Source of the DNA: a virus | DNA: 64,000 bases | UHGV virus genome: UHGV-0174779 | Strand: one strand, 5' to 3' | In this document: piece by piece, positions 1-64,000 of the stretch | How the letters are laid out: the number at the start of each line of letters is the position of its first letter | How positions within the stretch are numbered: the first letter of the stretch is position 1 | Notes under the pieces: generated by a model | Told to the model about the DNA's origin: nothing | Database searches by the model: none | What the model saw: only the letters and a program-made list of their open reading frames with translations | Position numbers and translations under genes: made by a program

Positions 1-923
1 CCTTTCGTGATAGGTACAATAGATTCAGTAGCAACTAAACCTAATCCTAGATTAGTACGAGCCGATTCTGGAGTAGTTGCCCCCGTACCACCCTGACTAA
101 CCAATATTGCAGAAGTCAACCCAGACAAAGAGGTAATATCAGAGTTAGCTCCACTTTTTGCTGCCCCGGTAATCTGGTCCACAGAGTAATCACCTGCTTG
201 TGGAATAACATCACCTGTACGGCTCTTGAAGCTGGATACTGAATTAAAAGAAATATCTCCTGTTTGTTCTGGACCTCCATTGATAGAAACAGATCTAATA
301 GAGGGTACAAGATTCGCAATGTTATCCATTGAAGTGCGGTATAAACCCCCATCTGTTGAGTCAACATAGAACCCATAATCTTCCGAATCAGGAACCCCTA
401 TAGCAACAGATCCTATATCAGAAATAGTTCCGTCTGTGCCGTCTCGCCCGGGAGTCCCTTCTGGAATACCAAAAGAGAATTGACCTGTCTCATTATCATA
501 ACTACCGGTTGCTAAACTGCCCGGAGGGAGCAGAGATACCTGAACAGTCATGTTAGATATGATATCAAGCTGATCCAGCACTTTCTGTGTTGCTTCTTTT
601 GAAAGCTCTGTAGCTGCATTTGTGTTGTCAATAGCTTGTCCTGTAGACTGAATAAGTCCTAATAAGACTTGATTCTGATCTTCAAAATCTGCCTTAAGTT
701 GCTTAATATCTTCTTCAAGCAGACGGCCTTGGGCATAGAGCCGCTCTACTTCCGAGAGAATGTCTTCCACAGAGTTGTATTTAGTTTGAGACAAGAGTGC
801 CCAATATTTAGCATCAGCTGCATATTCTGCTGCTTGTTTATAGGCTCCGATAGAACCTTCAGTAGCACCAAATTGGCCTACGTTATTGATTGCATCGGGT
901 GCTGAATTATTATAACTGATCAT
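1..923 (-). CDS. Tail fibre protein, N-terminal part (partial; gene continues beyond window start)
   Basis: Uninterrupted minus-strand frame from ATG (rc of 921-923), preceded by AAGGAG, to the window edge. Translation MISYNNSAPDAINNVGQFGATEG... contains collagen-like GTPGRDGTDGT. ORF track missed it because there is no stop in the window. Confidence 0.6.
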   Translation of the reverse strand, partial: MISYNNSAPDAINNVGQFGATEGSIGAYKQAAEYAADAKYWALLSQTKYNSVEDILSEVERLYAQGRLLEEDIKQLKADFEDQNQVLLGLIQSTGQAIDNTNAATELSKEATQKVLDQLDIISNMTVQVSLLPPGSLATGSYDNETGQFSFGIPEGTPGRDGTDGTISDIGSVAIGVPDSEDYGFYVDSTDGGLYRTSMDNIANLVPSIRSVSINGGPEQTGDISFNSVSSFKSRTGDVIPQAGDYSVDQITGAAKSGANSDITSLSGLTSAILVSQGGTGATTPESARTNLGLGLVATESIVPITK

Positions 924-932
924 GGTTTCTCC

Positions 933-1685
933 TTATGGACGAGATGTACGAATGCCATAAATGTCAGGCAGGCTGCTCTGAAGTCGAGTCATGTTGTTCG
1001 GAATTGCGATAGGTGAACCTGAATACTCCTGTTTCTTATTCTGCTCTACCATTTCATCAAGGATAGCTTTTCCTAATGCTGACCATTTCTGAACACCGTT
1101 ATCATCTTGAACAAACAGACAAGCATGACGTAGGGTGAAGTACAGAAGAAGTTCTGGTGCGATAGTAAGGATAGCACTAGTGTCTGCGTCTTCATGGAAT
1201 TCCGGTGGGTCTGCATAGTAACTAAGAATTACTGAGTTTTCTGCTGGAATCAAAGGGCTTCCATCATCAGGGTAGTATGGAGTATCTGCTTCAATGCTAG
1301 GGTAGAAAATGAAACGACTCCCGAAACGAGCAAAATTAACAGGTTGGTTATTCCAGTGAGATGGGTTAATTGTTCCATGCTGCCTACGATAGCTAATCTC
1401 CTCAGGAGATGTTACTTGGAAGATTGTACCATCTTTGGCTCTCATCATCCATTGAGCTTCTAAGTAATCAGGAGGAATATAAGCCACTCCATCTTTGATA
1501 TCTAAATAGACTTCTTTTTCCAGAGGAGGAATACGTAAGTTACGATAAATCTCTTTCTCTGCAAAGTTAATAAAGTTTGGAATTTGATTAACAAATTCGT
1601 CATCATCTCGATCGGCCCACAAGGCAACAGCTTTCTTAAGCCAGCCATACGTGTTAATCGGGTTTTGTACTTCTGGCATGCTCAT
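933..1685 (-). CDS. Hypothetical virion or tail-associated protein
   Basis: ORF 933..1781; start moved to ATG 1685 (MSMPEVQ...) which has AAGGAG 8 nt upstream and avoids the overlap with the HNH gene. Sits between capsid module and tail fibre. Confidence 0.5.
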   Translation of the reverse strand: MSMPEVQNPINTYGWLKKAVALWADRDDDEFVNQIPNFINFAEKEIYRNLRIPPLEKEVYLDIKDGVAYIPPDYLEAQWMMRAKDGTIFQVTSPEEISYRRQHGTINPSHWNNQPVNFARFGSRFIFYPSIEADTPYYPDDGSPLIPAENSVILSYYADPPEFHEDADTSAILTIAPELLLYFTLRHACLFVQDDNGVQKWSALGKAILDEMVEQNKKQEYSGSPIAIPNNMTRLQSSLPDIYGIRTSRP

Positions 1686-2187
1686 ATTTAACTCCTTTCC
1701 AGTTTGTACCATTAATGATGAGAGATATTGTGCTTTTGTTAACACCAAATTTCCTAGATAAGGCTCTAGCGCCGAATTCACTATCTCTCGGTTTATAGTT
1801 CTCTATACAGAAGAGGACTTGCTCTTTAGTAAGTTTTGAATTTGGATTTTCTTCAAGACTTTTAACTTTCATAAGACCTGTATCTACAGAATGCTGGCAA
1901 TTTTCACTACCTGTGCACCATTCAAGATTCTCAAGTCTGTTGTCATCTTTAACCCCATTCTTGTGGTTAATCTGATCTTTACCTTCTATTCTAGGTATAA
2001 ACATTTCAGCTATGACTCTATGCTCTAGATATGATTTCTTCTTGAAGGTCAGTATACGATACCCCCTGCTATTAACACACCCAGCACGTTGTCCTTTCTG
2101 TTTATTGTAGATATTACTCATTGACCAGAAAAGGTGCCCAGTATTTGGATCGTATGTAAAAGCTCCTCTGAAATCTGGCATCGCCAT
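1654..2187 (-). CDS. HNH homing endonuclease
   Basis: 177 aa; HNH-type motif HKNGVKDDNRLENLEWCTGSENCQHS with C-terminal helix-turn-helix-like tail; free-standing inside the late operon. Confidence 0.7.
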   Translation of the reverse strand: MAMPDFRGAFTYDPNTGHLFWSMSNIYNKQKGQRAGCVNSRGYRILTFKKKSYLEHRVIAEMFIPRIEGKDQINHKNGVKDDNRLENLEWCTGSENCQHSVDTGLMKVKSLEENPNSKLTKEQVLFCIENYKPRDSEFGARALSRKFGVNKSTISLIINGTNWKGVKYEHARSTKPD

Positions 2188-2254
2188 AGATTGTCCTCCT
2201 TGTTATATGTAGACAAAGAATATACATTACACACTAGCTTGTATAAGTCTTAAA

Positions 2255-2285
2255 ACAAGAAAAGCCACCCGAAGGCGGCTTTATT
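2255..2285 (-). terminator. Rho-independent terminator (minus strand)
   Basis: On the minus strand AAGCCGCC-TTCG-GGTGGCTT stem-loop followed by UUCUUGUUUU, directly after the Ig-like ORF stop. Confidence 0.5.
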
Positions 2286-2316
2286 CTTATGCAATCTCTT
2301 TACTAGTTACTATACA

Positions 2317-3636
2317 TTATACTACTTTTGGAGTAGCAGGAATAGAACAAGTAGCTGTAACTGTAGTTTGAGATTTATGTGTTGCCTTGACTGTAACAGT
2401 TTCAGCACCCGGGTCATCTGCAAGAGTGAGACTACCAGAGCTGTCTACTGTACCAGCAGCAGTTGGAGTTACTACATAATTGAAGTTAGTTGCAGCATTA
2501 TTACTCGTAAACATATCAGCAAAAGGTACTACATCACCACCAACTTTAGCCTCTACAGTTTTAGCTGTGATGGTAGCTTTAGGAACTACACCACTGATTG
2601 TCCCTGTTGCAGTAACTGAGGTCTGGGTTTTATGAGTAGCTTTGATAGTAACATTACCAGTAGCGTTAGCTGCTAAAGTGACAAGACCTGTATTTGCATC
2701 AATAGAGGTTGCCATATTAGAAGGGTTGGCTACGAAAGTGTAATTGGAAGCAGAAGAGTTAGTTGCTGTGAATAAGGCAGCAAATGTAACAGTGTCTCCA
2801 CCAATTTTACCAGTTACTGTCTTAGCGGTCAAATCTGCTTTAGGAGTAACGTTGGACAATGTACAAGTTTCTGTTGCATTGGGTTGTGTTTTGTGAACAG
2901 CTTTAACAACAGTGCTTCCTGATGCATTAGCTGAAAGAACTACAGAACCACCAACGAAAGATCCATTAGCTTCAGGATTCACTGTAACTGTATAATCAGC
3001 TGCTGAGGAGTTGACAGTAGTAAACATGACATTGAAAGATACTGAATCACCACCAACAAGAGCAGTAGTTATTGGACCTTTAGTCACAATTCCAGCTTTA
3101 GCAGCAACTCCAGTAAAGGAAGTAGTAGCTGTAACTGAGGTCTGAGTCTTATGTGTAGCTTTAACTGTCACTGTTCCAGATGCATTGTCATCTAAACCAA
3201 ACACACCCGACAGATTAAAAGAACCTGCTGACGGGGGAGTGATTTCAAATTCATAATCAGAGAATGCTGAGTTAGTTGCCGTAAACATTGTGGTGAATGC
3301 TGTAGTGCTGCCACCAATCTTACCAGTAATAGGACCTTTTGATACAATGGTCGCTGGTTCATAGATAGAATTAACAGTAGCCGTTCCTTTCTTGGATGAC
3401 TTCGTTGCCGTAATAGTTGCTGGGGTTTCTTGCGACGCACTCGGTGCAGTATATAGCCCAGAAACAGAAACAGCCCCACCGCCCTCAACGGACCAACTAA
3501 ATCCGGTTGTGCTTGTGGAGCCGTCACTCATTTCTGCTGTAGCTGTAAACTGCTGAGTAGCCCCCGTCGGAAGACTTGCAACCGACGAAGGACTAACAGT
3601 TACGGAATCTACTGTTACGCCGCCGCTACCTTTCCC
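2317..3636 (-). CDS. Ig-like (BIG2-type) domain region, probably made as a C-terminal extension of the major capsid protein by -1 frameshift
   Basis: Four tandem ~90-aa repeats (VTVKATHKTQTSVTAT..., TKGPITxxxGG). The frame stays open upstream of the first ATG (3531) to 3696, overlapping the capsid gene 3' end in the -1 frame; no Shine-Dalgarno before ATG 3531. Confidence 0.55.
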   Translation of the reverse strand, partial: GKGSGGVTVDSVTVSPSSVASLPTGATQQFTATAEMSDGSTSTTGFSWSVEGGGAVSVSGLYTAPSASQETPATITATKSSKKGTATVNSIYEPATIVSKGPITGKIGGSTTAFTTMFTATNSAFSDYEFEITPPSAGSFNLSGVFGLDDNASGTVTVKATHKTQTSVTATTSFTGVAAKAGIVTKGPITTALVGGDSVSFNVMFTTVNSSAADYTVTVNPEANGSFVGGSVVLSANASGSTVVKAVHKTQPNATETCTLSNVTPKADLTAKTVTGKIGGDTVTFAALFTATNSSASNYTFVANPSNMATSIDANTGLVTLAANATGNVTIKATHKTQTSVTATGTISGVVPKATITAKTVEAKVGGDVVPFADMFTSNNAATNFNYVVTPTAAGTVDSSGSLTLADDPGAETVTVKATHKSQTTVTATCSIPATPKVV

Positions 3637-4676
3637 GCAGCAGTGAACAGCACACCGGAAGCATACGGGTTGCGGTGACGCAGACCAACTTCCATTTCAA
3701 TCATCCACTTCTCGTAAGAACCATCTTTTGCCAGTTCAGTACGTTTCGGAGCACGAAGAACCATCTGAGTCCAGTCAGCGCTACGGAAGAAGTAAACTGC
3801 ATCGGTAGGCATCCAACGGTTAACGATGATTTTGTAGCTCTGGCCCAGCGGGTCAGTGATGCTGTTAACTTCGTAGATGAACTGCTTGGTGTTCTCAAAG
3901 ATACGCTTACGTGAACCCTGAGTGTTTTCTTGCAGACCAGCGAAGATCTTAGCATGAGCCGGGTTAATCATGATGATATCTGCTTCAGAACCAGCGGTAT
4001 ACAGTTGCAGAGTCATATCAAAGATATCAGCTTCGTCAAAACCAATGTTAGTGGTCGGGTTAGAAGCATTCTGTGCAACTTTAACAGTTACTGCACCAGT
4101 GTCCGGGTCAGCAGGACCATTCTTGGTCTTGTCAACAACACCACCAGCCAGACCACCGTGAGCACACAGGAACTGGAATGCACCAGTCTTACGAGCTGCA
4201 TGGGTGTCATTCAGACCAACAACAGCAGGATCAGTTGCAGAGTTAGTCAGGTACTGGTCAGCCAGAACGTCGGTACGAGCCTGACCGGACAGAAGGATTT
4301 TCTCGAGGTCACGCTTGATCTCTTTACCTTTCTTCTCCAGCTGATACATCAGTTCACGACCACGACCATAGTTAGCGGTGGTGTTAGCAGTATCAGAAAC
4401 ACGAACAACCTTACGCAGAATCTGAGTAACGTTAGATTTGATAACAGTCGGTTTCATTTCGCCGTCTTCAGCACGAGAGCCTTCGACGTGTGCGTTATTA
4501 CCGTCAACGCTTGCCAGTGCATCGGTCTGCCAGCTAAAGATAGTCTGGTTGATAGACTCTTTACCGGTCATGGATACGAACGGGGTATCCTGAGGGGACA
4601 GAACAGAAATCCAGTTAGCAAAAGAAAGTTTTTTACCATTCTGGTCATACGATACAAATAAAGTTGGATTAGCCAT
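3615..4676 (-). CDS. Major capsid protein
   Basis: 353 aa ORF immediately downstream of scaffold and portal genes, strong codon bias, AAGGAG-like RBS; assignment by gene order and size, not by a verified motif. Confidence 0.6.
   Translation of the reverse strand: MANPTLFVSYDQNGKKLSFANWISVLSPQDTPFVSMTGKESINQTIFSWQTDALASVDGNNAHVEGSRAEDGEMKPTVIKSNVTQILRKVVRVSDTANTTANYGRGRELMYQLEKKGKEIKRDLEKILLSGQARTDVLADQYLTNSATDPAVVGLNDTHAARKTGAFQFLCAHGGLAGGVVDKTKNGPADPDTGAVTVKVAQNASNPTTNIGFDEADIFDMTLQLYTAGSEADIIMINPAHAKIFAGLQENTQGSRKRIFENTKQFIYEVNSITDPLGQSYKIIVNRWMPTDAVYFFRSADWTQMVLRAPKRTELAKDGSYEKWMIEMEVGLRHRNPYASGVLFTAAGKVAAA
3630..3636 (-). promoter_or_regulatory. Candidate -1 ribosomal frameshift slippery heptamer G_GGA_AAG
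   Basis: In capsid frame ...GCG GGA AAG GUA...; slipping to GGG AAA G enters the Ig-like frame, which continues GSGGVTVDSVTVSPSS... (start of a BIG2-like domain). Confidence 0.5.
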
Positions 4677-4716
4677 GTTATTTTAGCTCCTATACTATTA
4701 ATAATTAATTTGTCGA

Positions 4717-5793
4717 TTAATCTACGAGGAATTTGAATGCGTCTTCGTGACTAACGCGACCCTCTGCGAATGCCTTGGCAACTTTAGCGTTGTCGGGCTT
4801 ATTGGAAGTACGAGACTTTGCAGCATCAGACTTCACAACCTTGCGTGGAGCACCGGGACGTTTAATCTTAGCCATCACCTGTTGCTTACCTTTATCAAAT
4901 TGGTATGCTTTATGGAGAGCTAGGAAAATAGACGGACGGTTTTCCTTCAATACTTCTTCTTCAGTAGCACCTAAGTCAATTGCGTATTGCATTAAGTTTT
5001 GATATAAGTTTTCATCCCAATTTGGAATCTCACGTTTCAGAATATTAACACATTCAATACTCTTGGCTTGGAAAGCTTCCTGCTCTTTAGCTGCTGCTTC
5101 CTGCTTAATACGGACCTGAGCCTGTTCAAGCTGTTGACGGCGAGCTGTGTACTTCTCTAGGAAACGTTTGTTTTCAACATATGCTTGAGGATCTTCTACT
5201 GCAAGCTTGTCCCAATCAAAACCGTTATAATCTTCAATTACTCGGTCTGCTTCTAAAGACGCTAGTTCTAATACATCCTTCAAACCTACTACACGTTCCT
5301 CGAATGCTTCCATATGACGCTGAAGAGTTGATTCTCGTTCTGTCATATCAGCACCAGTAAGATAGCCATTAGAAAGTTCTTCAATAGTCATCTCACGTCC
5401 ATCAGGAAGGGTGATAACGGTTTCGTAGTCTACATCAAAGACTTCACCTTCACCGTCAGCAGAATCATCTTCATATCCTGCATCACTTGAATCTTCTTCC
5501 TCTTGCTCTTCTGCTTCAGAGGATTCATCTTCATCTTCTTCGACTTCGCCTTCCTCTTCACGATCTTCCCAACCATCTTCATCTTCGAACTTAAGCTCAT
5601 CGCTTTCACCGAGAAGGTCGGTATCAAAGTCAAAATCGTCACCGTCTTTTTCCGGGAACTCATCGTCAATGTCCACTTCTGGTTCTTGTTCAGATTCTAA
5701 TCGACCGAGTTCTTCTTTGAAAGAACCTTTCAGGTCATCCAGTTGGAGGAAAGATTTAAAATCGTTCGGGTCAATATAATTATCTTGTGGCAT
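4717..5793 (-). CDS. Scaffolding protein (putative)
   Basis: 358 aa, extremely acidic N-terminal half (D/E runs) and helical basic C-terminus; sits between portal and capsid genes. Confidence 0.5.
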   Translation of the reverse strand: MPQDNYIDPNDFKSFLQLDDLKGSFKEELGRLESEQEPEVDIDDEFPEKDGDDFDFDTDLLGESDELKFEDEDGWEDREEEGEVEEDEDESSEAEEQEEEDSSDAGYEDDSADGEGEVFDVDYETVITLPDGREMTIEELSNGYLTGADMTERESTLQRHMEAFEERVVGLKDVLELASLEADRVIEDYNGFDWDKLAVEDPQAYVENKRFLEKYTARRQQLEQAQVRIKQEAAAKEQEAFQAKSIECVNILKREIPNWDENLYQNLMQYAIDLGATEEEVLKENRPSIFLALHKAYQFDKGKQQVMAKIKRPGAPRKVVKSDAAKSRTSNKPDNAKVAKAFAEGRVSHEDAFKFLVD

Positions 5794-6029
5794 TATGAAA
5801 CATCTCCTGCACTATTGATAGCAGCTTTTATGACCTCTTTTAAGCTACCCACCATTTTATACTTTTGATAACAATCTTCGCGTTTCTTATTCTCATGAGG
5901 TTCAGTTTGAACTATCTCTGTCATGAGTCTTTCTTTCAATGCCTCTAATGCTGCGTCAAGACTGCCGTTAAGATTGAGAGCCGCCAAAGCGGCGGCGTGC
6001 TCTTTATTGAATTGATGCCTAATGTTCAT
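5793..6029 (-). CDS. Hypothetical protein
   Basis: 78 aa ORF between portal and scaffold genes, start and stop coupled to neighbours. Confidence 0.4.
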   Translation of the reverse strand: MNIRHQFNKEHAAALAALNLNGSLDAALEALKERLMTEIVQTEPHENKKREDCYQKYKMVGSLKEVIKAAINSAGDVS

Positions 6030-6038
6030 TCGACGTCC

Positions 6039-8282
6039 TTACTTTTTACTTCCAAGACGTTTGCCTGGAATCCGTGAATCTTTGAGAGAAGCTTGTTGCT
6101 CTTTCTTAGTTACATTTGCTTCTTTCTTCTGGAGTTCCAAAGTCTTATTTTGAATGCGTGATTGCTCATTAAGCTTCTCTTGGTCAACTTGATGGGACAT
6201 AACCATCTGCAATTCTTTCAGTACAGACTCATACTGACGGACCTGCTGCTGCATAAGAGCTAACTTGTGCTTAGCTTGTTCCAGAGTTGCACTGTTATCT
6301 TCTTTACGGTTTTCCAGAGTCATAGCATCTGCTGCATTTTCTTGCTTGAACTGCAACTCTTCCTGACGAAGACTTAACTCATCCGCAGCTTTCTGCTGTT
6401 CGAATGTAGTACGTTCACGCTGGTCGAATGCATCAGCAATCATCTTCTGAGAAGAGGCCTGTACGTTCTCAACCTGTGCTTTAGTCATCTCAAGCTGGAG
6501 GATTTCCATCGGAGAAGGCTGCGGAGGCTGATACTGTTCCAGAGGCAGAAGGTATTTGTGAGTGTCCTTAATACCCATCAACTCAAAGATCTGTGCAGTC
6601 ATGTAACGGTCTTGCTCCAAACCAAAGAGAGGTGCTAACTGTGCATCTGCTGCAATCAGCTGTTTCAAGCTAATCAGTTTCTGTGCACGTTCTGCTTTCT
6701 CATTAGGAGAAATAGCTACAACAACTTGAAGATTATGACGAGCTGGCAATTGTTTAGGGTTTACCTGAACCATACCACGAGGGGTTTGTACCTCAATAGG
6801 AACTTCACCATTTTCTCGGATAAGGCTGTAAATACCACGCATCAATTCAACCATACCATTGTGAGCAATGTTACGACATACCATACGGAGACGGTTCTGT
6901 GCAGCATTCATCATCAAACCTACGGTTGCATAAGCGTTATCATTCTTAAACACATCAGGGTTGATACCCATGCCAAGTTTAGTTACACCTGTACGTGTCT
7001 CTTTAAGCTCCTCAGACATGCCTAGGAGGCCGTCAATACCTTGAGGTAGGTTATGGTATGGGAACAGGTCAATAGCGTCCTGACGTTCCATTTCAACCAC
7101 TCCACCGGGGCGGTTATCAAGCAGAGAGCGACGGTCGTATGCACCAACAAGAGCTTTGTATCGACCATAGTTAGCATTGTTGACGTTATCAATATAACCA
7201 CGAACTAACGCGGTACGTAAATCCTGAATATCTTTCGTAATGTCATAGACTGATTGACCATAGAAGGAACCCGGAATCGGATACGGGCAGAAGGTTACAA
7301 ACGGAATGTGAGTTACTTCTTCAGTGTGAAGGATATGCTCACCAGCTTGAATAACCTGATAGAGTTTAGACTCTTTATTCTTATCTAGAACACCTGTACG
7401 AATGTAGTGCTCATAAACCCAAACCATAGAAGCAATATCTTCGGTATCTGTGCCAATATCAGCATCAATATCCTGACGCCAGTCAGTACGAGACCAAGCA
7501 ACTGTAGATTGAGTGGTATCCATCGTGTCTGTCCAGTCGTTGAATGCTTCAATCTCATCTTTAGGGAAGCCCATAGCAACCAGATCTTCTTTAGAACGAC
7601 GTACACGATGACAGAAGTATTGTGCATCTGCAAAAGAGGTAGCATGTTCATCAACAAAGATTTGCTCTGAAGGAACATATTCAACTTTCACACGTTTAAC
7701 AGTTTGTTCATAAGTAACTTTAACATCTACTGTACCATCTTCATTCTCTTCAGTGAAGATTTCCAGATTCTTAAGTCCACCAGCTTCTAGTCCCTGAACA
7801 TATGCAGCCAATGCTTCCGGTGGTACACCTTCAGCTTCTTCAGTTTGAGTAGAAGTGTGCTCATCCCAATAGTATTTGATAAAAGAGTTACGAGTAACCA
7901 GGCATTCTTGTGCAGCAGAAGAGATAATATTGTATCCCGGATTGTCACGCAGAAGAATTTGGTTAACTAATTTAGTTGCTACATCAGCAGCATCAGAATC
8001 CTGTTGGTTGTCAGCTACGAAAGTAACCGCTTCATCACCAGAACAGAATACGTTAATAATATCTTGCAGTGTACCGTTAACAGATTCCCAAACAGTACGA
8101 TCTACCCAACTAGAGCTGCCAGCAGTTACTGGTGCAGGTAAGTTACCATAGAAATATTCCCAAGCTTCACGAGCATAGCCCTTAACAGCCGTGTCAACGT
8201 AACCTTGAGCGTAATTAAAACGACGTTGAAGGTCAACACGTAACTCGTCCAACACCTCTTCACTATATTTTTGCTTAGCCAT
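6039..8282 (-). CDS. Portal protein (putative) with C-terminal coiled-coil extension
   Basis: 747 aa ORF directly downstream of terminase large subunit; C-terminal ~150 aa Q/E/K-rich heptad-like region; assignment by synteny and size. Confidence 0.6.
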   Translation of the reverse strand: MAKQKYSEEVLDELRVDLQRRFNYAQGYVDTAVKGYAREAWEYFYGNLPAPVTAGSSSWVDRTVWESVNGTLQDIINVFCSGDEAVTFVADNQQDSDAADVATKLVNQILLRDNPGYNIISSAAQECLVTRNSFIKYYWDEHTSTQTEEAEGVPPEALAAYVQGLEAGGLKNLEIFTEENEDGTVDVKVTYEQTVKRVKVEYVPSEQIFVDEHATSFADAQYFCHRVRRSKEDLVAMGFPKDEIEAFNDWTDTMDTTQSTVAWSRTDWRQDIDADIGTDTEDIASMVWVYEHYIRTGVLDKNKESKLYQVIQAGEHILHTEEVTHIPFVTFCPYPIPGSFYGQSVYDITKDIQDLRTALVRGYIDNVNNANYGRYKALVGAYDRRSLLDNRPGGVVEMERQDAIDLFPYHNLPQGIDGLLGMSEELKETRTGVTKLGMGINPDVFKNDNAYATVGLMMNAAQNRLRMVCRNIAHNGMVELMRGIYSLIRENGEVPIEVQTPRGMVQVNPKQLPARHNLQVVVAISPNEKAERAQKLISLKQLIAADAQLAPLFGLEQDRYMTAQIFELMGIKDTHKYLLPLEQYQPPQPSPMEILQLEMTKAQVENVQASSQKMIADAFDQRERTTFEQQKAADELSLRQEELQFKQENAADAMTLENRKEDNSATLEQAKHKLALMQQQVRQYESVLKELQMVMSHQVDQEKLNEQSRIQNKTLELQKKEANVTKKEQQASLKDSRIPGKRLGSKK

Positions 8283-8310
8283 CTATTCTCTCCCTCGGTT
8301 GATAGCTTAA

Positions 8311-8336
8311 ATAAAAGAAGGGAGGACAAACCTCCC
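8311..8336 (-). other. Intergenic stem-loop between terminase and portal genes
   Basis: GGGAGG-N5-CCTCCC hairpin followed on the minus strand by UUCUUUUAUUU; possible attenuator or processing site. Confidence 0.3.
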
Positions 8337-8342
8337 CTTACT

Positions 8343-9884
8343 TTAGTAGCTCTGATTCCATCTGCTTACGTTTGCCTCATACAAAGAAGCGCTTCCGTAG
8401 CTAACATCATGCTTAGAGCGACCACGATGTGTAACAGAGCACGCTGAATAGCGCATTGCATCCATTAAGTCATCATGTTCTTTAATAATCTTACCAACCT
8501 TACGGTGATATCTAGCTTTCTCTTCGAATAGCTTAGCGTTAGCGGCTGTGTTAAAGATTTTAAAGCGTCCACTCATCATTCTTTCACGGATATCTGTGAT
8601 TCCCGGTTCTACAAAGAAGTTCTTTTTACCATCCATTCCAATTTTGTTGTAGAAGGTATCACTCTGTACGTTAACTCCTGCATTCTTATAGAATTGAGCA
8701 ACAGATGAACCACTACCTTTCTCAATATTGTCCGCATCATGCGGTAGGATGACAGGAATCCACTGACCACGACCATTAATAGCTGGAGCATGATACACTG
8801 GAGTAAAGCCACCTTCTTTATATGAGTCGTAAACATAGATAGTATCCGTGTTTGCGTCGTAAGCTGTCCAAACAGCAGCAGTTGGGTGATCAATACCAAT
8901 ATCAATTGCACAGACACGTTTCCACGTATCAGGAATTTCGAATGGTTCACATTTAATTGTGTCATCCGATACATCGTAAATCAAACCACTTCCTAACAAT
9001 GGCATACCTTTTGAACGCATCTCTAATTGCCACGCTGGAATACCTTCAGTCATATCTTTTATATCTTGGTCAGTGATATGTCCACCTAGGTCTGCATGAG
9101 CATCCCACCAAGAAGCATTCTGGAAATATAGAGAACCTGTGTTCTCATCTCCTTCACCTTTCATAAATTTATCTACCAGTTCAGTTAAACCGTTCTCTGG
9201 TGTAGCTGTAATTGTAACTAGACCTTTAGTTGTGAGTGTACGTGTGACGCACTGTGCGAATATAGCCATAGACTCGTATGGATCTTCTTCGTCTAACCAA
9301 ATGTAATCAACTGTTGCACCCATCAATGTGTGTTCACCCTGTTGGGTTGAACGGAATTCTAATGTACTTAAACCGTCAAACTCTCCTCTCTCATTTTGAT
9401 GTTTGATTTGTACGATTTGAAGTTTGTTACCATCTCGTTCTATCGTATCAATGACGATAGCATCACGAGGAATGACACCTGTCCCTAATAAATTTGTATC
9501 CTTTCCGATAGGTGTACCAAACAATTCCTTTTGCAATACTTTCCTTGTGGAATCCCCTGTAATACCAACTGCCCATGCTAAGATAGGTCTTTTAAATTTA
9601 TATCCTGTCCACCAAGTTGGGTAGCGACCTGTGACATGACAAGCAAACTCGTATGCCTCGCTATAAGATTTACCAACACGGTTCGCTGCACACAAGAATC
9701 TAAAGCGATGCTTCAATCCTGCTGCATAAAATTTCTTTTGGAAGTCATACGCCTTGAAAGACAAAATCCTATTATACTTCCTCCATTGGTCACGCTCTTT
9801 CAACATATTCAATAGTGCTTTCTTTTCATCTACACTAAGGTTGTTACCAGTTAGAGCTTCATAAATTTGTTTATCTAATGACAT
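8343..9884 (-). CDS. Terminase large subunit
   Basis: 513 aa; ATPase Walker A-like AANRVGKS, Walker B-like DYIWLDEED, C-terminal nuclease region CAIDIGIDHPTAAV. Confidence 0.85.
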   Translation of the reverse strand: MSLDKQIYEALTGNNLSVDEKKALLNMLKERDQWRKYNRILSFKAYDFQKKFYAAGLKHRFRFLCAANRVGKSYSEAYEFACHVTGRYPTWWTGYKFKRPILAWAVGITGDSTRKVLQKELFGTPIGKDTNLLGTGVIPRDAIVIDTIERDGNKLQIVQIKHQNERGEFDGLSTLEFRSTQQGEHTLMGATVDYIWLDEEDPYESMAIFAQCVTRTLTTKGLVTITATPENGLTELVDKFMKGEGDENTGSLYFQNASWWDAHADLGGHITDQDIKDMTEGIPAWQLEMRSKGMPLLGSGLIYDVSDDTIKCEPFEIPDTWKRVCAIDIGIDHPTAAVWTAYDANTDTIYVYDSYKEGGFTPVYHAPAINGRGQWIPVILPHDADNIEKGSGSSVAQFYKNAGVNVQSDTFYNKIGMDGKKNFFVEPGITDIRERMMSGRFKIFNTAANAKLFEEKARYHRKVGKIIKEHDDLMDAMRYSACSVTHRGRSKHDVSYGSASLYEANVSRWNQSY

Positions 9885-9953
9885 ACTTCCTCCAGTTTAA
9901 AAATAGAAAAGGGAAAGTCCCTTCGTCAAAGAACCTCCCCTTCTTTCCTTTAC

Positions 9954-10427
9954 TTAACTCTCGTCCGCTTCCTCCCCCTTTTCAGCGTCCTCAGAGTTGT
10001 CTTCTTCTGGAGGCATAACGTCGATACCAAGTGCTCCAGTCAAGAAGTCCTTGATTTGTGCATTCAGTGAATCTTCGTTGATTACATTCTCTTCCTCAAT
10101 CTTAACTTCAACAGAGGCCGCCTTAGGATATACCAGATCTGCAACTTTTGATGCAGCCTTGAATCTAAGATCAGGTGGAATATTGGGATCTTCGTAAATT
10201 TGAATTAACACTTCATCAGGAGACAAATGACTTGCAGCAACACGGTCCAACATTAATTGTGTCAGCTTACCTCTACTACCTTTGGGTCGTCCGAATTTAT
10301 TTCCCTTTTGAAACTTCCCATTGCTTGGGTTCATACCACGGCCTTCAAGTTCTTCCGTTACTCCGGGTAATCTTCCTGTAATCTCAGCTACCTGTGCAGG
10401 CGTGAGTTCTCCGTTTTCTCCAAACAT
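9954..10427 (-). CDS. Terminase small subunit (putative)
   Basis: 157 aa immediately upstream of large subunit; N-terminal basic motif KFGRPKGSRGKLT, acidic C-terminus; AAGGAG RBS. Confidence 0.5.
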   Translation of the reverse strand: MFGENGELTPAQVAEITGRLPGVTEELEGRGMNPSNGKFQKGNKFGRPKGSRGKLTQLMLDRVAASHLSPDEVLIQIYEDPNIPPDLRFKAASKVADLVYPKAASVEVKIEEENVINEDSLNAQIKDFLTGALGIDVMPPEEDNSEDAEKGEEADES

Positions 10428-10453
10428 TTTATACTCCTTCTACATTATCAACA

Positions 10454-10480
10454 ACACAAAAAGCCTCCCAACGGAGGCAA
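10454..10480 (-). terminator. Terminator-like hairpin upstream of terminase genes (minus strand)
   Basis: Minus strand GCCTCC-GUUG-GGAGGC followed by UUUUUGUGUU. Confidence 0.4.
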
Positions 10481-10483
10481 ACA

Positions 10484-10885
10484 TTACTTACAATCACCAA
10501 CGGACAGATTAAACATCTTACCTAGAGCAATCGTCTCACCTTCCCACGGAAGTTCTGCACCCTTTCCTTCCTCTAAAAGAATAGAGCCGTCGACCAAAAA
10601 TTTTTCGTAGTCTCGCAGTGCGTCGTCTACTAATTCACTCTTGTGAATCCACGTAATTGTTTCTGTACCATCTTCTTCGATGCGAACATCACGATGCCAT
10701 TCATCTTTGGAGGTAATGTAATCATGGAGCATTTCATATTCAGCTTCTTCAATCATCTCAATCATTGCACGAGCATAGTCAGGGAGGTGATCATATTTAG
10801 TAGATTCGTATTCAACTACTTCCAGAGTAGATGGTTGTGTTTTAGTTTTAGAATCAGGGCGAGTAGTGTGGATTAAATCTAACAT
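10484..10885 (-). CDS. Hypothetical protein
   Basis: 133 aa ORF in the leading part of the late operon. Confidence 0.4.
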   Translation of the reverse strand: MLDLIHTTRPDSKTKTQPSTLEVVEYESTKYDHLPDYARAMIEMIEEAEYEMLHDYITSKDEWHRDVRIEEDGTETITWIHKSELVDDALRDYEKFLVDGSILLEEGKGAELPWEGETIALGKMFNLSVGDCK

Positions 10886-10888
10886 AAA

Positions 10889-11116
10889 TTAATATTCCTT
10901 ATAAGTGTGTGGTTTGATAGTGGTGAACGCTCGGAAAAATAACCATCCTAGGCTACTAACTTCCATCGTTGCATCAAATTCTTCATCGTCATCTAAGTCA
11001 ACCAGACGACCAATGCATTCTAATTCTTCAGGGGATATCTTAACAAAGGCACAAGTCTCTGTTCTGAACCGTGGAATCACCTCTGATAAAAAGTCTAATA
11101 TTAAATTCATGATCAA
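10889..11116 (-). CDS. Hypothetical protein
   Basis: 75 aa ORF, start overlaps stop of upstream gene (ATGA). Confidence 0.35.
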   Translation of the reverse strand: MIMNLILDFLSEVIPRFRTETCAFVKISPEELECIGRLVDLDDDEEFDATMEVSSLGWLFFRAFTTIKPHTYKEY

Positions 11117-11469
11117 TCTCCATAATCTAATTTAACCAACCGTCCGCCTAGGTATCCATAATTTTCTGGCTTAAGGTCTGACAGGTAAAATTCTTTAGGA
11201 AGGGAGCCTTTCAAGGTGTGAAGCTCTGCCATCCACAATCCTCTGTGCTTAACCACCTTACACCTCTTCATTATTACTAAGAAACCAAACTTATCAGAGA
11301 AGACTACAGGACAAAGGTTGGGGTCTTTCATCTCAGAGAAATGTCTCTCTTGTAGGTTAGCAAGAATCCCTTTTAAGAAAAGCTTCCAAGATTTAAAAGT
11401 AGGAATCTTGATAGCATAACCTCTGAACAATATAACTGACCTAGTACAACCTCTTAAATCCAATCTCAT
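11113..11469 (-). CDS. Small protein with protein-kinase-like catalytic motifs
   Basis: 118 aa; GYAIKIP (VAIK-like), LQERHF, FLVIMKRC (hinge-like), DLKPEN (catalytic loop), KLDYG (DFG-like) in kinase-like order and spacing. Confidence 0.4.
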   Translation of the reverse strand: MRLDLRGCTRSVILFRGYAIKIPTFKSWKLFLKGILANLQERHFSEMKDPNLCPVVFSDKFGFLVIMKRCKVVKHRGLWMAELHTLKGSLPKEFYLSDLKPENYGYLGGRLVKLDYGD

Positions 11470-11576
11470 AATTCATCTCCCTTCTTTATTCCTAATAAGT
11501 CAGCGGCTATGTAACCAAACACAACAACAATAGGAACAGTGACAAAAAGAATTAAACCCAACAGTAACCATCCCAT
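11466..11576 (-). CDS. Small membrane protein (36 aa)
   Basis: MGWLLLGLILFVTVPIVVVFGYIAADLLGIKKGDEL, GAGGA RBS, stop overlaps next start; below ORF-track size cut-off. Confidence 0.3.
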   Translation of the reverse strand: MGWLLLGLILFVTVPIVVVFGYIAADLLGIKKGDEL

Positions 11577-11624
11577 ACTTTTGTCCTCTGAGTAAAAAAA
11601 AATATAAAGGGCACATCATAAGAC

Positions 11625-12413
11625 CTACCCGTAAAGGCCACCTCACATTAACACCCGTGAGTATACCTGTATTCCTTTTCGTAGTCTTCTTCAGAGAAGC
11701 TACCATATTCATCTTCAGTCATACATCCCTCTGATAAAAGTTAAAACATAAAGGGGACGTCATGTTAAGGCACTATCACATTAAGGCCATGTCACGTTAA
11801 GGCTACTTCATGTGCAGTATCCAATCCCGTAATTAAACCCTCCATAGTTATATATAAGAGTTTAAAATCCTGATTTGACCGAGTGGGGCTAGCCGCTTCC
11901 CGCGCGTTTCCTAAAAAGGGGGAGTCCTCATTTAAAAAAGGGTTATTGGCAATGCCTTTACACCTCCTTCCACGTTCCAACCTTTCCCCGTGCCTACTCC
12001 CCGTTATTCTTTCCCCGTGTATACTACCCAATACATTACCTACCCGTTTATTTAGTTCCCCTTTAAAGAGTGGATGAGAGGCTAGTCTTCCACTGTACCA
12101 ATAGATTGAGGCGATATAATGCCCATGAGTAATAGTCACAAGCCCCCATAGTTTGAATGTAAATGATTCTAAATGTAATGATTATGAGTGCAATAATGAT
12201 GTATGTATTAATTAAGTGGATGATTGTATTTCTTTTAATAATTTCTTTTATTCCTTTCTTTTTTCAGCGTTCTGTTGGTCTTTTTCTTTTATGAGTTGAT
12301 GATTATTTAAGTGGTATATTACTACCGCACTATCTAGCTACCTTTCCCCGTGGTCTGTCCTGCGGTTGTATGTCCCCGTCCTATATAGATAGTAGAAATA
12401 GTTTACCCGTGGG
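11625..12413 (+). repeat. Cluster of eight same-strand CCCGT(G) repeats
   Basis: tacccgt/acccgtg/tttccccgtg at about 11627, 11653, 11985, 11999, 12013, 12042, 12345, 12374 and 12405, all on the plus strand in the divergent control region. Confidence 0.5.
11758..11805 (+). repeat. Three tandem 16-bp direct repeats (TCAYRTTAAGGC-N4)
   Basis: tcatGTTAAGGcacta / tcacaTTAAGGccatg / tcacGTTAAGGctact, perfect 16-nt periodicity. Confidence 0.5.
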
Positions 12414-12640
12414 CTTGCTTTCCTTATCAGGTAGTGGTAAATTGAATCTATCGATTGAGTGGTTGGAGTAGTAGAGATGATAATCTTAGTAATGATGGTA
12501 ATAGCTGTAGTGCTTCCTTTACTTGCTCTGATTGTTAGTGAAGTGGTTGAGTTGTTCACTGACAAAAGATTAGAAGTAGTTGATAAACCAAGCAAGTTTG
12601 ATGGTGCTCAGTTTAGTAGTAAGAAAGTTGAAATTAATTG

Positions 12641-12669
12641 TTGACATGTTAGGTAGTAAGAAATATATT
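12641..12669 (+). promoter_or_regulatory. Sigma70-type promoter (TTGACA-N17-TATATT)
   Basis: Consensus -35 at 12641-12646 and -10 at 12664-12669, about 40 nt upstream of gene 12711. Confidence 0.5.
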
Positions 12670-12710
12670 TATCTCATTGAAACGAAGCATACCAACTAAA
12701 GGAATCAATC

Positions 12711-13190
12711 ATGAATAAGGCAAACTTTGTAATCGGTGCTCTGGTATTAACCTTCGGTAGCATGGCTATCGCTGACAAGATTGCTAGTGCTCCAGTTGCT
12801 CAAGCTGCTGTAGTCATGAGTGATGCTGCTGACACCTTCGTTAGCAACGCCCCTAAAGGTTGGCTGGTTTGTAAAGGATTGGATTCAGATAATGTCACTA
12901 CGTTGATGAAAGTTAAATTATCTAACGTAACCAATCGTGGCATGGTATTGTCTACTCGTACACTTGACAACCAGAATAATGAGGATATTCTGCTTTCCCG
13001 TAAAGACAATGACCCAGAGTTGATTACTTTTGGCGATGTGCAGACTATTAAAGGTTCTAAAGTTGTGACTAATCTGGTAACATATGGCACAATGCAAGAA
13101 ACCATGTTAGCCACCTCTGTCTACAGTGGGGAAGATAACAGTATTTGGACTTTCCGCTTTCAGATGGGTGATTGTGTTAAAGCAAAATAA
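12711..13190 (+). CDS. Secreted early protein (signal peptide)
   Basis: 159 aa; N-terminal MNKANFVIGALVLTFGSMAIA signal-like segment; AAGGAA RBS. Confidence 0.6.
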   Translation: MNKANFVIGALVLTFGSMAIADKIASAPVAQAAVVMSDAADTFVSNAPKGWLVCKGLDSDNVTTLMKVKLSNVTNRGMVLSTRTLDNQNNEDILLSRKDNDPELITFGDVQTIKGSKVVTNLVTYGTMQETMLATSVYSGEDNSIWTFRFQMGDCVKAK

Positions 13191-13193
13191 TAG

Positions 13194-13222
13194 TTGACAC
13201 GGTTATAGATTGGCAGTATTGT
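13194..13222 (+). promoter_or_regulatory. Sigma70-type promoter (TTGACA-N17-TATTGT)
   Basis: Same architecture and shared leader (ctaaaggaatcaa) as the promoter at 12641. Confidence 0.5.
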
Positions 13223-13257
13223 TACCTCATTAAGACAACACTAAAGGAATCAAGACA

Positions 13258-13587
13258 ATGAAAACTCTGATTGCATCTGCTCTTTTATCTGTAGCTGTTC
13301 TCTCAACTGTAGGATGCTCTTCTTCTCCGCGTCCCAATGGTTGGTGTGCTCTGGAAGTTGAGGGCACTTGTGTGATGCGTTGGAAAGATGGTGTTAAGGT
13401 TCCTGCTGGTGAGATTGATATGAAGTACGAAGGTGCTAGTTGCTCTAATGGTGGATCTGTTGATGAGAAGGCCTATCGTGAGCGTGATATGAAAACACAA
13501 GCTGATTGGAAGAAGTCAGACTTTATTTCCCGAGCAACTCATTGCGGTGGCAACACTTCCACTAAGGGTAAAGAATGGGACATTTAA
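13258..13587 (+). CDS. Lipoprotein (paralog of 21232-21528)
   Basis: 109 aa; lipobox LSTVGC; RPNGWCALEVEGTCVMRWKDGVKVPAGEIDM shared almost residue-for-residue with the ORF at 21232. Confidence 0.65.
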   Translation: MKTLIASALLSVAVLSTVGCSSSPRPNGWCALEVEGTCVMRWKDGVKVPAGEIDMKYEGASCSNGGSVDEKAYRERDMKTQADWKKSDFISRATHCGGNTSTKGKEWDI

Positions 13588-13684
13588 AAAGAAGGGTTTG
13601 TAATACCAGTTCTACTTTGTTATCTTTGATTTTCACGGTGATTGCTACTGCAATTGCTTACTATTTCTTAATTGTTTTGGGAGT

Positions 13685-13957
13685 GTGATACCAATGGGTA
13701 ATGAAACTATTGCGCTGATTGATACGCATAATTACGGTGGCGTTACGCTCTCCTTTGATGAGTCAATCGACTATGCTTATTTGTCTTTTCTTACGAAAGG
13801 TGAGATAAAAACCATTAGCTTTCCTGCGGTCTATTTAGTGCAAGATTATCTCACTATTGGGAAGTATTTAGCTCAACGTGGGATTCTTCTATCGCTGGAA
13901 GAAGTGGAACAGATCAGTATAGCATTTTTTGTCGAGGGTAGTAATGAAGAAGAGTGA
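13685..13957 (+). CDS. Hypothetical protein
   Basis: 90 aa ORF, GTG or ATG (13694) start. Confidence 0.45.
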   Translation: MIPMGNETIALIDTHNYGGVTLSFDESIDYAYLSFLTKGEIKTISFPAVYLVQDYLTIGKYLAQRGILLSLEEVEQISIAFFVEGSNEEE

Positions 13958-14051
13958 TTATTTTTGGCGGTGCTTATTCGTTGTTACAGTGGCGTTATTT
14001 GTCTCTGATATGCTTTATTCTTACGTTTTATAACTATAGGTGACTATTATC

Positions 14052-14417
14052 ATGGGTGTTATCAAGTTTGTAGTGAAAGTGATTGTAGGCTTCTTTCTGG
14101 TTGTTCTTCTGTTAGGTGTCCTGCTGTCGTCTATTGGTAGTGTAAAGGCTGCAACGTTCACGCCTGATACTATCGAAGGCTTGCAATGCACCTATCTTAT
14201 AGAAGATTATGAAACTGGTAAAAAGTCACCTAAGGTTATTATTTTACATGTAGAAGATTTTGAGAGTGTCATAACCTACGACAAGTCTATCCACATGACT
14301 AACGAAACCACTGGTAAGCAAATTACGGTCGATCACTTGCTGCGCTCGTCGTTGACGCTCTTTGATGAATCTATGAACGAAATAAAATCCGGTAATGGTC
14401 AGTGTGTAAATCCATAG
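14052..14417 (+). CDS. Membrane protein (N-terminal transmembrane helix)
   Basis: ORF 14040..14417; ATG 14052 with AGGTGA 9 nt upstream; hydrophobic VIVGFFLVVLLLGVLLSSIG. Confidence 0.5.
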   Translation: MGVIKFVVKVIVGFFLVVLLLGVLLSSIGSVKAATFTPDTIEGLQCTYLIEDYETGKKSPKVIILHVEDFESVITYDKSIHMTNETTGKQITVDHLLRSSLTLFDESMNEIKSGNGQCVNP

Positions 14418-14493
14418 GCTTAATCTTTCTGCTGTATTGTGCCGTGGTCATGCCTATGGTCATAATTTATCTGATTCTCTAATCCTTCCTGTG

Positions 14494-14525
14494 AGCCTCC
14501 TAGTGAGGCTTTTCTCATTTCTAAG
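14494..14525 (+). terminator. Rho-independent terminator
   Basis: AGCCTC-ctagt-GAGGCT followed by TTTCTCATTT. Confidence 0.45.
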
Positions 14526-14776
14526 GCGATTGTATGCCTTACCCTCTTTTAGCTCGTTGTGATGCGTCTGAGAGCGTCAAATATTGCTTTACAAGCCTGT
14601 TCTAGTGTGTTATTCGCGTGCGCGTTCCTTTATATCTCTCCTCCCTGAAAATAATCAAAATAAAGGTTGCTTTCCTTCCTCACTTCCTCTATTATCTATT
14701 CATCGGTTAAGCAGTACCAAGTAGACAACCTGATAAGTCGTACGAAAAACAGGTAATCGATAAGAAATAAAAAAGA

Positions 14777-14805
14777 TTGACAAGATGCTCAAACGTAGTA
14801 AGATG
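14777..14805 (+). promoter_or_regulatory. Sigma70-type promoter (TTGACA-N16-TAAGAT) with A-rich upstream tract
   Basis: First of three tandem promoters in a 1.6 kb non-coding region. Confidence 0.5.
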
Positions 14806-14923
14806 GGTATCAGAAACAAAGCAAGGAAACTTGCAAATGCTCTTTAAAAACTTATCGTCCTGCCCTTTCGCAAAGATTCGCGCGAGATAAGGGAAAAGAA
14901 TAAAAAGAGGACGATAAAAAGAG

Positions 14924-14951
14924 TTGACAAGGTAATCTAATAAGTTATAAT
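14924..14951 (+). promoter_or_regulatory. Sigma70 consensus promoter (TTGACA-N16-TATAAT)
   Basis: Perfect -35 and -10 hexamers, preceded by aaaaagag A-tract. Confidence 0.6.
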
Positions 14952-15099
14952 GATTACCAGTTAGCAGATACACCGCTAACAAGTTCTTTAACAATATGAC
15001 CTGATTCACTAGCCGAGCCGCTTAGTAATCCTCAATCAAATATAGCTGATTGATATATCCTCCCAATAAAGGGAACGACGAAAAAGATTAAAAAGATGG

Positions 15100-15128
15100 T
15101 TGACAGGCGCTGAGAGATAGGTCATAAT
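15100..15128 (+). promoter_or_regulatory. Sigma70-type promoter (TTGACA-N17-CATAAT)
   Basis: Third tandem promoter, preceded by aaaaagatgg. Confidence 0.55.
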
Positions 15129-16051
15129 GAGCACATTAGCTAAGGGAAACATTCCGAAGCGAAGCGAGACAACGGCTAACAGTTGCATAGCGTGAGTAAA
15201 CATGCTGATAGATTTACCGCTCTTTAACAATTTAAACGTTCTTCTATATCGGTTGAACATGCTTGAAGATAATAACCATCGGAAAGTATGCCAGATAAAA
15301 CGGTGTAAGATTCTCTAAACTATCAGAGGAAACAATCTTGCAATCCCTTACTGGAAACGTCACCACTGACAAACGGATTCACTGAGTGCACGCAGAGACT
15401 TAAGCTAATCGCCCACGGTTAAGGGTAGCGGCGGTCATCGCTAACAAGGCGCTACAGTGAAAGAAGTTAATCAGGGTAGACAAGTCCGACGAATACAAGC
15501 TCAATTGCGAGCGGCGGGGAGCGGTTAAAAAGTGGCAAATTGCTATTTAACAATAAGGCTTAGTGTGAACGTTTACGATGTGAACGGCTTGAGATTCATC
15601 TTATGATGAAAGTACATAGTCGGTTTATGTAGTAAACTTGCCGAAAGATATAAAACGTCGGAACATTAGACGGTCAATGACTCTTTCGCAATAGTATCCC
15701 GTAGTGGGCGATGACTAGCGATTGAGAGTTGATACAAAAGGATAGGCGAGAGCGAAAACAAAGTAGACGATATTGCCGACGGTTACAATAAATGTAACTA
15801 ATTAGAGTCGGACGCACTGCCTTATTGTGATGATTGATCATCGCTATCAGGTCGGCTTAGTTTATAGCGACTAATTAAAGATACCAGATGAAACATCACG
15901 GATAAGGAGGCGGAAAGGTTAACTCCTGATAAGACCGCCTCACTTACCTGTAACTACTTAAAAAGTGAGTGGTTAGAGTTAAGTTAATAGTGACTTAAGC
16001 AAGCTCATAGAGAGCGGGGCATAGTGCCCTTACAATTGAAAGGTGAATATC

Positions 16052-16951
16052 ATGGCTAAAATCTTTACTCTGGTTAACGAATCTGGTTTTAACGCTCTGG
16101 CTAACAACATCCGCAGCAACAACGCAGCGATTAAGCAAGACGTATCTAACTTCCTGTTAGGGCACTTACAGCACTTCCGCAGCAACGGTAAGAAACTGGA
16201 CGTATTACAAGCGGCGGTTGATTTCCTGTTAACTGAACGCTTCCGCGATATGGATGTTATTGCTACCGCAATCACTTTCTTAACCCCTATCAAGTTTAAC
16301 ACCGATGCGGCAAATGGTCGTAAAAAGTGGATTAATCTGGAAGGTGAAGCGAAAGCTAAAGAAGATGCGAAAGAAGCGCAGATTAAAACCAAAATGGAGC
16401 AAAACCGCGCTCGCTGGTCAAACGCTTTCGAAAACTTTGCTTTAGGTCGTGCAATTGAAGTTGATAATCCTAACTTCTACAAAGGCTGTAACGACAACGT
16501 GGCGGCACACCTGCAAATCCCGGCGAAAAACAAGGAAGATTTTAACCAAGATATTTACGCTTTGGTTGAACGCTTGAACGCAATCCGCATTGAAGCCAAG
16601 TTGCTGGCTGATGAACGCAACGGCGCAACTAGTGATAACACTATTGCCTTAAGTGAAGAAGTTGGGAAGGTTAAGAAGTCTTTCGACTCACTCATCAAGA
16701 AAGTAACGGCCTCAACTGTAGCGATCTCTGATGACTATCTGATGAACGCATCAAGCAAGGAACTGGAATCACTTGATTCATATGCTGATGAAATGGAAAA
16801 GGCTGTTGCAGCTATGCAGGAGAAGTTAGAAAGTCTGCGCGGTCGTATCTCTTCAACGGTTGCTACCCGTACCGAACAAGCTGCGAAAGAAGAAGAGGAA
16901 GAAGTATTGCGTAAAGCGGCTGAAATTATGGCAGCACGTCAGGCAGCATAA
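16052..16951 (+). CDS. Early protein of unknown function
   Basis: ORF 16043..16951; ATG 16052 with AAAGGTGA RBS; 299 aa, helical, C-terminal EEEEE run; first long ORF after the promoter cluster. Confidence 0.6.
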   Translation: MAKIFTLVNESGFNALANNIRSNNAAIKQDVSNFLLGHLQHFRSNGKKLDVLQAAVDFLLTERFRDMDVIATAITFLTPIKFNTDAANGRKKWINLEGEAKAKEDAKEAQIKTKMEQNRARWSNAFENFALGRAIEVDNPNFYKGCNDNVAAHLQIPAKNKEDFNQDIYALVERLNAIRIEAKLLADERNGATSDNTIALSEEVGKVKKSFDSLIKKVTASTVAISDDYLMNASSKELESLDSYADEMEKAVAAMQEKLESLRGRISSTVATRTEQAAKEEEEEVLRKAAEIMAARQAA

Positions 16952-16973
16952 GTAAGACAATTTGAATAAACAT

Positions 16974-17010
16974 GAGGCGCTATCTTAACGGGTAGCGCCT
17001 TTTCTTTTAT
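16974..17010 (+). terminator. Rho-independent terminator
   Basis: AGGCGCTA-N10-TAGCGCCT followed by TTTCTTTTAT. Confidence 0.55.
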
Positions 17011-17062
17011 CAGTGCATTGATTCAGTGTGCTAATAAAAGAATCTAATCAAAGGTGACGATT

Positions 17063-17281
17063 ATGTTAACTACGCATACCACGATCTACAGAAACCTTCG
17101 CAACGGTCAGCATTACCGCCTATCTAAAAAGTATGGCGTTGAATGTAAATGTATACTTACTGGTGAATGGTATCCGTCTCCAATGAAGATTGAGACGTTA
17201 GAACATGAAGCGATTAGTTATACCATCACGCAAGAAACAACGTTAGGCCGTGTGCTACGTAAGTTAGGATTGAGAAAATGA
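17063..17281 (+). CDS. Hypothetical protein
   Basis: ORF 17054..17281, ATG 17063 after AAAGGTGA. Confidence 0.45.
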   Translation: MLTTHTTIYRNLRNGQHYRLSKKYGVECKCILTGEWYPSPMKIETLEHEAISYTITQETTLGRVLRKLGLRK

Positions 17282-17502
17282 TCATTAGTGAAGGCTTTGG
17301 TAAATGTCCTATTTGTAAGAAACATCGCAGCACCGGAAACCATCGCAAATGTAGTAGGATTCTCCAGAAACGCCATAACCATGAAGAAGCAAAGAAGGTT
17401 TACGAAAACCAACGCTTAGAAGAGGTTAGAGCAATGGCAATTAAAGCATCATACAAACACTCCCACCGCATTGAATATATGAAAAGGTATCAAGCATCAT
17501 GA
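17278..17502 (+). CDS. Hypothetical small basic protein (CPICKK motif)
   Basis: 74 aa, start overlaps upstream stop (ATGA). Confidence 0.45.
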   Translation: MIISEGFGKCPICKKHRSTGNHRKCSRILQKRHNHEEAKKVYENQRLEEVRAMAIKASYKHSHRIEYMKRYQAS

Positions 17503-17705
17503 TTAACATTAAACCTCTTAGCAAGACCCCTATCGCCCTTCTTGGCCGTCGTGTTTCATACCGATACTTAAATAAAGGTAAGGCAATGACAGGAGTAGTT
17601 GCAACGATTAGTACACAAGGAAAGAAATTTCTCAACATGTCCGTTAAGATGGATGATGGTACAGTTTTAACACGTAGTTGGAAGTCGTTCGGTTTACTCA
17701 ATTAA
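17499..17705 (+). CDS. Hypothetical protein
   Basis: 68 aa, translationally coupled. Confidence 0.45.
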   Translation: MINIKPLSKTPIALLGRRVSYRYLNKGKAMTGVVATISTQGKKFLNMSVKMDDGTVLTRSWKSFGLLN

Positions 17706-17774
17706 GTTGTTTGTTCAAGCCTATCGCCTTGATGGGCTTGCCCGATATAACTTATCACTGAAAGGAATAAGATT

Positions 17775-18218
17775 GTGGCTAAATCAAAAATCAGCATGAA
17801 GGGCGGTCGTTGTTTTGCTATCTCTGAATTAGAGAAAGAGAAACCAAAGGCAACCAATCACGTCAGTAAGCGTAGTTTAAAACGTCGTGCTGCAAAGGCT
17901 GAGGCTGAATCCCATACTCCTTCCAGTGTGGCAAAACGTGTAGGCCATCGTGTTCATCGTGCTGATGCGTTATTGTTAGCCGATCATAAACGTTCTTTAT
18001 TACAGAGCGGGGGAGCTAAAACAGAAGAGGAGAAGAAGTTAGAAATCTTCTGTAATGGTCGCACCCGTGGTAAGCAGAAGTTTAAGGGTAGCACGAAAGA
18101 CCCTCAAGCATTCCCTAAGACAAGCCAGTGCGCACCTGATGTTTTCTACGCAGATAGTAAACACAAGTGGGGAGTTGAAAAATACATTGACCCCATCAAA
18201 GAGGCAAGGGTTAAATAG
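17775..18218 (+). CDS. Hypothetical basic protein
   Basis: 147 aa, Lys/Arg-rich, GTG start with AAGGA upstream. Confidence 0.5.
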   Translation: MAKSKISMKGGRCFAISELEKEKPKATNHVSKRSLKRRAAKAEAESHTPSSVAKRVGHRVHRADALLLADHKRSLLQSGGAKTEEEKKLEIFCNGRTRGKQKFKGSTKDPQAFPKTSQCAPDVFYADSKHKWGVEKYIDPIKEARVK

Positions 18219-18298
18219 TAGGACTATAGCCCCCTCTTTTAGTACTATGACGCTCTCTCTGTCGCGTAGTGCCCTCTCCCCATTTGAAGCTTCCGCAT

Positions 18299-18322
18299 AG
18301 CCGCCTTTGAGCGGCTTTTTGC
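18299..18322 (+). terminator. Rho-independent terminator
   Basis: AGCCGC-ctttga-GCGGCT followed by TTTTTG. Confidence 0.5.
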
Positions 18323-18383
18323 GTTGCTGTAAGTGCATTTGCGAGTGTATTTATAGCAACGGTCATGTGTTGCTTTCAGGTTT

Positions 18384-18410
18384 GCCCCGGCTACGGCTGG
18401 GGCTTTTTTG
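18384..18410 (+). terminator. Rho-independent terminator
   Basis: GCCCCGGC-tacg-GCTGGGGC followed by TTTTTTG. Confidence 0.55.
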
Positions 18411-18458
18411 TACCCGTAGAATAGGAGGTAGCAAGTTCTGATAACAACGGCCCAGCTA

Positions 18459-18848
18459 ATGTTGACATTGACTATTTATTATGAGGCAGGGAATCAGCCA
18501 ACCGCATGTAAAGCTATGGTTGCGGATACCGTGATAAATAGAATGGCCCAACGAAAACTGACCGCTGAACAGGTGATAAGACAAAAGAACCAGTTTGAGT
18601 GGATTCCGGTACTATTAAAACAGGAGAAACCTTATAAACGTTATGTAAAGCTGATTCGTGATAAAAATCCGATGACTAAGCAAGCCATTGGAGAAAGCGA
18701 GCGGCTAGCTAAACGTGCCCTTAAGAAGAATTATGTTCCGCTGTACAGTGGGACTTACTTTCAGAGTAAGAGCGAAGGGGTGCCAAAATGGTATGCCAAT
18801 CCTATGTATTGTGGTGATTTAGTGTTCGATAACAGCTCTAGGGAATAA
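18459..18848 (+). CDS. SleB-like cell-wall hydrolase (candidate endolysin)
   Basis: 129 aa; YYEAGNQ...CKAMVADTVINRMA...QKNQFEWIP resembles the SleB/Hydrolase_2 core. Confidence 0.55.
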   Translation: MLTLTIYYEAGNQPTACKAMVADTVINRMAQRKLTAEQVIRQKNQFEWIPVLLKQEKPYKRYVKLIRDKNPMTKQAIGESERLAKRALKKNYVPLYSGTYFQSKSEGVPKWYANPMYCGDLVFDNSSRE

Positions 18849-19046
18849 TCACTGGTGCCAGATTTGACAAACTAAATTCCTTTATAAACCAACCACTTAG
18901 TAAATTTATTGAAAAAGATGGTAGTATTCTGGGACTATGGTAATGCTCTGTATATAGACCCTTTGAAAATTTCTTAGAAAATAAGTTTACTAAATATAAC
19001 TTACTTAAATAATATTACTTTTAATCTCTGATAAAGGGTAAATAAT

Positions 19047-19349
19047 ATGACTTTAGAGATATATAAATTCCTTTTTGTAAGCTGTTTAACTATCAGCGTT
19101 ATAGGATTTATTGTTCTAAGAAACAAAGCAGCAAGCTGGGAGAGAAAGTATAAATCTTTGATTCAAGTAGATGAGATGTATAATGAGAAAGTTAAAGTAA
19201 CACTCAACGATCTTATTATGCAAGTAGAGGACAGAAACAAGCGTCTTCAGAATCTTAACCATGAAGTATTACGCCTTGCTCGTGCTAATGAAGACTTGCG
19301 AGTAGCTATTGCTAAGCAGCAGGAGCTCTCTGACGAGCTTAAAGTATAA
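19047..19349 (+). CDS. Membrane protein with coiled-coil (N-terminal transmembrane helix)
   Basis: 100 aa; FLFVSCLTISVIGFIVL then heptad-rich region. Confidence 0.5.
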   Translation: MTLEIYKFLFVSCLTISVIGFIVLRNKAASWERKYKSLIQVDEMYNEKVKVTLNDLIMQVEDRNKRLQNLNHEVLRLARANEDLRVAIAKQQELSDELKV

Positions 19350-19360
19350 AAAACTAAGTA

Positions 19361-19500
19361 ACATCAACCTATAGCCCTTGTGTTTATCAGAGGGCTATGT
19401 GAGGGTGTTCCTCATTAACTTATTAATTCAGGCATATGCCACACCGCTAGGGAGAGCTTGCTCAAACATCCGGTGCTAGACTAAAACCTGTTAATTTTCG
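19361..19500 (+). repeat. Conserved intergenic module, family 1, copy A
   Basis: ctatagccc-loop-gggctatgtgag hairpin then gctagggagag...ctcaaacatccg; homologous to 23276-23410. Confidence 0.5.
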
Positions 19501-19660
19501 ATATACTTTCTGATATGTAGGGGTACATATTGGTTTGGGATTTAGGAGACTCTCTAGGGGTAGGGAGTCTTCACTAGTTTGTAGAGTAATTGGCTCTATA
19601 GTGAGAGTCATCCGCTATATCAACTGGCAATAATGCCTCCACTAATAGAGAGAGATAGGT

Positions 19661-19801
19661 ATGAAAGTATCAACCAAACGTATGAACCGCCCTGAACGTA
19701 TGGATGCAGTAGCTAATGGTGCTCTGAAACTGGAAGGCTTCTGGCTTCATGCAATGTCAGCCATCCGTAACAAGCAAGGCAATTGGACCTATAACAGTTA
19801 A
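19661..19801 (+). CDS. Small hypothetical protein (46 aa)
   Basis: MKVSTKRMNRPERMDAVANGALKLEGFWLHAMSAIRNKQGNWTYNS; followed directly by a strong terminator. Confidence 0.4.
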   Translation: MKVSTKRMNRPERMDAVANGALKLEGFWLHAMSAIRNKQGNWTYNS

Positions 19802-19806
19802 TAAAT

Positions 19807-19840
19807 AAAAGGCTGCCTTCGGGTGGCCTTTGTTGTTTTA
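19807..19840 (+). terminator. Rho-independent terminator
   Basis: AAAGGCTGCC-TTCG-GGTGGCCTTT followed by GTTGTTTT. Confidence 0.6.
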
Positions 19841-19883
19841 ATTAAGGGACAGCTCTTACTTAAACTAACAAGAGGAAGCTAAA

Positions 19884-20060
19884 ATGTCTAAGCAAACAAT
19901 CAAGAATACGCAAGCTGGTTACTCTTATGTTAACTCTCCTTGCTGTGGTGCTCGTGTTAATCTGGTTAAGGAAGAGGTTCATATCATTCAGCGTGGCGCT
20001 ACTGTTGTTCGTTCATGCTGTGTCTGTGGTAATGACATTTTTATCAAAGGTAAAGTATGA
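19884..20060 (+). CDS. Small zinc-ribbon protein (58 aa)
   Basis: CCGARVN...CCVCGND Cys pairs; AGAGGAAG RBS; stop overlaps next start. Confidence 0.45.
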   Translation: MSKQTIKNTQAGYSYVNSPCCGARVNLVKEEVHIIQRGATVVRSCCVCGNDIFIKGKV

Positions 20061-20329
20061 AAAAGCTTATAATCCTAGTGTGTCTTATCTCTGCATTTGG
20101 CTGTAAGGAAAGGGAGAGTATCTACAAAAGTGACTATGAAAGTTCTGGGTTTTGGTACGGAGGTTTCAGGTCAGAGCCACATACAGCAGATAATATGCTA
20201 TTCTCCGTAAAAAGAAGCTCACAAGAACTTTCTTACTATGCATGTGCCTCTTTAGCTGAAGCTCATACCAAAACATATCCGGACGGTGGTAGAATATATT
20301 GTCTATATCTAGGAAAATGGGAAAACTAA
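20057..20329 (+). CDS. Lipoprotein
   Basis: 90 aa; MKKLIILVCLISAFGC lipobox. Confidence 0.55.
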   Translation: MKKLIILVCLISAFGCKERESIYKSDYESSGFWYGGFRSEPHTADNMLFSVKRSSQELSYYACASLAEAHTKTYPDGGRIYCLYLGKWEN

Positions 20330-20331
20330 TC

Positions 20332-20583
20332 ATGAAAAACTTCCAAGCTGCACCAATAACTAAAGTGATCGCAGTTAATGATGTGATGATGACTGTTCCT
20401 CTGAACACTCGTCACATTGCGATTGATAAGATGGGCTATGTGTGGGCTTGGAAGATTAAGCCCTCGTACAATGAACTCTTTGATGAGTTTGTTTGTACTG
20501 GCACATATAGCCCTACGTTCTTGGGTTTGTTTGGAGAGTTTGAAGGTCAGTATAAAATCATCACTCTCCCTGCTTGTGCTTGA
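20332..20583 (+). CDS. Hypothetical protein
   Basis: ORF 20299..20583; ATG 20332 immediately after upstream stop. Confidence 0.45.
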   Translation: MKNFQAAPITKVIAVNDVMMTVPLNTRHIAIDKMGYVWAWKIKPSYNELFDEFVCTGTYSPTFLGLFGEFEGQYKIITLPACA

Positions 20584-20590
20584 GGATTAA

Positions 20591-20696
20591 CGAGAGCTCT
20601 TAGTGAGGGTGTATCTTCCCCGCCTTCTAAGCGGTCGTTAAAGAAGTAAATGGAGTATGCAGGTTCGAGTCCTGTCACCCTCGCTAAGAGCTCTTG
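20591..20696 (+). other. Long inverted repeat forming a 21-bp stem that encloses a tRNA-like T-arm (candidate RNase III site or structured RNA)
   Basis: cgagagctcttagtgagggtg (20591-20611) pairs with caccctcgctaagagctcttg (20676-20696) with two G-U pairs; enclosed GGTTCGAGTCC matches the tRNA T-loop consensus. Confidence 0.4.
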
Positions 20697-20703
20697 AGGT
20701 ATT

Positions 20704-21219
20704 ATGAAGCTAGATCTAAGTAAAGCAGTTGTTGATAAAGGTGTTGGTTATTTGTATGTGTACCAACCAACACACCCTATGGCCAATAAAGCTGGAAAGG
20801 TGTATGTTCATAGATATGTTGCTCAAAATTTCTACGGTGTCGAACTGAACTCTGACCTAGTGGTTCATCACAAGGATGAGAATAAGTTAAACAACGAACC
20901 ATCTAATTTAGAAATCATGACTTATGAGGAGCATAGCAGGCACCATCATGGGGCTGTCATGGAAGAAAGGTTATGTTCTTTTTGTGGAGAGATTTACCTT
21001 GTTTCAGAGAATAGCAACCAAAGGTTTTGCTCACAGCTTTGTGCCAAATTAGATAGCAGACGGTTTGAAATAACAAAAGAATCTCTTCAGTCTTTAATAG
21101 ACATTTACCCCGTGTATGTAGTAGGGAGGTTACTGAGTGTTAGTGATTCGGCTGTCCATAAGAGATGTAGGATTCTTGGTGTTGTTAAAAAGCCGAAAGG
21201 TTTTTGGTTAACTAAATAG
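20704..21219 (+). CDS. HNH homing endonuclease
   Basis: 171 aa; VHHKDENKLNNEPSNLEIMTYEEHSRHH HNH motif, C-terminal helix-turn-helix-like region. Confidence 0.7.
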   Translation: MKLDLSKAVVDKGVGYLYVYQPTHPMANKAGKVYVHRYVAQNFYGVELNSDLVVHHKDENKLNNEPSNLEIMTYEEHSRHHHGAVMEERLCSFCGEIYLVSENSNQRFCSQLCAKLDSRRFEITKESLQSLIDIYPVYVVGRLLSVSDSAVHKRCRILGVVKKPKGFWLTK

Positions 21220-21231
21220 AATGAGGTAGTT

Positions 21232-21528
21232 ATGAGTTGGGGTGGTGTAATATCCTTAATCTGTATCTTCCTTGTCTGTGTGGTCCTTACAGGCTGCGTA
21301 CAGAGCCGTCCTGATGGATGGTGTGCAGTAGCAGTGGAAGGTGTTTGTGTTTCTCGCTGGCATAAGGGTGAGAAGGTTCCTTCTGGTGAAATTGATATGC
21401 GCTGGAACGGAGCAACCTGCTCTAATGCTAACCCGTCTATCAACGAAGAGAAATCTACGCCAGACAATGTTGTGATTGACACAGCGTTGTGGTGTGGTGG
21501 CTCAGTAAAAACAACCGGTAAGGAGTGA
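21232..21528 (+). CDS. Lipoprotein (paralog of 13258-13587)
   Basis: 98 aa; lipobox LTGC; RPDGWCAVAVEGVCVSRWHKGEKVPSGEIDM. Confidence 0.65.
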   Translation: MSWGGVISLICIFLVCVVLTGCVQSRPDGWCAVAVEGVCVSRWHKGEKVPSGEIDMRWNGATCSNANPSINEEKSTPDNVVIDTALWCGGSVKTTGKE

Positions 21529-21532
21529 TAAT

Positions 21533-21775
21533 ATGACAGCTCATTATTGGAACACAAAGAAGCTTCTTGAAGAGATGGCTGGAAGTAGCAGAGTACAGCT
21601 AATATCTATGCTTCGAAGGGATGCTCGCTCTTTACGCTTCCAAGTAAAGATTGGTAACTTCAGTGATGGTCTTTATTACACATTGAAGGAAAGGATTAAG
21701 AAGACATACTTCATTATATATGGTTGCCCTAAGGGCGATTTTACTTATGACTTTTGGAATACTGACTACGATTAA
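21533..21775 (+). CDS. Hypothetical protein
   Basis: 80 aa ORF, tight spacing. Confidence 0.45.
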   Translation: MTAHYWNTKKLLEEMAGSSRVQLISMLRRDARSLRFQVKIGNFSDGLYYTLKERIKKTYFIIYGCPKGDFTYDFWNTDYD

Positions 21776-21784
21776 GGAGTTATT

Positions 21785-22006
21785 ATGTTGTTAGAAGCTG
21801 AGCAATCATTGCCAGTAGTCCCTCTGTCCTCACTTCCTATCGGAAGTGCTTTTAGACATGGGGAGGTTTTTTGGATTAAGGGTAATCAAGTGGTTGGAGG
21901 GTATATCACCTGCATCAACATTGGCAACGGTGTTGTTGATGGTTTTCGTCCAGCCGCTGAAGTCACTCCTCAAGCTGATGCAAAGGTTGTAGGTTTAGTT
22001 TATTAG
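21785..22006 (+). CDS. Hypothetical protein
   Basis: 73 aa ORF with GGAG RBS. Confidence 0.45.
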   Translation: MLLEAEQSLPVVPLSSLPIGSAFRHGEVFWIKGNQVVGGYITCINIGNGVVDGFRPAAEVTPQADAKVVGLVY

Positions 22007-22323
22007 AGAGTTACCATGATCAAATCGTGACTATCGTGAAGGATTCTTACGAGAGTCCTTTGAGATAGGACTTCAGATCTCCTATCAAACTAACATTCAC
22101 GTAACTAGCCCATAAGGGGCGTTACCCTTTAATAACCCAGCCCACTAAGGGGGGCGGGAGTTTAGTGCTGGATTAGCATAACGCTTATTCCTACAAAGGC
22201 AACCGATTGTTAGATCTTACATGCAAACTTAATTAATAGGATATGGGAGGATTCGTCCCCTCCCCCTATTTTATTGAATCTTTATCTAAGCAAGTCTTAT
22301 ATAAATGTTTAATAGGAGGTTAT

Positions 22324-22635
22324 ATGAAACCCGCACAAATCCAATGGACTCCTTGGCAGATTGATTTGCTGAAGAAGCTTATCAGTGAACATTCTGTTGA
22401 AGAAACGGCTGTCATGATGGGAACAACAGCACAGATTATTAATGCTGCGTGTTCTCGTTTTAAAATCTCTCGTGCTAAAGCTCGATTGAAGTGGTCTGAA
22501 GAAGAAGATCAGTTTGTTATCCGTAATGCCGGGTTCATGTCTATTCAGAGAATGGCTGACATGCTCGGTAGAAGTTATGCTGCTGTACAGAACAGGGCAT
22601 GTATGCACCTTAATATTAGCCTCAAACTTAAATAG
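22324..22635 (+). CDS. Myb/SANT-like DNA-binding protein (putative regulator)
   Basis: ORF 22243..22635; ATG 22324 after AGGAGG; two W-x-EE/W-x-P...A-x-Q helix-turn-helix-like repeats. Confidence 0.5.
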   Translation: MKPAQIQWTPWQIDLLKKLISEHSVEETAVMMGTTAQIINAACSRFKISRAKARLKWSEEEDQFVIRNAGFMSIQRMADMLGRSYAAVQNRACMHLNISLKLK

Positions 22636-22643
22636 GAATCAAT

Positions 22644-22889
22644 GTGAAGATCATTCCCAAGATTAAAGATAATACTGTTTCCTTGTCTACTATCATTCCC
22701 GGAAACCCATTCGTAATTCAACGTGGCTCAGCATCTCCTCAATATTACATGAGAGTTGAAAACACTTCTAGCAATATTAGTGTAGTTAACGGTTGGATTA
22801 CTGTGGTAAATCTTCTCACAGGGGTCTTATGTGCTAAAGGTGCTGATACTCAGGTGGAAATGATTCGCATGTCAGTGGTTCAGGAGTAG
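22644..22889 (+). CDS. Hypothetical protein
   Basis: 81 aa, GTG start. Confidence 0.4.
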   Translation: MKIIPKIKDNTVSLSTIIPGNPFVIQRGSASPQYYMRVENTSSNISVVNGWITVVNLLTGVLCAKGADTQVEMIRMSVVQE

Positions 22890-23040
22890 CGTAATTATTC
22901 GGTTCGTAAACGGACAGAAAAAGGTAGCTAAATAAGCCCTCTTCTCTCCTCCTTTTAGTACTATGACGCCTCTTTTTAGGCGGCCCAATTTGCGTAGGGA
23001 ATTCCCTCTACGCAGCCATAATTTTTAAGGAATTTCCCCT

Positions 23041-23274
23041 ATGTCTAAAGTAAGTGCAATTGATGCAATCCGTCAACCGTTCCAGTTCCAATCCAAATCA
23101 ACCCAAACCTTCAGCGAATCTAAGCAAATTCGCTTGGGTGGCACAGAGAAAACTGTGTTCGATCTGGCTAAAAACAAGAGCGTTACCGTAGTTGATGGTG
23201 GCACTCTGGTTAACGTTTCTCATCGCATCCGCACTGGCAAAACTGCCAAAGACCGTACCAAGAAAGGTGAGTAA
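23041..23274 (+). CDS. Hypothetical protein
   Basis: 77 aa ORF. Confidence 0.45.
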   Translation: MSKVSAIDAIRQPFQFQSKSTQTFSESKQIRLGGTEKTVFDLAKNKSVTVVDGGTLVNVSHRIRTGKTAKDRTKKGE

Positions 23275-23275
23275 C

Positions 23276-23410
23276 ACCTATAGCCTTCTTCGGAGGGCTA
23301 TGTGAGTTATTCTGACTCAACTAACCTAATCTTAATATATTTCCCGTATGGGGCCGATGCTAGGGCGAGGAGTATTCCTCAAACATCCGTCGGATAGATA
23401 TTTTAAGAGC
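23276..23410 (+). repeat. Conserved intergenic module, family 1, copy B
   Basis: ctatagcc-loop-gggctatgtgag hairpin then gctagggcgag...ctcaaacatccg; homologous to 19361-19500. Confidence 0.5.
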
Positions 23411-23456
23411 AGGTTATCCACAGATATTGGGTAATATCTTTTTGTGTTTAAAGCTT

Positions 23457-23482
23457 GACTCTTTTCGGAGAGTCCTTTTTTA
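23457..23482 (+). terminator. Terminator-like hairpin
   Basis: GACTCT-tttcgg-AGAGTC followed by CTTTTTT. Confidence 0.4.
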
Positions 23483-23500
23483 AATTCAAAGAGAGGAAAT

Positions 23501-23653
23501 ATGTCTAAATTAGATTTAAAACTGCTAGCAGCAGCGGTAGTGATTTGTGCACTAGCACTGGTAACGCAGAGAACATCTGGATTTATTCAGTGTTTCTTTT
23601 CTGGGCAATCCACTTATCAGTGGATTATTGACGAGTGTAAACAACAGGAGTAA
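23501..23653 (+). CDS. Small membrane protein (50 aa)
   Basis: MSKLDLKLLAAAVVICALALV...; GAGAGGAAA RBS. Confidence 0.35.
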   Translation: MSKLDLKLLAAAVVICALALVTQRTSGFIQCFFSGQSTYQWIIDECKQQE

Positions 23654-23655
23654 GC

Positions 23656-24018
23656 ATGAATACACGTCCCATTAAGGGCAACGTTAATATTGAAACTCTG
23701 AACAAGGTTGCATCAAACCTCGGTGGTATGTCCAACGAAGAACTTGAGCAAGAGCTTGCTTGGATTGCAAATGGTATTACGGTAGCGAAAAGTAAGATTG
23801 CTCGTGAGCAAAGTAATATGAAAGCTCACAAGTATGTTATACGTCGCGCAAACACGTTACCAGAGCGGGTTGTACATCTTGCCCGCCAGAACTACGAAAG
23901 TGCTAAAGAAGCTCTGCTTGAAGCTGAGTTTCAGAAGCACCAATTTATGAACAACTACAGAAACTTCCGAGATATTCTTTATATCCGTAAGTCAATTGAG
24001 TTGATTAAAAACCAATAG
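23656..24018 (+). CDS. Hypothetical protein
   Basis: 120 aa, leads the enzyme block. Confidence 0.5.
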   Translation: MNTRPIKGNVNIETLNKVASNLGGMSNEELEQELAWIANGITVAKSKIAREQSNMKAHKYVIRRANTLPERVVHLARQNYESAKEALLEAEFQKHQFMNNYRNFRDILYIRKSIELIKNQ

Positions 24019-24029
24019 AGGTTGGTACA

Positions 24030-25229
24030 ATGTTTCCAGTAACATTAGAAGATACTGAAGGTAATGTTTTAACGGTTTATCCTCCTTGCTATGGATTCCT
24101 TCAGCTCCGCAACTATAACGGTGGTGCTGATGAAGGTGATGATGGCAAATACGATGAATATTTTGAACCTAACACCTATGAGGCAACTCGTGGGTGGAAT
24201 ATGCACGTTAAGGTTTGGAGCGAAGCATCTAATATTCGTAGTGCAGATGGGCAAGACTGCCTGTTAAGTGACGAGATGGATATGTGCGATATTAAACATA
24301 TCTGGAACTCTGGAACCCACTTAGATATGTTAGGTTTTCTGAGTTATCGTGACAAAAAGCCTGTAACCAAAGGGTTGGGTTGGGGTAATATTGATCAGGA
24401 AGGTGAGCTTAAAAATAACATTGAACGTTGGAATGACAAAAACCCTGAGTATCAAACCACACCTCGTGCTGTACTGGAAGCTATGGAAGCATTTGTGGAC
24501 AAAGACCGTCCCTCCTGTTTACGCTGGCACGAAAAAGGTTTTATGGGTGTAGCAACTGAGAATGTCCATGCTGACCGTTGTCTGTTCTATTTGATGTTAG
24601 ACCGAACCTTCTATTGTGAAGATGAAGAGAGTCAGGTTGAAACCTTCCTTCATAAATGGTTGGTTGAAGGCTGGACAATCCTTCAGGCCTATGTTTACTC
24701 ACGAATGGTTAGCACTTACACTAACCTCTTAGGAGAAACAAAAACAACTCTGGTTGGTAATGATTGGGATGCTTGTATCTTCCCAGCATCACTGTTTACA
24801 GTTGGTATGGCTGATAAGTATACTGAAGCATTTAAAGTGCCTTGGCGTCAGCAGTCGTACAATCATGGTTGTGGTCACTTCCGTGATGAAGATTTTAAAT
24901 GGATTAGTTATGAAAATAACGAAACATCAGATTTACGAGTTAATAACTCAATGTTCTTGCCGGTGATGCACCCCGATTTAGTAAAGAGTGGATCAGAAAC
25001 ACTTGAATGTGACAACCTTCTGGTTAACTTTGTTCGTCGGGTATCTAAAGGTGAAAGAACAGCTGACAAATTACTCTACGGTAATCGTATCGAGACTAAG
25101 GATATGTTCAACATCTATAACATTATTCAGCGATTTAGTAGTGGAACTCTGGACCAAAGTTCGGAGTATTCAGTGGTTCCATCCTCTGAATGGGATGGTA
25201 TTATGAGCGGATTATTTTTAGGAAAATAA
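24030..25229 (+). CDS. Hypothetical protein (member of ligase/amidotransferase block)
   Basis: 399 aa, no motif recognised by eye; tightly packed with downstream enzymes. Confidence 0.55.
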   Translation: MFPVTLEDTEGNVLTVYPPCYGFLQLRNYNGGADEGDDGKYDEYFEPNTYEATRGWNMHVKVWSEASNIRSADGQDCLLSDEMDMCDIKHIWNSGTHLDMLGFLSYRDKKPVTKGLGWGNIDQEGELKNNIERWNDKNPEYQTTPRAVLEAMEAFVDKDRPSCLRWHEKGFMGVATENVHADRCLFYLMLDRTFYCEDEESQVETFLHKWLVEGWTILQAYVYSRMVSTYTNLLGETKTTLVGNDWDACIFPASLFTVGMADKYTEAFKVPWRQQSYNHGCGHFRDEDFKWISYENNETSDLRVNNSMFLPVMHPDLVKSGSETLECDNLLVNFVRRVSKGERTADKLLYGNRIETKDMFNIYNIIQRFSSGTLDQSSEYSVVPSSEWDGIMSGLFLGK

Positions 25230-25239
25230 AAGGTTAGTT

Positions 25240-26211
25240 ATGTCAATCTCCACAACGATCGTACCTCTGAATCTTCAACAAGATTTAGGGGAACAGAAGT
25301 TCTTAGGTCGTGGGTGCTTCGGTATTCACAACTACATGCAAGGCCAAGTCATAAATGACATTAATGGCGACTCTGTAATGGAAGAAGGGATTCATAAACG
25401 CTTCAACCGTGATATCAACTTGCAATTGGAGATGTTGAATTACTGGACTCACTCTTTTCATGGTCTCGCTGCATCTGACATTGAAAAGAACTTGGTTGAA
25501 ACAGCAGACATTATGAACTCTATGTCTTGCTATCGTGATGTATTTACGATCACTTCAGCGAATAGTGTTGCTGTCAACCTCCGTGAGCATCCAGCAGATC
25601 AAATCTTCACAGGACTTATGCTCTTCCGTAGTATTCTGGAAGGGCAGTATCGTGGAATGGATTTCCTATCAGAAGGAATTGAAGACAGGGAAGAGTGGCT
25701 GAAGCGTAAACGCATCGGAATTGCTCTAGTGTTAGCTGGGTTAGGTCGAGACTTCTTCGGTGGATGGTCTCAACGAGGAACCTCCAATGGGAGTGGAGAG
25801 AACACATCCATTGTTATTAACAACAATATGTCAGCAGCAGCATTCCTTCCTTTGGTTGTAGACTCTGATGAATACACGAAACAAGTGTGGGTTCAAAACC
25901 CCTTCGGTGTTGGTGACAACAAGGACGGTTATGTTCGCAACCATAACCAAGATGCCTTACGAAGATTTGCTCGTGCTAAAGATCAAGACCCGGACGAGTA
26001 TGAAACAATGTCAGAGTGGTTAAGACTCTGGTCCAGCTGTCATGGTCACAAACGTGAAACAATAGACAATAAGTTGGAAAACATTACAGTACAAAACTTT
26101 ACAGCCCGATTGATTCAGCGTACTGGTCCAACTTCTGGCCTTACGACTGAAGAAGTTGGTAACACAATCTCATCTCTCTTTTCTGAACTAGTGGAGTATT
26201 ACAATGACTAA
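25240..26211 (+). CDS. Hypothetical protein (member of ligase/amidotransferase block)
   Basis: 323 aa, 10-nt gap from upstream gene, overlaps downstream start. Confidence 0.55.
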   Translation: MSISTTIVPLNLQQDLGEQKFLGRGCFGIHNYMQGQVINDINGDSVMEEGIHKRFNRDINLQLEMLNYWTHSFHGLAASDIEKNLVETADIMNSMSCYRDVFTITSANSVAVNLREHPADQIFTGLMLFRSILEGQYRGMDFLSEGIEDREEWLKRKRIGIALVLAGLGRDFFGGWSQRGTSNGSGENTSIVINNNMSAAAFLPLVVDSDEYTKQVWVQNPFGVGDNKDGYVRNHNQDALRRFARAKDQDPDEYETMSEWLRLWSSCHGHKRETIDNKLENITVQNFTARLIQRTGPTSGLTTEEVGNTISSLFSELVEYYND

Positions 26212-27010
26212 GCGCAAATTCTTAATAGGCAGCGACCCTGAGCTCTTCGTTCGTACTAGCAACGGAATCATCACCTCTGTAGCCGGTCTTCTAGGCTGCT
26301 CTAAGGACGATAAGATCGCTCTGGCTAAGGATGTTCGTCTTCAAGAGGACAACGTATTGGCTGAGTTTGATATTGACCCACAGAGCGGTTTTGAAGCGTT
26401 TAATGATAACATGCAACGTGGTATTGATCTCACCAATAGAGTCCTGAACAAACTGGACATGGAAACAGCTCCGGGTGTTAGCTCTCACATCTTCACTGAA
26501 GAGGAGATGAAGACTTTCAATGAATCAGCGTTCATCTTCGGATGTACTCCTGATTTCAACGCTTTCACTGGTCAGAAGAATCCATCCCCGACTTCTCAGA
26601 ACAAGGGGCTTCGTACTGCCGGTGGTCACGTACATCTTGGCGTAGTTGGTTCTTTGGATATCACTCTGCAAACTCAGATGATGCTGGGTGTGCTGTGTGA
26701 CTACTTCCTATCACTCCCAGCAGTTATCATGGATAAAGATACTCGCCGTAAAGAACTTTATGGCAAAGCATCTGCAATCCGTTATAAGGACTACGGTATT
26801 GAATACCGTTCACTGTCCAACTTCTGGATTAACGATCGTGAAAATCGTAAGTTTGTTTACGATCAGGTTGACAAGGTTGTTCAGCAGTGTGATATGTCCA
26901 CTCTGATGGCATTGCACTCTCGTCTTCCGATTGAGAAGCTTCACGAAATTATTAACGGTAATAACGTTAAAGAAGCGGACCAGCAGATCAAACTCCTTCA
27001 GGTAGCATAA
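26204..27010 (+). CDS. Possible carboxylate-amine ligase (amidoligase-like, weak)
   Basis: 268 aa; N-terminal GSDPELFV and central GGHVHLG loosely resemble the G-x-E-x-E and H-x-H elements of the neighbouring amidoligase. Confidence 0.4.
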   Translation: MTKRKFLIGSDPELFVRTSNGIITSVAGLLGCSKDDKIALAKDVRLQEDNVLAEFDIDPQSGFEAFNDNMQRGIDLTNRVLNKLDMETAPGVSSHIFTEEEMKTFNESAFIFGCTPDFNAFTGQKNPSPTSQNKGLRTAGGHVHLGVVGSLDITLQTQMMLGVLCDYFLSLPAVIMDKDTRRKELYGKASAIRYKDYGIEYRSLSNFWINDRENRKFVYDQVDKVVQQCDMSTLMALHSRLPIEKLHEIINGNNVKEADQQIKLLQVA

Positions 27011-27019
27011 GAGGTTATC

Positions 27020-27637
27020 GTGAGCTTAGTAGCTGATTTTTCTCATTACTATAGTGGCACATGGATTGCTAAACGAGCAGGCAACATCAACCTTCCCTGT
27101 TTTGTGATTGGTGTTGAGCAGAGAGGTAACTTCCGCAGCGACGACTTCTCACATGAAGCAGAACAAGCTCTGTACTTTGTTGTAGAGCAATGGTACAAGA
27201 ATGAGAACGGGATTCTCCGAAACACTACGATGAATATTCCAGTGTTTGACCCAACCTTGATTCTTGAATCACCTGATGTTGGCTATCTGTTCCATAATGG
27301 TAACACTGTAAGCTGGACTCATATCAACCCTGTTCGTCAGAGAGCGAAGGGTTTGGTGGGTAACAAGATTCGAAATGCTCCGGGGGTTGGTCGTTCTATC
27401 TCTGGGGAAATGGTTTACAGTCTATTCAATCCTGAATTTGATGGATTGGTTACTCGTTACATTTACATCAACCCTACAGATGGTAAAGTGCATTATAAAG
27501 GTGCACGGGTAGGTCAGGTAGATCTGGAAGCACCTCGTGACTCTTACGGTCAGCAACCGATGCGACTTCTGGAACATTTTCATCACATCTCTGAAAACCT
27601 TAGCAATTATAATATTACGTTGGTGGATTCGTTATGA
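27020..27637 (+). CDS. Hypothetical protein (member of ligase/amidotransferase block)
   Basis: 205 aa, GTG start, stop overlaps next start. Confidence 0.5.
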   Translation: MSLVADFSHYYSGTWIAKRAGNINLPCFVIGVEQRGNFRSDDFSHEAEQALYFVVEQWYKNENGILRNTTMNIPVFDPTLILESPDVGYLFHNGNTVSWTHINPVRQRAKGLVGNKIRNAPGVGRSISGEMVYSLFNPEFDGLVTRYIYINPTDGKVHYKGARVGQVDLEAPRDSYGQQPMRLLEHFHHISENLSNYNITLVDSL

Positions 27638-28737
27638 CAACTGTAGCGCAAACTTTTGGATATCGAGAAGGTCGTTTAACTGAGGCGCATAGTTCAATTG
27701 CACTTCAGTGCGGTGTCGGTATTGAACTTGAACTCGAAGGTTCTGAACATATCGAAGCAGATATGTGGGATTGCACAGAGGATGGTTCCCTGCGTAACGG
27801 TTGTGAAATGGTATGTTCACGACCTTACAACGGACAGGAGTTGTTAGACGCTATCAACAACCTGAGTGAAGCAGTAGCTGAATCGCACGCCGAGGGGACT
27901 TGGCGTTGCTCTACTCACGTTCATATGGATATGAGGGATGCTGATAGTAATATCCTCAAGAAGACCATTCTAGCTTGGACCTTCTATGAAAAGATGTTGT
28001 TCAAGTGTTCAGGCTACCATCGTTACCGTAGCAACTTCTGCCCTGCTTTCGCAGTGGTACAAGCACAGGTAATGAATGCCTCTGACGCATTTAACTACGA
28101 CGATGAAGAGTTCTTCAACCGTCTGGTTCGTTCATGGGATAAATATACATCTCTGAACCTTCTGCCACTTGCCCAATATGGTTCGATCGAGTTCCGTATC
28201 AGTGAGCCTAAGTGGAAACGTGGTCAACTTCTCAATCTGGTTAACCGCTTCTTAATGTTGAAGAAGCTGGCTTTAGATAACGCAGAGATGAGCAATGATC
28301 AGTTTATCGAGCATTTAAATACTGTACGATTTGCCCCAATGCTTCCTTATCTTCCACTAGATTACAGTCTGGATGAATTGGATTTGCATTCAGGGTATTG
28401 TATGGCCCGTGATGTTTTGTACTGCCGTTCTCATGAAGTAGAGCAGTCTGGTCGTATTCGTTTACGTCGAACCAACCCAAGTGGAGAAGTTCTTGTTGAC
28501 TTACGTCTTATCTCAGACTTCTATGGATACCTTGGATATGTCCGAGGGAATGCTAACAACTTGTACCAAGAGATTTTGGTCATGCTTAATACAACAGATC
28601 TATCTACTGTACGATCTGCACCAGAGCAATGTATCCGTGAGATCTTTGACTTACTTCGTGAGTCAGGCCATATTGATAATAATATCACAGGGTACATTCC
28701 AGATCATCTGGAGTATCAGTTAGAGCAAGCGCTGTAA
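27634..28737 (+). CDS. Amidoligase (glutamine-synthetase-like carboxylate-amine ligase family)
   Basis: 367 aa; GVGIELELEG, EDGSL, CSTHVHMD, FRISEPKWKRG motifs typical of phage-type amidoligases. Confidence 0.6.
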   Translation: MTTVAQTFGYREGRLTEAHSSIALQCGVGIELELEGSEHIEADMWDCTEDGSLRNGCEMVCSRPYNGQELLDAINNLSEAVAESHAEGTWRCSTHVHMDMRDADSNILKKTILAWTFYEKMLFKCSGYHRYRSNFCPAFAVVQAQVMNASDAFNYDDEEFFNRLVRSWDKYTSLNLLPLAQYGSIEFRISEPKWKRGQLLNLVNRFLMLKKLALDNAEMSNDQFIEHLNTVRFAPMLPYLPLDYSLDELDLHSGYCMARDVLYCRSHEVEQSGRIRLRRTNPSGEVLVDLRLISDFYGYLGYVRGNANNLYQEILVMLNTTDLSTVRSAPEQCIREIFDLLRESGHIDNNITGYIPDHLEYQLEQAL

Positions 28738-28816
28738 TCAATGGGTGCCTCTGATAAAGGGGCACAATTTAAAGGTTAATTAGATGAAAGGGTTTACCCT
28801 TCAGGTGGATTAGAAA

Positions 28817-30847
28817 ATTTGCGGCATCGTATTAGCTGGCGGTAATCTGTCAAGCACCGATTTAGACGTATTCAACCAACTCTTTTATGCTGGGGTATTC
28901 CGAGGACAACATTCCTCTGGTATCTTTGGTCAGCGTAAAAGTACTAAGGAAGTCTTCACTTATAAGGAAGCTCTTCCCTCTTTCGCATTCATCCTACAAG
29001 ATGAGTATAAGAAGCACACCACTGGTGAAACATCTTATACTGTAGCACCTTCATGGATTGTTGGTCACAGTCGTCATGCAACGAAAGGTGCAGTTAACGC
29101 CAAGAACGCCCATCCTTTCCAACACGGTAACATCACTCTGGTTCATAACGGAACCTTGATGGACCAAGATCTGTTACCTGACAGTAAAAACTTCGAGGTA
29201 GACAGTGAGAACATCTGCTACTCTATTAACACTATTGGTGCAGCAGAGACTATTCAAAAGCTGGATGGTGCTTTCACCTTAATCTGGCATGATGCTTCTG
29301 ATAACCGTCTTCATATTATTCGTAACGAAGAGCGTCCTTTCCATCTCGCACGTTGTAATAGAGATTGGTTTGGTGCTTCTGAAGAAGATATGCTGATGTG
29401 GATTCTGAAGCGTTCTAAGTCTCACAAAAACCGAATTGATGAGCACTTTGAATGTAAAGTTGGTACAGAATATATCTTTGATATGTCAAACAACAGCATG
29501 ACTCTGGTTGAAGAGGTCGCCCATGAGCTTCCGGTTTTTACGGTAGTCAATCGTTGGGCCAGTTACTACTCGAACAACTACAGCCAAAGCAATTATCAAA
29601 GCTCCTCAAAAAGCAGTACAAGCAATCCTTACGACACGAAGCCGGGAGTGACAGCGGCAGACGTTCGTCGAAGAAACGCAGTGGTAAGTCAAAACAAAAT
29701 CGCAAGCGATCGAAACATTGATATTCGCCGCGACATGACTGTGGAAATCACACCACATGAATTTGTTCCCTATGCAACTGCTGGTGCTGTTCCTTCTCGT
29801 GGTAAGATGATTGGTTATATCTACGATGAGAAATCTCAAGAGTACATTGAAGGTGATGTTCATAACGTAGACATTAAGGCTTATCAGGATGCCCTGAAAG
29901 ACCCTAAAATTGTTTACCGTGGGACAGTATCCTGCATCTCCGAAGTCGATGCTATGGTTCGTTTAGTAATCACAGCAGGTCGTTTTGTTGACCCATCTCT
30001 GGAGAAAAAGGAGCCTGAGTCAACTACTGCTGACTTCGATGATGATATCCCTTTTGACATGAATGATAGTTTCGTCAACAAGAATGGCGTTACTATCACT
30101 CGTAAATTCTGGGAAGCACACTCTCATGGTGATTGTGGTGGTTGTGACAAGCACATTGATTGGAAGGATGCACCTAAAGCAGTCTTCGCATATCAGTGCT
30201 ACTGGCATCCCGAGTGTCTGGAAAGGTTGACTAAACCTAAAGAGGAAGAAGAGGAGGAGACTCCTATCGGTGTTTGTGAAATCTGTGGTGAGGTTAAAAC
30301 AGAGAATGAGTTCGATGAAGAACTTAGCCGCCTCCGTGGTGAAGATATCTGTAAAGACTGTGCTGTAGAAGTAAAGAAGAAAGTGTCTAATGCTACGATC
30401 AAAGATGGTTATGTCTGGATTAAAGCAACAGATACAACAAACACCCGTCGTCCTGAAATTGCTGTACGTGTAACTGAGGAAATGATTGGTCGTATGACCG
30501 TATTACCCTCCTCAGCGAAACAAACAGGTATCACTCTGGAAGATGTTGTTGATGCTTATGTTGAGAAACGTGGCAACAGTATTTTTGCAATCTCGACTAA
30601 GCCAAAAAAGGAGGAACCTGCTGAGAAAGCAGGTGTGTTTCCTGAATCACGAACAGCTCTCCGCAAAACTGTTGTCAGCTTCGACGGAAATCGAAGCACT
30701 GACTTCACCAAAGCCATGTGGTCAACCCTCGGATACTGCTCAGAGTGTTTTAAGCAGATTCCGTGGCGCGATGCTGAAAGTTGTACGCTTGGTTCTATGA
30801 ATCAAGTTTATTGTAATTCTCCTAAATGTTCATTGAATAGAGGTTAA
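28817..30847 (+). CDS. Class-II glutamine amidotransferase (Ntn-hydrolase) fused to Cys-cluster C-terminal domain; probable AUU start
   Basis: ORF track starts at 29156, but the same frame upstream encodes (I)CGIVLAGG...FRGQHSSGIFG...NAHPF...LVHNGTL, the N-terminal Cys and HPF/HNG signature of class-II GATases. No ATG/GTG/TTG precedes the Cys; AGGTGGA lies 8 nt before ATT 28817. C-terminal part has three Cys4-like clusters. Confidence 0.55.
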   Translation: MCGIVLAGGNLSSTDLDVFNQLFYAGVFRGQHSSGIFGQRKSTKEVFTYKEALPSFAFILQDEYKKHTTGETSYTVAPSWIVGHSRHATKGAVNAKNAHPFQHGNITLVHNGTLMDQDLLPDSKNFEVDSENICYSINTIGAAETIQKLDGAFTLIWHDASDNRLHIIRNEERPFHLARCNRDWFGASEEDMLMWILKRSKSHKNRIDEHFECKVGTEYIFDMSNNSMTLVEEVAHELPVFTVVNRWASYYSNNYSQSNYQSSSKSSTSNPYDTKPGVTAADVRRRNAVVSQNKIASDRNIDIRRDMTVEITPHEFVPYATAGAVPSRGKMIGYIYDEKSQEYIEGDVHNVDIKAYQDALKDPKIVYRGTVSCISEVDAMVRLVITAGRFVDPSLEKKEPESTTADFDDDIPFDMNDSFVNKNGVTITRKFWEAHSHGDCGGCDKHIDWKDAPKAVFAYQCYWHPECLERLTKPKEEEEEETPIGVCEICGEVKTENEFDEELSRLRGEDICKDCAVEVKKKVSNATIKDGYVWIKATDTTNTRRPEIAVRVTEEMIGRMTVLPSSAKQTGITLEDVVDAYVEKRGNSIFAISTKPKKEEPAEKAGVFPESRTALRKTVVSFDGNRSTDFTKAMWSTLGYCSECFKQIPWRDAESCTLGSMNQVYCNSPKCSLNRG

Positions 30848-30852
30848 ATCAG

Positions 30853-31086
30853 ATGGAAATTCGTAAGATGATGTTGGATAATGTTGTAACTACTCGACGT
30901 ATCCCGATGACGAGCACAGGATGTGACAACCTTCGTGCAATCCAGAAGTGGATGCAAGCTGGTATTGGTCAAGTACTTGAGACACAGGTTGAGGTTCCGT
31001 TCCCAACGGTGATCAATAACGTACTTGCTGATTATGTAAAAATCAAAGGCATTAAGGTAGAACCTCATGTCAAATCTGGTTCCTAA
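30853..31086 (+). CDS. Hypothetical protein
   Basis: 77 aa ORF inside the enzyme block. Confidence 0.4.
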   Translation: MEIRKMMLDNVVTTRRIPMTSTGCDNLRAIQKWMQAGIGQVLETQVEVPFPTVINNVLADYVKIKGIKVEPHVKSGS

Positions 31087-31291
31087 GAAACCGAAGATTA
31101 CTCTCCTACAGTATTACATAGGAGTTCATATCGAATTAGTAACGGAGCAGCGAAAGCTGTATCCGTTCGCTTTCGGTCTGATTGATGCACCATCCGATGA
31201 AGTAGAGAACGATGCGTTCAATGACTACTTCGAAATTGAAGCTCAGATTCAAAAAACTCGTAACGAAATTCTTAAACTTAAAGGTATCTAA
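31067..31291 (+). CDS. Hypothetical protein
   Basis: 74 aa ORF overlapping upstream gene end. Confidence 0.4.
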   Translation: MSNLVPKKPKITLLQYYIGVHIELVTEQRKLYPFAFGLIDAPSDEVENDAFNDYFEIEAQIQKTRNEILKLKGI

Positions 31292-31293
31292 CA

Positions 31294-32490
31294 ATGACTA
31301 CTCGTATCCGTGTTCTCCCTTATGGCCCTTCTGATTCAGTTCGTGAACTTACTTCTGCTATTAATGCTAAGATTCAGGAACTTCGACTGAATGCTAACGT
31401 AATGTCTCTGGTATCAGAAAACTCTCGTTATCGTTCTCGAGCCGGTGATATTGTTGTAAACTATGGCAACCGTCGTTATGATGCTTCTTTCTTTGGTGGT
31501 GCAACCGTACTGAACCCTGTTGAAGCCCTGAACCGAGCAGCTAATAAAGTTGCAGCATTTAACGCATTACGGTTGGCTGGAGTTAAGACTGTTGAATATA
31601 CCGTTGATCGTGAAGTAGCTCAGAGCTGGAACCAAAACGAAATCGTTTATGAGCGTGCAACCTTAACTGGACATTCTGGTGAAGGCATCACCGTACGTCT
31701 TCCGGGAGAAGGTACTGCAAGTGCTCCTCTGTATACGAAAGGTATTCAAGGTCCGCGTCGTGAATGGCGTGTTCATGTGTTCGAAGGTGTTATCACTTAC
31801 GTTCAGAAGAAGATTCGTCGTAATGGATATCGTGAACTGGAAAGCTATCGTGAAAATATTCGCAACCATCACACTGGCTGGGTTTACTCTAACTCTTTCA
31901 CTGAAGCTCCTCCTGATCAAGTTCTGATTCAAGCCCACAAAGCTGTGTCTGCTCTGGGTTTAAACTTCGGCGCTGTTGACCTGATTAGTAAAGGCTCTAA
32001 CGCTTGGGTTCTGGAAGTAAACACTGCTCCGGGTCTGACTGGTACAACTCTGGAAACTTACACTCACAACATTGTTGAGTTTGTTAAGAGCTTCTCTGGT
32101 GTTGAGCCTGACTACCGCGTTGCTTACGAACTGCCTGTTGAAGAGTCGGAAGTTGAGTTTGCTGACTCAGCGGATGATGAGAACTTTGCATTGACAGCTG
32201 AGCCAGTTGCTGAAGAGTCATCTGAACCTGTTCCTGAAACAATGCAAGTGGAAGAACAAGGGTTAGAGATCAACCCAATCACCCGTCGTACCCTGCGTCG
32301 TGGTTATTATATCGCGAACATCAAGCATCCTGAAAACGGCTCAACTGTAGCAAGTAATGTAATTGTTTTCTTCTGCGGTCGTAACTTCTACCGCTCTGGT
32401 TGGAACGCACCAATTAGTGATCGTCAGCTTGGTCGTGTGTTGCAGATTAATAGCCTTACCCTGAATGATGGCACTGTTGTAAACTACTAA
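31294..32490 (+). CDS. ATP-grasp family ligase (RimK-like)
   Basis: 398 aa; EWRVHVFEG, GWVYSNS, LGLNFGAVDLISKGSNAWVLEVNTAPGL are characteristic ATP-grasp C-terminal motifs. Confidence 0.75.
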   Translation: MTTRIRVLPYGPSDSVRELTSAINAKIQELRLNANVMSLVSENSRYRSRAGDIVVNYGNRRYDASFFGGATVLNPVEALNRAANKVAAFNALRLAGVKTVEYTVDREVAQSWNQNEIVYERATLTGHSGEGITVRLPGEGTASAPLYTKGIQGPRREWRVHVFEGVITYVQKKIRRNGYRELESYRENIRNHHTGWVYSNSFTEAPPDQVLIQAHKAVSALGLNFGAVDLISKGSNAWVLEVNTAPGLTGTTLETYTHNIVEFVKSFSGVEPDYRVAYELPVEESEVEFADSADDENFALTAEPVAEESSEPVPETMQVEEQGLEINPITRRTLRRGYYIANIKHPENGSTVASNVIVFFCGRNFYRSGWNAPISDRQLGRVLQINSLTLNDGTVVNY

Positions 32491-32496
32491 GGATAT

Positions 32497-32745
32497 ATGG
32501 ATATGTTTTCATTGGAAGATCTAGTACAAAATGGAATGATGGAACAAAAAGAGCCTCTGATTGTAGGCTCTCGTAAAGAGTTGCGTAAGTTGTGTGAGGA
32601 ATGGGGTATTACTAATCAGCGAATGATTGGTAATCAATTCTCTGCAATTGTAACTTTCCTGAAACGTGGTGATAAGTATTCTATGGAATGTGTAGAACGT
32701 ATCATCGCTGAAGCACAACAAGACAAAGGAGTGACCTATCTGTGA
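32497..32745 (+). CDS. Hypothetical protein
   Basis: 82 aa ORF. Confidence 0.4.
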   Translation: MDMFSLEDLVQNGMMEQKEPLIVGSRKELRKLCEEWGITNQRMIGNQFSAIVTFLKRGDKYSMECVERIIAEAQQDKGVTYL

Positions 32746-32927
32746 ATAAGTATAAAGTTCTGTTTAAAGATACCAATGCCGCTGGTGAAATGCGAGCTAT
32801 GGACCTAGATGCTGATATGTTTAACTTCTCTGATGGCAAAGTGACCTTCTTTCAGGGAAGTGAAGCTGTTGCAATGTTTGAGAGTGCAGCAATCTGTGGT
32901 GTAATCAAAATCTTTATTACAGAGTAA
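32742..32927 (+). CDS. Hypothetical protein
   Basis: 61 aa ORF, GTG start overlapping upstream stop. Confidence 0.35.
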   Translation: MNKYKVLFKDTNAAGEMRAMDLDADMFNFSDGKVTFFQGSEAVAMFESAAICGVIKIFITE

Positions 32928-32996
32928 TCTGCTTTAGCCTCTTCGAAAGAGGGGGCTAGTTCGGATAAACTAAACAAACCAACAAAGGTATAGATA

Positions 32997-33416
32997 ATGT
33001 CAGAAGTAATTTACGTAGCAACTTATGGAAGTTTGAGAAGCGGTCAAGCTAACTATTTAATTAATGACCGAGCTGGTGCTAAATCTATTGGTGAAGGTTG
33101 GACTGAAGATAACTTCGATCTGTTCCGTTACGGTGGTTCCTACTTCCCGAGCATCTCTCTCGCACACAGCAATAACAATAAGCCTGTTCGTGTAGAAGTG
33201 TTTGCTACTGACAAAGCAGGTCTGGAAGGTCCATATGACCGTCTGGAAGGCTACAACAAACATAGCCCTGAAGATAGCTTCTATCAGCGTACCCAGATTG
33301 CTGTTAAGATGGACTCAGGTGAAACTGTTATCGCTTGGATTTATCATATCGACGAAGAACAAGATGTTCTGGTTGAGTCAGGAGACTGGTCAGAGTATCT
33401 AAAAAACGAGGGTTAA
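32997..33416 (+). CDS. Gamma-glutamyl cyclotransferase-like (AIG2/GGCT fold) protein
   Basis: 139 aa; N-terminal YVATYGSLRSGQANY and downstream acidic residues match the GGCT-like signature. Confidence 0.55.
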   Translation: MSEVIYVATYGSLRSGQANYLINDRAGAKSIGEGWTEDNFDLFRYGGSYFPSISLAHSNNNKPVRVEVFATDKAGLEGPYDRLEGYNKHSPEDSFYQRTQIAVKMDSGETVIAWIYHIDEEQDVLVESGDWSEYLKNEG

Positions 33417-33417
33417 T

Positions 33418-33651
33418 ATGGAGTTCGAAAAGATAAAATGTGTATCCGCATTCTATGATGAGGATACTGATATTGTTTTTTATAACTTCTCCACAATCCC
33501 CCAGATAGAGAATGGAGATTGGGCCATCTCTGAGGGAGGTGATGTAGCCTATAATACAAGAACTGACCGTATCACTCAAGATGATTTCCCGCCTGAGCTC
33601 CTAGAGCTTCTACCCTATATTGACTATGATATAGAAGTAGAGTATGACTAA
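33418..33651 (+). CDS. Hypothetical protein
   Basis: 77 aa ORF. Confidence 0.4.
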   Translation: MEFEKIKCVSAFYDEDTDIVFYNFSTIPQIENGDWAISEGGDVAYNTRTDRITQDDFPPELLELLPYIDYDIEVEYD

Positions 33652-33856
33652 AATGAATTTTGAGAAAAGGCAGGCTCTTCGGAGGCTTGAAGCCAAGTAT
33701 TTAATGTTACGGTGCAAAATCAACCGACACGAGCGTTTCGTTGAAGCTGCACAAACCAAAAACTTTGAATCATCAGTGGAGATGTTCAAGACCCAACTTT
33801 CTTTTTATAGGAAAGAACAGGAACAAGTGTGGGATGAAATCCGTTCGTTCTACTAA
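33644..33856 (+). CDS. Hypothetical protein
   Basis: 70 aa ORF. Confidence 0.4.
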   Translation: MTKMNFEKRQALRRLEAKYLMLRCKINRHERFVEAAQTKNFESSVEMFKTQLSFYRKEQEQVWDEIRSFY

Positions 33857-33882
33857 GCTCAAGGATTCCAAGGAGGAAGAGC

Positions 33883-35428
33883 ATGTCAAAGATCATTTTG
33901 GGAGACACAGGCTGTAAGGAATGTATCTCTCATGGTCGTGATAAAACCCACAACCACATGATTCTCTTCCGTAACGAAGAGACCGGTGAGGAGTGGGGAA
34001 GTTGTAACCGTTGTGGGAATTACGAAGTGTTCGAAAAGGGCACTACACCTACTCCAAACGAGAAGAAAGAGTTATCCCCTGAAGAGTTGAGAGAAGTCTT
34101 AGATGATTGCTTAGAGCTTCCTCAGGGTGAACTTACTCGACGTTTAATCCCTAAAGCCGTATCAGAGCGTTTTGAGTGTCGCATTGGCCTCAGCCAAACT
34201 GATGGTCAGACACCAGACAGTTACTTCTTTCCTCGTGAACGTGATGGAAACATCGTTGGTTACGAGGTTAAACTGCTAGATAGTAAGAAGTTTTATTACG
34301 TTGGCAGTGTGAAAGAAGCAGATTTATTTGGTATGGCACAGGCTCAGCGTGGTGATGTGTACAACAAGAAGCTATTCATTTTTGAAGACCCGCTATCTTG
34401 TATGTCTGGTTTCCATGTCCTTACAGCTTTTACAAATGCAACAAACATTAAGCCAGCATGTGTTTCTTTACCGTTCGGTGCAGGTTCAATCTCTTCTGTG
34501 TTGTCTCGTAATCGAGACTTCGTAAATGGTTTTGAGGAGGTTGTGCTCTGCATGGACAACGATGATGCAGGTGAGATAGCTTTAACAAAAGGTCGTTCTT
34601 TATTCCCTCATGTCAAGTTTGCTCGTATTCCTAAAGGAACTTTCCCATACAACGGTGTGGAGAAAGAGATTAAGGATGCGAATGACATGCTTCTGTCTGG
34701 TCGTGGTCAAGAGTTATTCAACATTCTCAAGTATTCAGCAAAGCGGGAATCTCCTGCTGGTGCTGTAACAATCTTTGATTGTCTTGATGATGCTCTGAAG
34801 AAAGCAGAATGGGGTATCCCCTATCCGTGGAAGACTCTGAATGAAATGACCTTCGGTATTCGATGGGGAGAGGTGGTAGCAATTGGTGGTGGAGTAGGGA
34901 GTGGTAAAACACTCATTGCTCACGAGCTGGTTGCTCATCTGTGCTTAGAGCATGGTTTTAATGGAGGTGGCTTCTTCTTGGAAGAGAAGGTAGGCATGTC
35001 TGTTAAGAACATTGCTGGTAAGTCAGCATCTATTCCTTTCCACCGACCAGATGTTGAATATGATGAGGAGGATTTGCGTAATGAAGCACTTCGTTATGCA
35101 GACAAATTCTTCTTGTATGACAACTTCGGACAGAACGAATGGGAAGACATTAAACAGTGTATCCGTTTCTGGGTAGTTGAAAACCAGTGTAAGTTTATCA
35201 TCCTTGATAACATTACCGCTCTGGTATCTCATTTAACACCTTCAGAGATTAACACTGAAATCAGTAAGATTGCTTCCGAGCTTGCTGGTATGTGTAAAGA
35301 ATTAGACTTTACCGCTTTCGTTCTATCTCACCTCAATGCTCCGGCAGGTGGTGCTCCTCACGAAGAAGGTGGACAGGTACGTGAAGTGCAGTTCACTGGT
35401 TCTCGTTCCCTTATGCGTAAACAAACCT
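33883..35428 (+). CDS. DNA primase-helicase (T7 gp4-like), 5' exon or N-terminal part
   Basis: N-terminal zinc ribbon CKEC...CNRC, helicase Walker A GGGVGSGKT, Walker B FIILDNITAL; reading frame breaks after ...EVQFTGSRSLMRKQT within helicase motif H4. Confidence 0.8.
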
Positions 35429-36047
35429 GCGCATGTAAAACCTATTGAACTCAGGGAAAGCTAAGTCGAAAGATATGCCAATCCTGAGCTAAGCTAGACA
35501 GTCTTCCAAGAGCAAGGAGGCTTTATGGAAGAGAAACAAATAGAAGGTGCATCTAATTATTGGGTGCGGCCTGATGGTACGATTTATAATAGTAAAACAG
35601 GCAATGTTATCTTAGGGGCCAGACATGGCAACGGATATTTAACTGTTTACTTAAGAATGGATACGGGACAAAGAAAGAAATTCTACATGCACCGACTAGT
35701 AGCTATTGCCTTTGTTCCTAACCCTCACAATTATCCATTTATTGATCACTTGGACCATACAAGAGATAATAACGTGGCAACTAATTTGGAGTGGGTAACC
35801 AACGCTGAGAATGTTCAGAGAGGTTACAATTTCTTTAATTATAAACGGAAGACTGTTTAGAAAGTGCAGAGACTAGGGTGGTCATAAGACCGAAGTACAG
35901 CCAAGTGGTGTCATTAACATTGACTTAAATGGAAGCAGTAGGCACACTTTTGTGTGGTGAGATAGTCCGATCTTGCAGGAAACTGTAAGCAGCATGTAGT
36001 GGTGCGGGGTATGAGTAGCGATCATATCTGAACTTTTGTGGTGTCAG
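35429..36047 (+). mobile_element. Probable group I intron (or HNH-mediated gene split) interrupting the primase-helicase gene
   Basis: About 620-nt insert between helicase segments; contains a free-standing HNH ORF with its own AAGGAGG RBS. Exon boundaries inferred by alignment logic, uncertain by a few nt. Confidence 0.55.
35525..35860 (+). CDS. HNH homing endonuclease (intron-encoded)
   Basis: 111 aa; HRLVAIAFVPNPHNYPFIDHLDHTRDNNVATNLEWVTNAEN HNH-type motif. Confidence 0.7.
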   Translation: MEEKQIEGASNYWVRPDGTIYNSKTGNVILGARHGNGYLTVYLRMDTGQRKKFYMHRLVAIAFVPNPHNYPFIDHLDHTRDNNVATNLEWVTNAENVQRGYNFFNYKRKTV

Positions 36048-36293
36048 TGTATCATTGGCTTTGAGCGTGACAAGCAAGCTGATGGCTTAGCTAAGAACCT
36101 CTCAGTCATTCGATTACTGAAAGAACGTAACTACGGTCAGACAGGTGTCTGTTATACTAAGTATATCAGTGAGACCGGCAGACTTGTAGAAAGGGAAGAC
36201 TTTGAAGTTGACGAAGATAATCCATTCGTTTTAACTAACGGAGAGGATGCAGCTTCTCTCGTCAGTCAAGCAGATGGAGCTTCACCGTGGTAA
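36048..36293 (+). CDS. DNA primase-helicase, 3' exon or C-terminal part
   Basis: Translation [33 protein letters not shown] continues helicase motif H4 and C-terminal acidic tail in T7 gp4 order. Confidence 0.7.
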
Positions 36294-36844
36294 AGAAAAA
36301 GAAGAAAGTGTTTGCATTCGATATCGAGAGTAATGCACTATACGATGATATAACCAAAGTGTGGTGTATTTATATTTTCGATGTTGAAACTGATGAAAGG
36401 TGGGGCTATCGGCCTCACCAAATTGAAGATGGGATTCGTAAGCTTACAGAAGCTGATGTGATCTTAGGTCATAACATTATTGACTTCGACCTTTGTGCTC
36501 TGAAGAAAATGTATCCCAATCTGATCGACTATCGTTTTAACGTCTTCGACACTTTATGTCTTAGTCGATATCTTAAACCTGACCGTATTGGTGACAGTCC
36601 TGAGTATCCGAAAGGCGACCCTAGACATGGCCCAAGAGGTCATGGCTTGAAGCAATGGGGTGAGTTCTTAGGGGAACTTAAAGGTGATTACGGTGAGCAA
36701 GAGGAAGCATGGGATGCTTTCACTGAGGATATGTTTACTTATTGTGAACAGGACGTTAACTTAACTGTTAAGGTTTATAAATACTTGTGTGAACTCACAG
36801 GATTTGACCCTTACGACCCACCTTCATTATATTGGAAAATGTAA
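36287..36844 (+). CDS. DNA polymerase, 3'-5' exonuclease subunit (T7 gp5 N-terminal domain as a separate gene)
   Basis: FDIESNAL (Exo I), [13 protein letters not shown] (Exo II), FTYCEQDV (Exo III); ORF stops where the T7 polymerase domain would begin. Alternative GTG start at 36308. Confidence 0.8.
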
Positions 36845-36845
36845 A

Positions 36846-38132
36846 ATGATTGTTATCCCGATTAACCGAATTGCAGATAAGGTTGCTCAACAACCTGATA
36901 TCACTGTTGGTCGTCACTTCATTGAACAGTTGATTAACAACAACTTGATTCCAGACTGTATTTGTCCCATCATCACTGGTGGGGCTGTTCGTGATGCTGT
37001 TCTTAATAACAGAGCACCTCATGACATTGATATCTTTATTGTCAGAGGACAGGCCCCAAGAACTCGAAATACCTTTATCCACCATGACCAGTGGCAAGAT
37101 CTCGGACGAGAGGTTGAAAGTAATGTGAAGGAATGGCTAGAATCACAAGATATTGAATATGCATCCCTTCTTGCTGAATCTACAGATGAGCCGTATACTG
37201 GGACTTCTCAACTAACATTCACTGATATTATTGAGTTTCAGTGGAATGGGGTTCGTATCCAATTCATGTTTAATTATCCTACTTCTATTGAAGAGGTATT
37301 GGATAATTTTCCTATGATGTGCCGTGGTGCGATGACTCTTGACAAGCTGTTCATGACCCCCCAGGGATATTTGGCTATGACCTCTCCTTGTCCAGTGGTT
37401 GTCTCTAGTCGTGAAATCAAGTATGTTCACAAGAAGTGGCCTAATTCACAGGTATTAAGATTCTCCGATCCATCTGTTGCATATCAATATATGGCACAAA
37501 CTCGATACCTTCCTACACCTCAACCAGTTAGTCATCTGGTCAACGAACGAGGTCAGGTTGCTCTTATTGAGGATACAACAAGTGCTCATTATTGTGTTAA
37601 TCGTGACATGAGTCGATTCTTTGGGATCCCTTATGAAGAGATTCAGTTAATGTCAAGCATTCATAGCTCTAGCCAGATTCATGCGTATTGGTCTGAAGGG
37701 TTGACAAATTTAACAACTAACACGGGTGGTGATCTGCTTGGTCGAGAAGAAGACTCTAACCGACACAATGCAATTGAAGGGGTTTTTGTATCCCCTACAA
37801 TGCGTCGAGCACAAGAGTCACGAAGAGTAAGCCCTACTCGTAGAATATCTTTTGAAGATCTTGGTATTACAAGCGATTCTATGGAGCAATGGATGGCTAG
37901 ACCTTCTCGTGGTCGATCAAATGGCTTTACTGTCGGCGCACGTCAGTTCTCTGGTCAGGGTTTTGCTGTTGGTGATATCAACGCACCTGTTAGGGCTGTG
38001 TGGACTGATGAAGATATGGTAGAGAGTCGCGCTGATCAATTTGTTTCAAATAATCCTGAAGTATTAGAACCTCAAACCCGTACAGTTCGGTTTGCCGATG
38101 AATCGGGTCGCGGTTTCTCTTTTGAAATGTGA
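36846..38132 (+). CDS. Nucleotidyltransferase of the CCA-adding / poly(A)-polymerase head type
   Basis: ORF 36789..38132; ATG 36846 directly after the exonuclease gene stop. Motif ITGGAVRDAVLNNRAPHDIDIFIV matches the GGxVRD...DxD signature of class-II tRNA nucleotidyltransferases; C-terminal 300 aa unrecognised. Confidence 0.55.
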   Translation: MIVIPINRIADKVAQQPDITVGRHFIEQLINNNLIPDCICPIITGGAVRDAVLNNRAPHDIDIFIVRGQAPRTRNTFIHHDQWQDLGREVESNVKEWLESQDIEYASLLAESTDEPYTGTSQLTFTDIIEFQWNGVRIQFMFNYPTSIEEVLDNFPMMCRGAMTLDKLFMTPQGYLAMTSPCPVVVSSREIKYVHKKWPNSQVLRFSDPSVAYQYMAQTRYLPTPQPVSHLVNERGQVALIEDTTSAHYCVNRDMSRFFGIPYEEIQLMSSIHSSSQIHAYWSEGLTNLTTNTGGDLLGREEDSNRHNAIEGVFVSPTMRRAQESRRVSPTRRISFEDLGITSDSMEQWMARPSRGRSNGFTVGARQFSGQGFAVGDINAPVRAVWTDEDMVESRADQFVSNNPEVLEPQTRTVRFADESGRGFSFEM

Positions 38133-38153
38133 ACAAATAACTAAGGAATAAGA

Positions 38154-38708
38154 ATGAGTTTACTAGGAAGCCCAGAGTTACATAAATTAATTGACGATGG
38201 TGTTATTGATGCACCACACTCAGCTGTTAATTCCTCCAGCATTGATGTTCGTATTGGAGATCGCGTTCTGATGGAAGGTGCAGCTAATGGGGTTGTTGAT
38301 ATCTCTGCTAAAGAGTCCCCTAACTTCAATGAGGTTATGATTCCAGAGGAGGGGTTGGTGATCAAACCGGGTGAGTGTTTCTTAGCTCATACAGTGGAGA
38401 CATTCAACCTTCCAGACAACATTAGCTGTGACTTCATGCTACGGTCTACTGTCGGTCGTTGCTTCTTAGAGCACATGCACGCTGGTCATGCTGATGGCGG
38501 TTGGCATGGCAGTCAGTTAACTATGGAATTCAAGAATGTCCTACAGCACCACTCTTTGCTAATTAAACCGGGGATGCGTATAGGTCAAATGGAGTTCTTT
38601 AAACATTCCTCCTCGGAAGAGGATAGCTACGCAACGAAAGGTTCCTATAATAATCAACAAGGGCCAACAAAAGCTTTTGGTGGAACAAATCATGCTGATA
38701 TGGTATGA
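38154..38708 (+). CDS. dCTP deaminase / dUTPase-family protein
   Basis: 184 aa; SSIDVRIGDRV, GxxxxGHADGGWHG, LIKPGMRIGQMEF, YNNQQG in Dcd-like order. Confidence 0.65.
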   Translation: MSLLGSPELHKLIDDGVIDAPHSAVNSSSIDVRIGDRVLMEGAANGVVDISAKESPNFNEVMIPEEGLVIKPGECFLAHTVETFNLPDNISCDFMLRSTVGRCFLEHMHAGHADGGWHGSQLTMEFKNVLQHHSLLIKPGMRIGQMEFFKHSSSEEDSYATKGSYNNQQGPTKAFGGTNHADMV

Positions 38709-38750
38709 TGAAGTCTACTTCATCTCTCTTTTAATGTGGATGAAAGATAA

Positions 38751-38945
38751 ATGAAAAAATTCTGGTTAGCAAAGATTAAGTGGGCATCAGGAAGTATGAC
38801 TATGACCGCATTACCTACTCGTCAACAGGCTCGAGATTTTAAAAAGTCTATGTTCCATGGGGACTTAACTAAGAGCGTTAGTATTCATAAGGCCAAGGAG
38901 TACTCCTCTGGTCGTGTTTATATCAGTGGAAAAGTGCACTACTAA
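38751..38945 (+). CDS. Hypothetical protein
   Basis: 64 aa ORF. Confidence 0.4.
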   Translation: MKKFWLAKIKWASGSMTMTALPTRQQARDFKKSMFHGDLTKSVSIHKAKEYSSGRVYISGKVHY

Positions 38946-39017
38946 TTGGTAGTAGATATGATAACTCTCAAATGTATATAGAGTACAATAAGAATTTGTA
39001 TTTTACAGGAGAGAGTT

Positions 39018-39347
39018 ATGTTAGATTTGAGTAAAGTGGCCCCGCCCACTGAAGAGATTACAAAATCCAAGGTGATGCAACAGTTTTATCATCGTGATAT
39101 GCTTGGTCGCTTTATCAAGAATCGTGATGTTGTTGCTTGGTCTATCGGTAATCAGGGATATCTGTTGAAGGTTCTTCAGGTTACAGGTTCAACTGCTAAG
39201 CGAGTTAAGGTGTATGACCCTGAAATGGGGCGTTCTAAGTCAGTAGACCCACAGAACTGCATCGTAATTACCCAGCAGGTAATGGATAATATTGCACGTA
39301 ACGTTGCTAACTCAGTTGAACTTGATGGAGAAAACCCAAATGCATAA
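39018..39347 (+). CDS. Hypothetical protein
   Basis: 109 aa ORF, GAGAG RBS; preceded by an AATGTATATAG element. Confidence 0.45.
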   Translation: MLDLSKVAPPTEEITKSKVMQQFYHRDMLGRFIKNRDVVAWSIGNQGYLLKVLQVTGSTAKRVKVYDPEMGRSKSVDPQNCIVITQQVMDNIARNVANSVELDGENPNA

Positions 39348-39903
39348 GAATGTCTTTGATTTACCTGAGATTGGTCGTGACAGCTATAGTGTGTTAGACC
39401 GGTCTGAGCTTTCAATCTCTCGCCTTGAAACAATGCAGGGTATGATTAGTGGAAACAGCCTAGAACACATCCTGAGCTGCTTACAAGCTAACATGGAACT
39501 CTTGCATATCAAAGCTAAAAACTACCACTGGAACGTCTCTGGTGCAGGATTTCAGGGTGTTCATGGTATGTTTGATGAGCTGGAAGATTACGCACGACAA
39601 GTAGGAGATCGTATTGCTGAACGTATGCGATACCACTGTGTTAAGGTGGATGCTACAGCAGCTAATTATCTTTCTCACGCTTGGTTCTCAGAGGGTAATG
39701 CTGACCTAGATATGGACGGTATGCTCTCTGATATGTGCATGACCTTGATGTGTATTATCGAGAAGATGGATGAGTTTGATGGCGATTTAGCCTCCTATCC
39801 TGTCGACCAGAGTATGCTTCAAGAAATTAATGAAGGTCTTGGCAAGTATTGTTACTTCGTCAAGAGTAACATGTCCCATTCCAGTGGTGATGTGTCTTAC
39901 TAA
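39340..39903 (+). CDS. Dps-like ferritin-fold protein
   Basis: ORF 39292..39903; ATG 39340 overlapping upstream stop; HIKAKNYHWNVSGAGFQGVHGMFDELEDYARQVGDRIAERM matches the Dps signature. Confidence 0.6.
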   Translation: MHKNVFDLPEIGRDSYSVLDRSELSISRLETMQGMISGNSLEHILSCLQANMELLHIKAKNYHWNVSGAGFQGVHGMFDELEDYARQVGDRIAERMRYHCVKVDATAANYLSHAWFSEGNADLDMDGMLSDMCMTLMCIIEKMDEFDGDLASYPVDQSMLQEINEGLGKYCYFVKSNMSHSSGDVSY

Positions 39904-39963
39904 AACTCAAGCCCTGCCTCCTAACCCGAGGTGGGGCGAACTTATTTATAAGGATATAGATAT

Positions 39964-40143
39964 ATGTTATCAGCAATCGTATGGGGTATTTGGGCTATCT
40001 TTATCGGTGGTGGTATTTATTGGGCTTCTGGTAAGCTTATTGAAGAAACTCCTGATAAGAAAGGTGAGATTCAAACAGCATCAACCATCATGGTTATCGT
40101 AGCTGTTGTTATCCCGTTCCTGCTTCACCTCCTGACTGCATAA
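39964..40143 (+). CDS. Small membrane protein (59 aa, two hydrophobic segments)
   Basis: MLSAIVWGIWAIFIGGGIYWASG...MVIVAVVIPFLLHLLTA; not in ORF track because it is under 60 aa. Confidence 0.4.
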   Translation: MLSAIVWGIWAIFIGGGIYWASGKLIEETPDKKGEIQTASTIMVIVAVVIPFLLHLLTA

Positions 40144-40151
40144 GGATTTAC

Positions 40152-40430
40152 ATGTCTAAAGTAATTAAGTTTTATAGTGATCAGTGTGCTCCATGTAAAG
40201 CAATGGCTCCTACCTTTGAGAAGGTTGTTAAGGAGTTTGATGTAGAAGTGGAAGAGATTAACATCCTTGAAGGTGATGGTCGTGAACAAGCTGTTAAGTA
40301 TGGTGTACGAAGTATCCCTGCTTTCGTTGTGCCTGACCGTAACAGTGGTGCACACTACAGCCTCTCTGGTATGCAGACTGAAGCAAACCTGAAAGCATTT
40401 TTGGATACAGCTCTGAATGGTAATCGATGA
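40152..40430 (+). CDS. Thioredoxin-like protein
   Basis: 92 aa; CAPC active-site motif in thioredoxin-fold context (KFYSDQCAPCKAMAP...IPAFVV). Confidence 0.7.
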   Translation: MSKVIKFYSDQCAPCKAMAPTFEKVVKEFDVEVEEINILEGDGREQAVKYGVRSIPAFVVPDRNSGAHYSLSGMQTEANLKAFLDTALNGNR

Positions 40431-40887
40431 TTTAGAGTATATCCCTGAAACTGGAGAGTTCTTTCGAAAAGGTAAGAAATTAGGAGGAACTCGAAGTAAG
40501 TACATAACCCTGCGGTTTAAAGGGAAAGTACACAAAGCTCATAAAGTGGCATGGTTCTTTTACTATGGAGAATGGCCTTCTTCTCAGATAGACCATATCG
40601 ATAGAAATAAGAAGAACAACTCAATACAGAACTTGAGGTTGGTGGACACCTCGACAAACTGCCACAACCAGTTCGGGGCTAGAGTATCAAACAAGGAAAC
40701 AGGGCTTCAAGGTGTTAAGGTTGTCAAATACAGATCAGGCACTATCAGATATAGGGCTGTTATTTGTATTGATAAAGTAGATATACATCTAGGTATGTAT
40801 GGAACTGCCGAAGAAGCTCATCAAGTTTACATGAATCGAAAAAAGGAACTTTTAATTGAACGAACAACTACAAGCAACACTGATTGA
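40417..40887 (+). CDS. HNH homing endonuclease
   Basis: 156 aa; HKVAWFFYYGEWPSSQIDHIDRNKKNNSIQNLRLVDTSTNCHNQ. Confidence 0.7.
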   Translation: MVIDDLEYIPETGEFFRKGKKLGGTRSKYITLRFKGKVHKAHKVAWFFYYGEWPSSQIDHIDRNKKNNSIQNLRLVDTSTNCHNQFGARVSNKETGLQGVKVVKYRSGTIRYRAVICIDKVDIHLGMYGTAEEAHQVYMNRKKELLIERTTTSNTD

Positions 40888-41512
40888 AGCAATGGGAAGT
40901 GACAAATCTGTAGTCAATGCAGCTAGAGTATCTTTCGGTGTTGTTCGAGAAGGTGACTTAAATGAGAGAGACACAAAACTTATCAACTTCCTTGCACGGG
41001 AAAAACACTGTACTCCATTCCGACACCCGCAAGTCAGTTTCCGATGCAAAGCACCTATCGCAATTGCGAGACAGTTGGGCAAGCATCAGGTTGGATTCTC
41101 GTGGAACGAAATGTCCCGGCGGTATAAAGATGGAGCAGTTGAAGTCTTCATCCCTAAAGAGATTTTTGCGAGACCTTCGGACCTCCATGCAGGTTCAGGG
41201 ATTCAACTCCTCAACGGAGAACGAGCTGAAGCATTAATGCTGATTAACGATGCATATGAAGCTTCTCTAGCAGCATATGACAAGTTGATTGAATTCGTTG
41301 CACCAGAGCAAGCCCGATTTGTTCTTCCTCAGGGGATGATCACTGAGTGGGTGTGGACTGGTTCTTTATATGGCTGGTTTGAGTTGTGTCGTCAGCGACT
41401 CTCCTCTCATGCTCAGTATGAAGTTCGAGTGTTTGCCCAATCTCTAGATGAAGAAATGGCTAAGCTCTACCCAGTCTCATGGGCAGCTTTGAAGAAAACT
41501 TTGGAGAATTAA
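40856..41512 (+). CDS. thyX: Flavin-dependent thymidylate synthase ThyX-like protein
   Basis: VVNAARVSF, LINFLAREKHCTPFRHPQVSF and KHQVGFSWNEMSRRY align with ThyX core motifs, but the RHR signature reads KHQ. Alternative ATG start at 40892. Confidence 0.6.
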   Translation: MNEQLQATLIEAMGSDKSVVNAARVSFGVVREGDLNERDTKLINFLAREKHCTPFRHPQVSFRCKAPIAIARQLGKHQVGFSWNEMSRRYKDGAVEVFIPKEIFARPSDLHAGSGIQLLNGERAEALMLINDAYEASLAAYDKLIEFVAPEQARFVLPQGMITEWVWTGSLYGWFELCRQRLSSHAQYEVRVFAQSLDEEMAKLYPVSWAALKKTLEN

Positions 41513-41513
41513 A

Positions 41514-41756
41514 ATGGTTAGGAAGAATATTTGGATTCTGAGTCGTGTTGAGGATACAGACAGAGGAGAGGATACAGAAATTCTTTGCTCTTTCACTGAC
41601 TATCCTACAAAGCAGCAGCTTGAGGATGTTGGAGTAGAAGAGGATGTTTCTCAATCTCTTTTTGATAAAAGGGTTTCCAACTTAACAGCCAAACCCTTTG
41701 GTTACTCCTACTACATGCTTGACAGTGTGGAATTATTCTCACCCAACAACATTTAA
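41514..41756 (+). CDS. Hypothetical protein
   Basis: 80 aa ORF. Confidence 0.4.
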   Translation: MVRKNIWILSRVEDTDRGEDTEILCSFTDYPTKQQLEDVGVEEDVSQSLFDKRVSNLTAKPFGYSYYMLDSVELFSPNNI

Positions 41757-41771
41757 ATTTAAGGTTGTGAA

Positions 41772-41975
41772 ATGAAAACATTGTGGACTTTTGACTGCCA
41801 AGATGATGATGGAGAACGTTGGACTTGGAAATATTTCCTAGGGAAACCAACACCTGATACTCCTGCTTTGGATTGTGTTTCATACAAAGATGCTAAGAAA
41901 TTAGTAAATGGAGAAAAGGTTTGGTCTCCGGATAATGAAGTTCAGTACTTTTTAACAGAACGGAAATTTTCATAA
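41772..41975 (+). CDS. Hypothetical protein
   Basis: 67 aa ORF. Confidence 0.4.
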   Translation: MKTLWTFDCQDDDGERWTWKYFLGKPTPDTPALDCVSYKDAKKLVNGEKVWSPDNEVQYFLTERKFS

Positions 41976-42304
41976 TGATTGACAGTAATACATTTAAGAC
42001 TTCAAATGGAAGTGAGATAAGTCCCGCTGAAGTAATCAATCGGCACAGAAGGCAATTGATCATCCATTCCTATTTGTATTACTGGTTGGATGACCCTATC
42101 TGGTCTGATGATAAATGGCAACAAGTTGCTAATGATTTGGTTGAGTTGCAAGCTTTGTATCCAGATCCTACCGGAGTCTTTGACAATGAGTTCAGGGATT
42201 GGGATGGTTCTACAGGGATGCACCTCCCACATAATGAGGCTGTTGCTTGTATGGCTACAGCTGTTTACAGGATTCATAAAGATATGAACCATGAAGTGCT
42301 CTAA
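41975..42304 (+). CDS. Hypothetical protein
   Basis: 109 aa ORF. Confidence 0.45.
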   Translation: MIDSNTFKTSNGSEISPAEVINRHRRQLIIHSYLYYWLDDPIWSDDKWQQVANDLVELQALYPDPTGVFDNEFRDWDGSTGMHLPHNEAVACMATAVYRIHKDMNHEVL

Positions 42305-42476
42305 ATGCGAAGGAACAAACCTTCATTTAAGTAACAAGGTTATCAGAGAGCTTGCCAAAGGCTCTCCAACCAAAGGGAAGAACAAACGATTTACTAACGT
42401 CAGGGTTTATACAGCAATCTGTAAAGACTGTTTAACCACTGAGTGTCATTACGAAGAAATTGGAGAGCGTAAATGA
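42291..42476 (+). CDS. Small zinc-ribbon protein
   Basis: 61 aa; CSKCEG...CKDC. Confidence 0.4.
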   Translation: MKCSKCEGTNLHLSNKVIRELAKGSPTKGKNKRFTNVRVYTAICKDCLTTECHYEEIGERK

Positions 42477-43210
42477 GTCGTCGTCAATCACGGAAAGAAT
42501 CACGGAAAGATCTTCGTCGGGAAGCACTTGTTACTCGTAAGGGTAAGCGAGAGTATGAAGAGGTGGTTTTAGCAAAGCCTGTAGTCCCTCAGAACCAGTT
42601 TCAGTCTGAGCTACTCAATGCTATTAAGACTAAACAAGTTGTGTTCACAGACGCTCCTGCGGGCTGTGGTAAGACCTTTGTAATCACTTCCACGGTTATT
42701 GATGCACTGAAGAGTGGTAAGATTCAGAAGATCATCCTAAGTCGACCTTCAGTTGGCATGGGTAACTCTCTTGGGTTACTTCCTGGAGGGATGCGTGAGA
42801 AGTTTGAACCGTACCTGATGCCTATTATTGATGTTATTACTCAGCGATATGGTAAGGGATTCTATGAATGCCAAATCGGAAATGGTAACATTGAATTTGT
42901 ACCTCTGGAATATCTCCGTGGTCGTTCTTTCAATGATGCTATTGTTATCGTAGACGAGTTCCAGAACACAACTAAGGATGAAGCCTTCTCCATCATGACT
43001 CGATTGGGAGAAACCTCTCAACTGTTCTGCATGGGTGATACAAACCAGCATGATATGCGTGGTCGTGAGAGTGGCCTAACTTGGGCTACTAATTTTATTG
43101 ATGAACACGATCTGTATGAGTATGCTGAGATTGTAGATGGTGAATCGGATGACATTGTTCGTTCTGGTTTCTGTAAGGCGATTGTTAAAGCAATGGAAAA
43201 GAAAGCTTAA
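42473..43210 (+). CDS. phoH: PhoH-like ATPase
   Basis: 245 aa; Walker A APAGCGKTF, ILSRPSVGMGNSLGLLPG, Walker B IVIVDEFQN, MGDTNQHD. Confidence 0.8.
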   Translation: MSRRQSRKESRKDLRREALVTRKGKREYEEVVLAKPVVPQNQFQSELLNAIKTKQVVFTDAPAGCGKTFVITSTVIDALKSGKIQKIILSRPSVGMGNSLGLLPGGMREKFEPYLMPIIDVITQRYGKGFYECQIGNGNIEFVPLEYLRGRSFNDAIVIVDEFQNTTKDEAFSIMTRLGETSQLFCMGDTNQHDMRGRESGLTWATNFIDEHDLYEYAEIVDGESDDIVRSGFCKAIVKAMEKKA

Positions 43211-43266
43211 ATAGTAACTTATAATGTATACTCCTTAGTGTACACTGATATATTAAGGAGTTCTAA

Positions 43267-43584
43267 ATGGCAGACCATGTAGGAAAGAGAGATTATGCAC
43301 AAGAAAGACGTACCGCAATTGCCCGTGGTGAAACAGGCGTTGGGAGCAAGAGCGGAGATGCTCAGCGCCACCGTGCACGTCGCATCGTTGAAAAGCGCGA
43401 TGGAAAAGCTGCTGTCAGAGGTAAAGACGTTGGACACAAACGAGCTGTCAAGTCTGGAGGCTCTAATGCGTCAAGCAACTTACGTGTTGAATCAGTCAGC
43501 TCAAACCGTTCAAACGGCGGCAAAAGTGGTGATCGAGCTGGAAAAGCAGCTGGATCTCGCAAAGGAGCTTTAAGCTCATCATAA
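43267..43584 (+). CDS. Hypothetical basic protein
   Basis: 105 aa with AAGGAG RBS 7 nt upstream; a 92-aa ORF in another frame (43295-43573) overlaps it completely. Confidence 0.4.
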   Translation: MADHVGKRDYAQERRTAIARGETGVGSKSGDAQRHRARRIVEKRDGKAAVRGKDVGHKRAVKSGGSNASSNLRVESVSSNRSNGGKSGDRAGKAAGSRKGALSSS

Positions 43585-43587
43585 TAT

Positions 43588-43620
43588 GAGGCTACCCAAT
43601 CGGGTGGCCTTTTCTTTTAT
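43588..43620 (+). terminator. Rho-independent terminator
   Basis: GGCTACCC-aatc-GGGTGGCC followed by TTTTCTTTTAT. Confidence 0.55.
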
Positions 43621-43655
43621 ATAAACTAAAATTAATCTTATTAGGTAAATAAAAT

Positions 43656-43904
43656 ATGTCTATTGTAAAAACTGTAACCATTACTGATAACACTAAATTT
43701 GGCTCCATTACAACTACCTTTTACGCTGCAACCAAATTGACTTCCCAGCAATGTGTATCAGCTATCAAGCAGGTCCCTTCTACAGCTCGTACTAATGTAA
43801 TCCTTCGTGGAGCTGACGGGAAGTTTATCTCTTATAAGAATAAAAAAGTAAACAAAGGAATTCGCGTTGCAGTAGAAAACCTGATCCCATTCCCAAAAGG
43901 TTGA
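43656..43904 (+). CDS. Hypothetical protein
   Basis: 82 aa ORF. Confidence 0.45.
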   Translation: MSIVKTVTITDNTKFGSITTTFYAATKLTSQQCVSAIKQVPSTARTNVILRGADGKFISYKNKKVNKGIRVAVENLIPFPKG

Positions 43905-43907
43905 GTT

Positions 43908-44312
43908 ATGTCATTACCAACTAGACATCAAAACAGATTCTTAGTCCTCAAGTGGGATGATATCGAAATGAATCTCACTGAACATGAACTAGATTTGTTT
44001 CATGAATTATTATCAGAGATTCGCTCTGGTATACCTGAACGTCAGTATGTAGTTATCAGTGATAAGCACCCTCAAGAGTTTGAAGAAGCTTGGGGTATGA
44101 AGCTGGCTTACATCCAAAGAGCTATTCGAGAAAGAGAAGAAGTTGCTAATCAGAGGGTCATGGCCCATCTAGTCAGAGAGCAGCCTCTTGAAGTTAGGTC
44201 TTCACCTACGTCATCTCCGTGGAGAGTTGAAGGTAACATTATCCGAGTATCCCCTAATGACCTAGATGCAATAGCTGACAATCAAGCATTTACAGATTTA
44301 CTTTACCAATAA
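43908..44312 (+). CDS. Hypothetical protein
   Basis: 134 aa ORF. Confidence 0.45.
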   Translation: MSLPTRHQNRFLVLKWDDIEMNLTEHELDLFHELLSEIRSGIPERQYVVISDKHPQEFEEAWGMKLAYIQRAIREREEVANQRVMAHLVREQPLEVRSSPTSSPWRVEGNIIRVSPNDLDAIADNQAFTDLLYQ

Positions 44313-44328
44313 TTTAAAGGAGTATAAA

Positions 44329-46173
44329 GTGAGCAACCCGGACGCTCTTCCATTTTTGACAGAGATGACTGTCGCTGATATAATCTCTAAGCAAGCAAAG
44401 CACGGAGTGAGTTTCAACCGAAGAAATGCTCGGTGGTATGTTCACCTCCTTAAAGAGATTATTGTTAATATTGATAAAGAACTAATTCCTCTCTTACCTA
44501 AGATGAGATTAGACGGCTCTACTTATATGAAGCCGTTTAAGAAGTCTGGAGCTTTGCAGAAGTGGCCTCAAGCCTATTGTGATAGGGTTGGGCTGAAGAG
44601 GGAGGACATTGGTGGAGCTTTCACCTGTGTCGAATACGTAGACTTTGACCCATCGAAGGATGCACGAGTTAAAGAAGCTCTTATGGATGAGGGCTTTCTT
44701 CCTCCAGAGTTTAACGTATCTAAAAAGCCTTGGAATACTTTCGAAATTAAGAAAGATATGAGAAAGTATGGAACATACCAAGCATGGTATACTGCTTGGA
44801 TGCGAGGCAATGCTAAGCAAAAGCAGACAGCCGAGATGGTTGACGCTGATATAAAGAAATTCTTAGAAAAGCATTTTAGATTTAAGACTAAGAATTACAT
44901 GAAGGCTTACGTATTTGGTTTGGGATTAAACCCGAATCGCCGTAATCCTGTAACGTTTGATGAGATTAAGAAAGCACTAGCCACATCAAACAAGTGGCCT
45001 ACAGCTCCTACAAACCTCGAGGAGACTCTTGAAGAAGGGCTAGGGGGTGAGCTAGGGAGTGTTGGGAGTTTGCTTAAGAGACGCGTTGTAGCGGCTCACA
45101 GGCTAGGTCTTATCAGTGGACTTATAGCAAAGGAACGCGAAGATGGTAAACTTTCAGCAGAAGCTAACAGCTGCGCTACGCCGACTTTTCGATTCAAACA
45201 TCGTATCGTGGTTAATATTCCCTCCCGTGGTCTGTTTGGTCACGAGTGTCGCAGTTTGTTTGAGTCTGACTATAACTCAGACAGTGATCACTCTCGTCCT
45301 TTCGTTATTACTAACGTTGTTCCTGATGGTTGTTATATACGAAAAGGTACTAACGTAATTTACGAGAAAGGTAAGCCGGGGAAGAAAGACAAACCTGTAG
45401 GTGCTTACAAATATTACATACCCGCTGGTAAAGAAGTATTCTTAGGGTATGATGGTTCTGGGTTAGAGTTGCGTATGTTAGTGCACTATCTTGTGAAAGA
45501 GTGCCTTGACATGATGGAAGAAGCCAAAGCAGAGAACGATAAAATTAAGTATCTTAGGGCTGAGAAAGGCTTAGAGGCTGCTTATACTTATCGAGAGGTT
45601 CTTCTCTCAGGTGATATCCATTCCCACAATCAGAAACTAGCTGGCCTACCAACTAGAGATAATGCAAAAACTTTTATCTATGGATTTCTATATGGGGCAG
45701 GCGCAGCTAAGATTGGAGAGATTGTTGGAGGAGGTGCTCAAGAGGGTGAAATTCTCAGAGAACGTTTCTTAGCAGAATGCCCTTGTATCCCAATTGTCTT
45801 GGAGAGAGTACAAGCTCGTGCAGAAACAGGTACTCTTGAAGGTGTGGATGGTCGTAAGTTGACCATGAGACGGGATGCTACTGGTAAGGTTATGGTGCAT
45901 AAAGCCCTGAATACCCTACTCCAGAGTGCAGGTGCCATTGTCATGAAATACTCCATTTTGTTCACAAATAAATGGGTAGAGCAGCAGGGTATTAGAGGAA
46001 ATAAGGTGATTGACTATCATGATGAAGCACAGTGGTCTGTCAACCGTAACGACATTGATAAAATGAAAGAGATAGCTGAGACTTGTGTTAAAAAAGCAGG
46101 AGAATATCTAAACATGCACTGTGAATTAGCATCTGATTGTCAGATTGGATTAAATTGGATGCACACCCATTGA
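44329..46173 (+). CDS. DNA polymerase, polymerase subunit (family A, T7 gp5-like thumb/palm/fingers)
   Basis: 614 aa; motif A YDGSGLELRML, motif B RDNAKTFIYGFLYGAG, motif C DYHDEAQ; begins where T7 gp5 resumes after the exonuclease domain. Confidence 0.85.
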   Translation: MSNPDALPFLTEMTVADIISKQAKHGVSFNRRNARWYVHLLKEIIVNIDKELIPLLPKMRLDGSTYMKPFKKSGALQKWPQAYCDRVGLKREDIGGAFTCVEYVDFDPSKDARVKEALMDEGFLPPEFNVSKKPWNTFEIKKDMRKYGTYQAWYTAWMRGNAKQKQTAEMVDADIKKFLEKHFRFKTKNYMKAYVFGLGLNPNRRNPVTFDEIKKALATSNKWPTAPTNLEETLEEGLGGELGSVGSLLKRRVVAAHRLGLISGLIAKEREDGKLSAEANSCATPTFRFKHRIVVNIPSRGLFGHECRSLFESDYNSDSDHSRPFVITNVVPDGCYIRKGTNVIYEKGKPGKKDKPVGAYKYYIPAGKEVFLGYDGSGLELRMLVHYLVKECLDMMEEAKAENDKIKYLRAEKGLEAAYTYREVLLSGDIHSHNQKLAGLPTRDNAKTFIYGFLYGAGAAKIGEIVGGGAQEGEILRERFLAECPCIPIVLERVQARAETGTLEGVDGRKLTMRRDATGKVMVHKALNTLLQSAGAIVMKYSILFTNKWVEQQGIRGNKVIDYHDEAQWSVNRNDIDKMKEIAETCVKKAGEYLNMHCELASDCQIGLNWMHTH

Positions 46174-46365
46174 TTCAGAACTGAAAAACTGGAACACTAA
46201 TGAACTAGTCTTATTGATTGGTTCATAACAAGGAGATTGAAGTGGAAGAGATGCCATCGGATTGGTGCTATCGTCAAAGCACCATCTGTAATGAACAAGG
46301 ACGTGCTGATGAAGCGCAATACTATTTGGAATTAGCTGAATTATGGAAAGAGAGAGAGGAAAAGA

Positions 46366-46542
46366 ATGACTGCAACTGAACTGAAAGAAACCCTATCCAC
46401 TGAAGAAGGTAAAGCTTTCTTCTTATCTCAAGTACACTCCATGGGTAAAGATGCCCTTCGCCAAGCAGTTGTTGAGCTTACTGGTGTAGTGATTGATTTG
46501 AGCATTGAAAATGAAACACTTGAAGCTAAAGTGAACAGTTAA
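46366..46542 (+). CDS. Small hypothetical protein (58 aa)
   Basis: ATG with GAGGAAAAG RBS; followed by terminator. Confidence 0.35.
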   Translation: MTATELKETLSTEEGKAFFLSQVHSMGKDALRQAVVELTGVVIDLSIENETLEAKVNS

Positions 46543-46546
46543 ATAA

Positions 46547-46576
46547 AAAGCTGCCTTAGGGCGGCTTTTCTTGTCT
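46547..46576 (+). terminator. Rho-independent terminator
   Basis: AGCTGCC-ttag-GGCGGCTT followed by TTCTTGTCT. Confidence 0.5.
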
Positions 46577-46589
46577 AAAGGATTTGGAT

Positions 46590-46982
46590 ATGAATATTGG
46601 TTTAGATTATGACGACACTTACACAGCAGATAGACGTCTGTGGAGAGATGTAATAGGCTTGATGAAAGAGTATGGACATGATGTAAGATTCGTGACTTTC
46701 CGTTTCTCAGAGCCTAATGGTTATGATAACGTGGATATCCTGTACGATGCAGAGACCCTGCAAATCCCTGTCATCTTTTGTAATGGTGTGCAGAAGGATG
46801 AGGTATGTCGACAGTTAGGTTTCTTTGTAGATATCTGGATTGACGACTTCCCTGTTGGAATCCCCAAAAAGGACCACCTAGACGGTATGCTGAAGGGCGT
46901 AAGACTTAATGACCTTAGGGCAGCACCTCCTGTAGAAATAGCCGCTCCTGTGTACTCTGAAGAGCCTCTGGTTATACGTTAA
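46590..46982 (+). CDS. Hypothetical protein
   Basis: ORF 46584..46982, ATG 46590. Confidence 0.5.
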   Translation: MNIGLDYDDTYTADRRLWRDVIGLMKEYGHDVRFVTFRFSEPNGYDNVDILYDAETLQIPVIFCNGVQKDEVCRQLGFFVDIWIDDFPVGIPKKDHLDGMLKGVRLNDLRAAPPVEIAAPVYSEEPLVIR

Positions 46983-47131
46983 TAAGGAAATTAAATGATT
47001 TGGATTCACACCTATAAGATTGGAAAGAAAGAGATCACCGTTGTGCATCACTCTGAAGAAAGTGCTAATGCTTCCAAAGAAGTTCTTAAAGGAGAAGTTA
47101 AAGTATACGCTGAAGTAAAAGGAAATGAAGA

Positions 47132-47320
47132 ATGATTAATAAAATTAAAGATAATGAATATTTACTTAACTCTTCTATTTTAGATAATGGAAATACTATT
47201 GATTTCATTACTCTTTCAGAGTTAAAAGAGTTAGTAGATTCTTTATATTCAGAGGAACAAAATCGTTTGTTACAAGAGTCTCTTAGTGGAGATTATGTTT
47301 GTGATGGATGCTTGATTTAA
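47132..47320 (+). CDS. Hypothetical protein
   Basis: 62 aa ORF. Confidence 0.35.
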   Translation: MINKIKDNEYLLNSSILDNGNTIDFITLSELKELVDSLYSEEQNRLLQESLSGDYVCDGCLI

Positions 47321-47339
47321 CTTTCTTTATAATAGGTAA

Positions 47340-47745
47340 TAAGTAATGGGTGTTTATGAGAAGTTTCTTGTTTTTGTATCAATTTGTTTAGTGTTAGATG
47401 TAATAATTATCTATTCTTTTAAATAGAGAATCAAAGTCCCTAGGAGTCCCTACAACCTAAATCAAGGATTCCTTAATTCTCTATTTTTATCACGCAGGTG
47501 GCTCCTGCCCTTCCGGTAGTCTCTCAATTTCTTACAAACTTATGAGAGATTGTCGTCTGCGCCTTATCGTCGTCAGTCCCGTGCAATAACTTTATCAGCT
47601 ATACAATATATACATTACTGGTATGTTATATCTACTACCAAAGATACTTATACTATATAGTACTCTTATCGGTATAAGCGTAATGTATACTATACATAAC
47701 CGCTCAAAGAGAGCAACAATCTTTCAAACTAAATAAGGAAATTTA
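47340..47745 (+). repeat. AT-rich structured non-coding region with inverted and TATAC-type repeats (candidate origin or middle promoter region)
   Basis: aatagagaat ... attctctatt inverted repeat enclosing gtccctaggagtccct, then tatacaatatatac / tatactatatag / taatgtatactatac repeats, immediately upstream of the SSB gene. Confidence 0.35.
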
Positions 47746-47748
47746 ATA

Positions 47749-48495
47749 ATGAGCATGATTCCAACTATCGCAACTTCTTCCCGTAAATCCAACTACGATG
47801 TAATCCCTGATGGTGAATACGAAGCACGTATTGTTCGTGTAGTAGGTTTGGGTGTTCACAATCGTGACCCTTGGATTGACCCGAAGACCAAAGCAGTAAC
47901 TCCTAAGAATCCAGCATTCCGTATGGATTTAGCTTTCGAGCTGATTGGCGTTGATGCTACTGGTAAAGATTCCGATGGTAAGGCATTAGAACCACGTCCG
48001 GCTTGCCAGTTCAAGAGCTATGATGTAAACCCACGAGCTAAGAACTCTGGTATTCTTGATCTTTGCAAGATGATTGACCCAAGCATTCAAGCACTGAAAG
48101 GTGATCTATCTTGGTTCAAGGATGTTCTGTTAGGTCAGCCTGTTAACATTCTGGTTAACTCTTACACTAATAAAGCTGGTGAAGTTAAAAACTCCATCAA
48201 GACCATTTCTCCAATCCCAACCAAATACCGTGCAGCAGTTGGTGAAGCTCGTAGTCCTCTGGTATTCTTCGAACCATATGCTGAAACCGATGAGAACGTA
48301 GCATCCTATCAACTGATGTTCCCGTTCCAGCGCAACCTGCTTACTCAAGCTAATGACGCTAAGAACATGCCTCTGGCTGGTCGTGAAATTACTCGTGCTT
48401 CTGAAACAGAACAGAAAGAAGCTACTCCTTCAATCCCTACGATTGATAAAGAGCCTGCTTCTACTTATGAAGATGATAACGATTCGCCTTTCTGA
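47749..48495 (+). CDS. Single-stranded DNA-binding protein (putative)
   Basis: 248 aa; acidic C-terminal tail ending ...STYEDDNDSPF (SSB-like D-D-x-P-F terminus); position in replication module. Confidence 0.6.
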   Translation: MSMIPTIATSSRKSNYDVIPDGEYEARIVRVVGLGVHNRDPWIDPKTKAVTPKNPAFRMDLAFELIGVDATGKDSDGKALEPRPACQFKSYDVNPRAKNSGILDLCKMIDPSIQALKGDLSWFKDVLLGQPVNILVNSYTNKAGEVKNSIKTISPIPTKYRAAVGEARSPLVFFEPYAETDENVASYQLMFPFQRNLLTQANDAKNMPLAGREITRASETEQKEATPSIPTIDKEPASTYEDDNDSPF

Positions 48496-48509
48496 TAACT
48501 CTCCTTGTT

Positions 48510-48545
48510 ATAGCTTAGCCACCTTCGGGTGGCTTTTTTCGTTGG
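48510..48545 (+). terminator. Rho-independent terminator
   Basis: GCCACC-ttcg-GGTGGC followed by TTTTTTCG. Confidence 0.6.
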
Positions 48546-48787
48546 AGACAATATGAAAAGTACATTAAGTGATAATGTAGGTTTTATCATCTTCTCTGCT
48601 CTCGTGTTCTTTGGAGGTATGAAGTTCAATGAATACCGAACAGACAGTAACAATCTTGATAAAGAGAAGCATCAACAAGAGTTAGAGATTGAAAGAAGTA
48701 AGGCAGCTGATGAAGTTGCTCAGAGGGTTCTTACTGGTTTATCCGACTGGAAGAAGAACACGGAAACTGTTTATAAAGAGATGCATT

Positions 48788-49958
<1,171 letters not shown>

Positions 49959-49959
49959 C

Positions 49960-50781
49960 ATGGAAGAAGTTAAGCTCCCTGAAGTAGCAATTGTGGACGC
50001 GGATGTTCTTCGATATGAGGTGGGTGCCCTTACTCAGGAGCATCCATTCCTTGACACAGGACGTGTTCCAGTCGATTACAATTTCATGATTGAACGACTT
50101 CAGTACAAGATTGATACAATTATAGCTCGCTCGGGTTGTAGTAAGGTTGTATTCTACTTCAGCGAAGGTGGTAACTTCCGTTTCGATATCGCTAAGCAAC
50201 AGGATTATAAAGGTAATCGAGCAATATCTGAGAAACCCTTCCACTGGAAAGCGGTCGGAGATTATATCAAAGAGCACTATGAGTATATTGACGTCTTTGG
50301 TAGAGAAGCAGATGACGCTTTAGCTGAAAGGCAGCGTAGAGACAAGAACACTATCATCTGTACTAGAGACAAAGATTTATTAATAACCCCCGGATGGCAT
50401 TATCGCTGGGCTTGTGGAGAAAGGCAGAAAGAGGTTCCCCCTCACTACGTATCCGATTTAGTTTCATGGCAAAACTTCTTCTATCAAATGTTGATTGGAG
50501 ATGGTACGGATAATATCCCCGGATGTGGGGAACGCAAAGAAGTTATGTGGGGTGGTAAGCTTCAGCTTCGACGTCAAGGAATAGGGAAGAAGGCAGCAGC
50601 TAAATTACTAGCTGGTGTTACAGACAAATGGACCATGTATCATATAGTGCGAATGGAATATTATAAGAAGTTCGATACTGAAGATGAAGAGAAAATGCTT
50701 GAGAATGCTCGGCTTCTCTTTGTTGGTCAGACTCCAGAAGACCTATTTGATTGGTCATGGTTAAACAAATCTTGGGAATAA
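49960..50781 (+). CDS. 5'-3' exonuclease (T7 gp6-like)
   Basis: 273 aa; YKGNR, EADDALA, ICTRDKDLL, LIGDGTDNIPG in the order of T7 gene 6 exonuclease. Confidence 0.7.
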   Translation: MEEVKLPEVAIVDADVLRYEVGALTQEHPFLDTGRVPVDYNFMIERLQYKIDTIIARSGCSKVVFYFSEGGNFRFDIAKQQDYKGNRAISEKPFHWKAVGDYIKEHYEYIDVFGREADDALAERQRRDKNTIICTRDKDLLITPGWHYRWACGERQKEVPPHYVSDLVSWQNFFYQMLIGDGTDNIPGCGERKEVMWGGKLQLRRQGIGKKAAAKLLAGVTDKWTMYHIVRMEYYKKFDTEDEEKMLENARLLFVGQTPEDLFDWSWLNKSWE

Positions 50782-50791
50782 GGATGTTATA

Positions 50792-50971
50792 ATGGGTAAA
50801 TTTGATTATCGTTCATATGATGAAAACTCCTCCAATCGTGAATCTCGTAAAGACCAAAAGATTAAGCATCAACTGTTTGATCAGCGGACTGGACGTATTC
50901 CTCGTGAAGGCAAAGTAAGTCATCGTGTAAACAAACGAGTTTGGGAAGAAGCTGATTATGGCGAAGTCTGA
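50792..50971 (+). CDS. Small hypothetical protein (59 aa)
   Basis: ATG after AAGGA; basic; overlaps next start. Confidence 0.3.
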   Translation: MGKFDYRSYDENSSNRESRKDQKIKHQLFDQRTGRIPREGKVSHRVNKRVWEEADYGEV

Positions 50972-51359
50972 GAAGACACGCTGTAGCGGAACGTGGACTG
51001 AAGCTCGTTACAACTCTTTCATCAAGTCAGGGATTCGTTCTCTGACTAGAAAGTGGAAGCCCATGTTCGATGCACTAGCAGACGCCAAGACAGAGCAGAA
51101 GATTAACCCGAAGACAGGTAGACTGGCAATGCACTTTAAGTGTGCCATGTGTGGTTCTGACCACCCTGTAAAGGATATGGCTTTAGATCATATAAATCCT
51201 ATCGTTCCTCTAGACCATGAGGCTAGCTGGGATGAAATTATCTCTCGTGCTCTGTGTGAGAAAGAAGGTTTTCAGGTTCTGTGTAAAGACCCTTGTCATA
51301 AACTAAAAACAAAGATGGAAAACGATGCAAGAAAACAATTCAAGAAAGGAAACGAGTGA
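50958..51359 (+). CDS. HNH-type nuclease-like protein
   Basis: 133 aa; CAMCGS...DHINP...CKDPCHKLKT. Confidence 0.5.
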   Translation: MAKSEKTRCSGTWTEARYNSFIKSGIRSLTRKWKPMFDALADAKTEQKINPKTGRLAMHFKCAMCGSDHPVKDMALDHINPIVPLDHEASWDEIISRALCEKEGFQVLCKDPCHKLKTKMENDARKQFKKGNE

Positions 51360-51580
51360 TGATCAAAAAATCTACGCAACAAGTGCTTCGCTTTCGCTAT
51401 CGCAACTGGAGAGGCGAGGTTGCTGACCGGTCCGTTATTCCACTCCGAACCTCCGTTGCTAGCTCCCGTTTTCATAACGGTGGCAAACCTTGTTGGATTA
51501 TGACAGCGATAGATATAGAGAAAGATGAGATTCGAGAGTTCAAGCTCTCTGATATTATTCAATATTATGATTTGATCTAG
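51356..51580 (+). CDS. Hypothetical protein
   Basis: 74 aa ORF. Confidence 0.4.
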   Translation: MMIKKSTQQVLRFRYRNWRGEVADRSVIPLRTSVASSRFHNGGKPCWIMTAIDIEKDEIREFKLSDIIQYYDLI

Positions 51581-51588
51581 GAGAAAAT

Positions 51589-51714
51589 ATGATCTATAGT
51601 CAAGATATTCTGGATGAATTGCTTAAAATGACAAATCGCCTTACAGAGATTATTGAAGAAATAAAAGCCAGAGAAGAGTCTTACTTAGCATCCGAGGAAA
51701 ATTGGGATGTATGA
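51589..51714 (+). CDS. Small hypothetical protein (41 aa)
   Basis: ATG after GGAGAAAA; last plus-strand ORF before the convergent terminator. Confidence 0.3.
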   Translation: MIYSQDILDELLKMTNRLTEIIEEIKAREESYLASEENWDV

Positions 51715-51746
51715 TGAATTTGACGGTTTTTAAAACTTAGAAACAA

Positions 51747-51790
51747 ATAAAGCCCTCTTGGATTTCTCCTTGAGGGCTTTTCTTTTATCA
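51747..51790. terminator. Bidirectional rho-independent terminator between convergent operons
   Basis: AAAGCCCTC-N14-GAGGGCTTT with T-runs on both sides. Confidence 0.6.
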
Positions 51791-54700
51791 CTCCTTAGGT
51801 CGAACTCTTACACGGAGTCTCGATTGACGCTTACTGCGTTCAAGCTTCTCTGACAATGAGCCACGTTTAATCTTCGGCTTCCCTTCGTCATTAAACTTCT
51901 CCAAGAACTGTAAGTACTCAGTACGATTCGTTGTCTTGTAAGAAGGAATCTTAATATCAGGGTTCTCTTCAATCACGCGTCTCATCTTCGCTACATCATC
52001 CCTGCCAAGCAACTTACTCTTAGCCTGTTCAGCTGTAGAACCAAAGATCTTCTCCAGTGCTCTGGATTTGTTACCACCTGCGGAAGAAGCACCAAGTTTA
52101 GCAATGGCAGAATAATCATCAGCACTAAACCAAGCTACTGGATTATCACCATACTTCTTCTTGTTTTCAGCAGCAGTCTGCAATGCACGTACAAAGCGAC
52201 GGTTGTTACCAGCCTTGTCAGCACCATGAACCCTGTCTAAAACTTCAGCCACACTGACTAACTCATCTAAGCTCTTCCCATTTAAGAAAGCTTTCTCTGC
52301 TTTATCAGCAAAGGCTTCTTCCTGTTGTTTGATACTTTCCAAGATATCGGAACTTGCTTGAGATCTTTCATCGTCAGGCAGAGCAGAACGAACCTTCTCC
52401 ATCTCCAACTCTTCCTCTTGCAGTTTCTTAATATCAGAGTCAACCTTCTGAGCCTCCTCAACAGCCTTCCTAGTATCCGCATCCAAGTTATCAAGCTTAC
52501 CTTCAGTATCTCCAGTAACCTTAACAATCTCTTTCTCGATAGGAGTCATTGATTCGTACTTCTTAGCAAACTTCTCAACATCAGCCTCGATACGAGAACG
52601 AGCATTCTGATGCTCAGTCGGAGTCATAGGCTTCTCAAGAAGTGCATAACGGTTATCCATATAGGAACCAGCAAATGCTTCAGCATCCTCTCTAGATATG
52701 CCCTTATCTTCCATAGTACGCATCAGGCGGCGATGAATATCATCACGTTGACGTTGTACTGCCATAAGATCATTCTCACGCTCTTGGGCCGCTTTAAGCT
52801 CTTCACTGCGCTTAACTCTCTTGTCCACATCAAACTTACGGTTCATTTCTTCCGCTTGCTCATACATCCTGTTCCACTTAGCCTGACGAGCATCTTCCTC
52901 TGCATCAGTTAAACGACGCTGACGATCAAGGTAATCTGACTCGGCGTTATGGATACGTTCAATGTAACTACGGAACTTCTCTGGAGGAACTGGAGAGTTC
53001 TTATCGTGGTGAGCAGCCAACTGTTTCAATGTACGAGATTCCTGAGCCTCACGAACAGGTTTAGGTAAACCTTCCATCATCTTCTCAATCTCACTCTTCT
53101 GAGCTGCAATAGCCTCTAGAGTTTTACGTTCATTCTCAACAGCAGCCTTAGCATCTGAACGAGCCTGAGCTTTGTTTTTCAGAGTAGCAAGACGTTCTTC
53201 ACGAGCTTGTATGTGTTTAGCAAAAGCTTCGTACTGAGAGTTTTTGTTAGCTTTATTGAAGGCATTCACTTCTCTGTTATAGGTGTTAATAAACCCATCC
53301 CAAATATCCTTCATCTGACCAACTTCCAAAGCCTCCTCCCTACCAGCCTTCTCTGAAGATTTAAACTTCCCATCTACAAAGTCATTCATCAACTTACGCA
53401 TAGCATCTTTCTGAGCAGGACGTAAAGGTTCTGAATCAATCAAAGCATCAATCTCAGACTGAAGCTCTTTCTTCTGGTCAACCAGTTTAGGAGCATCTTT
53501 CCTATCAAAAGCTTTGTTCTCTTCTAGAGCTTGTTGATACAACCTATCAAACTCATCCTCACGCTGCTTCTGATACAATCTTTCAGCACGACGTTTCAGA
53601 CTATCCAAGTTAGTCACGTTCCCACCTAAACCTTTCTCCTCAGCACGTAATGCCTTAGTAGCAATGTCTTCTGGTAGACCACGTTCCTTAACCCATTCAG
53701 CAAAATTAGTTCGTACAGTGTTGTTCTTAGCAGTAGCAATACCTTGCTGAGAAGCTAGCTGGTTACGAGCCATTTCTTCATGACGTTCAGTGTTGATAGC
53801 ATTATCTTCCTGACGAATGCGACGCATCAATTCCTTAGGGTCACCTTTATAAGCCAAGAAGTTTTCAGCAGTAGCTTTAGCCTTAGCAGCTTTAGAGTAC
53901 AGAGAACGAGCAAAACGTTCTGCACGATCTTTAGTAGCCTGACGAGCAGCACTAGACATAGCAGCTAAACGTTCTACACCACTTGCCGGTTTAACGTCCT
54001 GTACAGCTTCCTTAGGAGCTTTAGGAGCACGGGCAGGTAATGGCTCAGCTTTGACTGTTGGTTCCTCTACAGTTGGTTCTGGAGCCTGTGCGGCCTCTTC
54101 TTGAGCACGACGTTGTTCTGCCTGTTTAACTGCGCGTCTTTGAGCAACTAAATCACGAGCCGTAAGAGGGGTTTCTTGAGGAGCAGAGGAAGGAAGATTT
54201 TCTTCCGTCACAGTACTAGAAGAAGGCTCCCGAACCGGTTCGGTTTCCACATCATTTTGAGTCTTAAATTTAATGTCATCAACAACTGGTTCTTCTTCCA
54301 TCTTAGCCCGAGCTTCATCAGCAGTAGATTTAGCACGAGCAACTTCCAAATCACCACGAGCTAAAGAGCGGATAGCTTCACTGTTAGATTCTTGTTGCTT
54401 AACACGTTGAGAGCGAGCACGCTGAGAAGAGAAGCGATTCAGAGCATATTTAGCAGCACCGAGAGTATTCATTACCAGACTAGGAGAAGAAGCCTCACGG
54501 AAGCCATCATCAGTCAGGGAAGTCCAGCCACGATCTTGGTTGCTCATGAACTTAGCCGTATTGTTCAGAGTGTAAGCATCTTGGATAGGATTAAAACCTT
54601 CAGGCATACCTTTCAGTTTCTTCAACCCACCGATAGCTTTCTTCATCTCTGGAGAAACATTATCAGCCATCTTCTGTAGTTCAGTAGCTTTCTCTACAAA

Positions 54701-56095
54701 GTTATTAAAATCTTCACCTTCACGAGCTTTGAATCGATTTGCTTCATTGTAGAAAGTCTTGTAAGCATCAATGAAATCACGGTCAGCTTGTGTACGATTC
54801 TTAATATCAATCGGACTACCAGTAAAATCACCAGAAGCTCGGAGAGAAGTTAATTCACGGTCTAGGTTATCTAGAACATCTGTAAGAGCTTTCGTGTTGT
54901 CTTTGGTGTAGTCAGCCATCGCATCCTTCATAGCAACAGCCTGTTTCTGGTTGTGCTCATTATCAGCGAAAGCTTTACCACGAGTCTTAGCAGGAGAAGC
55001 TAAAGGATTAAGGCCAGGAATATTGGAATGTTCTTTCTGAACAGAAGCAGCTTTCTCAGCACGAGCTTGGTCAGTATTAAGAATACGCTGAGCAGCAGGA
55101 GAATCTACAGCAACAGCATCTGTAATACGGAATCCATTCTCATCCAGAAGATTCAGAGCAGAAGCAGCGTTAGCAGTTTCAGCTTTAGAGTAAGCTTCTT
55201 TCAATTCATCAATATTTTTAGCACTACGAATCAGTTCGTCATCAGCAGCAATATCAGTCTTCGCATACTCTGGAGTGTTCTTGAAGACAGCAGAATCCGG
55301 ACGGCTAATCAAACCATGAACTCCACCAACTGCGCCACCAAATGCAGCACCCATAGCCCCTTCTTCTATAACACCTTCCAATGTCTTAGCTAGATCATTG
55401 TCATCACCATATTTGTTCTGAACCTCAGCAGCACCAACAAGAGCACCACCTTTAGCACCAGCCACTGCGTTACTAGCAACGTTCTGACCGATACGACCAA
55501 GAGCTGATTCAGCTGTCCCAACAGCACCCGGAAGGATTCTTTGAGCTGCATAGTTAGCACCACCAACTAGGGCTGCATCTAGAACAGACTTATCTTCCCC
55601 CTCTTTAGGGGTTTGGTCTGCATATGCACGACCGGTCTCACGACCTGCAATGATAGCAGCGGCAGCTAATGGGTTAGCAACTGTCAGACCAATGTCGGCA
55701 ACCACCCCAGCATACTGACCAGCAGACTTACCAATCCCATCCTCAATCTTATCCATACGTTCTTTCAAGAGGTTTTGAGCGTTCTCTTGCATACGCTTCC
55801 CGTAACCAGTTTGTGCTCCAGTTAGATCTTCACCAATCTCAACTAAGCCTCCAATACCTCTAGCAAGATTAGCAGAGATATTTGCACCACCAGATTGAAG
55901 AGCATTTGACACACCTTGAGCAAACTCACCTATAGCACCACGTTCTTCTTGTTGTGGTTGTGCTACTGGTTGTTCCTCAGGAATAGAGCCACCTGCTGCC
56001 TTATATTGTTCTCTCATTTGAGCTTGACGCTCCGGAGAGGCATTCAGATACGCAGGAGCTTTGGAAGCTTCTTCCCACGGTTTAATGTTAGCCAT
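51788..56095 (-). CDS. Large virion protein (about 1435 aa; internal or ejection / tape-measure-like)
   Basis: ORF 51788..56140; start moved to ATG 56095 (MANIKPWEE...) with AAGGAG RBS; Ala/Gly-rich N-terminal region then very long charged helical regions. Confidence 0.55.
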   Translation of the reverse strand: MANIKPWEEASKAPAYLNASPERQAQMREQYKAAGGSIPEEQPVAQPQQEERGAIGEFAQGVSNALQSGGANISANLARGIGGLVEIGEDLTGAQTGYGKRMQENAQNLLKERMDKIEDGIGKSAGQYAGVVADIGLTVANPLAAAAIIAGRETGRAYADQTPKEGEDKSVLDAALVGGANYAAQRILPGAVGTAESALGRIGQNVASNAVAGAKGGALVGAAEVQNKYGDDNDLAKTLEGVIEEGAMGAAFGGAVGGVHGLISRPDSAVFKNTPEYAKTDIAADDELIRSAKNIDELKEAYSKAETANAASALNLLDENGFRITDAVAVDSPAAQRILNTDQARAEKAASVQKEHSNIPGLNPLASPAKTRGKAFADNEHNQKQAVAMKDAMADYTKDNTKALTDVLDNLDRELTSLRASGDFTGSPIDIKNRTQADRDFIDAYKTFYNEANRFKAREGEDFNNFVEKATELQKMADNVSPEMKKAIGGLKKLKGMPEGFNPIQDAYTLNNTAKFMSNQDRGWTSLTDDGFREASSPSLVMNTLGAAKYALNRFSSQRARSQRVKQQESNSEAIRSLARGDLEVARAKSTADEARAKMEEEPVVDDIKFKTQNDVETEPVREPSSSTVTEENLPSSAPQETPLTARDLVAQRRAVKQAEQRRAQEEAAQAPEPTVEEPTVKAEPLPARAPKAPKEAVQDVKPASGVERLAAMSSAARQATKDRAERFARSLYSKAAKAKATAENFLAYKGDPKELMRRIRQEDNAINTERHEEMARNQLASQQGIATAKNNTVRTNFAEWVKERGLPEDIATKALRAEEKGLGGNVTNLDSLKRRAERLYQKQREDEFDRLYQQALEENKAFDRKDAPKLVDQKKELQSEIDALIDSEPLRPAQKDAMRKLMNDFVDGKFKSSEKAGREEALEVGQMKDIWDGFINTYNREVNAFNKANKNSQYEAFAKHIQAREERLATLKNKAQARSDAKAAVENERKTLEAIAAQKSEIEKMMEGLPKPVREAQESRTLKQLAAHHDKNSPVPPEKFRSYIERIHNAESDYLDRQRRLTDAEEDARQAKWNRMYEQAEEMNRKFDVDKRVKRSEELKAAQERENDLMAVQRQRDDIHRRLMRTMEDKGISREDAEAFAGSYMDNRYALLEKPMTPTEHQNARSRIEADVEKFAKKYESMTPIEKEIVKVTGDTEGKLDNLDADTRKAVEEAQKVDSDIKKLQEEELEMEKVRSALPDDERSQASSDILESIKQQEEAFADKAEKAFLNGKSLDELVSVAEVLDRVHGADKAGNNRRFVRALQTAAENKKKYGDNPVAWFSADDYSAIAKLGASSAGGNKSRALEKIFGSTAEQAKSKLLGRDDVAKMRRVIEENPDIKIPSYKTTNRTEYLQFLEKFNDEGKPKIKRGSLSEKLERSKRQSRLRVRVRPKE

Positions 56096-56162
56096 AACGT
56101 CTCCTTTTATAAATAAAAATGTCCTACCCCCTATATACATTATAGAAGGCAGGACTTAGGTC

Positions 56163-57812
56163 TTATTGCGTGAACCAGCTAGTGTCTTCGACAGCTGATA
56201 AAGCACCATTAAGCTTAGGGTTGGTTGCTGCACCCCCAACAGATTCTTCCGCTTGCTCAGAGAAAACACCTAGAGGGTCATAGAAACCACCAGAAGGAAT
56301 TGCACGGTTAACCAATGCAGTAGCTCTCTTCTTATCCATACCAGAACCGATGTAAGCTTCAATTGTCGCTTTCTTAGCATCAGCAACACCTTTCATTGCA
56401 GAGGTGTGACCAACGTTAGCTTGCTTACGAGCATAAGAAAGAGCAGCATCAGTAGGACGCCATCCAGACTTCAGTGCAAACTTGTTGCCAACACGAATGA
56501 AGATTGATGGGTCTTCTGCAAAGTGCCCCAAGTCTTCTTCGGTAAGAGAACGAGTAGCACCAATTTCAGCCCTTGCGGAGTTCATGATAGCCTGCATGTA
56601 AGCAGAACGAGCTGTCTGATAGTCTTTATCCTTAACAGCCTTGTCAGCCAAATCCAAGTCTTTGTTGGACTGGTTAAACAGACCACCTTTCTCTGCCCAC
56701 TGCTTAGCAACTGTACCCTCAGCTGTGTTCTGAGCAAGACGAACTTCTTTCGGGTTAAAGTTAAAACTCTGAGCAGCTTGTTCAGCACGTTCAGCCTTAA
56801 CCTTATCACGGAAGCCAATCAACTCTTTCTGACGTTCAAAGTTCATGTTAGCTCTTTCTTCAGCGGCACGACGAGTCTCATCAGCACGCTCACGCATAGT
56901 CTGCTCTTGAATCTGTTGACGTCTATCCCATTCAGCATTCTGACGTTCTTCACGAGCAGCATACAATGCTTCTTTCTGAGCAGGGTCTACAGCTTTCATC
57001 TTCAGCAGTGATGGGTCTCCGTTAGCAATAGCAGCTGCGATTGAGTCTTGAGAGAAGCCTTGTTCAATCAAAGCATCACGGTTAGCTTCCAGTTGCTTCT
57101 TAGTCTCGTCTTGGTTAGCCATACCTTGACCAATCTGGAAAGCTTCGATAGGAGACTTACCTGACATGATTGAAAGACCAACACCCATCAAACCTGTATA
57201 GAAACTAGAGTTCTGATAGAATGGCTCTTTCTGTAGCTTGTTCCAAGCTTCTGAAGGGTCTTTAGCTTTCGCAACTTGCAAGATATCATTGTTAACACGC
57301 TCTTGATCTTTAGCACGAGTAGCAGCAGCCATTCCATCACCAGTGTCTTGTCCTTGAGCAAGAGTGTTAATCACACCTTGTGCCTGTTCCACCTGAGAAG
57401 GAGTAAACTCCATAGGACCAGCTTCTAGCGGTTTAGTAGGAGGCGTTACCGGAAGAGGTTCTGATTCTTGAGGAATAGAAGAAGGAGAAAGTCCAGCAGC
57501 TTGCATGGTTTCTTGGTTCTCAAACTCAGGAAGAGTTACAGCCTGTTGTGCTTGAGGTTGTACATCATTCGGAATATCAGAAGGAAGCCCGTTACTCTGA
57601 ACAGGATTCAACATATTCTGATAGTCGACTGAAGTCTGACCTACAAGAGAAGAAAGTCCAGCAGGTATAGCAGGTCGTTGATACATAGAAATATCTGCTG
57701 TCTGAGTAGGTCTCGCCATATAAGGAGAGGCCGAAGCCGCTCCCGGATTAACACCATAGAAAGTATTTCTCGGGTCACGACTTCTGACCTGAGCGTAAGT
57801 TGTCTGTTGCAT
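56163..57812 (-). CDS. Virion protein (putative internal or tail protein)
   Basis: 549 aa ORF in structural block; P/Q-rich N-terminus, helical C-terminal half. Confidence 0.5.
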   Translation of the reverse strand: MQQTTYAQVRSRDPRNTFYGVNPGAASASPYMARPTQTADISMYQRPAIPAGLSSLVGQTSVDYQNMLNPVQSNGLPSDIPNDVQPQAQQAVTLPEFENQETMQAAGLSPSSIPQESEPLPVTPPTKPLEAGPMEFTPSQVEQAQGVINTLAQGQDTGDGMAAATRAKDQERVNNDILQVAKAKDPSEAWNKLQKEPFYQNSSFYTGLMGVGLSIMSGKSPIEAFQIGQGMANQDETKKQLEANRDALIEQGFSQDSIAAAIANGDPSLLKMKAVDPAQKEALYAAREERQNAEWDRRQQIQEQTMRERADETRRAAEERANMNFERQKELIGFRDKVKAERAEQAAQSFNFNPKEVRLAQNTAEGTVAKQWAEKGGLFNQSNKDLDLADKAVKDKDYQTARSAYMQAIMNSARAEIGATRSLTEEDLGHFAEDPSIFIRVGNKFALKSGWRPTDAALSYARKQANVGHTSAMKGVADAKKATIEAYIGSGMDKKRATALVNRAIPSGGFYDPLGVFSEQAEESVGGAATNPKLNGALSAVEDTSWFTQ

Positions 57813-57825
57813 ATTTGTCTCCTAA

Positions 57826-58794
57826 TTAAGTACTAGCCAACCCACCGATCACGCCCCCAGCTAATGCACCCCAAGGTCCAAAGGAAGAACCTGCTGCTGC
57901 ACCACTCATAGCTCCACCAAGGAAACCACCTTTGCCACCAGATGTTTTAGTAGTTGTAGTTTGTCCGAGAGCACCGTTAAGTACACCTGCTGCACCGAGT
58001 TGGTTGTTGATATCTTGCCATCCCCAATTAGCTGCGTTCTGAGCATTCTGGTAGGCATTATCATATTCATTCTGTTGTTGCTGTTGTTGCTGCAACCCTG
58101 CATTCCATTGATTCATCATTTGCTGTTGAGACAAATTAGCACCTTGCTGACCTAAGTTAGAAAGATTAGAACCGATAGTAGAAAGACCTGAGAGAGCAGC
58201 TGCCTGATTCTGTCTGTTACCAGAGAGGATACTTTCAGCCTGATTGATAGCAGAGTTATAGGCACTGTTGGTAATATCTGTTGCTTGCCCTTGCATCTGA
58301 TTCAGAGCATCACCTTGGGCAAAAGATTTAGCCATACGAGCACCTGAGCCTTGCTGACCAGCATACTGTTGAGCTAACTGAGGAAGAGCATTACGTGCTA
58401 GATTCTGTTGAACCTGTTCATTATTAGCTGTAATGGCTGCTTGCACAGCGTCATCATCATACAGTTGACCAGCGAGAGCACCAATCTGTTCTCCAGTAAT
58501 CCCACCTTGTCCAGAGAGGCTCTGATAACCTTTATAGGCATTATCTAGGTATCCTAACCCTTGACCTGCTGCATCCATATATTGCTGTGAGAGAGTTCCT
58601 AGAGCGCCAGATTGTGCCAAGTTATTAAGAGCTTCTGTCTGGTTGTTATTAAACCCTACATTGTCACGATAAACATAATCCCCTGAACTAGTATTACCAA
58701 TCTGTTGGTTAAGCTGGTCAATATACTGTTGAATGTATTCAGGGCGAATCATTTGGGAAGTAGTTTTACTACCCCCGCCTCCGAAAAGTCCCAT
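57826..58794 (-). CDS. Gln/Asn/Gly-rich virion protein (paralog of 58807-59859)
   Basis: 322 aa; N-terminus MGLFGGGGSKTT, Q/N-rich middle, C-terminal GALAGGVIGGLAST. Confidence 0.5.
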   Translation of the reverse strand: MGLFGGGGSKTTSQMIRPEYIQQYIDQLNQQIGNTSSGDYVYRDNVGFNNNQTEALNNLAQSGALGTLSQQYMDAAGQGLGYLDNAYKGYQSLSGQGGITGEQIGALAGQLYDDDAVQAAITANNEQVQQNLARNALPQLAQQYAGQQGSGARMAKSFAQGDALNQMQGQATDITNSAYNSAINQAESILSGNRQNQAAALSGLSTIGSNLSNLGQQGANLSQQQMMNQWNAGLQQQQQQQNEYDNAYQNAQNAANWGWQDINNQLGAAGVLNGALGQTTTTKTSGGKGGFLGGAMSGAAAGSSFGPWGALAGGVIGGLAST

Positions 58795-58806
58795 ATCAAA
58801 TCTCCT

Positions 58807-59859
58807 TTAGTTTGCTCCGAATGCCCCTAAGACACCACCTAAGATATTACTACCTGCTGTGGATAACCAGTTAGACTGACCTCTCTGTTGAGAAAGATTA
58901 GAACCTCCAATCATAGGACCAGCCATTCCAGATTGCCCACCTGAGTTGTTATAGGAACTCCAAGCATTCTGAGTCTGTTGATTAGGAGAGAAAGCACCCA
59001 TACGCCCTGCAATACCTAATCCAGTGATACCAGCACCTAGGAGCTGTTGTCCAGTGTTAACCCCCGGAGCAGCATTCTTAATCGTGTACCCAGCCATTGG
59101 GCTTACACTGTTTAATACATTAAGCTGGTTGTTAAGCTGATTCCACCCATACTGCTGAGAACCAATAGCGTTCTGCCAATTAATATCAGCTTGAGCTTGG
59201 GCTTGTTGCTGTTGTAGATTACCAGCCATGAGTTGATTCTGAATAGCCTGTTGAGTTGCCTGAACACCTTGGGCACCAAGATTGAGGTTCTGTCCAGCTA
59301 AACCAGACTGAGCACCAAGCAAACCTCTCTGGAAGTTCTGATCTTGTTGAAGAGCACTTACACCCATGTTCTTGCCACTGATAGTACGAGACAGGTTAGT
59401 GTTAGCACCATTCAAAGCAGCCCCTTGAGCCGCAGCCCTACGGAGGGAGCCGGAGTCAGAGCCATTGCCAAGAGAGACATTAGAAGCTGCTTTGCTAGTA
59501 GCTTGTGCAAGAGCCGAATTATTCAAACCTTTACTAAAGTTATTAACCCCTTCAGCCGTTACTCCACCACCATTAACAATATTCTGATACTGTTGAGCAA
59601 GAGCGTTTAATTGGTCCAACCCTTGCTGTGTACGAGGTGTGTACATATCAGCCAATTGCTTCTGAGTAGTAGAAGCTGCTAAGTTGTTCAGAGCACCCTG
59701 TTGGTTGCCATTAAACCCAGCCAGCTGTTGGGAGATGAATCCCGGATCGTTGTTCTGCATATTCTGAGCATTAGCAACAATCTGCTTCAGCAGGGCATCA
59801 ACCTGAGAGGAAGGGGCTACTGTGGTTTTGCTAGAAGCTGATTTTCCAAATAAAGACAT
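58807..59859 (-). CDS. Gln/Asn/Gly-rich virion protein (paralog of 57826-58794)
   Basis: 350 aa; N-terminus MSLFGKSASSKTT, C-terminal ILGGVLGAFGAN. Confidence 0.5.
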   Translation of the reverse strand: MSLFGKSASSKTTVAPSSQVDALLKQIVANAQNMQNNDPGFISQQLAGFNGNQQGALNNLAASTTQKQLADMYTPRTQQGLDQLNALAQQYQNIVNGGGVTAEGVNNFSKGLNNSALAQATSKAASNVSLGNGSDSGSLRRAAAQGAALNGANTNLSRTISGKNMGVSALQQDQNFQRGLLGAQSGLAGQNLNLGAQGVQATQQAIQNQLMAGNLQQQQAQAQADINWQNAIGSQQYGWNQLNNQLNVLNSVSPMAGYTIKNAAPGVNTGQQLLGAGITGLGIAGRMGAFSPNQQTQNAWSSYNNSGGQSGMAGPMIGGSNLSQQRGQSNWLSTAGSNILGGVLGAFGAN

Positions 59860-59878
59860 AAGTCCTCCTTAAAGATTA

Positions 59879-60661
59879 TTACTTTACACCAATGCTAGCC
59901 AAACGTCTGAGCACTGCCTGTGTTTGTGGACTGTACTGAGAACCTGCTGCATGTGGTGCACTTGCCCTCTGAACTGTTTGAGAAGTAGGAGGTTTACCTG
60001 CAAGCATAGCAGCTACTCCTAATACTGCATTACCAAAGTTCTGTTGAGGCTTCTGATCTTCTCCATCTTGCACTTCATCAGAGTAAAACTCTACCGGATT
60101 GCCACCTAAAACACCAGTCTTAGAAGCAGCAATTTCTGCCTGAGTCGGAGCTTGTGCGGCCTTCTCTCTATCTAACAAGTCAGGACTAAACTGATTAACT
60201 GGTTGAACAGCTTGCAAAGCTCCAACAGGGTTAGCAATCTGAGAAGCTGCATCACCATAGAAAGGAAGAAAGTGTTTATTGTTCATAGAGTCAAGAGCTT
60301 GTGGAGTAAACCCTCTTTTACCAGCGAACATTTGCTTAGCACCACCGATACCTTCCGAGTAACCAACCATTGCTTTCTTAACATCGCCATTAAAAGCTTT
60401 TAAGTTATCTCTGATATAACGAGCACCCATGTCAATATTCTTTGCTGGGTCCAGTCTATCTTCCAGTTTGTATCCATAGTCTTTAGCCAACCCCTTACTA
60501 ATCTGCATTAAACCTACAGGACCAGTTCCAGAAGCCACCGTAGGACGACCACTAGACTCTCTTTGGATTACAGCATGAATCAAAGCAGCAGGAATCCCAT
60601 ACTTCTTTGAAGCCTGTTGAACCATTGGGTCTAGTTCTTCAATACCCATCTTAATTGCCAT
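59879..60661 (-). CDS. Lytic transglycosylase (SLT domain), virion-associated
   Basis: 260 aa; ALIHAVIQRESSGRP...GPVGLMQI...MGARYI is the SLT-domain signature. Confidence 0.75.
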   Translation of the reverse strand: MAIKMGIEELDPMVQQASKKYGIPAALIHAVIQRESSGRPTVASGTGPVGLMQISKGLAKDYGYKLEDRLDPAKNIDMGARYIRDNLKAFNGDVKKAMVGYSEGIGGAKQMFAGKRGFTPQALDSMNNKHFLPFYGDAASQIANPVGALQAVQPVNQFSPDLLDREKAAQAPTQAEIAASKTGVLGGNPVEFYSDEVQDGEDQKPQQNFGNAVLGVAAMLAGKPPTSQTVQRASAPHAAGSQYSPQTQAVLRRLASIGVK

Positions 60662-60673
60662 AATATCTCCTTG

Positions 60674-61705
60674 TTATAGTCCAGCAAAAACCTTAGCTGC
60701 ATTTATTACAGGAACCGATAAATTAACTACAGTGTCAGCTCCTAGGTCGTAATTTTGATCCCACTGAAACAGATACCTTCCATAGCCAGTTCCTATCGCA
60801 GAACCACTCATGGTGTGAGATCTCATTTGCTGATATCTCCATCCACTGCCTTGGCCTTTTATTGCACCTATTCCAGAGGTAAGAGGTATCATGGGGTATG
60901 ACATTCCAGTGTTACCACCTCCTGAGCCTATAAAAGTATCCACAGTGAAAGGTGTTCTGTTAGTAGAGAAGACACATTGTGTGGTACCCGGAGAGTAGAT
61001 ATTCAAACCTCCATTATGTTCCGGAACCCCTGCCCCATTGCAGAATACTGCAACTCTAGCAAACACTGAACCACCCTCATTAGTGTTGCCGTTTACGTAA
61101 GGTCTGTTCTGGTAGACACGAATAACTCTGTCATCAGATGTGTAAGACAGGCCAAGACCTCCATCAGACCAGTTAGCGAACACAACAGCGTTTGCCATAT
61201 TGAACCCACCGATATTTGGTATCTGAAGGGCATTGTTTATGACCCCCTGCCAAGCCCAAATACATTGACCAACAACTCCAGCATCTGATATGGAAAAATA
61301 GTCTGCTGTATTTGAGAAAGTGATTCCGTAATTCCTATCAGCTCTAGGCCAAATTTGATAAACGTTGAACCCACAATCAAACAGGGGGTTACTGCCAGGA
61401 TTCTGGTTCAGAGTAACCCTAAAAGATGAGGCATTTTCTACATAGATGTTATTTACACAATAAACATCAGGGACTAAGTTAGGAGGGACTTCCCATTGCC
61501 AGCACAGAGAACCAGTGGGGACAATAATTATCTGACCACTACCATCCCATCCACTAATAGGGAAAGATCTCCCAGCTCCATTAAAGTTAAAACTCCCTCT
61601 TATACTATTCTTGAACTGAGGGAAAGTACTTCCGCTATCAATAAATAAGGGAGCAGGGGTTGCTGGCCCCGGCCCTACTGGTTGTGCCCATATTCCATAT
61701 GCCAT
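60674..61705 (-). CDS. Tail protein (putative)
   Basis: 343 aa, Gly/Asn/Ser-rich, in tail block. Confidence 0.45.
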   Translation of the reverse strand: MAYGIWAQPVGPGPATPAPLFIDSGSTFPQFKNSIRGSFNFNGAGRSFPISGWDGSGQIIIVPTGSLCWQWEVPPNLVPDVYCVNNIYVENASSFRVTLNQNPGSNPLFDCGFNVYQIWPRADRNYGITFSNTADYFSISDAGVVGQCIWAWQGVINNALQIPNIGGFNMANAVVFANWSDGGLGLSYTSDDRVIRVYQNRPYVNGNTNEGGSVFARVAVFCNGAGVPEHNGGLNIYSPGTTQCVFSTNRTPFTVDTFIGSGGGNTGMSYPMIPLTSGIGAIKGQGSGWRYQQMRSHTMSGSAIGTGYGRYLFQWDQNYDLGADTVVNLSVPVINAAKVFAGL

Positions 61706-61706
61706 A

Positions 61707-62675
61707 TTACCAACTCCCTATTCTAATTCTCAGAGCACCACTTCCATCGTAGAAGTCTATTCTGTTTCCATTCATCCACAACTGTGCCCCACCTGTACCA
61801 CCCATAACAAAATCACCACCAACGGTGAATCTCCAGTTAGTCCCTGACATTGTACCGGCTGTTATTTTATCCGCTGATAGACTTTGGATCTGAGCGTTGG
61901 TTATTGATACATTAGTAATCTGTCCCCACTCAATAGTCGCAGTTGCAATTTGAGCAGAGGTGATAACTACGTTAGTAATGTCAGCAAACTCCATAACAGC
62001 CCTACCGTTCTCAACCTTGAATGGTGTACTTCCTGATGTGCCATCAGATACCACAAACTTATCAGCTGTTACTTGGAATTGGCTTATAGATCCATTGTTT
62101 GTTAACTTTACCCCTGCTGTCTTACCATTTACTGTGGAATTAACACCCCAAGTAGCTTCATACTCAGTTAGTTTCATATACTGAGAAGCACTACCTGTCC
62201 CATTCGTTAAATCAGATTGAATAAGGGCAATCTCTTGTCCTTGATCATTGACGATACCTTCAACAGTTTGAATAGATGCCGTATTGCCTTCTATTGAAGT
62301 CTTAATACCAGACATAGTTGAATCCAATTTGACAGGAGGGCTAACCGAATTATCCCAAATATCATCGGTGGATAGATTACCCATTTGTGTTATGATATCT
62401 GCAATGGCAGTCTCAATCTCTGTCGTAACACGGTTCTCTAGTTCATCGAATTGCAAATTCATAGCATGAAGGGCTTTAATACGAACATCAATCTCCTCAT
62501 GGATTTCATCTATAGCTTGGAACATTTGATTAGTTGCAGTACTAATATTCTGGAGTTCATCATATATTGCAACGTTATTAGTTTCTACACTCTCAGAGGT
62601 GTTTAGAAAGCCCACACTATAAGGTTGTGTTGTGTTGTTTCTTCCGGTATTCTTACGAAAGCCACCAGCACCCAT
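61707..62675 (-). CDS. Tail fibre or tail-associated protein (putative)
   Basis: 322 aa; N-terminal coiled-coil then Thr/Ser/Gly-rich beta-like region. Confidence 0.45.
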   Translation of the reverse strand: MGAGGFRKNTGRNNTTQPYSVGFLNTSESVETNNVAIYDELQNISTATNQMFQAIDEIHEEIDVRIKALHAMNLQFDELENRVTTEIETAIADIITQMGNLSTDDIWDNSVSPPVKLDSTMSGIKTSIEGNTASIQTVEGIVNDQGQEIALIQSDLTNGTGSASQYMKLTEYEATWGVNSTVNGKTAGVKLTNNGSISQFQVTADKFVVSDGTSGSTPFKVENGRAVMEFADITNVVITSAQIATATIEWGQITNVSITNAQIQSLSADKITAGTMSGTNWRFTVGGDFVMGGTGGAQLWMNGNRIDFYDGSGALRIRIGSW

Positions 62676-62725
62676 AGAACCTCCTTACAATAAACAAGAA
62701 AAGGGAGCACGAAGCTCCCTTGTTA

Positions 62726-64000
62726 TTATCTTCGCCCGCCAACAGCAAACTCAATAGTTAACCCATTGATAGCTGCATTACTGTTAACATCATTATCTAT
62801 AACATTATAGAATAGATACGGATGGTTCAGTCGGACGCTTACATGCCTGTCCACACCAATTATATAAGGCTTTTCACTGTGGATATGCCTATCCTCCTGG
62901 TCCGAATACTGACTACCGCCAGCTTGGAATATGTAGGTACCCGACCCTGTTACTTGTGGACGGAATCGATTTATGTGCTTCTGATTCCATTCATTAGTTA
63001 CATTGTCAAAATCAATACCAGTTCTTTCCAGTCTCATCTCTAAAGGCTTTTTGACAACAATGTCATTCAGCCTATCATAAGAATAGTCATAAGGGCCTAT
63101 GTCTACTTGGTAAAAACCTTTCATCCAAGAACCTACTACAGTTACTCTCTGACGGAAGTTAGTAGAATCCTTTCTCCACACAAGCTCACTAATTGATGGA
63201 TCATCCCAAGTATACTCTTGGAAATCAACCCAAGTAGGACCTTTCTCTAAAGTCGGAGGATCCACTAAACCAATACAATGAGAGAATGGAATTGTACGAA
63301 AAGACCATGTATCAAACTCATAATTCCATACAGCAGCTTTTGTACAAGCAAAACTCCCAGCAGGTTCTCCGGGACCAACATAGAGGATCCACACTTCCTT
63401 CTTATCCTGATGCAGATGAACCTTAGTGGCTAAAGGGTTTACTAAACACACCTCATTGATAAGCATATTCTTGACCCTGTTGGATGCAATAGACTTCTTG
63501 GTTGCACCATTGTGTAGAATAACATCATTCTGAGTAACAACAAAGTGACCACTTTCAACTTCAACTACACACTCAGGTGCTAAGATTCCAGAATCATTGA
63601 ATAGTTTCTTGAACATCAGTGGCTGATATGTGTTGTTAGTTGGAGATCCAATGTAAGTCTCAAACTCTGTATAGATAAACAGGTAATCTTTAAGAGGAAG
63701 AATCTCAACTAAACTACCATTTGAGTCAGCTAGATCTATATACCCGGCATACCCATTTTCCAGAGCCTCAGTCTGTCCTACAACATTTGCTGCTAAGTCT
63801 GAAGTCACATATCTATCATAAGCAAAATCATCCCATAGAGTAGGTGCCTTATTCTCATTAGCATAGTTAGACCAGCGAAGGCGAAGAGGGTAATGAGTAG
63901 TAACCCCTGATGCATTAGACTCTCGCATATTAAGAGCAAATAGGCGATTATTAAATGCACGAATCCTCTCGCACTTCCAGTTATATTTCACAACAGATGG
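62726..64000 (-). CDS. Virion or tail protein (partial; 5' end beyond window)
   Basis: Frame remains open upstream of the first start codon (GTG 63991) to the window edge. Confidence 0.5.
   Translation of the reverse strand, partial: PSVVKYNWKCERIRAFNNRLFALNMRESNASGVTTHYPLRLRWSNYANENKAPTLWDDFAYDRYVTSDLAANVVGQTEALENGYAGYIDLADSNGSLVEILPLKDYLFIYTEFETYIGSPTNNTYQPLMFKKLFNDSGILAPECVVEVESGHFVVTQNDVILHNGATKKSIASNRVKNMLINEVCLVNPLATKVHLHQDKKEVWILYVGPGEPAGSFACTKAAVWNYEFDTWSFRTIPFSHCIGLVDPPTLEKGPTWVDFQEYTWDDPSISELVWRKDSTNFRQRVTVVGSWMKGFYQVDIGPYDYSYDRLNDIVVKKPLEMRLERTGIDFDNVTNEWNQKHINRFRPQVTGSGTYIFQAGGSQYSDQEDRHIHSEKPYIIGVDRHVSVRLNHPYLFYNVIDNDVNSNAAINGLTIEFAVGGRR

Follow-up and report, generated by a model that had tools for sequence, protein, structure and literature searches.

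Two paralogous copies of a structured RNA module in the early region of a phiEco32-like coliphage

Here, we report that two intergenic segments in the early region of a phiEco32-like coliphage (a Kuravirus, UHGV-0174779) represent a single, previously undescribed structured RNA module in two paralogous copies. Within the 64,000 nucleotides analyzed (the window), copy A extends from 19358 to about 19615 and copy B from 23271 to 23485, both read on the + (sense) strand. It is very probable that the two represent a real family of sense-strand structured RNAs, and the reading we favor, tentatively, is a new family of non-coding RNAs made from the early transcript. A literature search, with the primary phiEco32 transcription and genome papers outside its scope, returned no RNA element described for the early operon of phiEco32-like phages.

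The repeat had been noticed in a preliminary description of this DNA, and exact motif matches place both copies where they had been reported. In the window, GGGCTATGTGAG occurs only at 19392 and 23295, CTCAAACATCCG occurs only at 19461 and 23378, and the GCTAGGG-GAG element attributed to each copy is found as GCTAGGGnGAG at 19446 and 23359. Copies A and B have the blocks ACCTATAGCC, GAGGGCTATGTGAG, and CTCAAACATCCG in the same order, and their identity is confined to short blocks of 10–14 nt. The local alignment that had been proposed as a check scores 34, compared with 18.4 ± 2.3 for dinucleotide shuffles, none of which (0/1000) reaches 34. Chance similarity of AT-rich spacers, the objection anticipated in the preliminary description, is excluded by these shuffles and by the recovery of copy A with a model built from B copies only. 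The copies do begin at or beside a gene stop, a TAA at 23272–23274 for B and an in-frame TAA at 19359–19361 for A; the open reading frame (ORF) upstream of copy A stops at 19347–19349, and the second in-frame TAA follows 12 nt later. Each copy is also followed by a small ORF, at 19661 and 23501, as had been stated. The extent of roughly 130 nt given for the repeat was too short, as each module spans about 215–255 nt when the matching GGGN-loop hairpin and the terminal stem-loops are included. Two candidates for a third copy were rejected: GGGCTATGTGTG at 20433 lies inside a gene where the rest of the module is absent, and CTATAGCCCCC at 18225 bears no relation to it. The window, and the relatives among the collected loci, have only two copies per genome.

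The two copies have a common anatomy, in the order hairpin P1, an abutting hairpin P2, a 53-nt core, a GGGN-loop hairpin, and terminal stem-loops. Copy B, with a folding z of −4.5, opens with a GTAACA box (23271–23276) whose TAA ends the upstream gene. This is followed by P1 (23279–23302, from the fold and the alignment of relatives) and P2 (23303–23319; UGAGUUA-UUC-UGACUCA, with a compensatory change in phage SU7). The 5′ arm of the long-range helices P3–P5 (23322–23342; UAACCU, UCUUAA, AUAUUU) precedes the core (23343–23395), and the 3′ arm with a single-stranded linker (23401–23431) follows it; the two arms make up an imperfect duplex of about 18 bp. Folding predicts hairpin P6 at 23422–23439, with GGGU as its loop. 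The module ends in an intrinsic terminator (23446–23485) with a stem at 23457–23474, a UUCG-type loop, and a U6 tract at 23476–23481; its flanking A/U tracts pair with each other, and a U-rich stretch stands before the stem-loop. The terminator stem and U6 are invariant in 20/20 B copies.

In copy A, the GTAACA box (19358–19363) is conserved; its TAA terminates the upstream gene in relatives and here is a second in-frame stop. P1 (19370–19398; UAUAGCCCUU...AGGGCUAUG) is directly abutted by P2 (19399–19415; GUGAGG-GUGUU-CCUCAU), and the 12-mer shared with copy B straddles the junction of the two hairpins. AU-rich single-stranded linkers lie 3′ of P2 in both copies. The core (19431–19478) is followed by a P6 hairpin with a GGGG loop (19510–19533), the counterpart of 23422–23439 in B. 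Next come a 12-bp hairpin, also with a GGGG loop (19545–19572, −18 kcal/mol), that is without a proper U tract, and the hairpin GGCUCU-AUAGUG-AGAGUC (19591–19610), whose stem sequence is that of the B terminator in relatives and which is likewise without a U tract. Copy A has no U-tract terminator.

The family is defined by its core, in which a 3-bp hairpin (Px) with an RUAU loop stands beside two helices, Py and Pz, with an invariant symmetric internal loop between them, 5′-CUAGGGN / NAACAUC-3′. Both window copies carry the full motif (Px with its RUAU loop, and Py around CUAGGGN, Pz of the form GAG...CUC, and NAACAUC). In copy B, Px is CCC-GUAU-GGG, and Py (CCGAUG/CGUCGG) surrounds CUAGGGC, Pz (GAGGA-GUAU-UCCUC), and AAACAUC; in copy A, Px is GGC-AUAU-GCC, and Py (CACCG/CGGUG) surrounds CUAGGGA, Pz (GAGC-UU-GCUC), and AAACAUC. 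Covariation in the core is extensive, with 98.6% of cells paired and changes on both sides (compensatory) in 8 of the 14 pairs, over a small phylogenetic depth of about four independent lineages; 0/500 shuffles were as good, and slid controls were 32–50% paired. Py occurs in four versions, each of them complementary (CCGAUG/CGUCGG, UCGGUG/CGCCGA, CACCG/CGGUG, and AUAGCG/CGCUAU). About 14 unpaired nucleotides of the core are invariant from enterobacterial phages to a Flavobacterium-associated phage. Further compensatory pairs occur in P1, P2, P4, and the terminator extension of the B copies, and in the hairpins of copy A as well. G-U pairs recur in the core (e.g., U16–G47 in 11 of 15 sequences), and since each would become an A-C mismatch on the opposite strand, the structure is specific to the sense strand. 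Indels of 1–2 nt between relatives argue that the modules are not coding. The earlier suggestion that conservation of the repeat implies function is supported by sense-strand RNA helices with compensatory changes.

The model built from B copies only (R2), searched against the collected loci, matches copy A of the window with 31.9 bits (E ~1e-5) and copy A of SU7 with 45.4 bits. It also matches an element in L032, a phage-like contig binned in a Flavobacterium metagenome-assembled genome (51.1 bits, E ~1e-10). One metagenome match (L018) with both loop motifs and without Px and Py is partial at 19.7 bits and was set aside as chance. Scans of IMG/VR with a progressively loosened core pattern returned known isolates only, and BLAST of the L032 element against phages yielded nothing useful. 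No Rfam 15 family reaches its gathering threshold at either locus, and at E ≤ 10 there are only sub-threshold chance matches to miRNA and snoRNA models and to PreQ1 (18.7 bits against a threshold of 39). At gathering thresholds, the sole Rfam match in the whole window is a tRNA at 20605–20683.

Related phages, in which the preliminary description had proposed to look, carry the module, among them the Salmonella phage SE131 and the phage SU7. Copy B is detectable by BLAST in SE131, a member of another family, at about 70% identity, and the proteins flanking copy B in SE131 and in Kuravirus have no detectable similarity. We considered the upstream gene as a conserved partner and rejected it, as the proteins upstream of copy B in Kuravirus and SE131 are unrelated. 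Within the genus, conservation of the module is not above that of neighboring genes. The genes upstream of copy A vary among relatives while the module itself is retained, and Kuraviruses are mosaic in the interval from A to B (coverage of 77–86% in 8–12 pieces). Both observations would suit a recombination linker or mobile cassette like the T4-type PeSL, which we take together with chance likeness of AT-rich spacers as an extremely unlikely account. Chance is ruled out by the shuffles and the B-only model, there are just two copies per genome and neither has an early promoter, and the pattern of variation is compensatory. The recombination hotspot proposed earlier fares no better: the shared blocks of 10–14 nt are too short for homologous exchange, and what is conserved is paired helices and invariant loops, not neutral identity.

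On the + strand, six sigma70 promoters, each with a perfect TTGACA hexamer, are predicted at 12.6–15.1 kb, a placement with which the early-region literature agrees (PMC4281155), and no comparable sigma70 promoter lies within 17–25 kb of the window. From the predicted promoters and this literature, we infer that the early region is one long sigma70 operon, with copy A 4.3 kb and copy B 8.3 kb into the inferred unit. No promoter was found in or just before either module. The only match to the element of the phage sigma factor gp36 (tAATGTAtA, expected 6–8 bp upstream of a start site) is TAAAGTATA at 19340–19348, before copy A; it is absent in relatives and has no counterpart before copy B, and we rejected it as a middle/late promoter. 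With neither a sigma70-type site nor a gp36 element common to both copies or kept in relatives, a promoter role is not supported. Among the functions put forward in the preliminary description, a small RNA comes closest to our results and a processing site is possible, whereas promoter and recombination hotspot are without support.

On the + strand of the early operon, each of two scans found 16 terminator-like hairpins where about 5.5 are expected, including three 5′ of copy A at 16974, 18299, and 18384. Since there are no internal sigma70 promoters, these hairpins must be read through. This need for readthrough favors a cis-acting intercistronic regulator, in which an aptamer-like or RNA-polymerase-binding core would gate passage past the terminator or hairpins of the module, in the manner of a riboswitch-type attenuator or of a put/nut-like processive antiterminator. 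The layout of copy B fits such a role, with a stop codon, a structured RNA, an intrinsic terminator, and a ribosome-binding site and ATG 20 nt on, as do the small size of the core, its invariant unpaired nucleotides, and its covarying helices. P1 and P2 abut as hairpins do in put RNAs, the terminator of B follows them, but terminator-like hairpins also precede copy A. In the 7-11 study, an antitermination strategy is said to be still undefined (PMC8948821), which also counts in favor of this reading. Against it, the alignments and folds contain no conserved antiterminator pairing between core and terminator, P6 and about 60 nt lie between the two in copy B, and copy A is without a U-tract terminator. 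The core resembles the covarying conserved aptamer of a riboswitch, a fold that by itself shows no ligand binding, and the alternation of a terminator with another pairing was not found, the terminator being present in copy B only. There is no match to an Rfam riboswitch or antiterminator family. In the 20–32 kb region of HK022, an early region that presumably holds putL and putR (the record annotates neither), the best match of the core model is 9.8 bits (E = 0.32), which is not significant. We regard cis regulation as possible and rather unlikely.

A simpler alternative, which we judge improbable, is that the modules are punctuation and stability elements with no role beyond processing. Cleavage would occur in the AU-rich linker (endonucleolytic) or in the P3–P5 duplex (RNase III), P1–P2 would cap the 3′ end of the upstream message, and the other hairpins would shield the 5′ end of the downstream message. 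The module begins exactly at the stop codon, single-stranded linkers follow P2, copy B offers the imperfect duplex, and RNase III sites are arranged comparably in the early region of T7. However, P1, at about 10 bp, is short for RNase III, and the proposal leaves unexplained both the 14 invariant unpaired nucleotides conserved from enterobacterial to Flavobacterium-associated phages and a host-specific complementarity of 31 nt in copy B.

This complementarity lies in the 3′ arm and linker of copy B (23401–23431), which is antisense to the leader of Escherichia coli nrdD. The duplex of 31 nt comprises 29 Watson-Crick pairs, one G-U pair, and one mismatch, and it covers the leader from about −14 to −44, adjoining the Shine-Dalgarno sequence; the same duplex forms with the nrdD leader of E. 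albertii. Complementarity was measured ungapped on windows of 55–76 nt; with RNAduplex on full-length RNAs, shuffles score equally well. The leader site is single-copy in 5423 of 5426 E. coli genomes. E. coli phages match its Escherichia-specific flanks, and SE131 pairs over 19 nt with all leaders compared, a core that is universal in Enterobacteriaceae leaders. SE131 has no match to the Salmonella-specific flanks (the Salmonella nrdD locus was reached through TreC), and thus this Salmonella phage gives no sign of tracking its host. Phage and host differ at three positions; at the RNA level, two of these are G-U wobbles (the one in SE131 and one of the two in Kuravirus) and the third is a U-U mismatch. 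The leader is transcribed, with FNR sites at −33.5 and −64.5 from the start site (PMC10425943). No nrdD is present in the B-bearing phages examined, and the relative GAP52 encodes its own NrdD and is without the core motif. Most of the anti-nrdD segment is tied up in the P3–P5 duplex within the same RNA. Copy A has no match of about 20 nt or longer in E. coli genomes. Two other resemblances were set aside. The 9-mer CAAACATCC, shared by the core loop and the nrdD promoter region (1707–1718 of locus L035), was treated as chance, since in the latter it precedes the start site, has the opposite orientation, and is not collinear, and CCACAGATATTGGGTA resembles only a half-site of an NrdR box.

The similarity to nrdD could instead stem from a DNA site common to phage and host, or from host DNA captured long ago. 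Copy B contains a perfect DnaA-box consensus, TTATCCACA, at 23414–23422, although a 9-mer can easily match exactly once in 64 kb. The box is unchanged in every B copy from three genera, two DnaA boxes are conserved in host nrdD leaders, and the phage-host similarity resumes past an indel into a T-rich tail. For copy B at least, a DNA-level element is thus conceivable, in which the box with its host-like flanks would recruit or titrate DnaA, e.g., as a replication origin or transcription roadblock, and the hairpins would form in single-stranded DNA. We consider this very unlikely: the box is absent from copy A and from L032 and so is not the shared function, the G-U pairs make the structure specific to the sense strand, and the Escherichia-specific flanks are matched beyond the 9 bp required for DnaA binding. 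GC skew tracks transcription direction and holds no origin signal.

The reading we favor, tentatively and at somewhat less than even chance, is that the modules act as trans-acting non-coding RNAs from the early transcript. Stable structured RNAs would be cut or terminated out of this transcript, the 3′ end of the copy B RNA being set by the intrinsic terminator of the module, with partial readthrough allowing expression of the downstream metabolic and replication genes. The 3′ arm of B, possibly freed by cleavage of the imperfect P3–P5 duplex, would pair, next to the Shine-Dalgarno sequence, with the leader of host nrdDG and so tune the anaerobic ribonucleotide reductase. Pairing at −14 to −44 might either open or block a weak hairpin (CUCUGUG/UAUGGAG) by which the Shine-Dalgarno sequence is concealed. 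The invariant internal loop of the core would serve as the docking site for a conserved partner (a protein, RNA polymerase, or a ligand), and copy A would present the same core with other 3′ effector hairpins. Both features expected of an antisense small RNA (a U tract of at least 6 nt, and target complementarity near a ribosome-binding site) are found in B and not in A. With no host match or U-tract terminator in A, the trans-acting model leaves what A and B have in common unexplained. The combined proposal, that an antisense RNA from copy B retunes the host anaerobic ribonucleotide reductase and that the shared 53-nt core is a new podophage RNA fold, is a bolder one that we think unlikely to hold in full.

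If it did hold, a gut coliphage without nrdDG could secure its dNTP supply without oxygen, and a virulent phage may steer anaerobic dNTP synthesis by RNA instead of by its own nrdDG. The core fold would be in use across a broad podophage lineage, from Enterobacteriaceae to Flavobacterium hosts, and could be a ligand-binding, protein-binding, or catalytic module that carries different grafted effector arms. The phiEco32-like phages serve as a model of how phages take over host transcription, and an RNA family backed by covariation, with an invariant internal loop and retained in at least four phage lineages, is a concrete object for early-operon control, RNA processing, or RNA-partner interaction. 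The analysis also draws attention to a conserved segment with a DnaA box in enterobacterial nrdD leaders.

Several known systems resemble the modules in part. The nutR site of lambda and the putL and putR sites of HK022 follow the stop of a promoter-proximal gene and precede a terminator in a long early operon, and put consists of two abutting hairpins present as two related copies per genome. The modules described here similarly follow a gene stop inside an early operon, with B preceding a terminator. However, they are about three times longer, lie 4–8 kb from the promoters past several terminator-like hairpins, have both copies in one operon, and possess a core without counterpart in the HK022 early region. 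Antisense small RNAs of the Hfq type from phages and prophages pair near the ribosome-binding sites of host mRNAs and are often derived from 3′ ends. Copy B is like these in its stem-loop with U6 and its conserved 19–31 nt complementary to a host leader, but it is without a promoter of its own, is about 210 nt long and highly structured, and has its pairing segment largely buried; copy A has neither a terminator nor a detectable target. In the T7 early region, related structured RNase III sites recur between the genes of a polycistronic RNA, as related structured elements do between early-operon genes here, but A and B have no single irregular hairpin of about 20 bp in common and are defined by the invariant internal loop. 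Like the T4-type PeSL, the modules are repeated, intergenic, and border variable genes of the early region, but a PeSL combines a sigma70 early promoter with a stem-loop in many copies, whereas each of the only two copies here has no early promoter inside and a far larger structure. Small riboswitch aptamers and self-cleaving ribozymes differ in that the core has no Rfam 15 match even at E ≤ 10 and no expression-platform switch was found; the likeness to them lies in a fold of about 50 nt with covarying helices and about 14 invariant unpaired nucleotides, present in phages of distant hosts.

Two intergenic spacers of the window, copy A (19358 to ~19615, +) and copy B (23271-23485, +), carry related sequence. 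The preliminary description reported a repeated intergenic module at 19361-19500 and 23276-23410, and this observation is confirmed and enlarged here. The two 12-mers flagged at that stage have exact matches at these loci only, and alignment of the copies yields three common blocks in the same order (local alignment score 34 vs 18.4 ± 2.3; 0 of 1000 dinucleotide shuffles reach 34). A covariance model trained solely on B-type copies from several phages scores copy A of the window at 31.9 bits (E about 1e-5 for 193 kb searched on both strands) and copy A of phage SU7 at 45.4 bits. Close relatives of the genome are Escherichia phages of the genus Kuravirus (phiEco32 group), about 100 of which are 90-93% identical over the 7 kb around the modules, and both spacers are retained in ~100 phage records. 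In phiEco32, copy A corresponds to the gene 113/112 spacer and copy B to the gene 91/90 spacer.

Side-by-side homologues and folding reveal a plan common to both copies: a GTAACA box, hairpins P1 and P2, an AU-rich linker, the core, hairpin P6 and terminal stem-loops. Both copies had been described as starting right after a gene stop. This holds for copy B, in which the TAA of the box is the stop of the preceding gene; at copy A of the window, the upstream stop lies 12 nt earlier and the box TAA is an in-frame second stop. The copy A box does provide the stop of the preceding gene in phiEco32 and O18-011, and the window has a different gene upstream. P2 abuts P1 directly, so that the previously noted GGGCTATGTGAG comprises the 3' strand of P1 and the 5' strand of P2, and GCTAGGG-GAG...CTCAAACATCCG corresponds to the core internal loop plus Pz. 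The 53-nt core consists of Px, a 3-bp hairpin with a RUAU loop, and Py, a helix of 5-7 bp that encloses CUAGGGN, then Pz (base GAG...CUC), then NAACAUC. P6, located 3' of the core, has a GGGN loop. In copy B the core is further closed by the long-range helices P3-P5, and the 3' end is a textbook intrinsic terminator (7-bp stem, UUCG-type loop, U6) with pairing between the flanking A and U tracts; the nearest ATG is 20 nt downstream. The terminal hairpins of copy A are strong (-18 kcal/mol) and have no U tract, and the stem sequence of one of them (GGCUCU...AGAGUC) is identical to the B terminator of relatives.

The two spacers are thus paralogous RNA modules of the sense strand, supported by covariation, and represent a new family whose internal loop is invariant. 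Across 15 distinct core sequences (three A rows were given one artificial A in an unpaired column to keep the MAFFT register), standard pairs occupy 98.6% of cells and 8 of the 14 pairs have changes on both sides. None of 500 column shuffles reached these values, and pairing fell to 32-50% when the partners were slid by 1-3 columns. Py takes four sequence forms, each of them a complementary helix: CCGAUG/CGUCGG for Kuravirus B, UCGGUG/CGCCGA for 7-11-like B, CACCG/CGGUG for A and AUAGCG/CGCUAU for L032, a phage-like contig binned in a Flavobacterium MAG. Px varies among CCC/GGG, GCC/GGC and GGC/GCC. RNAalifold identified 11 compensatory pairs in 20 B copies (in P1, P2, P4, Px, Py, Pz and the terminator extension) and seven pairs with compensatory changes in 15 A copies. 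The covariation is based on few, though clean, events because the independent lineages number about four. Frequent G-U pairs assign the structure to the + strand, the sense of the operon, and indels of 1-2 nt among relatives rule out a conserved reading frame. Copy B folds far better than its shuffles (z = -4.5); copy A as a whole shows no folding excess (z = -1.0). Both the alignment statistics and the pattern of compensatory change disfavor a recombination linker or chance similarity, which we regard as very improbable.

The family lies outside Rfam, with no matching family in release 15, and the literature searched, which did not extend to the two primary phiEco32 papers, yielded no account of it. 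The core model also has no match in the early region of HK022, where we would expect the put sites to be. Of the functions first proposed for the module, that of a functional RNA is borne out by the covarying sense-strand helices and that of a promoter is not: neither a sigma70 promoter nor the gp36 promoter element (tAATGTAtA; PMC8948821) is common to A and B. The sequence TAAAGTATA at 19340-19348 (+), which overlaps the stop codon before copy A, is one mismatch from the gp36 element and as a promoter would start transcription at the module's first nucleotide. Since relatives do not have it at the same place, we rejected it as probably a chance match.

Genes between 12.7 and 47 kb of the window lie on the + strand and are counterparts of phiEco32 early and middle genes. 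Six predicted sigma70 promoters, each with a perfect TTGACA -35 hexamer, cluster at 12641-15128 (+), and one of them (14924-14951, +) matches the consensus at 12 of 12 positions. This cluster presumably marks the start of the early operon, in agreement with a published account in which the early region begins with a single promoter and a cluster of three (PMC4281155). Promoter prediction found nothing comparable between 17 and 25 kb. Thus, both modules appear to be internal to a long early transcript, ~4.3 and ~8.3 kb past the last strong promoter. Terminator-like hairpins are about threefold in excess between 9000 and 25000 (16 vs ~5.5 in shuffles, in each of two scans); most, 13 of the 16, are on the + strand in the 17-25 kb region. 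Examples of these hairpins lie at 16974, 18299, 18384, 19808 and 22990. Distal early genes must therefore depend on readthrough or antitermination. This need, together with the layout of copy B, speaks for the main alternative, a cis-acting element that gates transcription into the following block of genes. We nevertheless consider such a gate unlikely, given that copy A has no terminator and that no competing antiterminator pairing was found.

Other features of the window include a 121-nt direct repeat in the early region (13330-13450 vs 21307-21427, 70% identity), probably a duplicated gene segment, and an 83-nt unit that recurs in three diverged copies (61-73% identity, spaced by 255 and 519 nt) in a late gene at 2337-3193 (-); these copies probably encode repeated protein domains. 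Rfam places a tRNA at 20605-20683 (+; 30.2 bits vs a threshold of 29), where relatives have an annotated tRNA-Arg. ARAGORN reports zero tRNAs in the entire window, and this one may be atypical or decaying.

All Kuravirus and Suseptimavirus sequences examined have exactly two copies. Salmonella phage SE131 (Moazamivirus, Grimontviridae) has one B-type copy in the 85 of 90 kb covered, and Cronobacter phage GAP52, also of the Grimontviridae, has none. Matches in IMG/VR and metagenome pattern scans are confined to these phage groups, besides one metagenome contig that we attribute to chance. The GTDB scan, in which about three matches to the 21-base pattern are expected by chance, returned only L032. 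Beyond the pattern, L032 shows Px, a 7-bp Py with full compensation, the preceding hairpins and a GGGG-loop hairpin, and it scores 51.1 bits with the B-only model (E about 1e-10). Its neighbors are phage genes: an Srd-like sigma70 decoy with a homologue in SE131, a glutamine amidotransferase and numerous small ORFs. Among the small ORFs at 1978-5668 (+) of this contig, at least six share a C-terminal (D/E)EENE motif and look like a paralogous early protein family. The family thus spans a broad podophage lineage. A partner of the invariant loop could be phage-encoded, which weakens the idea of a partner that all bacteria necessarily have. A role in processing or stability alone explains less well why this loop is common to A, B and L032, and we think it rather improbable.

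Relative to SU7, which belongs to a different genus, A and B each retain 86% identity and neighboring genes 62-84%. Copy B can still be aligned with that of SE131 (~70% identity), where the upstream proteins are unrelated to those of Kuravirus; homologues of gp88 are absent from those phages. Among Kuravirus genomes, the modules are no better conserved than their flanks (97% for B and 89% for A vs phiEco32).

A BLAST search with copy B of 5426 complete genomes of E. coli found one site, present in 5423 of them, just upstream of nrdD (anaerobic ribonucleotide reductase) on the strand opposite the gene. The segment 23401-23431 (+; UUUUAAGAGCAGGUUAUCCACAGAUAUUGGG) is complementary to the nrdD leader from about -14 to -44, adjoining the GGAG Shine-Dalgarno sequence, with 29 Watson-Crick pairs, one G-U pair and one U-U mismatch. 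The matched segment is transcribed: nrdD has FNR sites centered at positions -33.5 and -64.5 with respect to the start site (PMC10425943), and the FNR box lies ~200 nt upstream of the segment. Leaders from E. coli, E. albertii, Salmonella, Citrobacter rodentium, Raoultella and one further enterobacterium have in common an invariant 18-nt segment just before the Shine-Dalgarno sequence (CUGUGGAUAACCUGUUCU), with differing flanks. Copy B of the E. coli phages (Kuravirus and SU7) matches the Escherichia-specific flanks (31 nt, vs 24 nt for Salmonella/Citrobacter and 19 nt for Klebsiella-like leaders). The SE131 copy matches every leader over 19 nt (18 Watson-Crick pairs and one G-U), with no Salmonella-specific extension. 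Two of the three phage-host differences are G-U wobbles at the RNA level, which weakly suggests RNA-RNA pairing. RNAalifold predicts that CUCUGUG of the leader pairs with UAUGGAG in a weak hairpin that could hide the Shine-Dalgarno sequence; covariation lends this hairpin no support. GAP52, without the core motif, has genes for an NrdD and an NrdG of its own (45027-47159), the former 58.6% identical to the E. coli protein, whereas nrdD was found neither in the window nor in phiEco32 (40-77 kb), SU7 (40-76 kb) or SE131 (5-90 kb), a single contrast and so no more than suggestive. Copy A has no comparable host match in E. coli genomes, in a search of 28 Gb that reports matches of at least about 20 nt.

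The nrdD-complementary segment also contains a perfect DnaA-box consensus (TTATCCACA, 23414-23422), and enterobacterial nrdD leaders have two conserved DnaA boxes (TGTGGATAA) ~80 nt apart (1488-1668 of the extracted E. coli nrdD locus; leader alignment). A review lists H-NS and Fnr as nrdDG regulators, DnaA not among them. A DNA-level DnaA site leaves the loop common to A, B and L032 less well explained, and we judge it improbable. A second exact GGTTATCCACAG 12-mer, which includes the DnaA-box consensus, occurs inside a coding region at 58857-58868 (-). It is unlikely to arise by chance (~0.01), and nothing else around it resembles copy B.

The reading we favor, if tentatively and at somewhat less than even odds, is that the early transcript yields stable non-coding RNAs from the modules. 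The copy B terminator, partly read through, would define the RNA 3' end; the 3' arm, perhaps exposed once the P3-P5 duplex is cleaved, would act on the nrdDG leader. This reading explains why the U6 terminator is invariant, why B is conserved almost uniformly and why its complementarity is host-specific, and leaves the roles of the shared core and of copy A unexplained.

The ORF downstream of copy A is not hydrophobic. Directly after the copy B terminator, at 23501-23653 (+), lies a 50-aa ORF with a predicted hydrophobic product (MSKLDLKLLAAAVVICALALV...). A predicted small membrane peptide that follows a long structured leader recalls the layouts of type I toxins.

Follow-up and report, generated by a model that had tools for sequence, protein, structure and literature searches.

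The circularly permuted tRNA genes of the red alga Cyanidioschyzon merolae and the split tRNA genes of Nanoarchaeum equitans carry their segments in an altered order or as halves, and the canonical order is restored by archaeal or eukaryal splicing at bulge-helix-bulge motifs. Stems cleaved by RNase III are familiar from the early mRNA sites of phage T7 and from the leader-trailer pairings of 16S and 23S rRNA, and a role in the processing of T4 tRNA precursors has been reported. Closer to the locus described here is the tRNA-Arg(UCU) of phage phiEco32 (NC_010324, 66354-66427), a member of the same genus, which lies in the same genomic slot, flanked by the gene-108 homologue on one side and the lipoprotein gene on the other. 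Natural and presumably functional tRNAs that lack a D-arm are found in mitochondria, namely the metazoan mt-tRNA-Ser(AGY) and the "armless" nematode (Romanomermis) tRNAs (PMC7609411; PMC9976931). In addition, a tRNA-like candidate structured RNA predicted from IMG/VR, "DNAVirus_2961", overlaps ARAGORN calls of tRNA-Arg "only sometimes"; its architecture, anticodon and segment order are not analyzed in that report (Fremin et al. 2023, PMC10690425).

The element under study is located in a 64,000-nucleotide stretch of DNA (the whole of which is referred to as the window) from a virulent Kuravirus. As read from the sequence, cgagagctcttagtgagggtg (20591-20611) and caccctcgctaagagctcttg (20676-20696) form 21 contiguous pairs. 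Two of these are of the G-U type, 20592-20695 and 20604-20683, the latter joining position -1 (T20604) to the discriminator base (G20683). The initial annotation had described this stem correctly, but the span that it assigned, 20589-20700, began two nucleotides too far in the 5' direction and ended four nucleotides too far in the 3' direction. The stem is no chance feature. It represents the top inverted repeat of up to 200 nt in the 64-kb window (19 nt, 95% Watson-Crick), with all other inverted-repeat pairs in the window reaching 87% or less, and it encloses a 79-nt tRNA-like RNA on the + strand (20605-20683). The folding check that had been proposed gave a z-score of -5.7 for the 121-nt region, and equally good folds were obtained in none of 200 shuffles.

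The Rfam tRNA model (RF00005) matches positions 20605-20683 with a score of 30.2 bits, which marginally exceeds its gathering score of 29, and it is the sole match above noise in a permissive cmscan of 20500-20800. Other members of the family described below score 32-39 bits, and neighboring ordinary tRNAs 44-73 bits. ARAGORN reports neither a tRNA nor a tmRNA in the whole window. As can be seen from the features listed in Table 1, the 7-bp acceptor stem is followed by a discriminator base, and the 5-bp T-arm carries a GTTCRANYC-type loop, the sequence of which (GGTTCGAGTCC, 20662-20672) is as first reported. The CCGC-CTTCTAA-GCGG hairpin had also been noted and is indeed present at 20620-20634; the accompanying statement that no anticodon arm fits must be withdrawn, however, given that the hairpin is a regular anticodon arm with a stem of 4-5 bp (four Watson-Crick pairs in the window) and a seven-nucleotide loop containing U33 and a purine, A37, at position 37. 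The loop CUUCUAA spans 20624-20630, and its anticodon, UCU, 20626-20628. It was likewise observed at the outset that no canonical D-arm can be accommodated. Only five nucleotides separate A9 from the anticodon stem, and in the RF00005 alignment the D-arm is deleted, its 15 consensus positions being reduced to four nucleotides with ~20 nt inserted in the variable region. Whereas a D-arm hairpin ahead of the anticodon arm is absent, both D-stem strands and the D-loop exist in swapped order. The element is thus more than the acceptor/T-arm mini-helix that had been put forward as one candidate: it is a whole tRNA-like RNA with an arginine anticodon arm and a relocated D-stem and D-loop. Its relationship to tRNA, as originally suspected, is borne out by the Rfam match and by a covarying family that resides in phage tRNA arrays.

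Table 1. Features of the tRNA-like locus and of its downstream neighbor (window coordinates; tRNA numbering follows the proposed mapping).
Feature	Position	Strand	Basis or remark
5' leader strand of the putative precursor duplex	20591..20604	+	Partner 20683-20696; inverted repeat
Acceptor stem, 5' strand, GAGGGUG (positions 1-7)	20605..20611	+	Rfam alignment, covariation
U8 A9 connector	20612..20613	+	Invariant columns 8-9, alignment A2
UCUU, read as D-stem 3' strand (canonical 22-25)	20614..20617	+	Helix with 20644-20646
Single nucleotide, presumed position 26 equivalent	20618	+	Column 14 of alignment A2
Anticodon arm	20619..20635	+	Stem 20619-20623/20631-20635; Rfam alignment, covariation
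Linker 1, CGUUAAAG, with conserved CGUUAA motif	20636..20643	+	Joins anticodon stem to D-stem 5' strand
AAGU, read as D-stem 5' strand (canonical 10-13)	20644..20647	+	Covariation, swap-back test
Relocated D-loop, AAAUGGAG (A14, R15, G18 G19, A20)	20648..20655	+	Family motifs
Linker 2, UAU, last U read as Y48	20656..20658	+	Compatible with a 15:48 pair in 52/52
T-arm, GCAGG/CCUGU stem, UUCGAGU loop	20659..20675	+	Rfam alignment, covariation
Acceptor stem, 3' strand, CACCCUC	20676..20682	+	Rfam alignment, covariation
Discriminator G73	20683	+	Followed by CUA, hence no encoded CCA
3' trailer strand of the putative precursor duplex	20684..20696	+	Inverted repeat, relatives
Free-standing HNH endonuclease gene (neighbor)	20704..21219	+	PF13392 HNH_3, 47.2 bits; phrog_15471

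Fifty-three distinct relatives were identified in phages of E. coli, Klebsiella, Proteus, Vibrio, and Streptomyces, and the class as a whole is spread over hundreds of sequenced phages (Enterobacteria, Vibrio, Streptomyces) and many uncultivated viral contigs. Family model R1 assigns 85-100 bits to members and no more than 33 bits to ordinary tRNAs; the score of the window element with the family-specific covariance model is 95.6 bits (E = 2e-28). In the family alignment, 98.2% of the cells are paired according to the proposed structure, as compared to 34-47% in slid controls, and double-sided, compensatory changes occur in 16 of the 20 pairs. Such changes are seen in all seven pairs of the acceptor stem (99.7% of cells paired). 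Covariation is likewise observed in five of five pairs of the anticodon stem, the first of which is a C-U mismatch here and is paired in most relatives, and at pairs 56-70 and 57-69 of the T-arm (98.8% of cells paired). The proximal helix, which encloses the anticodon arm, is formed by three pairs between 20615-20617 and 20644-20646. It can form in all 52 members (columns 11-13/40-42), with the types UA/GC/AU/CG and CG/UA/GC represented. Linker 1, in which C32, T34, A36, and A37 are invariant in alignment A2, probably takes the role of the variable loop. The D-loop motifs, namely A14, R15, GG at 18/19, and an A after the GG, are present in all 52 members, and the last U of linker 2 may serve as the Levitt partner of A15.

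The invariance of some motifs was set in part by the search patterns, and each of the complementary scans freed another part of the element. The relocated D-loop stretch was still invariant in the scan that left it free. The pattern TATC-N8-CTTCTAA-N7-TTAA returned three family members among at least 120 matches listed, most of them by chance, and a 15-mer scan of genome contigs returned one, again among at least 120 matches listed that were mostly due to chance. Two alternative pairings were considered and rejected. The minimum free energy fold of the single sequence (CUUC/GGAG, CUUCU/AGAAG) is paired at only 59-74% across the family and displays no compensatory change. A GUUA/UAAY pairing on either side of the proximal helix's 3' strand, noticed by eye, is broken by an uncompensated G to A change in one relative (L007) and would clash with the covarying helix.

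The class is almost unannotated, and standard tRNA finders miss its members or barely detect them. Existing annotations, where there are any, read tRNA-OTHER, tRNA-Undet, tRNA-Leu, tRNA-Val, or hypothetical protein. Compared by description, the family resembles DNAVirus_2961 in that ARAGORN calls exist for three members only (L129, L333, and L371). A full-text literature search retrieved no account of this tRNA architecture, and searches of 5,426 complete E. coli genomes and of 72,556 plasmids did not find the element.

Positions 20605-20683 read as a complete tRNA-Arg in which two segments have been exchanged. For this comparison a canonical tRNA was divided into segments A (1-9), B (10-21, the 5' strand of the D-stem and the D-loop), C (22-47, the 3' strand of the D-stem and the anticodon arm), and D (48-76). 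In the proposed order, A-C-B-D, U8 and A9 would lead into the 3' strand of the D-stem, position 26, and the anticodon arm. These would be followed by the CGUUAA linker, the 5' strand of the D-stem, the D-loop with A14, A15, G18 G19, and A20, and finally Y48 and the T-arm. When segments B and C were exchanged in silico, ARAGORN recognized 52 of 52 members, none of which was recognized in the native order. The mean score after the exchange was 115.3; the 221 real tRNAs that share these arrays had a median of 113.4. Note that yes/no detection proved to be a poor test, as controls with reversed or shuffled D-segments were mostly detected too. ARAGORN tolerates poor D-arms, and thus detection after the swap is by itself weak evidence. 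What discriminates is the margin of ~8 points over the reversed, rotated, or shuffled B controls (105-108), together with explicit motif checks. With the segment mapped as 10-21, U8, A14, R15, G18G19, A20, and Y48 are found in 52 of 52 members, as is the full set of nucleotides that builds the core of the L-shape (U8, A14, R15-Y48, G18 G19, T54 Psi55 C56). Counting against the mapping, the equivalent of A21 is a G, and positions 13 and 22 would form a U-U pair.

The new junctions, 9 to 22, 47 to 10, and 21 to 48, would connect residues that are near each other in the canonical L-shape, and it is this proximity from which we infer that the usual core can be rebuilt. In such a core, U8 would pair with A14 and A15 with U48, G18 and G19 would reach the T-loop, and the D-stem would stack on the anticodon stem. 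If the 3-bp helix simply stacks in this way, its polarity relative to a canonical D-stem would have to be as mapped. The main reading, to which we assign a probability of roughly 70%, is that of a re-wired tRNA-Arg(UCU) of order A-C-B-D with a canonical-like core, which would be excised by means of the surrounding duplex, arginylated, and used to read AGA codons.

The D-arm-lacking mitochondrial tRNAs resemble the element in that only a few nucleotides separate the acceptor and anticodon stems, so that it is aligned as a D-arm deletion. Unlike those tRNAs, in which G18G19 of the D-loop and the contact between D-loop and T-loop are lost, the element keeps its D-stem and a full D-loop (A14, R15, G18G19, A20) at a new location. 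It also has a canonical T-loop and a normal length of 79 nt, and it belongs to bacterial hosts with standard translation. With the tRNA-Arg of phiEco32 it has in common the UCU/U33/A37 loop, the 7-bp acceptor stem, the AAUUGGA motif of the D-loop, and a nearly identical T-arm (CAGGUUCGAAUCCUG), as well as, presumably, a role in the reading of rare AGA codons. It differs in that its D-stem encloses the anticodon arm, its D-loop lies 3' of that arm, the gene lacks CCA, and a 14-bp duplex lengthens the acceptor stem.

The anticodons of the 53 members are those of arginine alone (51 UCU, one UCG, and one CCU), and this restriction persisted in a scan that left the entire anticodon arm free. U33 and A37 are kept across the family, mostly within a 36-UAA-38 context. 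The determinants recognized by E. coli ArgRS are A20, the main one, C35, U36 or G36, and A/G73 (PMC9976931). All are found in the element (A20, C35, U36, and, at position 73, G). All family members have C35; at position 36, 52 have U and one has G, and 47 of the 53 carry A or G as the discriminator. Through these contacts the host ArgRS might charge the RNA, which would then read AGA (and AGG). Both codons are heavily used by this phage: AGA accounts for 10.6 and AGG for 3.7 per 1000 codons in the + strand ORFs of the window. The same layout occurs, more rarely, with the anticodons Arg-ACG, Arg-GCG, Arg-UCG, Ile-UAU, and Ile-GAU. In these variants the relocated D-loop is isotype-specific, and ARAGORN detects them only after the swap-back.

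Family elements reside in tRNA arrays, where they fill in a missing arginine anticodon, and in the large arrays no canonical tRNA has the same anticodon. The array of L063, for example, consists of 26 tRNAs, with arginine represented by ACG only. Canonical tRNA-Arg genes with GCG, UCG, and CCU accompany a UCU element in L048, those with UCU and ACG a UCG element in L009, and those with ACG and CCG a CCU element in L373. L341, in which a canonical-looking tRNA-Arg(UCU) adjoins the element, speaks against strict replacement, although the anticodon stem of that tRNA looks defective. The slot that is occupied by the element here is filled in phiEco32 by a canonical tRNA-Arg(UCU), and the window contains no other tRNA.

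Among the rival explanations, the one that survives best, albeit as an unlikely one, is a non-decoding tRNA mimic that serves as a decoy or sponge for a tRNA-targeting defense nuclease, a tRNA-modifying enzyme, or ArgRS. According to this explanation, recognition would be the reason for keeping the anticodon loop, elbow, and acceptor end, and the altered core would block ribosomal use or cleavage. The extreme conservation of the odd architecture, including even the single-stranded CGUUAA linker, does suggest recognition by a protein. Furthermore, tRNA-cleaving defenses are common, with some suggested to cut in the D-loop (PMC12916289), and the RNA is confined to virulent phage genomes, being absent from the E. 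coli genomes and plasmids searched. For a decoy, however, there would be no need of an anticodon that complements the canonical arginine set of each array. Also at odds with it are the replacement of a canonical tRNA-Arg(UCU) in a syntenic slot, the CCA encoded by many members, the retention of all ArgRS determinants together with a t6A-type 36-UAA-38 loop, the use of the layout for isoleucine and other arginine anticodons, and the high AGA usage of a phage with no other tRNA.

The main reading, a decoding tRNA-Arg, includes a proposal for the release of the RNA from its transcript. The window element lies within an operon and has no encoded CCA, whereas CCA is encoded by 30 of the 53 members. 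With the 14-bp leader-trailer duplex added, the acceptor stem of the window element reaches 21 bp, and at least 11 of the 14 leader-trailer pairs can be formed in 10 of the 23 members without CCA and in none of the 30 that encode it (Fisher p = 6e-5). In these 10 members the extensions measure 13-16 bp and differ in sequence. Compensatory changes in the duplex are seen among close relatives as well, namely in comparison with Bas93, FH3, and L342. The recurrence of the duplex in CCA-less members only indicates that it is probably a processing stem.

An RNase III site, one of the candidates of the initial annotation, is a plausible reading of the 14-bp extension. The 21 contiguous pairs agree with the nearly perfect duplex of ~20 bp or more that is expected of such a site, and, as in known RNase III stems, the mature RNA is flanked by the two strands of a duplex of about two turns (20-23 bp when the acceptor stem is counted). 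In contrast to those stems, the duplex here is a putative site, is continuous with the acceptor stem, and is restricted to a CCA-less subset. It could provide the means of freeing the precursor from the mRNA, with RNase III as the most likely nuclease. Cleavage by RNase P, 3' trimming, and addition of CCA by either the host enzyme or a phage nucleotidyltransferase would follow. A candidate for the latter is encoded at 36846-38132. Its match to the Pfam PolyA_pol head (21.9 bits) is below the cut-off of 23, no PDB or NCBIfam match was found, and the PHROG match is to a generic "nucleotidyltransferase", such that it can be linked only weakly to CCA-adding enzymes. The gene is present in Kuraviruses of either tRNA type.

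The same duplex might instead belong to what is mainly a cis-acting element for processing or stability of the operon mRNA, an explanation that we regard as improbable. RNase III would then cut at the duplex and RNase P at the tRNA-like body. Such cuts would adjust how strongly the neighboring genes are expressed, in the manner of tRNA punctuation, and the released RNA would be without function. The element does take up the whole intergenic space, and its trailer adjoins the Shine-Dalgarno sequence of the downstream ORF in Bas93 and Bas94 as well as in the window (GAGG, 20696-20699, of the HNH ORF). In addition, a sigma-70-type promoter was looked for nearby and none was found, and a duplex of about two helical turns occurs in the 10 independent members. 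Most members, on the other hand, lack the duplex, encode CCA, and lie in tRNA arrays, sometimes with a promoter of their own; the Antha copy, for example, has both its own promoter and an encoded GCCA. An arginine-only anticodon, U33, A37, and a D-loop bearing A20 would all be superfluous in a cleavage signal.

It is highly improbable that the order is altered at the DNA level only, with the transcript being cut and re-ligated into a tRNA of canonical order. Swapping the segments back does yield excellent canonical tRNAs, and RNA ligases and repair enzymes are known from phages. Conversion of A-C-B-D to A-B-C-D, however, calls for two internal cuts and two ligations, which goes beyond simple circularization. 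Unlike the situation in permuted and split tRNA genes, the acceptor strands are in their normal order, two internal segments are exchanged, and the junctions show no bulge-helix-bulge or intron-like motif, and a single nucleotide separates the proximal helix from the anticodon stem. In an unsystematic look, no ligase or splicing endonuclease was seen consistently beside the genes. The 3-bp helix around the anticodon arm covaries in the swapped order, and this covariation indicates that the swapped order is that of the folded, mature form.

With respect to the neighboring HNH gene, it had been suggested that the repeat is the remnant of a mobile insertion. In Bas94 the element is present and the HNH gene is absent. 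Compared to Bas94, the HNH gene of the window is a clean insertion of ~525 bp on the 3' side of the element, with boundaries at 20700 and 21229, and the HNH gene of Bas93 and FH3 is a different one that lies upstream. These positions speak against the suggestion and identify the HNH gene as the mobile part, a separate insertion, and the RNA gene as the resident. A decaying tRNA pseudogene, an attachment-site-like fragment, or an HNH scar, for which one could cite the ARAGORN result, the adjacent HNH gene, and a truncated copy at L328, is effectively refuted by the 53 distinct, strongly covarying sequences in phages of distant hosts, by the HNH-free copy of Bas94 and the occurrence of HNH genes on either side elsewhere, and, as regards an attP core, by the absence of the similarity to E. 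coli chromosomal DNA that such a core needs (no match in the complete genomes searched) in a phage that is virulent.

The preferred reading of the window element as a re-wired tRNA may be extended to its relatives. There is, in our estimation, an even chance that they constitute a functional class of phage tRNAs, for arginine and rarely isoleucine, in which the D-stem surrounds the anticodon arm and the D-loop leads into the T-arm, and which adopt the L-fold, are charged by the host, and decode. The re-wiring might be adaptive in protecting the tRNA from host nucleases that act on D-loops or recognize the canonical core. Homing endonucleases directed at canonical tRNA genes might, in addition, be unable to attack the re-wired gene, which would aid its spread with flanking HNH genes. 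The occurrence of HNH genes on either side of the element in sister phages makes this a good system for the study of tRNA gene spread driven by homing endonucleases, and a CCA-less gene with a duplex that extends its acceptor stem offers a testable model for the excision of an operon-embedded phage tRNA.

If the fold and function hold, the element would be a natural, mature tRNA that differs in the order of its elements from the universal cloverleaf and yet takes part in ordinary bacterial translation. The order of the secondary structural elements of tRNA would then not be fixed in nature, a result that bears on the topology needed by synthetases, EF-Tu, RNase P, modification enzymes, and the ribosome. 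A re-wired tRNA would also provide a new scaffold for tRNA engineering. For the phages themselves, the widespread lack of annotation means that analyses of tRNA repertoire and codon usage systematically overlook a putative Arg(UCU) isoacceptor.

The long stem in the window consists of 21 contiguous base pairs, including two G-U pairs, that can be read directly in the sequence as the initial annotation had described; the span assigned to it, 20589-20700, began 2 nucleotides too far upstream and ended 4 nucleotides too far downstream. It is the top inverted repeat with arms within 200 nucleotides in the 64-kb window (19 nucleotides, 95% Watson-Crick), with the remainder reaching at most 87%. The region forms a far more stable fold than its shuffled counterparts do (z = -5.7). 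ARAGORN calls no tRNA anywhere in the window. The Rfam tRNA model matches 20605-20683 (+) with 30.2 bits, marginally above the gathering score of 29. In the resulting alignment, the 7-bp acceptor stem is followed by U8 and A9, the D-arm region is represented by 4 nucleotides versus 15 expected positions, the anticodon hairpin contains the loop CUUCUAA, the variable region has an insertion of ∼20 nucleotides, and the T-arm is near-consensus.

Coordinates and properties of the features described in the text (A2, the 52-sequence family alignment; L-numbers, other phage loci compared)
Feature	Location	Strand	Details
Long stem, 5' strand	window 20591-20611		cgagagctcttagtgagggtg
Long stem, 3' strand	window 20676-20696		caccctcgctaagagctcttg
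HNH_3 endonuclease ORF	window 20704-21219		profile match
Acceptor stem	A2 columns 1-7 / 72-78		
Proximal helix	A2 columns 11-13 / 40-42		3 bp
Anticodon stem	A2 columns 15-19 / 27-31		
T stem	A2 columns 55-59 / 67-71		
Arg-ACG variant	L370 2689-2763	+	
Arg-GCG variant	L345 3326-3402	+	
Arg-UCG variant	L345 3407-3493	+	extra hairpin between relocated D-loop and T stem
Ile-UAU variant	L009 5506-5582	+	
Ile-GAU variant	L078 3280-3355	-	
Ile-GAU variant, further copies	L025 5865-5940; L030 6606-6681; L038 6022-6097		
UCU variants	L078 1232-1310; L373 13348-13426		first linker shorter, second longer
tRNA array	L063		26 tRNAs, sole canonical Arg ACG; element UCU
tRNA array	L048		canonical Arg GCG, UCG, CCU; element UCU
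tRNA array	L009		canonical Arg UCU, ACG; element UCG
tRNA array	L373		canonical Arg ACG, CCG; element CCU plus variant element UCU

The window phage is a Kuravirus (phiEco32-like podophage), ∼93% identical to FH3, ES17, and 1-6af. A BLAST search with the 121-nucleotide element region matched 226 phage records, including those of the sister podophages Bas93, Bas94, 1-6af, FH3, and TH42 and of unrelated phi92-like, Felix-O1-like, rV5-like, and jumbo myophages. With a query of the Streptomyces-phage type, 158 records were matched, among them Streptomyces cluster-BE, Klebsiella, Proteus, and Vibrio phages. IMG/VR was then scanned with four patterns, in each of which a different portion of the RNA was unconstrained, and the total reached 53 distinct sequences among the matches listed. 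Neither the 5,426 complete E. coli genomes nor the 72,556 plasmids searched contain a match. In the records the element is either unlabeled or designated "hypothetical protein," "tRNA-OTHER," "tRNA-Undet," "tRNA-Leu," or "tRNA-Val." UPEC06, A73, BIS47, Mydo, 121Q, and Yaboi are among the genomes with an overlapping "hypothetical protein" CDS or a tRNA-Leu/tRNA-Val label, both of which appear to be annotation errors correctable by a family-specific model. One member (L328 6111-6183 (-)) is intact in its 5' half through GTAATT and lacks the T-arm and the 3' strand of the acceptor stem; it is probably a pseudogene.

The secondary structure was evaluated with the 52 distinct sequences of A2 and also in a 30-sequence version. 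The proposed helices are paired in 98.2% of the cells, versus 34-47% when the partners are slid by 1-3 columns. Both-sided changes occur in 16 of the 20 pairs, and on each of the five measures the observed value was unmatched by any of 500 shuffles. In 52/52 sequences the proximal helix is paired, its two variable positions being UA/GC/AU/CG and CG/UA/GC. Helices from single-sequence MFE folding, which are 59-74% paired across the family and never compensated, were rejected. A covariance model of the family that encodes the proposed helices, R1, scores the window element at 95.6 bits (E = 2e-28) and locates no second copy in the window. Over 74 loci, R1 gives 85-100 bits for family members and at most 33 bits for ordinary tRNAs. 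The general Rfam tRNA model assigns family members 30-39 bits versus 44-73 for neighboring tRNAs, and hence the annotation of the family is patchy. The probability that the element is a conserved tRNA-family RNA with this secondary structure is estimated to be above 0.95.

The conserved order of the molecule is the 5' strand of the acceptor stem, U8 A9, U-C-N-N, one nucleotide, the anticodon arm, CGUUAA-N-N, N-N-G-U, A-A-U-U-G-G-A-G, U-A-U, and the T-arm. N-N-G-U and AAUUGGA correspond to positions 10-13 and 14-20 of canonical tRNAs, the equivalent stretch in the tRNA-Arg of phiEco32 being GUUC-AAUUGGA. The U-C-N-N segment, which pairs with N-N-G-U, runs straight into the anticodon stem as do positions 22-25/26. 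With the canonical segments defined as A (1-9), B (10-21), C (22-47), and D (48-76), the order is therefore A-C-B-D. Mapped in this manner, 52/52 members have U8, A14, R15, correctly spaced G18-G19, A20, and a pyrimidine at position 48 compatible with a Levitt pair to position 15 (A-U), and their D-stem has 3 or more bp; G10-C25 is found in 44 of them. When B and C were exchanged in silico, ARAGORN calls rose from 0/52 in the native order to 52/52, all 74-76-nucleotide tRNA-Arg with the correct anticodons. Being detected says little by itself, since controls with reversed or shuffled B are mostly detected too. The swapped-back scores (mean 115.3, range 106.8-119.8), however, lie ∼8 points above those of the controls (reversed B, 106.5; rotated, 105.6; shuffled, ∼107.5), and their mean exceeds the median of 113.4 for genuine tRNAs from the same arrays (n = 221, 13 arrays). 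The residues joined at the new junctions, 9 to 22, 47 to 10, and 21 to 48, are neighbors in known tRNA structures. We infer that the re-wired RNA would rebuild a normal L-shaped core.

The swapped-segment architecture is general. Intermediate R1 matches (37-62 bits) at sites lacking an ARAGORN call share the layout of the family and carry other identities. The relocated loop of the Ile versions, RNUGGUU, is unlike the Arg-type AAUUGGA and resembles the D-loop of E. coli tRNA-Ile. ARAGORN misses all six variants in their native order, and when swapped back they give good tRNA-Arg or tRNA-Ile calls with scores of 107-122. Two Streptomyces-phage-like contigs with a re-wired tRNA also contain a tmRNA (L048 6424-6703 (+), ARAGORN tag peptide ANSMNASAFALAA) or an Rfam tmRNA match (L011 10374-10454 (-)). 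Odd ARAGORN calls in phage arrays (L075 2109-2182 (+); L152 928-997 and 2598-2672 (-); L323 262-337 (-); L370 1770-1845 (+)) may represent further non-standard tRNAs. Among such calls are several "tRNA-???" with two-base anticodons and, in a 231-kb contig, a CUA-anticodon "tRNA-Pyl" that is likely an amber suppressor.

The anticodon loops of the 53 members are CUUCUAA (44), CUUCUAC (3), UUUCUAC (3), UUUCUAA (1), CUUCGAA (1), and UUCCUAA (1). The anticodons, UCU, UCG, or CCU, are all those of arginine with C35 invariant, and this restriction persists in the IMG/VR scan with the anticodon arm wholly unspecified. Recognition by E. coli ArgRS depends on A20, C35, U36 or G36, and A/G73 (PMC9976931). 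An A follows G18G19 in 52/52 members, and the discriminator is A or G in 47/53. The genes are located in tRNA arrays, and 30/53 encode CCA; in phage Antha, the copy is preceded by a TTGACA/TATAGT promoter of its own and ends in an encoded GCCA. In large arrays the anticodon of the element complements the canonical Arg set. In phiEco32, the same slot holds a tRNA-Arg(UCU) gene of canonical form that encodes CCA; both flanks (window 20332-20590 and 21214-23) can be aligned, and the intervening cassette alone differs. The window element is a tRNA-Arg(UCU) in place of the canonical gene of its sister phages. In the plus-strand ORFs of the window, AGA and AGG occur at 10.6 and 3.7 per 1000 codons, several-fold above E. 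coli usage. The element is likely to function as a decoding tRNA-Arg. Elsewhere, a canonical-length tRNA-Arg(UCU) directly after a re-wired copy (L341 1522-1598 (-)) has a seemingly defective anticodon stem (CCGGA / CCCGA, 3 pairs, effectively a 9-nucleotide loop) and is perhaps a canonical gene in decay next to the copy that replaced it. The canonical tRNA-Arg(UCU) of phiEco32 (L001 2211-2287; NC_010324 66354-66427) contains a G3-U70 wobble in its acceptor stem, GCGCCCU / AGGGUGC. This wobble classically marks a tRNA for alanine, which raises the question of mischarging by AlaRS.

Leader and trailer continue the acceptor stem in register, with 11 or more of 14 pairs formed, in 10/23 CCA-less versus 0/30 CCA-encoding members (Fisher p = 6e-5), the latter averaging 5.3 of 14, the chance level. 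In these 10 duplexes position -1 is paired with the discriminator. The extension is 13-16 bp in every case, resulting in a continuous helix of 20-23 bp, and different lineages have duplexes of unrelated sequence (window, L020, L029, L129, L160, L323, L341, L371). Compensatory changes distinguish the window duplex from those of Bas93/FH3 (T-A to C-G and C-G to T-A) and L342 (T-A to A-T). The Bas94 copy (L002 1505-1615) has a leader like one lineage (GAATTCTTAAT) and a trailer like that of Bas93 (CTAGAAGCTCTTGG), with 11/14 positions pairing; it resembles a recombinant whose precursor duplex has been weakened. In the window, no sigma-70-type promoter was found near the element, which occupies the whole intergenic space and whose trailer extends as far as the Shine-Dalgarno sequence of the next ORF. 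The duplex would be a precursor feature allowing excision of a CCA-less tRNA from polycistronic RNA. RNase III would be the obvious candidate nuclease for a two-turn duplex, with RNase P, 3' trimming, and CCA addition following. The long stem is probably a processing stem, and the odds that RNase III specifically cuts it are about even. The initial annotation was partly right in recognizing a tRNA-related structure and a candidate processing site, and fell short of a full tRNA gene class. The ORF at 36846-38132 (+) encodes a 428-residue phage "nucleotidyltransferase" (phrog_12715, 765 bits) with a sub-threshold PolyA_pol head-domain match (21.9 bits versus a cut-off of 23); searches of PDB and NCBIfam gave no matches. 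It is possibly a divergent CCA-adding or poly(A) polymerase-like enzyme. Because it is conserved across Kuraviruses regardless of the tRNA allele, a role in CCA addition is a lead only.

The element had also been proposed to be a remnant of a mobile insertion beside the HNH gene at 20704. Relative to Bas94, which has no HNH gene beside its element, it is the HNH gene that is cleanly inserted between the trailer and a lipoprotein gene (window 20700 and 21229 correspond to L002 1615 and 1618). In Bas93 (L379 1259-1708 (-)) and FH3 (L378 931-1371 (-)), a different HNH gene, 31% identical over the core, lies immediately upstream. The RNA gene is therefore not an HNH scar. The FH3 ORF, annotated only as "hypothetical protein," abuts the leader of the element. 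Homing-endonuclease genes are gained and lost on either side of the RNA gene, and, speculatively, their turnover may help the tRNA cassette spread. A separate ORF cluster at 26204-30847 (+), with COOH-NH2 ligase (PF14395), amidoligase (PF12224), and weak glutamine amidotransferase matches, appears to be a phiEco32-type peptide-ligase/amidoligase gene set unrelated to the element.

A full-text literature search revealed no description of a tRNA with swapped-segment topology, and phage, viral, or permuted examples are absent from a 2020 review of non-canonical tRNAs. Among the viral candidate structured RNAs of Fremin et al. 2023 (PMC10690425), DNAVirus_2961 overlaps ARAGORN tRNA-Arg calls in some cases only. 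The family is a class of phage tRNA genes that is widespread and covaries strongly, and in which the order of the D-arm and anticodon-arm segments is exchanged. [quoted passage not shown]

Follow-up and report, generated by a model that had tools for sequence, protein, structure and literature searches.

A phiEco32-type amidoligase module in a coliphage genome and the gamma-glutamyl pathway that it may encode

Introduction

What could a phage make with several amide-bond-forming ligases, a glutamine amidotransferase and a gamma-glutamyl-cleaving enzyme encoded side by side? This question is raised by positions 24030-33416 of UHGV-0174779, a stretch of viral DNA of 64,000 nucleotides (the window), which represents a Kuravirus (phiEco32-like coliphage) with ~93% identity to NJ01. 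A preliminary description of this block had predicted the building and trimming of a gamma-glutamyl or peptide-like adduct on a DNA base, a virion or host protein, or a small molecule.

We identify this block as the already described phiEco32-type amidoligase module. Pfam family PF14395 is named after phiEco32, and Iyer, Abhiman, Burroughs and Aravind reportedly published a computer analysis of phage amidoligase neighbourhoods in Mol Biosyst in 2009. The gene-neighbourhood analysis of the phiEco32 module itself is attributed to Iyer et al. 2009 (PMC10580990, PMC11318856). Since the block is also annotated in ~100 GenBank Kuravirus records, it is no new discovery. phiEco32 (locus L009) encodes a gpC 98% identical to that of the window together with the same set of a type-2 COOH-NH2 ligase, an Amidoligase_2, a class II amidotransferase, an ATP-grasp and an AIG2/GGACT protein, with no difference in kind between the two neighbourhoods. 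As the preliminary description had stated, such clusters are known computationally and not biochemically: our literature search for an experimentally determined product of the phiEco32-type module found no experimental paper. Three block proteins of the relative SU10 have been detected by mass spectrometry (PMC4281155). Apparently unannotated so far are the barrel protein gpD, the CFG family, DUF7195 and the alternation between two cleaving enzymes reported below, part of which may already stand in Iyer et al. 2009.

Results

Every gene previously listed in the block was found at its coordinates on the plus strand, in a co-directional and tightly packed run. Neighbouring genes overlap by 4-20 nt or lie 1-11 nt apart; only the amidotransferase gene gpF and the cyclotransferase gene gpL follow wider gaps, of 79 nt and 69 nt respectively. 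Profile searches recovered PF14395, PF12224, GATase_6 and GGACT above the Pfam cut-off, and ATP-grasp through a family profile, so that the enzyme classes first proposed were upheld.

The anchor gene of the module, gpC (26204-27010; 268 aa), which had been described as a possible second ligase, matches PF14395 (COOH-NH2_lig, E 2.7e-8), the "phage phiEco32-like COOH-NH2 ligase type 2". It belongs to the glutamine-synthetase/GCS2-like carboxylate-amine ligases and carries the invariant residues D11, E13, Q47, D49, E54, H142, H144, R193, E200 and R202. A second GS/GCS2-like carboxylate-amine ligase, the amidoligase gpE (27634-28737; 367 aa; PF12224 Amidoligase_2, E 3.7e-8), is present in 85 of 86 loci, with invariant G29, E31, E33, E35, S52-L-R54, E58, H95, H97, E119, R130, E186 and R188. 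The core component gpD (27020-27637; 205 aa), a non-enzymatic protein, is always encoded between these two ligases; its confident model shows two small SH3/Tudor/KOW-like beta-barrels.

Two further genes precede the ligases: gpA (24030-25229; 399 aa; phrog_13063, function unknown) and gpB (25240-26211; 323 aa). Neither these nor gpD have a Pfam match, in agreement with their earlier listing as proteins without recognisable motifs. However, a profile built from gpB-family representatives only recovered gpA homologues at E 2.5e-12 and the gpA of the window at 20.6 bits. The near-invariant residues of gpB are C26-F-G, D120, R130, Q219 and G230-Y231-x-R233; the NJ01 orthologue of gpA (84% identical) keeps C20, D180, R190, Q272 and G280-x-x-R283 in its own numbering, and in the gpA of the window Cys20-Tyr-Gly can be read directly after an N-terminal beta-hairpin. 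gpA and gpB are paralogues in an unnamed family, here called CFG, which has conserved Cys, Asp, Arg and Gln residues and a Gly-Tyr-x-Arg motif, is tightly linked to the module, and of which gpB looks enzyme-like. The label "motif-less" thus holds for Pfam matches, but not for the two paralogues of a seemingly enzymatic family, nor for gpD with its predicted non-catalytic double barrel.

The amidotransferase gpF (28817-30847; 676 aa) matches GATase_6 with E 2.2e-14, above the Pfam cut-off. It begins with a class II (Ntn) glutamine amidotransferase domain, continues through a low-complexity linker and a small beta-rich domain, and carries in its C-terminal half the three Cys4 zinc-ribbon-like modules that had been noticed in the translation; residues 222-676 gave no Pfam domain, and no fused synthase domain was found. 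The start previously placed at 28817 is borne out: the codon there is ATT, the nucleophile Cys follows at once, and upstream lie an in-frame TAG (at 6 nt) and the Shine-Dalgarno sequence AGGTGGA (at 7 nt). This ATT is kept in all Gordonclarkvirinae loci examined, and 64 homologues start with ATG-TGY. The mechanical list of open reading frames offers only TTG 29156 as a start. The gpF profile matched the glutaminase domains of PurF and GlmS (E ~1e-16) far better than the YafJ-like protein 1te5 (E 0.004). Residues C1, G2, R28, H83-N-R85, N96-A-H-P-F, H109-N-G111, D128 and R168-N169 are invariant, and its glutamine/gamma-glutamyl binding site is intact.

At the end of the block, gpL (32997-33416; 139 aa) proved to be a GGACT/AIG2-type gamma-glutamyl(amine) cyclotransferase, as proposed (Pfam GGACT, E 7.9e-17, above cut-off). 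Its YGSL motif (residues 10-13) is intact, and Glu84 is of catalytic type; Y10, G11, L13, D81, L83, E84 and G85 are conserved in 50 sequences. Among 57 complete loci, 33 encoded GGACT only, 19 only a Peptidase_C26 that is PuuD-like with a classical GICRGAQ elbow, one both and four neither. The alternation follows clades and needs at least 3 state changes on the gpC tree, hence it rests on few evolutionary events. Replacement of one enzyme by the other between clades argues that the pathway includes a step that cleaves a gamma-glutamyl amide, and the presence of gpF alongside either of them argues that gpF is not simply a gamma-glutamyl remover. Both enzyme types, as established for GGACT, BtrG and PuuD, cleave gamma-glutamyl amides bearing a free alpha-amine.

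The third ligase, gpI (31294-32490; 398 aa; phrog_2599 and phrog_20552), is present in 79 of 86 loci and has a RimK-like ATP-grasp region at about residues 1-290. As a single sequence it stays below the Pfam cut-off for ATP-grasp, whereas its family profile hits RimK/alpha-L-glutamate ligase structures (E 7.7e-10 to 9.6e-8), in line with the ATP-grasp assignment made earlier, and one homologue passes the Pfam RimK cut-off. Residues K85, R121, E157, R159, D229, E241 and N243 are invariant, and a C-terminal extension of ~80 aa occurs elsewhere as a separate phage protein family. Small genes surround it. In GGACT-type modules, gpG (30853-31086; 77 aa) lies between the amidotransferase and ATP-grasp genes; it is found in 27 of 86 loci as well as in L106 and L108, and all 17 of its members tested match Pfam DUF7195 (best E 3.8e-37), with C-termini that are not conserved in the alignment. 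gpH (31067-31291; 74 aa; phrog_13464; 9/86 loci) is confined to Kuravirus-like phages, and gpJ (32497-32745; 82 aa; 9/86) and gpK (32742-32927; 61 aa; 6/86) are lineage-specific ORFs without Pfam match.

RimK, to which gpI is closest, polyglutamylates ribosomal protein S6, and this brings in a different reading. The ligases would attach glutamate or other amino acids to host or phage proteins, at side chains or termini, in the manner of RimK-, TTLL- or PafA-type tagging, with gpD as an adaptor holding the target and GGACT/C26 and gpF as erasers or editors. The tandem SH3/Tudor-like barrel predicted for gpD, the variable C-terminal extensions of the ligases and gpF, and the rapid evolution of gpA, a trait frequent in host-interacting proteins, would suit it, and phage ATP-grasp ligases have been proposed by Aravind and colleagues to modify host proteins (PMC4431377). 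Nevertheless, the known substrates of GGACT/PuuD-type enzymes are small, and these enzymes require that the alpha-amine of the gamma-glutamyl group be free; nine conserved genes are many for a phage protein-modifying system; and no small, tag-like protein ending in a conserved Glu/Gln was found, the gpG/DUF7195 C-termini being variable. We regard protein modification as possible but doubtful.

Synteny bears on whether the genes form one system at all. The order C-D-E-F-I recurs across ~90 phage loci compared, and the block is syntenic in 86; C-D-E-F-(G)-I-(L) is kept in Kuravirus, LUZ24-like, Lahexavirus, Zobellviridae, Vibrio and marine metagenomic phages. This conservation is far beyond chance. 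Individual records annotate the genes separately (e.g., as GlmS-like aminotransferase or RimK), as would suit unrelated auxiliary metabolic genes merely lying side by side; yet C-D-E-F-I is retained although gpC identity drops to ~30% between phages sharing almost no other sequence, which makes such an assembly very improbable. Between the window and NJ01, the core enzymes are 94-100% identical at the amino acid level and gpA, the fastest-evolving gene of the block, 84%. gpC matched 307 phage records by tblastn and is encoded on at least 532 viral contigs, while only 18 MAG or fragment contigs carried it among 100,044 cellular genomes, each of a different species; the module is virus-restricted.

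It accompanies the replication genes of strictly lytic phages, and this, like its near absence from the assemblies of 100,044 species, speaks against a role in altering a precursor of peptidoglycan, or a different peptide of the cell envelope, and thereby blocking superinfection by competing phages. Cytoplasmic peptidoglycan precursors are substrates of ATP-grasp/amide ligases and amidotransferases (Ddl, MurT/GatD), and weak matches of the gpI profile to Ddl are consistent with that role. However, the gamma-glutamyl bond of peptidoglycan is that of gamma-D-Glu with an acylated alpha-amine, unsuitable for GGACT/PuuD-type enzymes, and no signal-peptide-like N-terminus or clearly hydrophobic 19-residue segment was found in the block enzymes (highest values, gpC 1.57 and gpK 1.81). 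The envelope role, cited for phiEco32 as a prediction attributed to Iyer et al. 2009 (PMC10580990, PMC11318856), is therefore unlikely.

A primase/helicase gene adjoins the module in 48 of the 86 loci, which would fit an amino-acid-derived hypermodification of phage DNA or of a nucleotide precursor that protects the genome and accounts for the resistance of Gordonclarkvirinae to restriction-modification systems. The gpF zinc ribbons and the putative Tudor/KOW-like barrels of gpD would also fit, the conserved Cys of the CFG family could, speculatively, attack a pyrimidine, and in the CmoX/CmoY system a carboxyl handle of DNA is the substrate of amide ligases that depend on ATP, a class II amidotransferase domain being present in some of them (PMC12783734). 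However, no handle-installing enzyme (TS-like hydroxymethylase, 5-hmdU kinase, aGPT-Pplase, CmoA/CmoX or DpdA) was linked to the module, and phage tf, another carrier of the module, yielded virion DNA that was cut by RsaI, HpaI, EcoRV, SmaI and HaeIII and cloned (PMC3517423). Palindromes are strongly avoided in the window (median observed/expected of 0.47 for 6-mers; 7 CCWGG against 73 expected), as is characteristic of DNA exposed to type II enzymes. We consider blanket hypermodification of the DNA unlikely and rank this reading low. Of the three targets initially considered, the DNA base is the least likely.

Discussion

We favour, with a probability only slightly above one half (about 0.55), a stepwise ATP-dependent cytoplasmic amide-ligation pathway of several enzymes that uses gamma-glutamyl as a transient handle. 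Synteny, the GGACT/C26 exchange and the conserved catalytic residues support the building and trimming originally envisaged. PuuA and GCS2-type enzymes form amides through an acyl-phosphate; gpC or gpE would likewise join the gamma-carboxyl of glutamate to a substrate amine, and the second GS-like ligase and gpI may add further amide bonds. Most likely gpF passes ammonia to one ligase, turning a carboxylate into a carboxamide, although its glutamine-binding residues would suit an EgtC-like gamma-glutamyl-X amidohydrolase equally well. Finally, gpL would remove the gamma-glutamyl group as 5-oxoproline and free the amine, a removal that the PuuD-like Peptidase_C26 of other clades would perform by hydrolysis. 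gpD, devoid of catalytic residues, may be a scaffold or substrate-binding subunit, and gpA and gpB are probably lineage-variable enzymes that prepare or tailor the acceptor.

The product is most likely a small metabolite, peptide-like or a gamma-glutamyl amine, that is synthesised in the cytoplasm of the infected cell, and not a modified DNA base. A search for an ACP- or LysW-like carrier protein found none. The variable non-catalytic extensions on every enzyme, together with gpD and the gpF zinc ribbons, which resemble macromolecule-binding modules, are no less compatible with a protein or nucleic acid as target than with a free metabolite.

Among known systems, CmoA/CmoX/CmoY produces DNA 5-carboxymethylcytosine-glycine, and its CmoY is an AMP-forming asparagine-synthetase homologue (PMC12783734), whereas the ligases of the module are GS-like or ATP-grasp. 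CmoA and CmoX are absent from the module, and the module-bearing phage tf has restrictable DNA. RimK, the closest solved relative of gpI, shares with it the ATP-grasp core and the conserved Mg-ATP residues; gpI shows this similarity at the profile level only, differs from RimK in its C-terminal extension and lacks RimA/RimB partners.

In ergothioneine synthesis, EgtA is a GCS-type ligase and EgtC a gamma-glutamyl amidohydrolase of class II amidotransferase fold. The module similarly pairs a GS/GCS-like ligase with a free-standing protein of that fold predicted to recognise a glutamyl moiety. However, the gpF profile is much nearer to PurF/GlmS than to YafJ-like 1te5, no homologues of EgtB, EgtD or EgtE were found, and a separate gamma-glutamyl-cleaving enzyme is encoded (neither type in 4 of the 57 complete loci).

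In the gamma-glutamyl pathways of butirosin, with BtrJ (ATP-grasp) and BtrG (GGCT-fold), and of putrescine, with PuuA (GS-like) and PuuD (Peptidase_C26), a gamma-glutamyl amide is first formed by a ligase at the expense of ATP, and the GGCT-fold or C26 enzyme later removes it. In contrast to both, the phage module has three ligases and an amidotransferase, and lacks the acyl carrier protein, oxidase and other tailoring enzymes of those pathways. It does combine both of their ligase kinds with, depending on the clade, either of their removers, a resemblance that is one of logic only and not of whole-pathway homology.

Identity of the block and previous knowledge

The block located at 24030-33416 on the plus strand is a phage module that has already been described computationally. 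Over its full length, this 9.4-kb region is 92.6-93.3% identical to that of about 70 Escherichia and Shigella podophages (Kuravirus, Gordonclarkvirinae) such as NJ01, SGF2, and SU10. In the Kuravirus records, it is labeled as glutamine amidotransferase, ATP-grasp enzyme, amidoligase, COOH.NH2 ligase, and gamma-glutamyl cyclotransferase, with hypothetical proteins in between. The linked class II amidotransferase, ATP-grasp, and AIG2/GGACT genes, together with synteny with phiEco32 (locus L009 in our comparison), place the block in the phiEco32-type amidoligase gene set, hereafter referred to as the module. Since it is annotated in about 100 close relatives, its presence in the window is an ordinary finding.

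All ORFs named in the preliminary description were recovered on the plus strand with the same coordinates, and four of its enzyme calls (PF14395, PF12224, GATase_6, and GGACT) gave Pfam scores exceeding the curated cut-offs. Our analysis also supports its interpretation that ligases, a glutamine amide donor, and a gamma-glutamyl-cleaving enzyme together make and trim a peptide-like or gamma-glutamyl adduct. It had further stated that such clusters were noted computationally and that their product is not defined, in agreement with the name of PF14395 ("Phage phiEco32-like COOH.NH2 ligase-type 2") and with the literature searched, where we found no experimental product or phenotype of the module. 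The same cluster has been tabulated without interpretation in LUZ24-like Pseudomonas phages (PMC3890496). In SU10, mass spectrometry gave evidence of the ATP-grasp protein, the amidotransferase, and the YtfP/GGACT protein, as well as of a hypothetical protein of 23.3 kDa (PMC4281155), the size of which suggests that it is gpD.

Ligases, barrel protein, and small proteins

Two ligase families are encoded in the same operon: gpC (26204-27010) matched the PF14395 type-2 COOH-NH2 ligase family (E 2.7e-8, 33.8 bits, cut-off 25), and gpE (27634-28737) matched PF12224, Amidoligase_2 (E 3.7e-8, 34 bits, cut-off 22). No link between gpC and gpE was detected when their families were compared by hhalign. 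As for the third ligase, gpI (31294-32490), its ATP-grasp assignment was upheld by a family profile built from 33 sequences, which matched RimK/alpha-L-glutamate ligase structures with E values from 7.7e-10 to 9.6e-8, and by the invariance of K85, R121, E157, D229, E241, and N243, the residues expected for ATP/Mg binding. The single gpI sequence of the window falls below the Pfam cut-off, whereas its homologue in locus L017 exceeds that for RimK. The database label "S6 glutaminyl transferase" given to gpI is an annotation transfer only.

The double beta-barrel protein gpD (27020-27637) is a candidate scaffold; an hhalign comparison of the families revealed no relationship between it and the C-terminal regions of gpF and gpI. 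Among the small proteins of the module, only gpG (30853-31086) is conserved; it corresponds to Pfam DUF7195 (17 of 17 members match) and has a variable C-terminus. A ribbon-helix-helix fold is not claimed for it, as that idea came from an interpretation of its sequence pattern and one weak RelB match (E 0.003, in 1 of 17 members). Searches of the PDB with the sequence profiles of gpC, gpE, gpD, gpB, and gpG gave no significant match. The remaining small proteins, gpH (31067-31291) and gpJ and gpK (within 32497-32927), were found in Kuravirus-like phages only.

Class II amidotransferase gpF

The product of 28817-30847, gpF, scored above the Pfam cut-off for GATase_6, and the three Cys4-like modules that the preliminary description had attributed to it were seen in the C-terminal half of the translation. 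Its start at 28817 was also placed correctly, though it is not obvious: in the region 28811-28822, a rare non-canonical ATT codon directly precedes that of the nucleophile Cys and is itself preceded by an in-frame TAG at 6 nt and by a strong Shine-Dalgarno sequence, AGGTGGA, at 7 nt. Removal of Met leaves the nucleophile Cys at position 1. The ATT start, also present in loci L001, L008-L011, L019, and L030, was kept in every Gordonclarkvirinae locus examined and has an independent origin in one metagenomic phage; another 64 gpF homologues open with ATG-TGY-GGN (Met-Cys-Gly). Such a start suggests that translation of gpF is deliberately low or IF3-sensitive. Many GenBank records (e.g., NJ01) carry a truncated gpF CDS of 563 aa that lacks the catalytic Cys, and the Bas90 record holds the full 2031 nt.

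The only sizeable gap in the core, 79 nt between gpE and gpF (28738-28816), contains an imperfect inverted repeat, GTGCCTCT-GATAA-AGGGGCAC, which was not flagged by the terminator scan and could influence translation from the ATT start.

In class II amidotransferases, the Arg, the Asn-Gly oxyanion hole, and the Asp recognize the alpha-carboxylate and alpha-amine of glutamine, with the Asp contacting the alpha-amine. The corresponding residues of gpF (Cys1, R85, N110-G111, and D128) were kept in 27 of 27 aligned homologues, and its profile was closest to the glutaminase domains of PurF and GlmS (E about 1e-16), the match to the YafJ-like structure 1te5 being much weaker (E 0.004). A fused synthase (acceptor) domain is absent, with no Pfam domain in residues 222-676, and in short homologues (372-391 aa) the amidotransferase domain is followed only by a linker and a beta domain of about 80 aa, to which longer ones add zinc ribbons. 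Since it co-occurs with either of the gamma-glutamyl-cleaving enzymes, we infer that gpF would donate ammonia in trans to one of the ligases. That it acts instead as an EgtC-like hydrolase keeps some probability.

Alternative enzymes for gamma-glutamyl removal

The last gene of the block, gpL (32997-33416, plus strand), encodes a Pfam GGACT protein (E 7.9e-17) in which Y10-G-S-L13 and the catalytic E84 were conserved in at least 90% of 50 sequences. In clades without GGACT, a protein of about 210 aa encoded just upstream of gpC matched Peptidase_C26/class I amidotransferase (E 9.7e-20), with a classical PuuD-type nucleophile elbow, GICRGAQ. We counted both enzymes in the 57 loci with complete flanks and core enzymes: 33 had GGACT alone, 19 had C26 alone, one had both, and four had neither. 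It is established enzymology that GGACT, BtrG, and PuuD cleave gamma-glutamyl amides with a free alpha-amine. Given that 53 of the 57 loci carry at least one of these two enzyme types, gamma-glutamyl removal forms an integral part of the pathway. Their alternation follows the clades, with at least three state changes on the gpC tree, and few events therefore underlie it.

The CFG proteins gpA and gpB

The first two proteins of the block, gpA (24030-25229) and gpB (25240-26211), at first appeared to be lineage-specific, and early hhalign comparisons of small alignments left the families upstream of the module unlinked. However, in all their positional analogues in the other GGACT-type lineages, a beta-hairpin of about 20 residues precedes Cys-[Phe/Tyr/Trp]-[Gly/Ala], a motif that was enriched in the upstream families (18 of 38 vs. 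8 of 73 elsewhere; Fisher p = 3.6e-5). The link between the families came only from a deeper profile: when 1.84 billion representatives were scanned in full by HMMER with the gpB profile, 103 members were retrieved, and the profile of these ties gpB to families of 7-11-like phages, Lahexavirus, Vp_R1, PJNS034, and marine phages and also matches gpA homologues (E 2.5e-12; 20.6 bits for gpA of the window). A second iteration of this CFG profile reached VPp1 gp45 and, weakly, TC6_056. The c35 and c41 proteins of LUZ24-like phages are tied to the family by the Cys-Phe/Trp-Gly motif alone. Two distant members were inspected, and both are encoded immediately 5' of the same module.

Among 150 CFG sequences, Cys (95%), Asp (92%), Arg (98%), Glu (82%), and Gln (84%) were conserved, along with Gly-Tyr-x-Arg, a set of positions that looks like an active site. 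The preliminary description had regarded these ORFs as lacking recognizable motifs, but gpA and gpB belong to one family with conserved residues. The predicted model of gpB was too weak for a fold assignment. None of the roles considered for the Cys was supported, be it as an Ntn nucleophile after a propeptide, as part of a hedgehog/Hint "GCF" site or of a class I amidotransferase nucleophile elbow, or within a "PPC" motif of the C5-methyltransferase/thymidylate-synthase type, and they were dropped because there is no conserved His, no C26 homology, and no methyltransferase or TS fold.

Among close relatives, no protein of the block diverges more than gpA, with 84% aa identity to NJ01 vs. 94-100% for the core enzymes, a pattern typical of proteins under diversifying pressure; gpA is about 42% identical to its counterpart in Suseptimavirus-type phages. 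In the Aeromonas phage LAh_6 (locus L004), four CFG paralogues follow one another upstream of the module (5586-9990).

Distribution and genomic neighborhood

Searches with gpC by tblastn yielded 307 annotated phage records from Escherichia, Pseudomonas, Vibrio, Aeromonas, Proteus, Salmonella, Cronobacter, and other hosts, and its profile matched at least 532 IMG/VR contigs. In one genome per species from 100,044 bacterial and archaeal species, the same profile found only 18 loci, all of them on MAG contigs or tiny scaffolds, which shows the module to be essentially restricted to viruses. Complete copies of the block were encountered in coliphages, in LUZ24-like Pseudomonas phages that are therapy candidates, in phages of Vibrio and Aeromonas, and in abundant marine phages. 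Iterative jackhmmer searches of 86 loci detected gpC in 86, gpE in 85, gpF in 81, gpI in 79, gpD in 71, gpL in 49, and gpG in 27, in the invariant order C-D-E-F-(G)-I-(L), and a primase/helicase gene follows within 10 kb in 48 of the 86. The module is among the most widespread enzyme-rich phage gene blocks without known chemistry.

In the window, the primase/helicase gene (start at 33883) is interrupted by a 620-bp insertion (35419-36038) that NJ01 lacks. It shows a full-length match to the group I intron model of Rfam, though with only 32 bits (E 2.9e-6) against a gathering score of 50. The insertion carries an ORF (35525-35860) for an HNH_3 homing endonuclease, and the C-terminal 88 residues of the helicase restart at about 36027. 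Elsewhere, NAD salvage genes (ribose-phosphate pyrophosphokinase and nicotinamide phosphoribosyltransferase) were observed just 3' of the module of LAh_6 (17009-20147); in the metagenomic phage contig L108, a NupC-type nucleoside transporter and a Na/Ca exchanger (2176-4677) are encoded on the upstream side of the module, a few genes away, and a NUDIX protein on its downstream side.

Transcription, location, and possible targets

Two terminator-like hairpins, each followed by a T-run, closely precede the block (22990-23015 and 23457-23474) and may be where the previous early transcription unit ends. The terminator scan gave no convincing hairpin inside the block, consistent with its being a single transcription unit. 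Neither a signal-like N-terminus nor a clearly hydrophobic 19-residue segment was found in any block enzyme, the highest values being 1.57 in gpC and 1.81 in gpK (61 aa), so the chemistry is cytoplasmic.

The proposal that the module modifies the cell wall reportedly originates from Iyer et al. 2009 (Mol Biosyst 5:1636). In two later papers, these authors are credited with the idea that the amidoligase and amidotransferase of phiEco32 would thereby block superinfection (PMC10580990, PMC11318856). Removers specific for gamma-L-glutamyl groups and soluble cytoplasmic enzymes fit this proposal poorly, and we consider it unlikely.

Hypermodification of DNA would account for the unusual resistance of Gordonclarkvirinae to restriction-modification in the BASEL study, which found it in the absence of any known modification pathway (PMC11990801), and CmoX/CmoY set a precedent for ATP-dependent amide ligation on a carboxyl handle of DNA (PMC12783734). 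However, no enzyme that installs such a handle (TS-like hydroxymethylase, 5-hmdU kinase, aGPT-Pplase, CmoA/CmoX, or DpdA) was found in the block or its conserved neighbors, a thymidylate synthase being encoded elsewhere in the genome. Virion DNA of phage tf, a non-Kuravirus with the same module, is cut by RsaI, HpaI, EcoRV, SmaI, and HaeIII (PMC3517423). Palindrome avoidance is also strong in the window, with a median observed/expected ratio of 0.47 for 6-mer palindromes, eight GC-rich palindromes absent, CCWGG found 7 times vs. 73 expected, and GATC 132 times vs. 238. DNA modification by the module is thus very unlikely. The sites of EcoRV (31), EcoKI (9), and EcoP1 (94) are not depleted, which leaves the resistance of these phages unexplained.

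A free metabolite and a modified protein are inseparable by sequence as targets: the logic of a gamma-glutamyl shuttle favors a small substrate, and the barrel protein, zinc ribbons, and variable extensions favor a macromolecule. In its most far-reaching form, to which we give roughly one chance in eight, our reading is that this virus-exclusive pathway of 8-9 genes would make a new gamma-glutamyl-shuttled metabolite or macromolecular adduct through the as yet unnamed Cys-dependent CFG enzymes, and that it would supply, in Gordonclarkvirinae, the factor so far missing from an explanation of their broad resistance to restriction-modification and other host defenses. Identifying the product would bring to light a phage metabolite, a macromolecular modification, or a counter-defense strategy of a new kind, and roles could then be assigned to two Pfam ligase families and DUF7195 as well as to the gpD barrel and CFG proteins. 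Sharper, testable handles are now available in the step that removes the gamma-glutamyl group, in gpD as a putative scaffold, in the CFG proteins as candidate enzymes, and in an amidotransferase that would act in trans.

Comparison with known pathways

A Pup- or LysW-like tag or carrier, with the conserved C-terminal Glu/Gln of Pup or the EDWGE tail of LysW, was not found in the module. Compared with the Btr and Puu protecting-group pathways, the block and its conserved neighbors differ in having no Pfam domain of a carrier protein (ACP) or of downstream oxidases. Both of these pathways need a ligase together with an enzyme that removes the gamma-glutamyl group, and the phage module has both.
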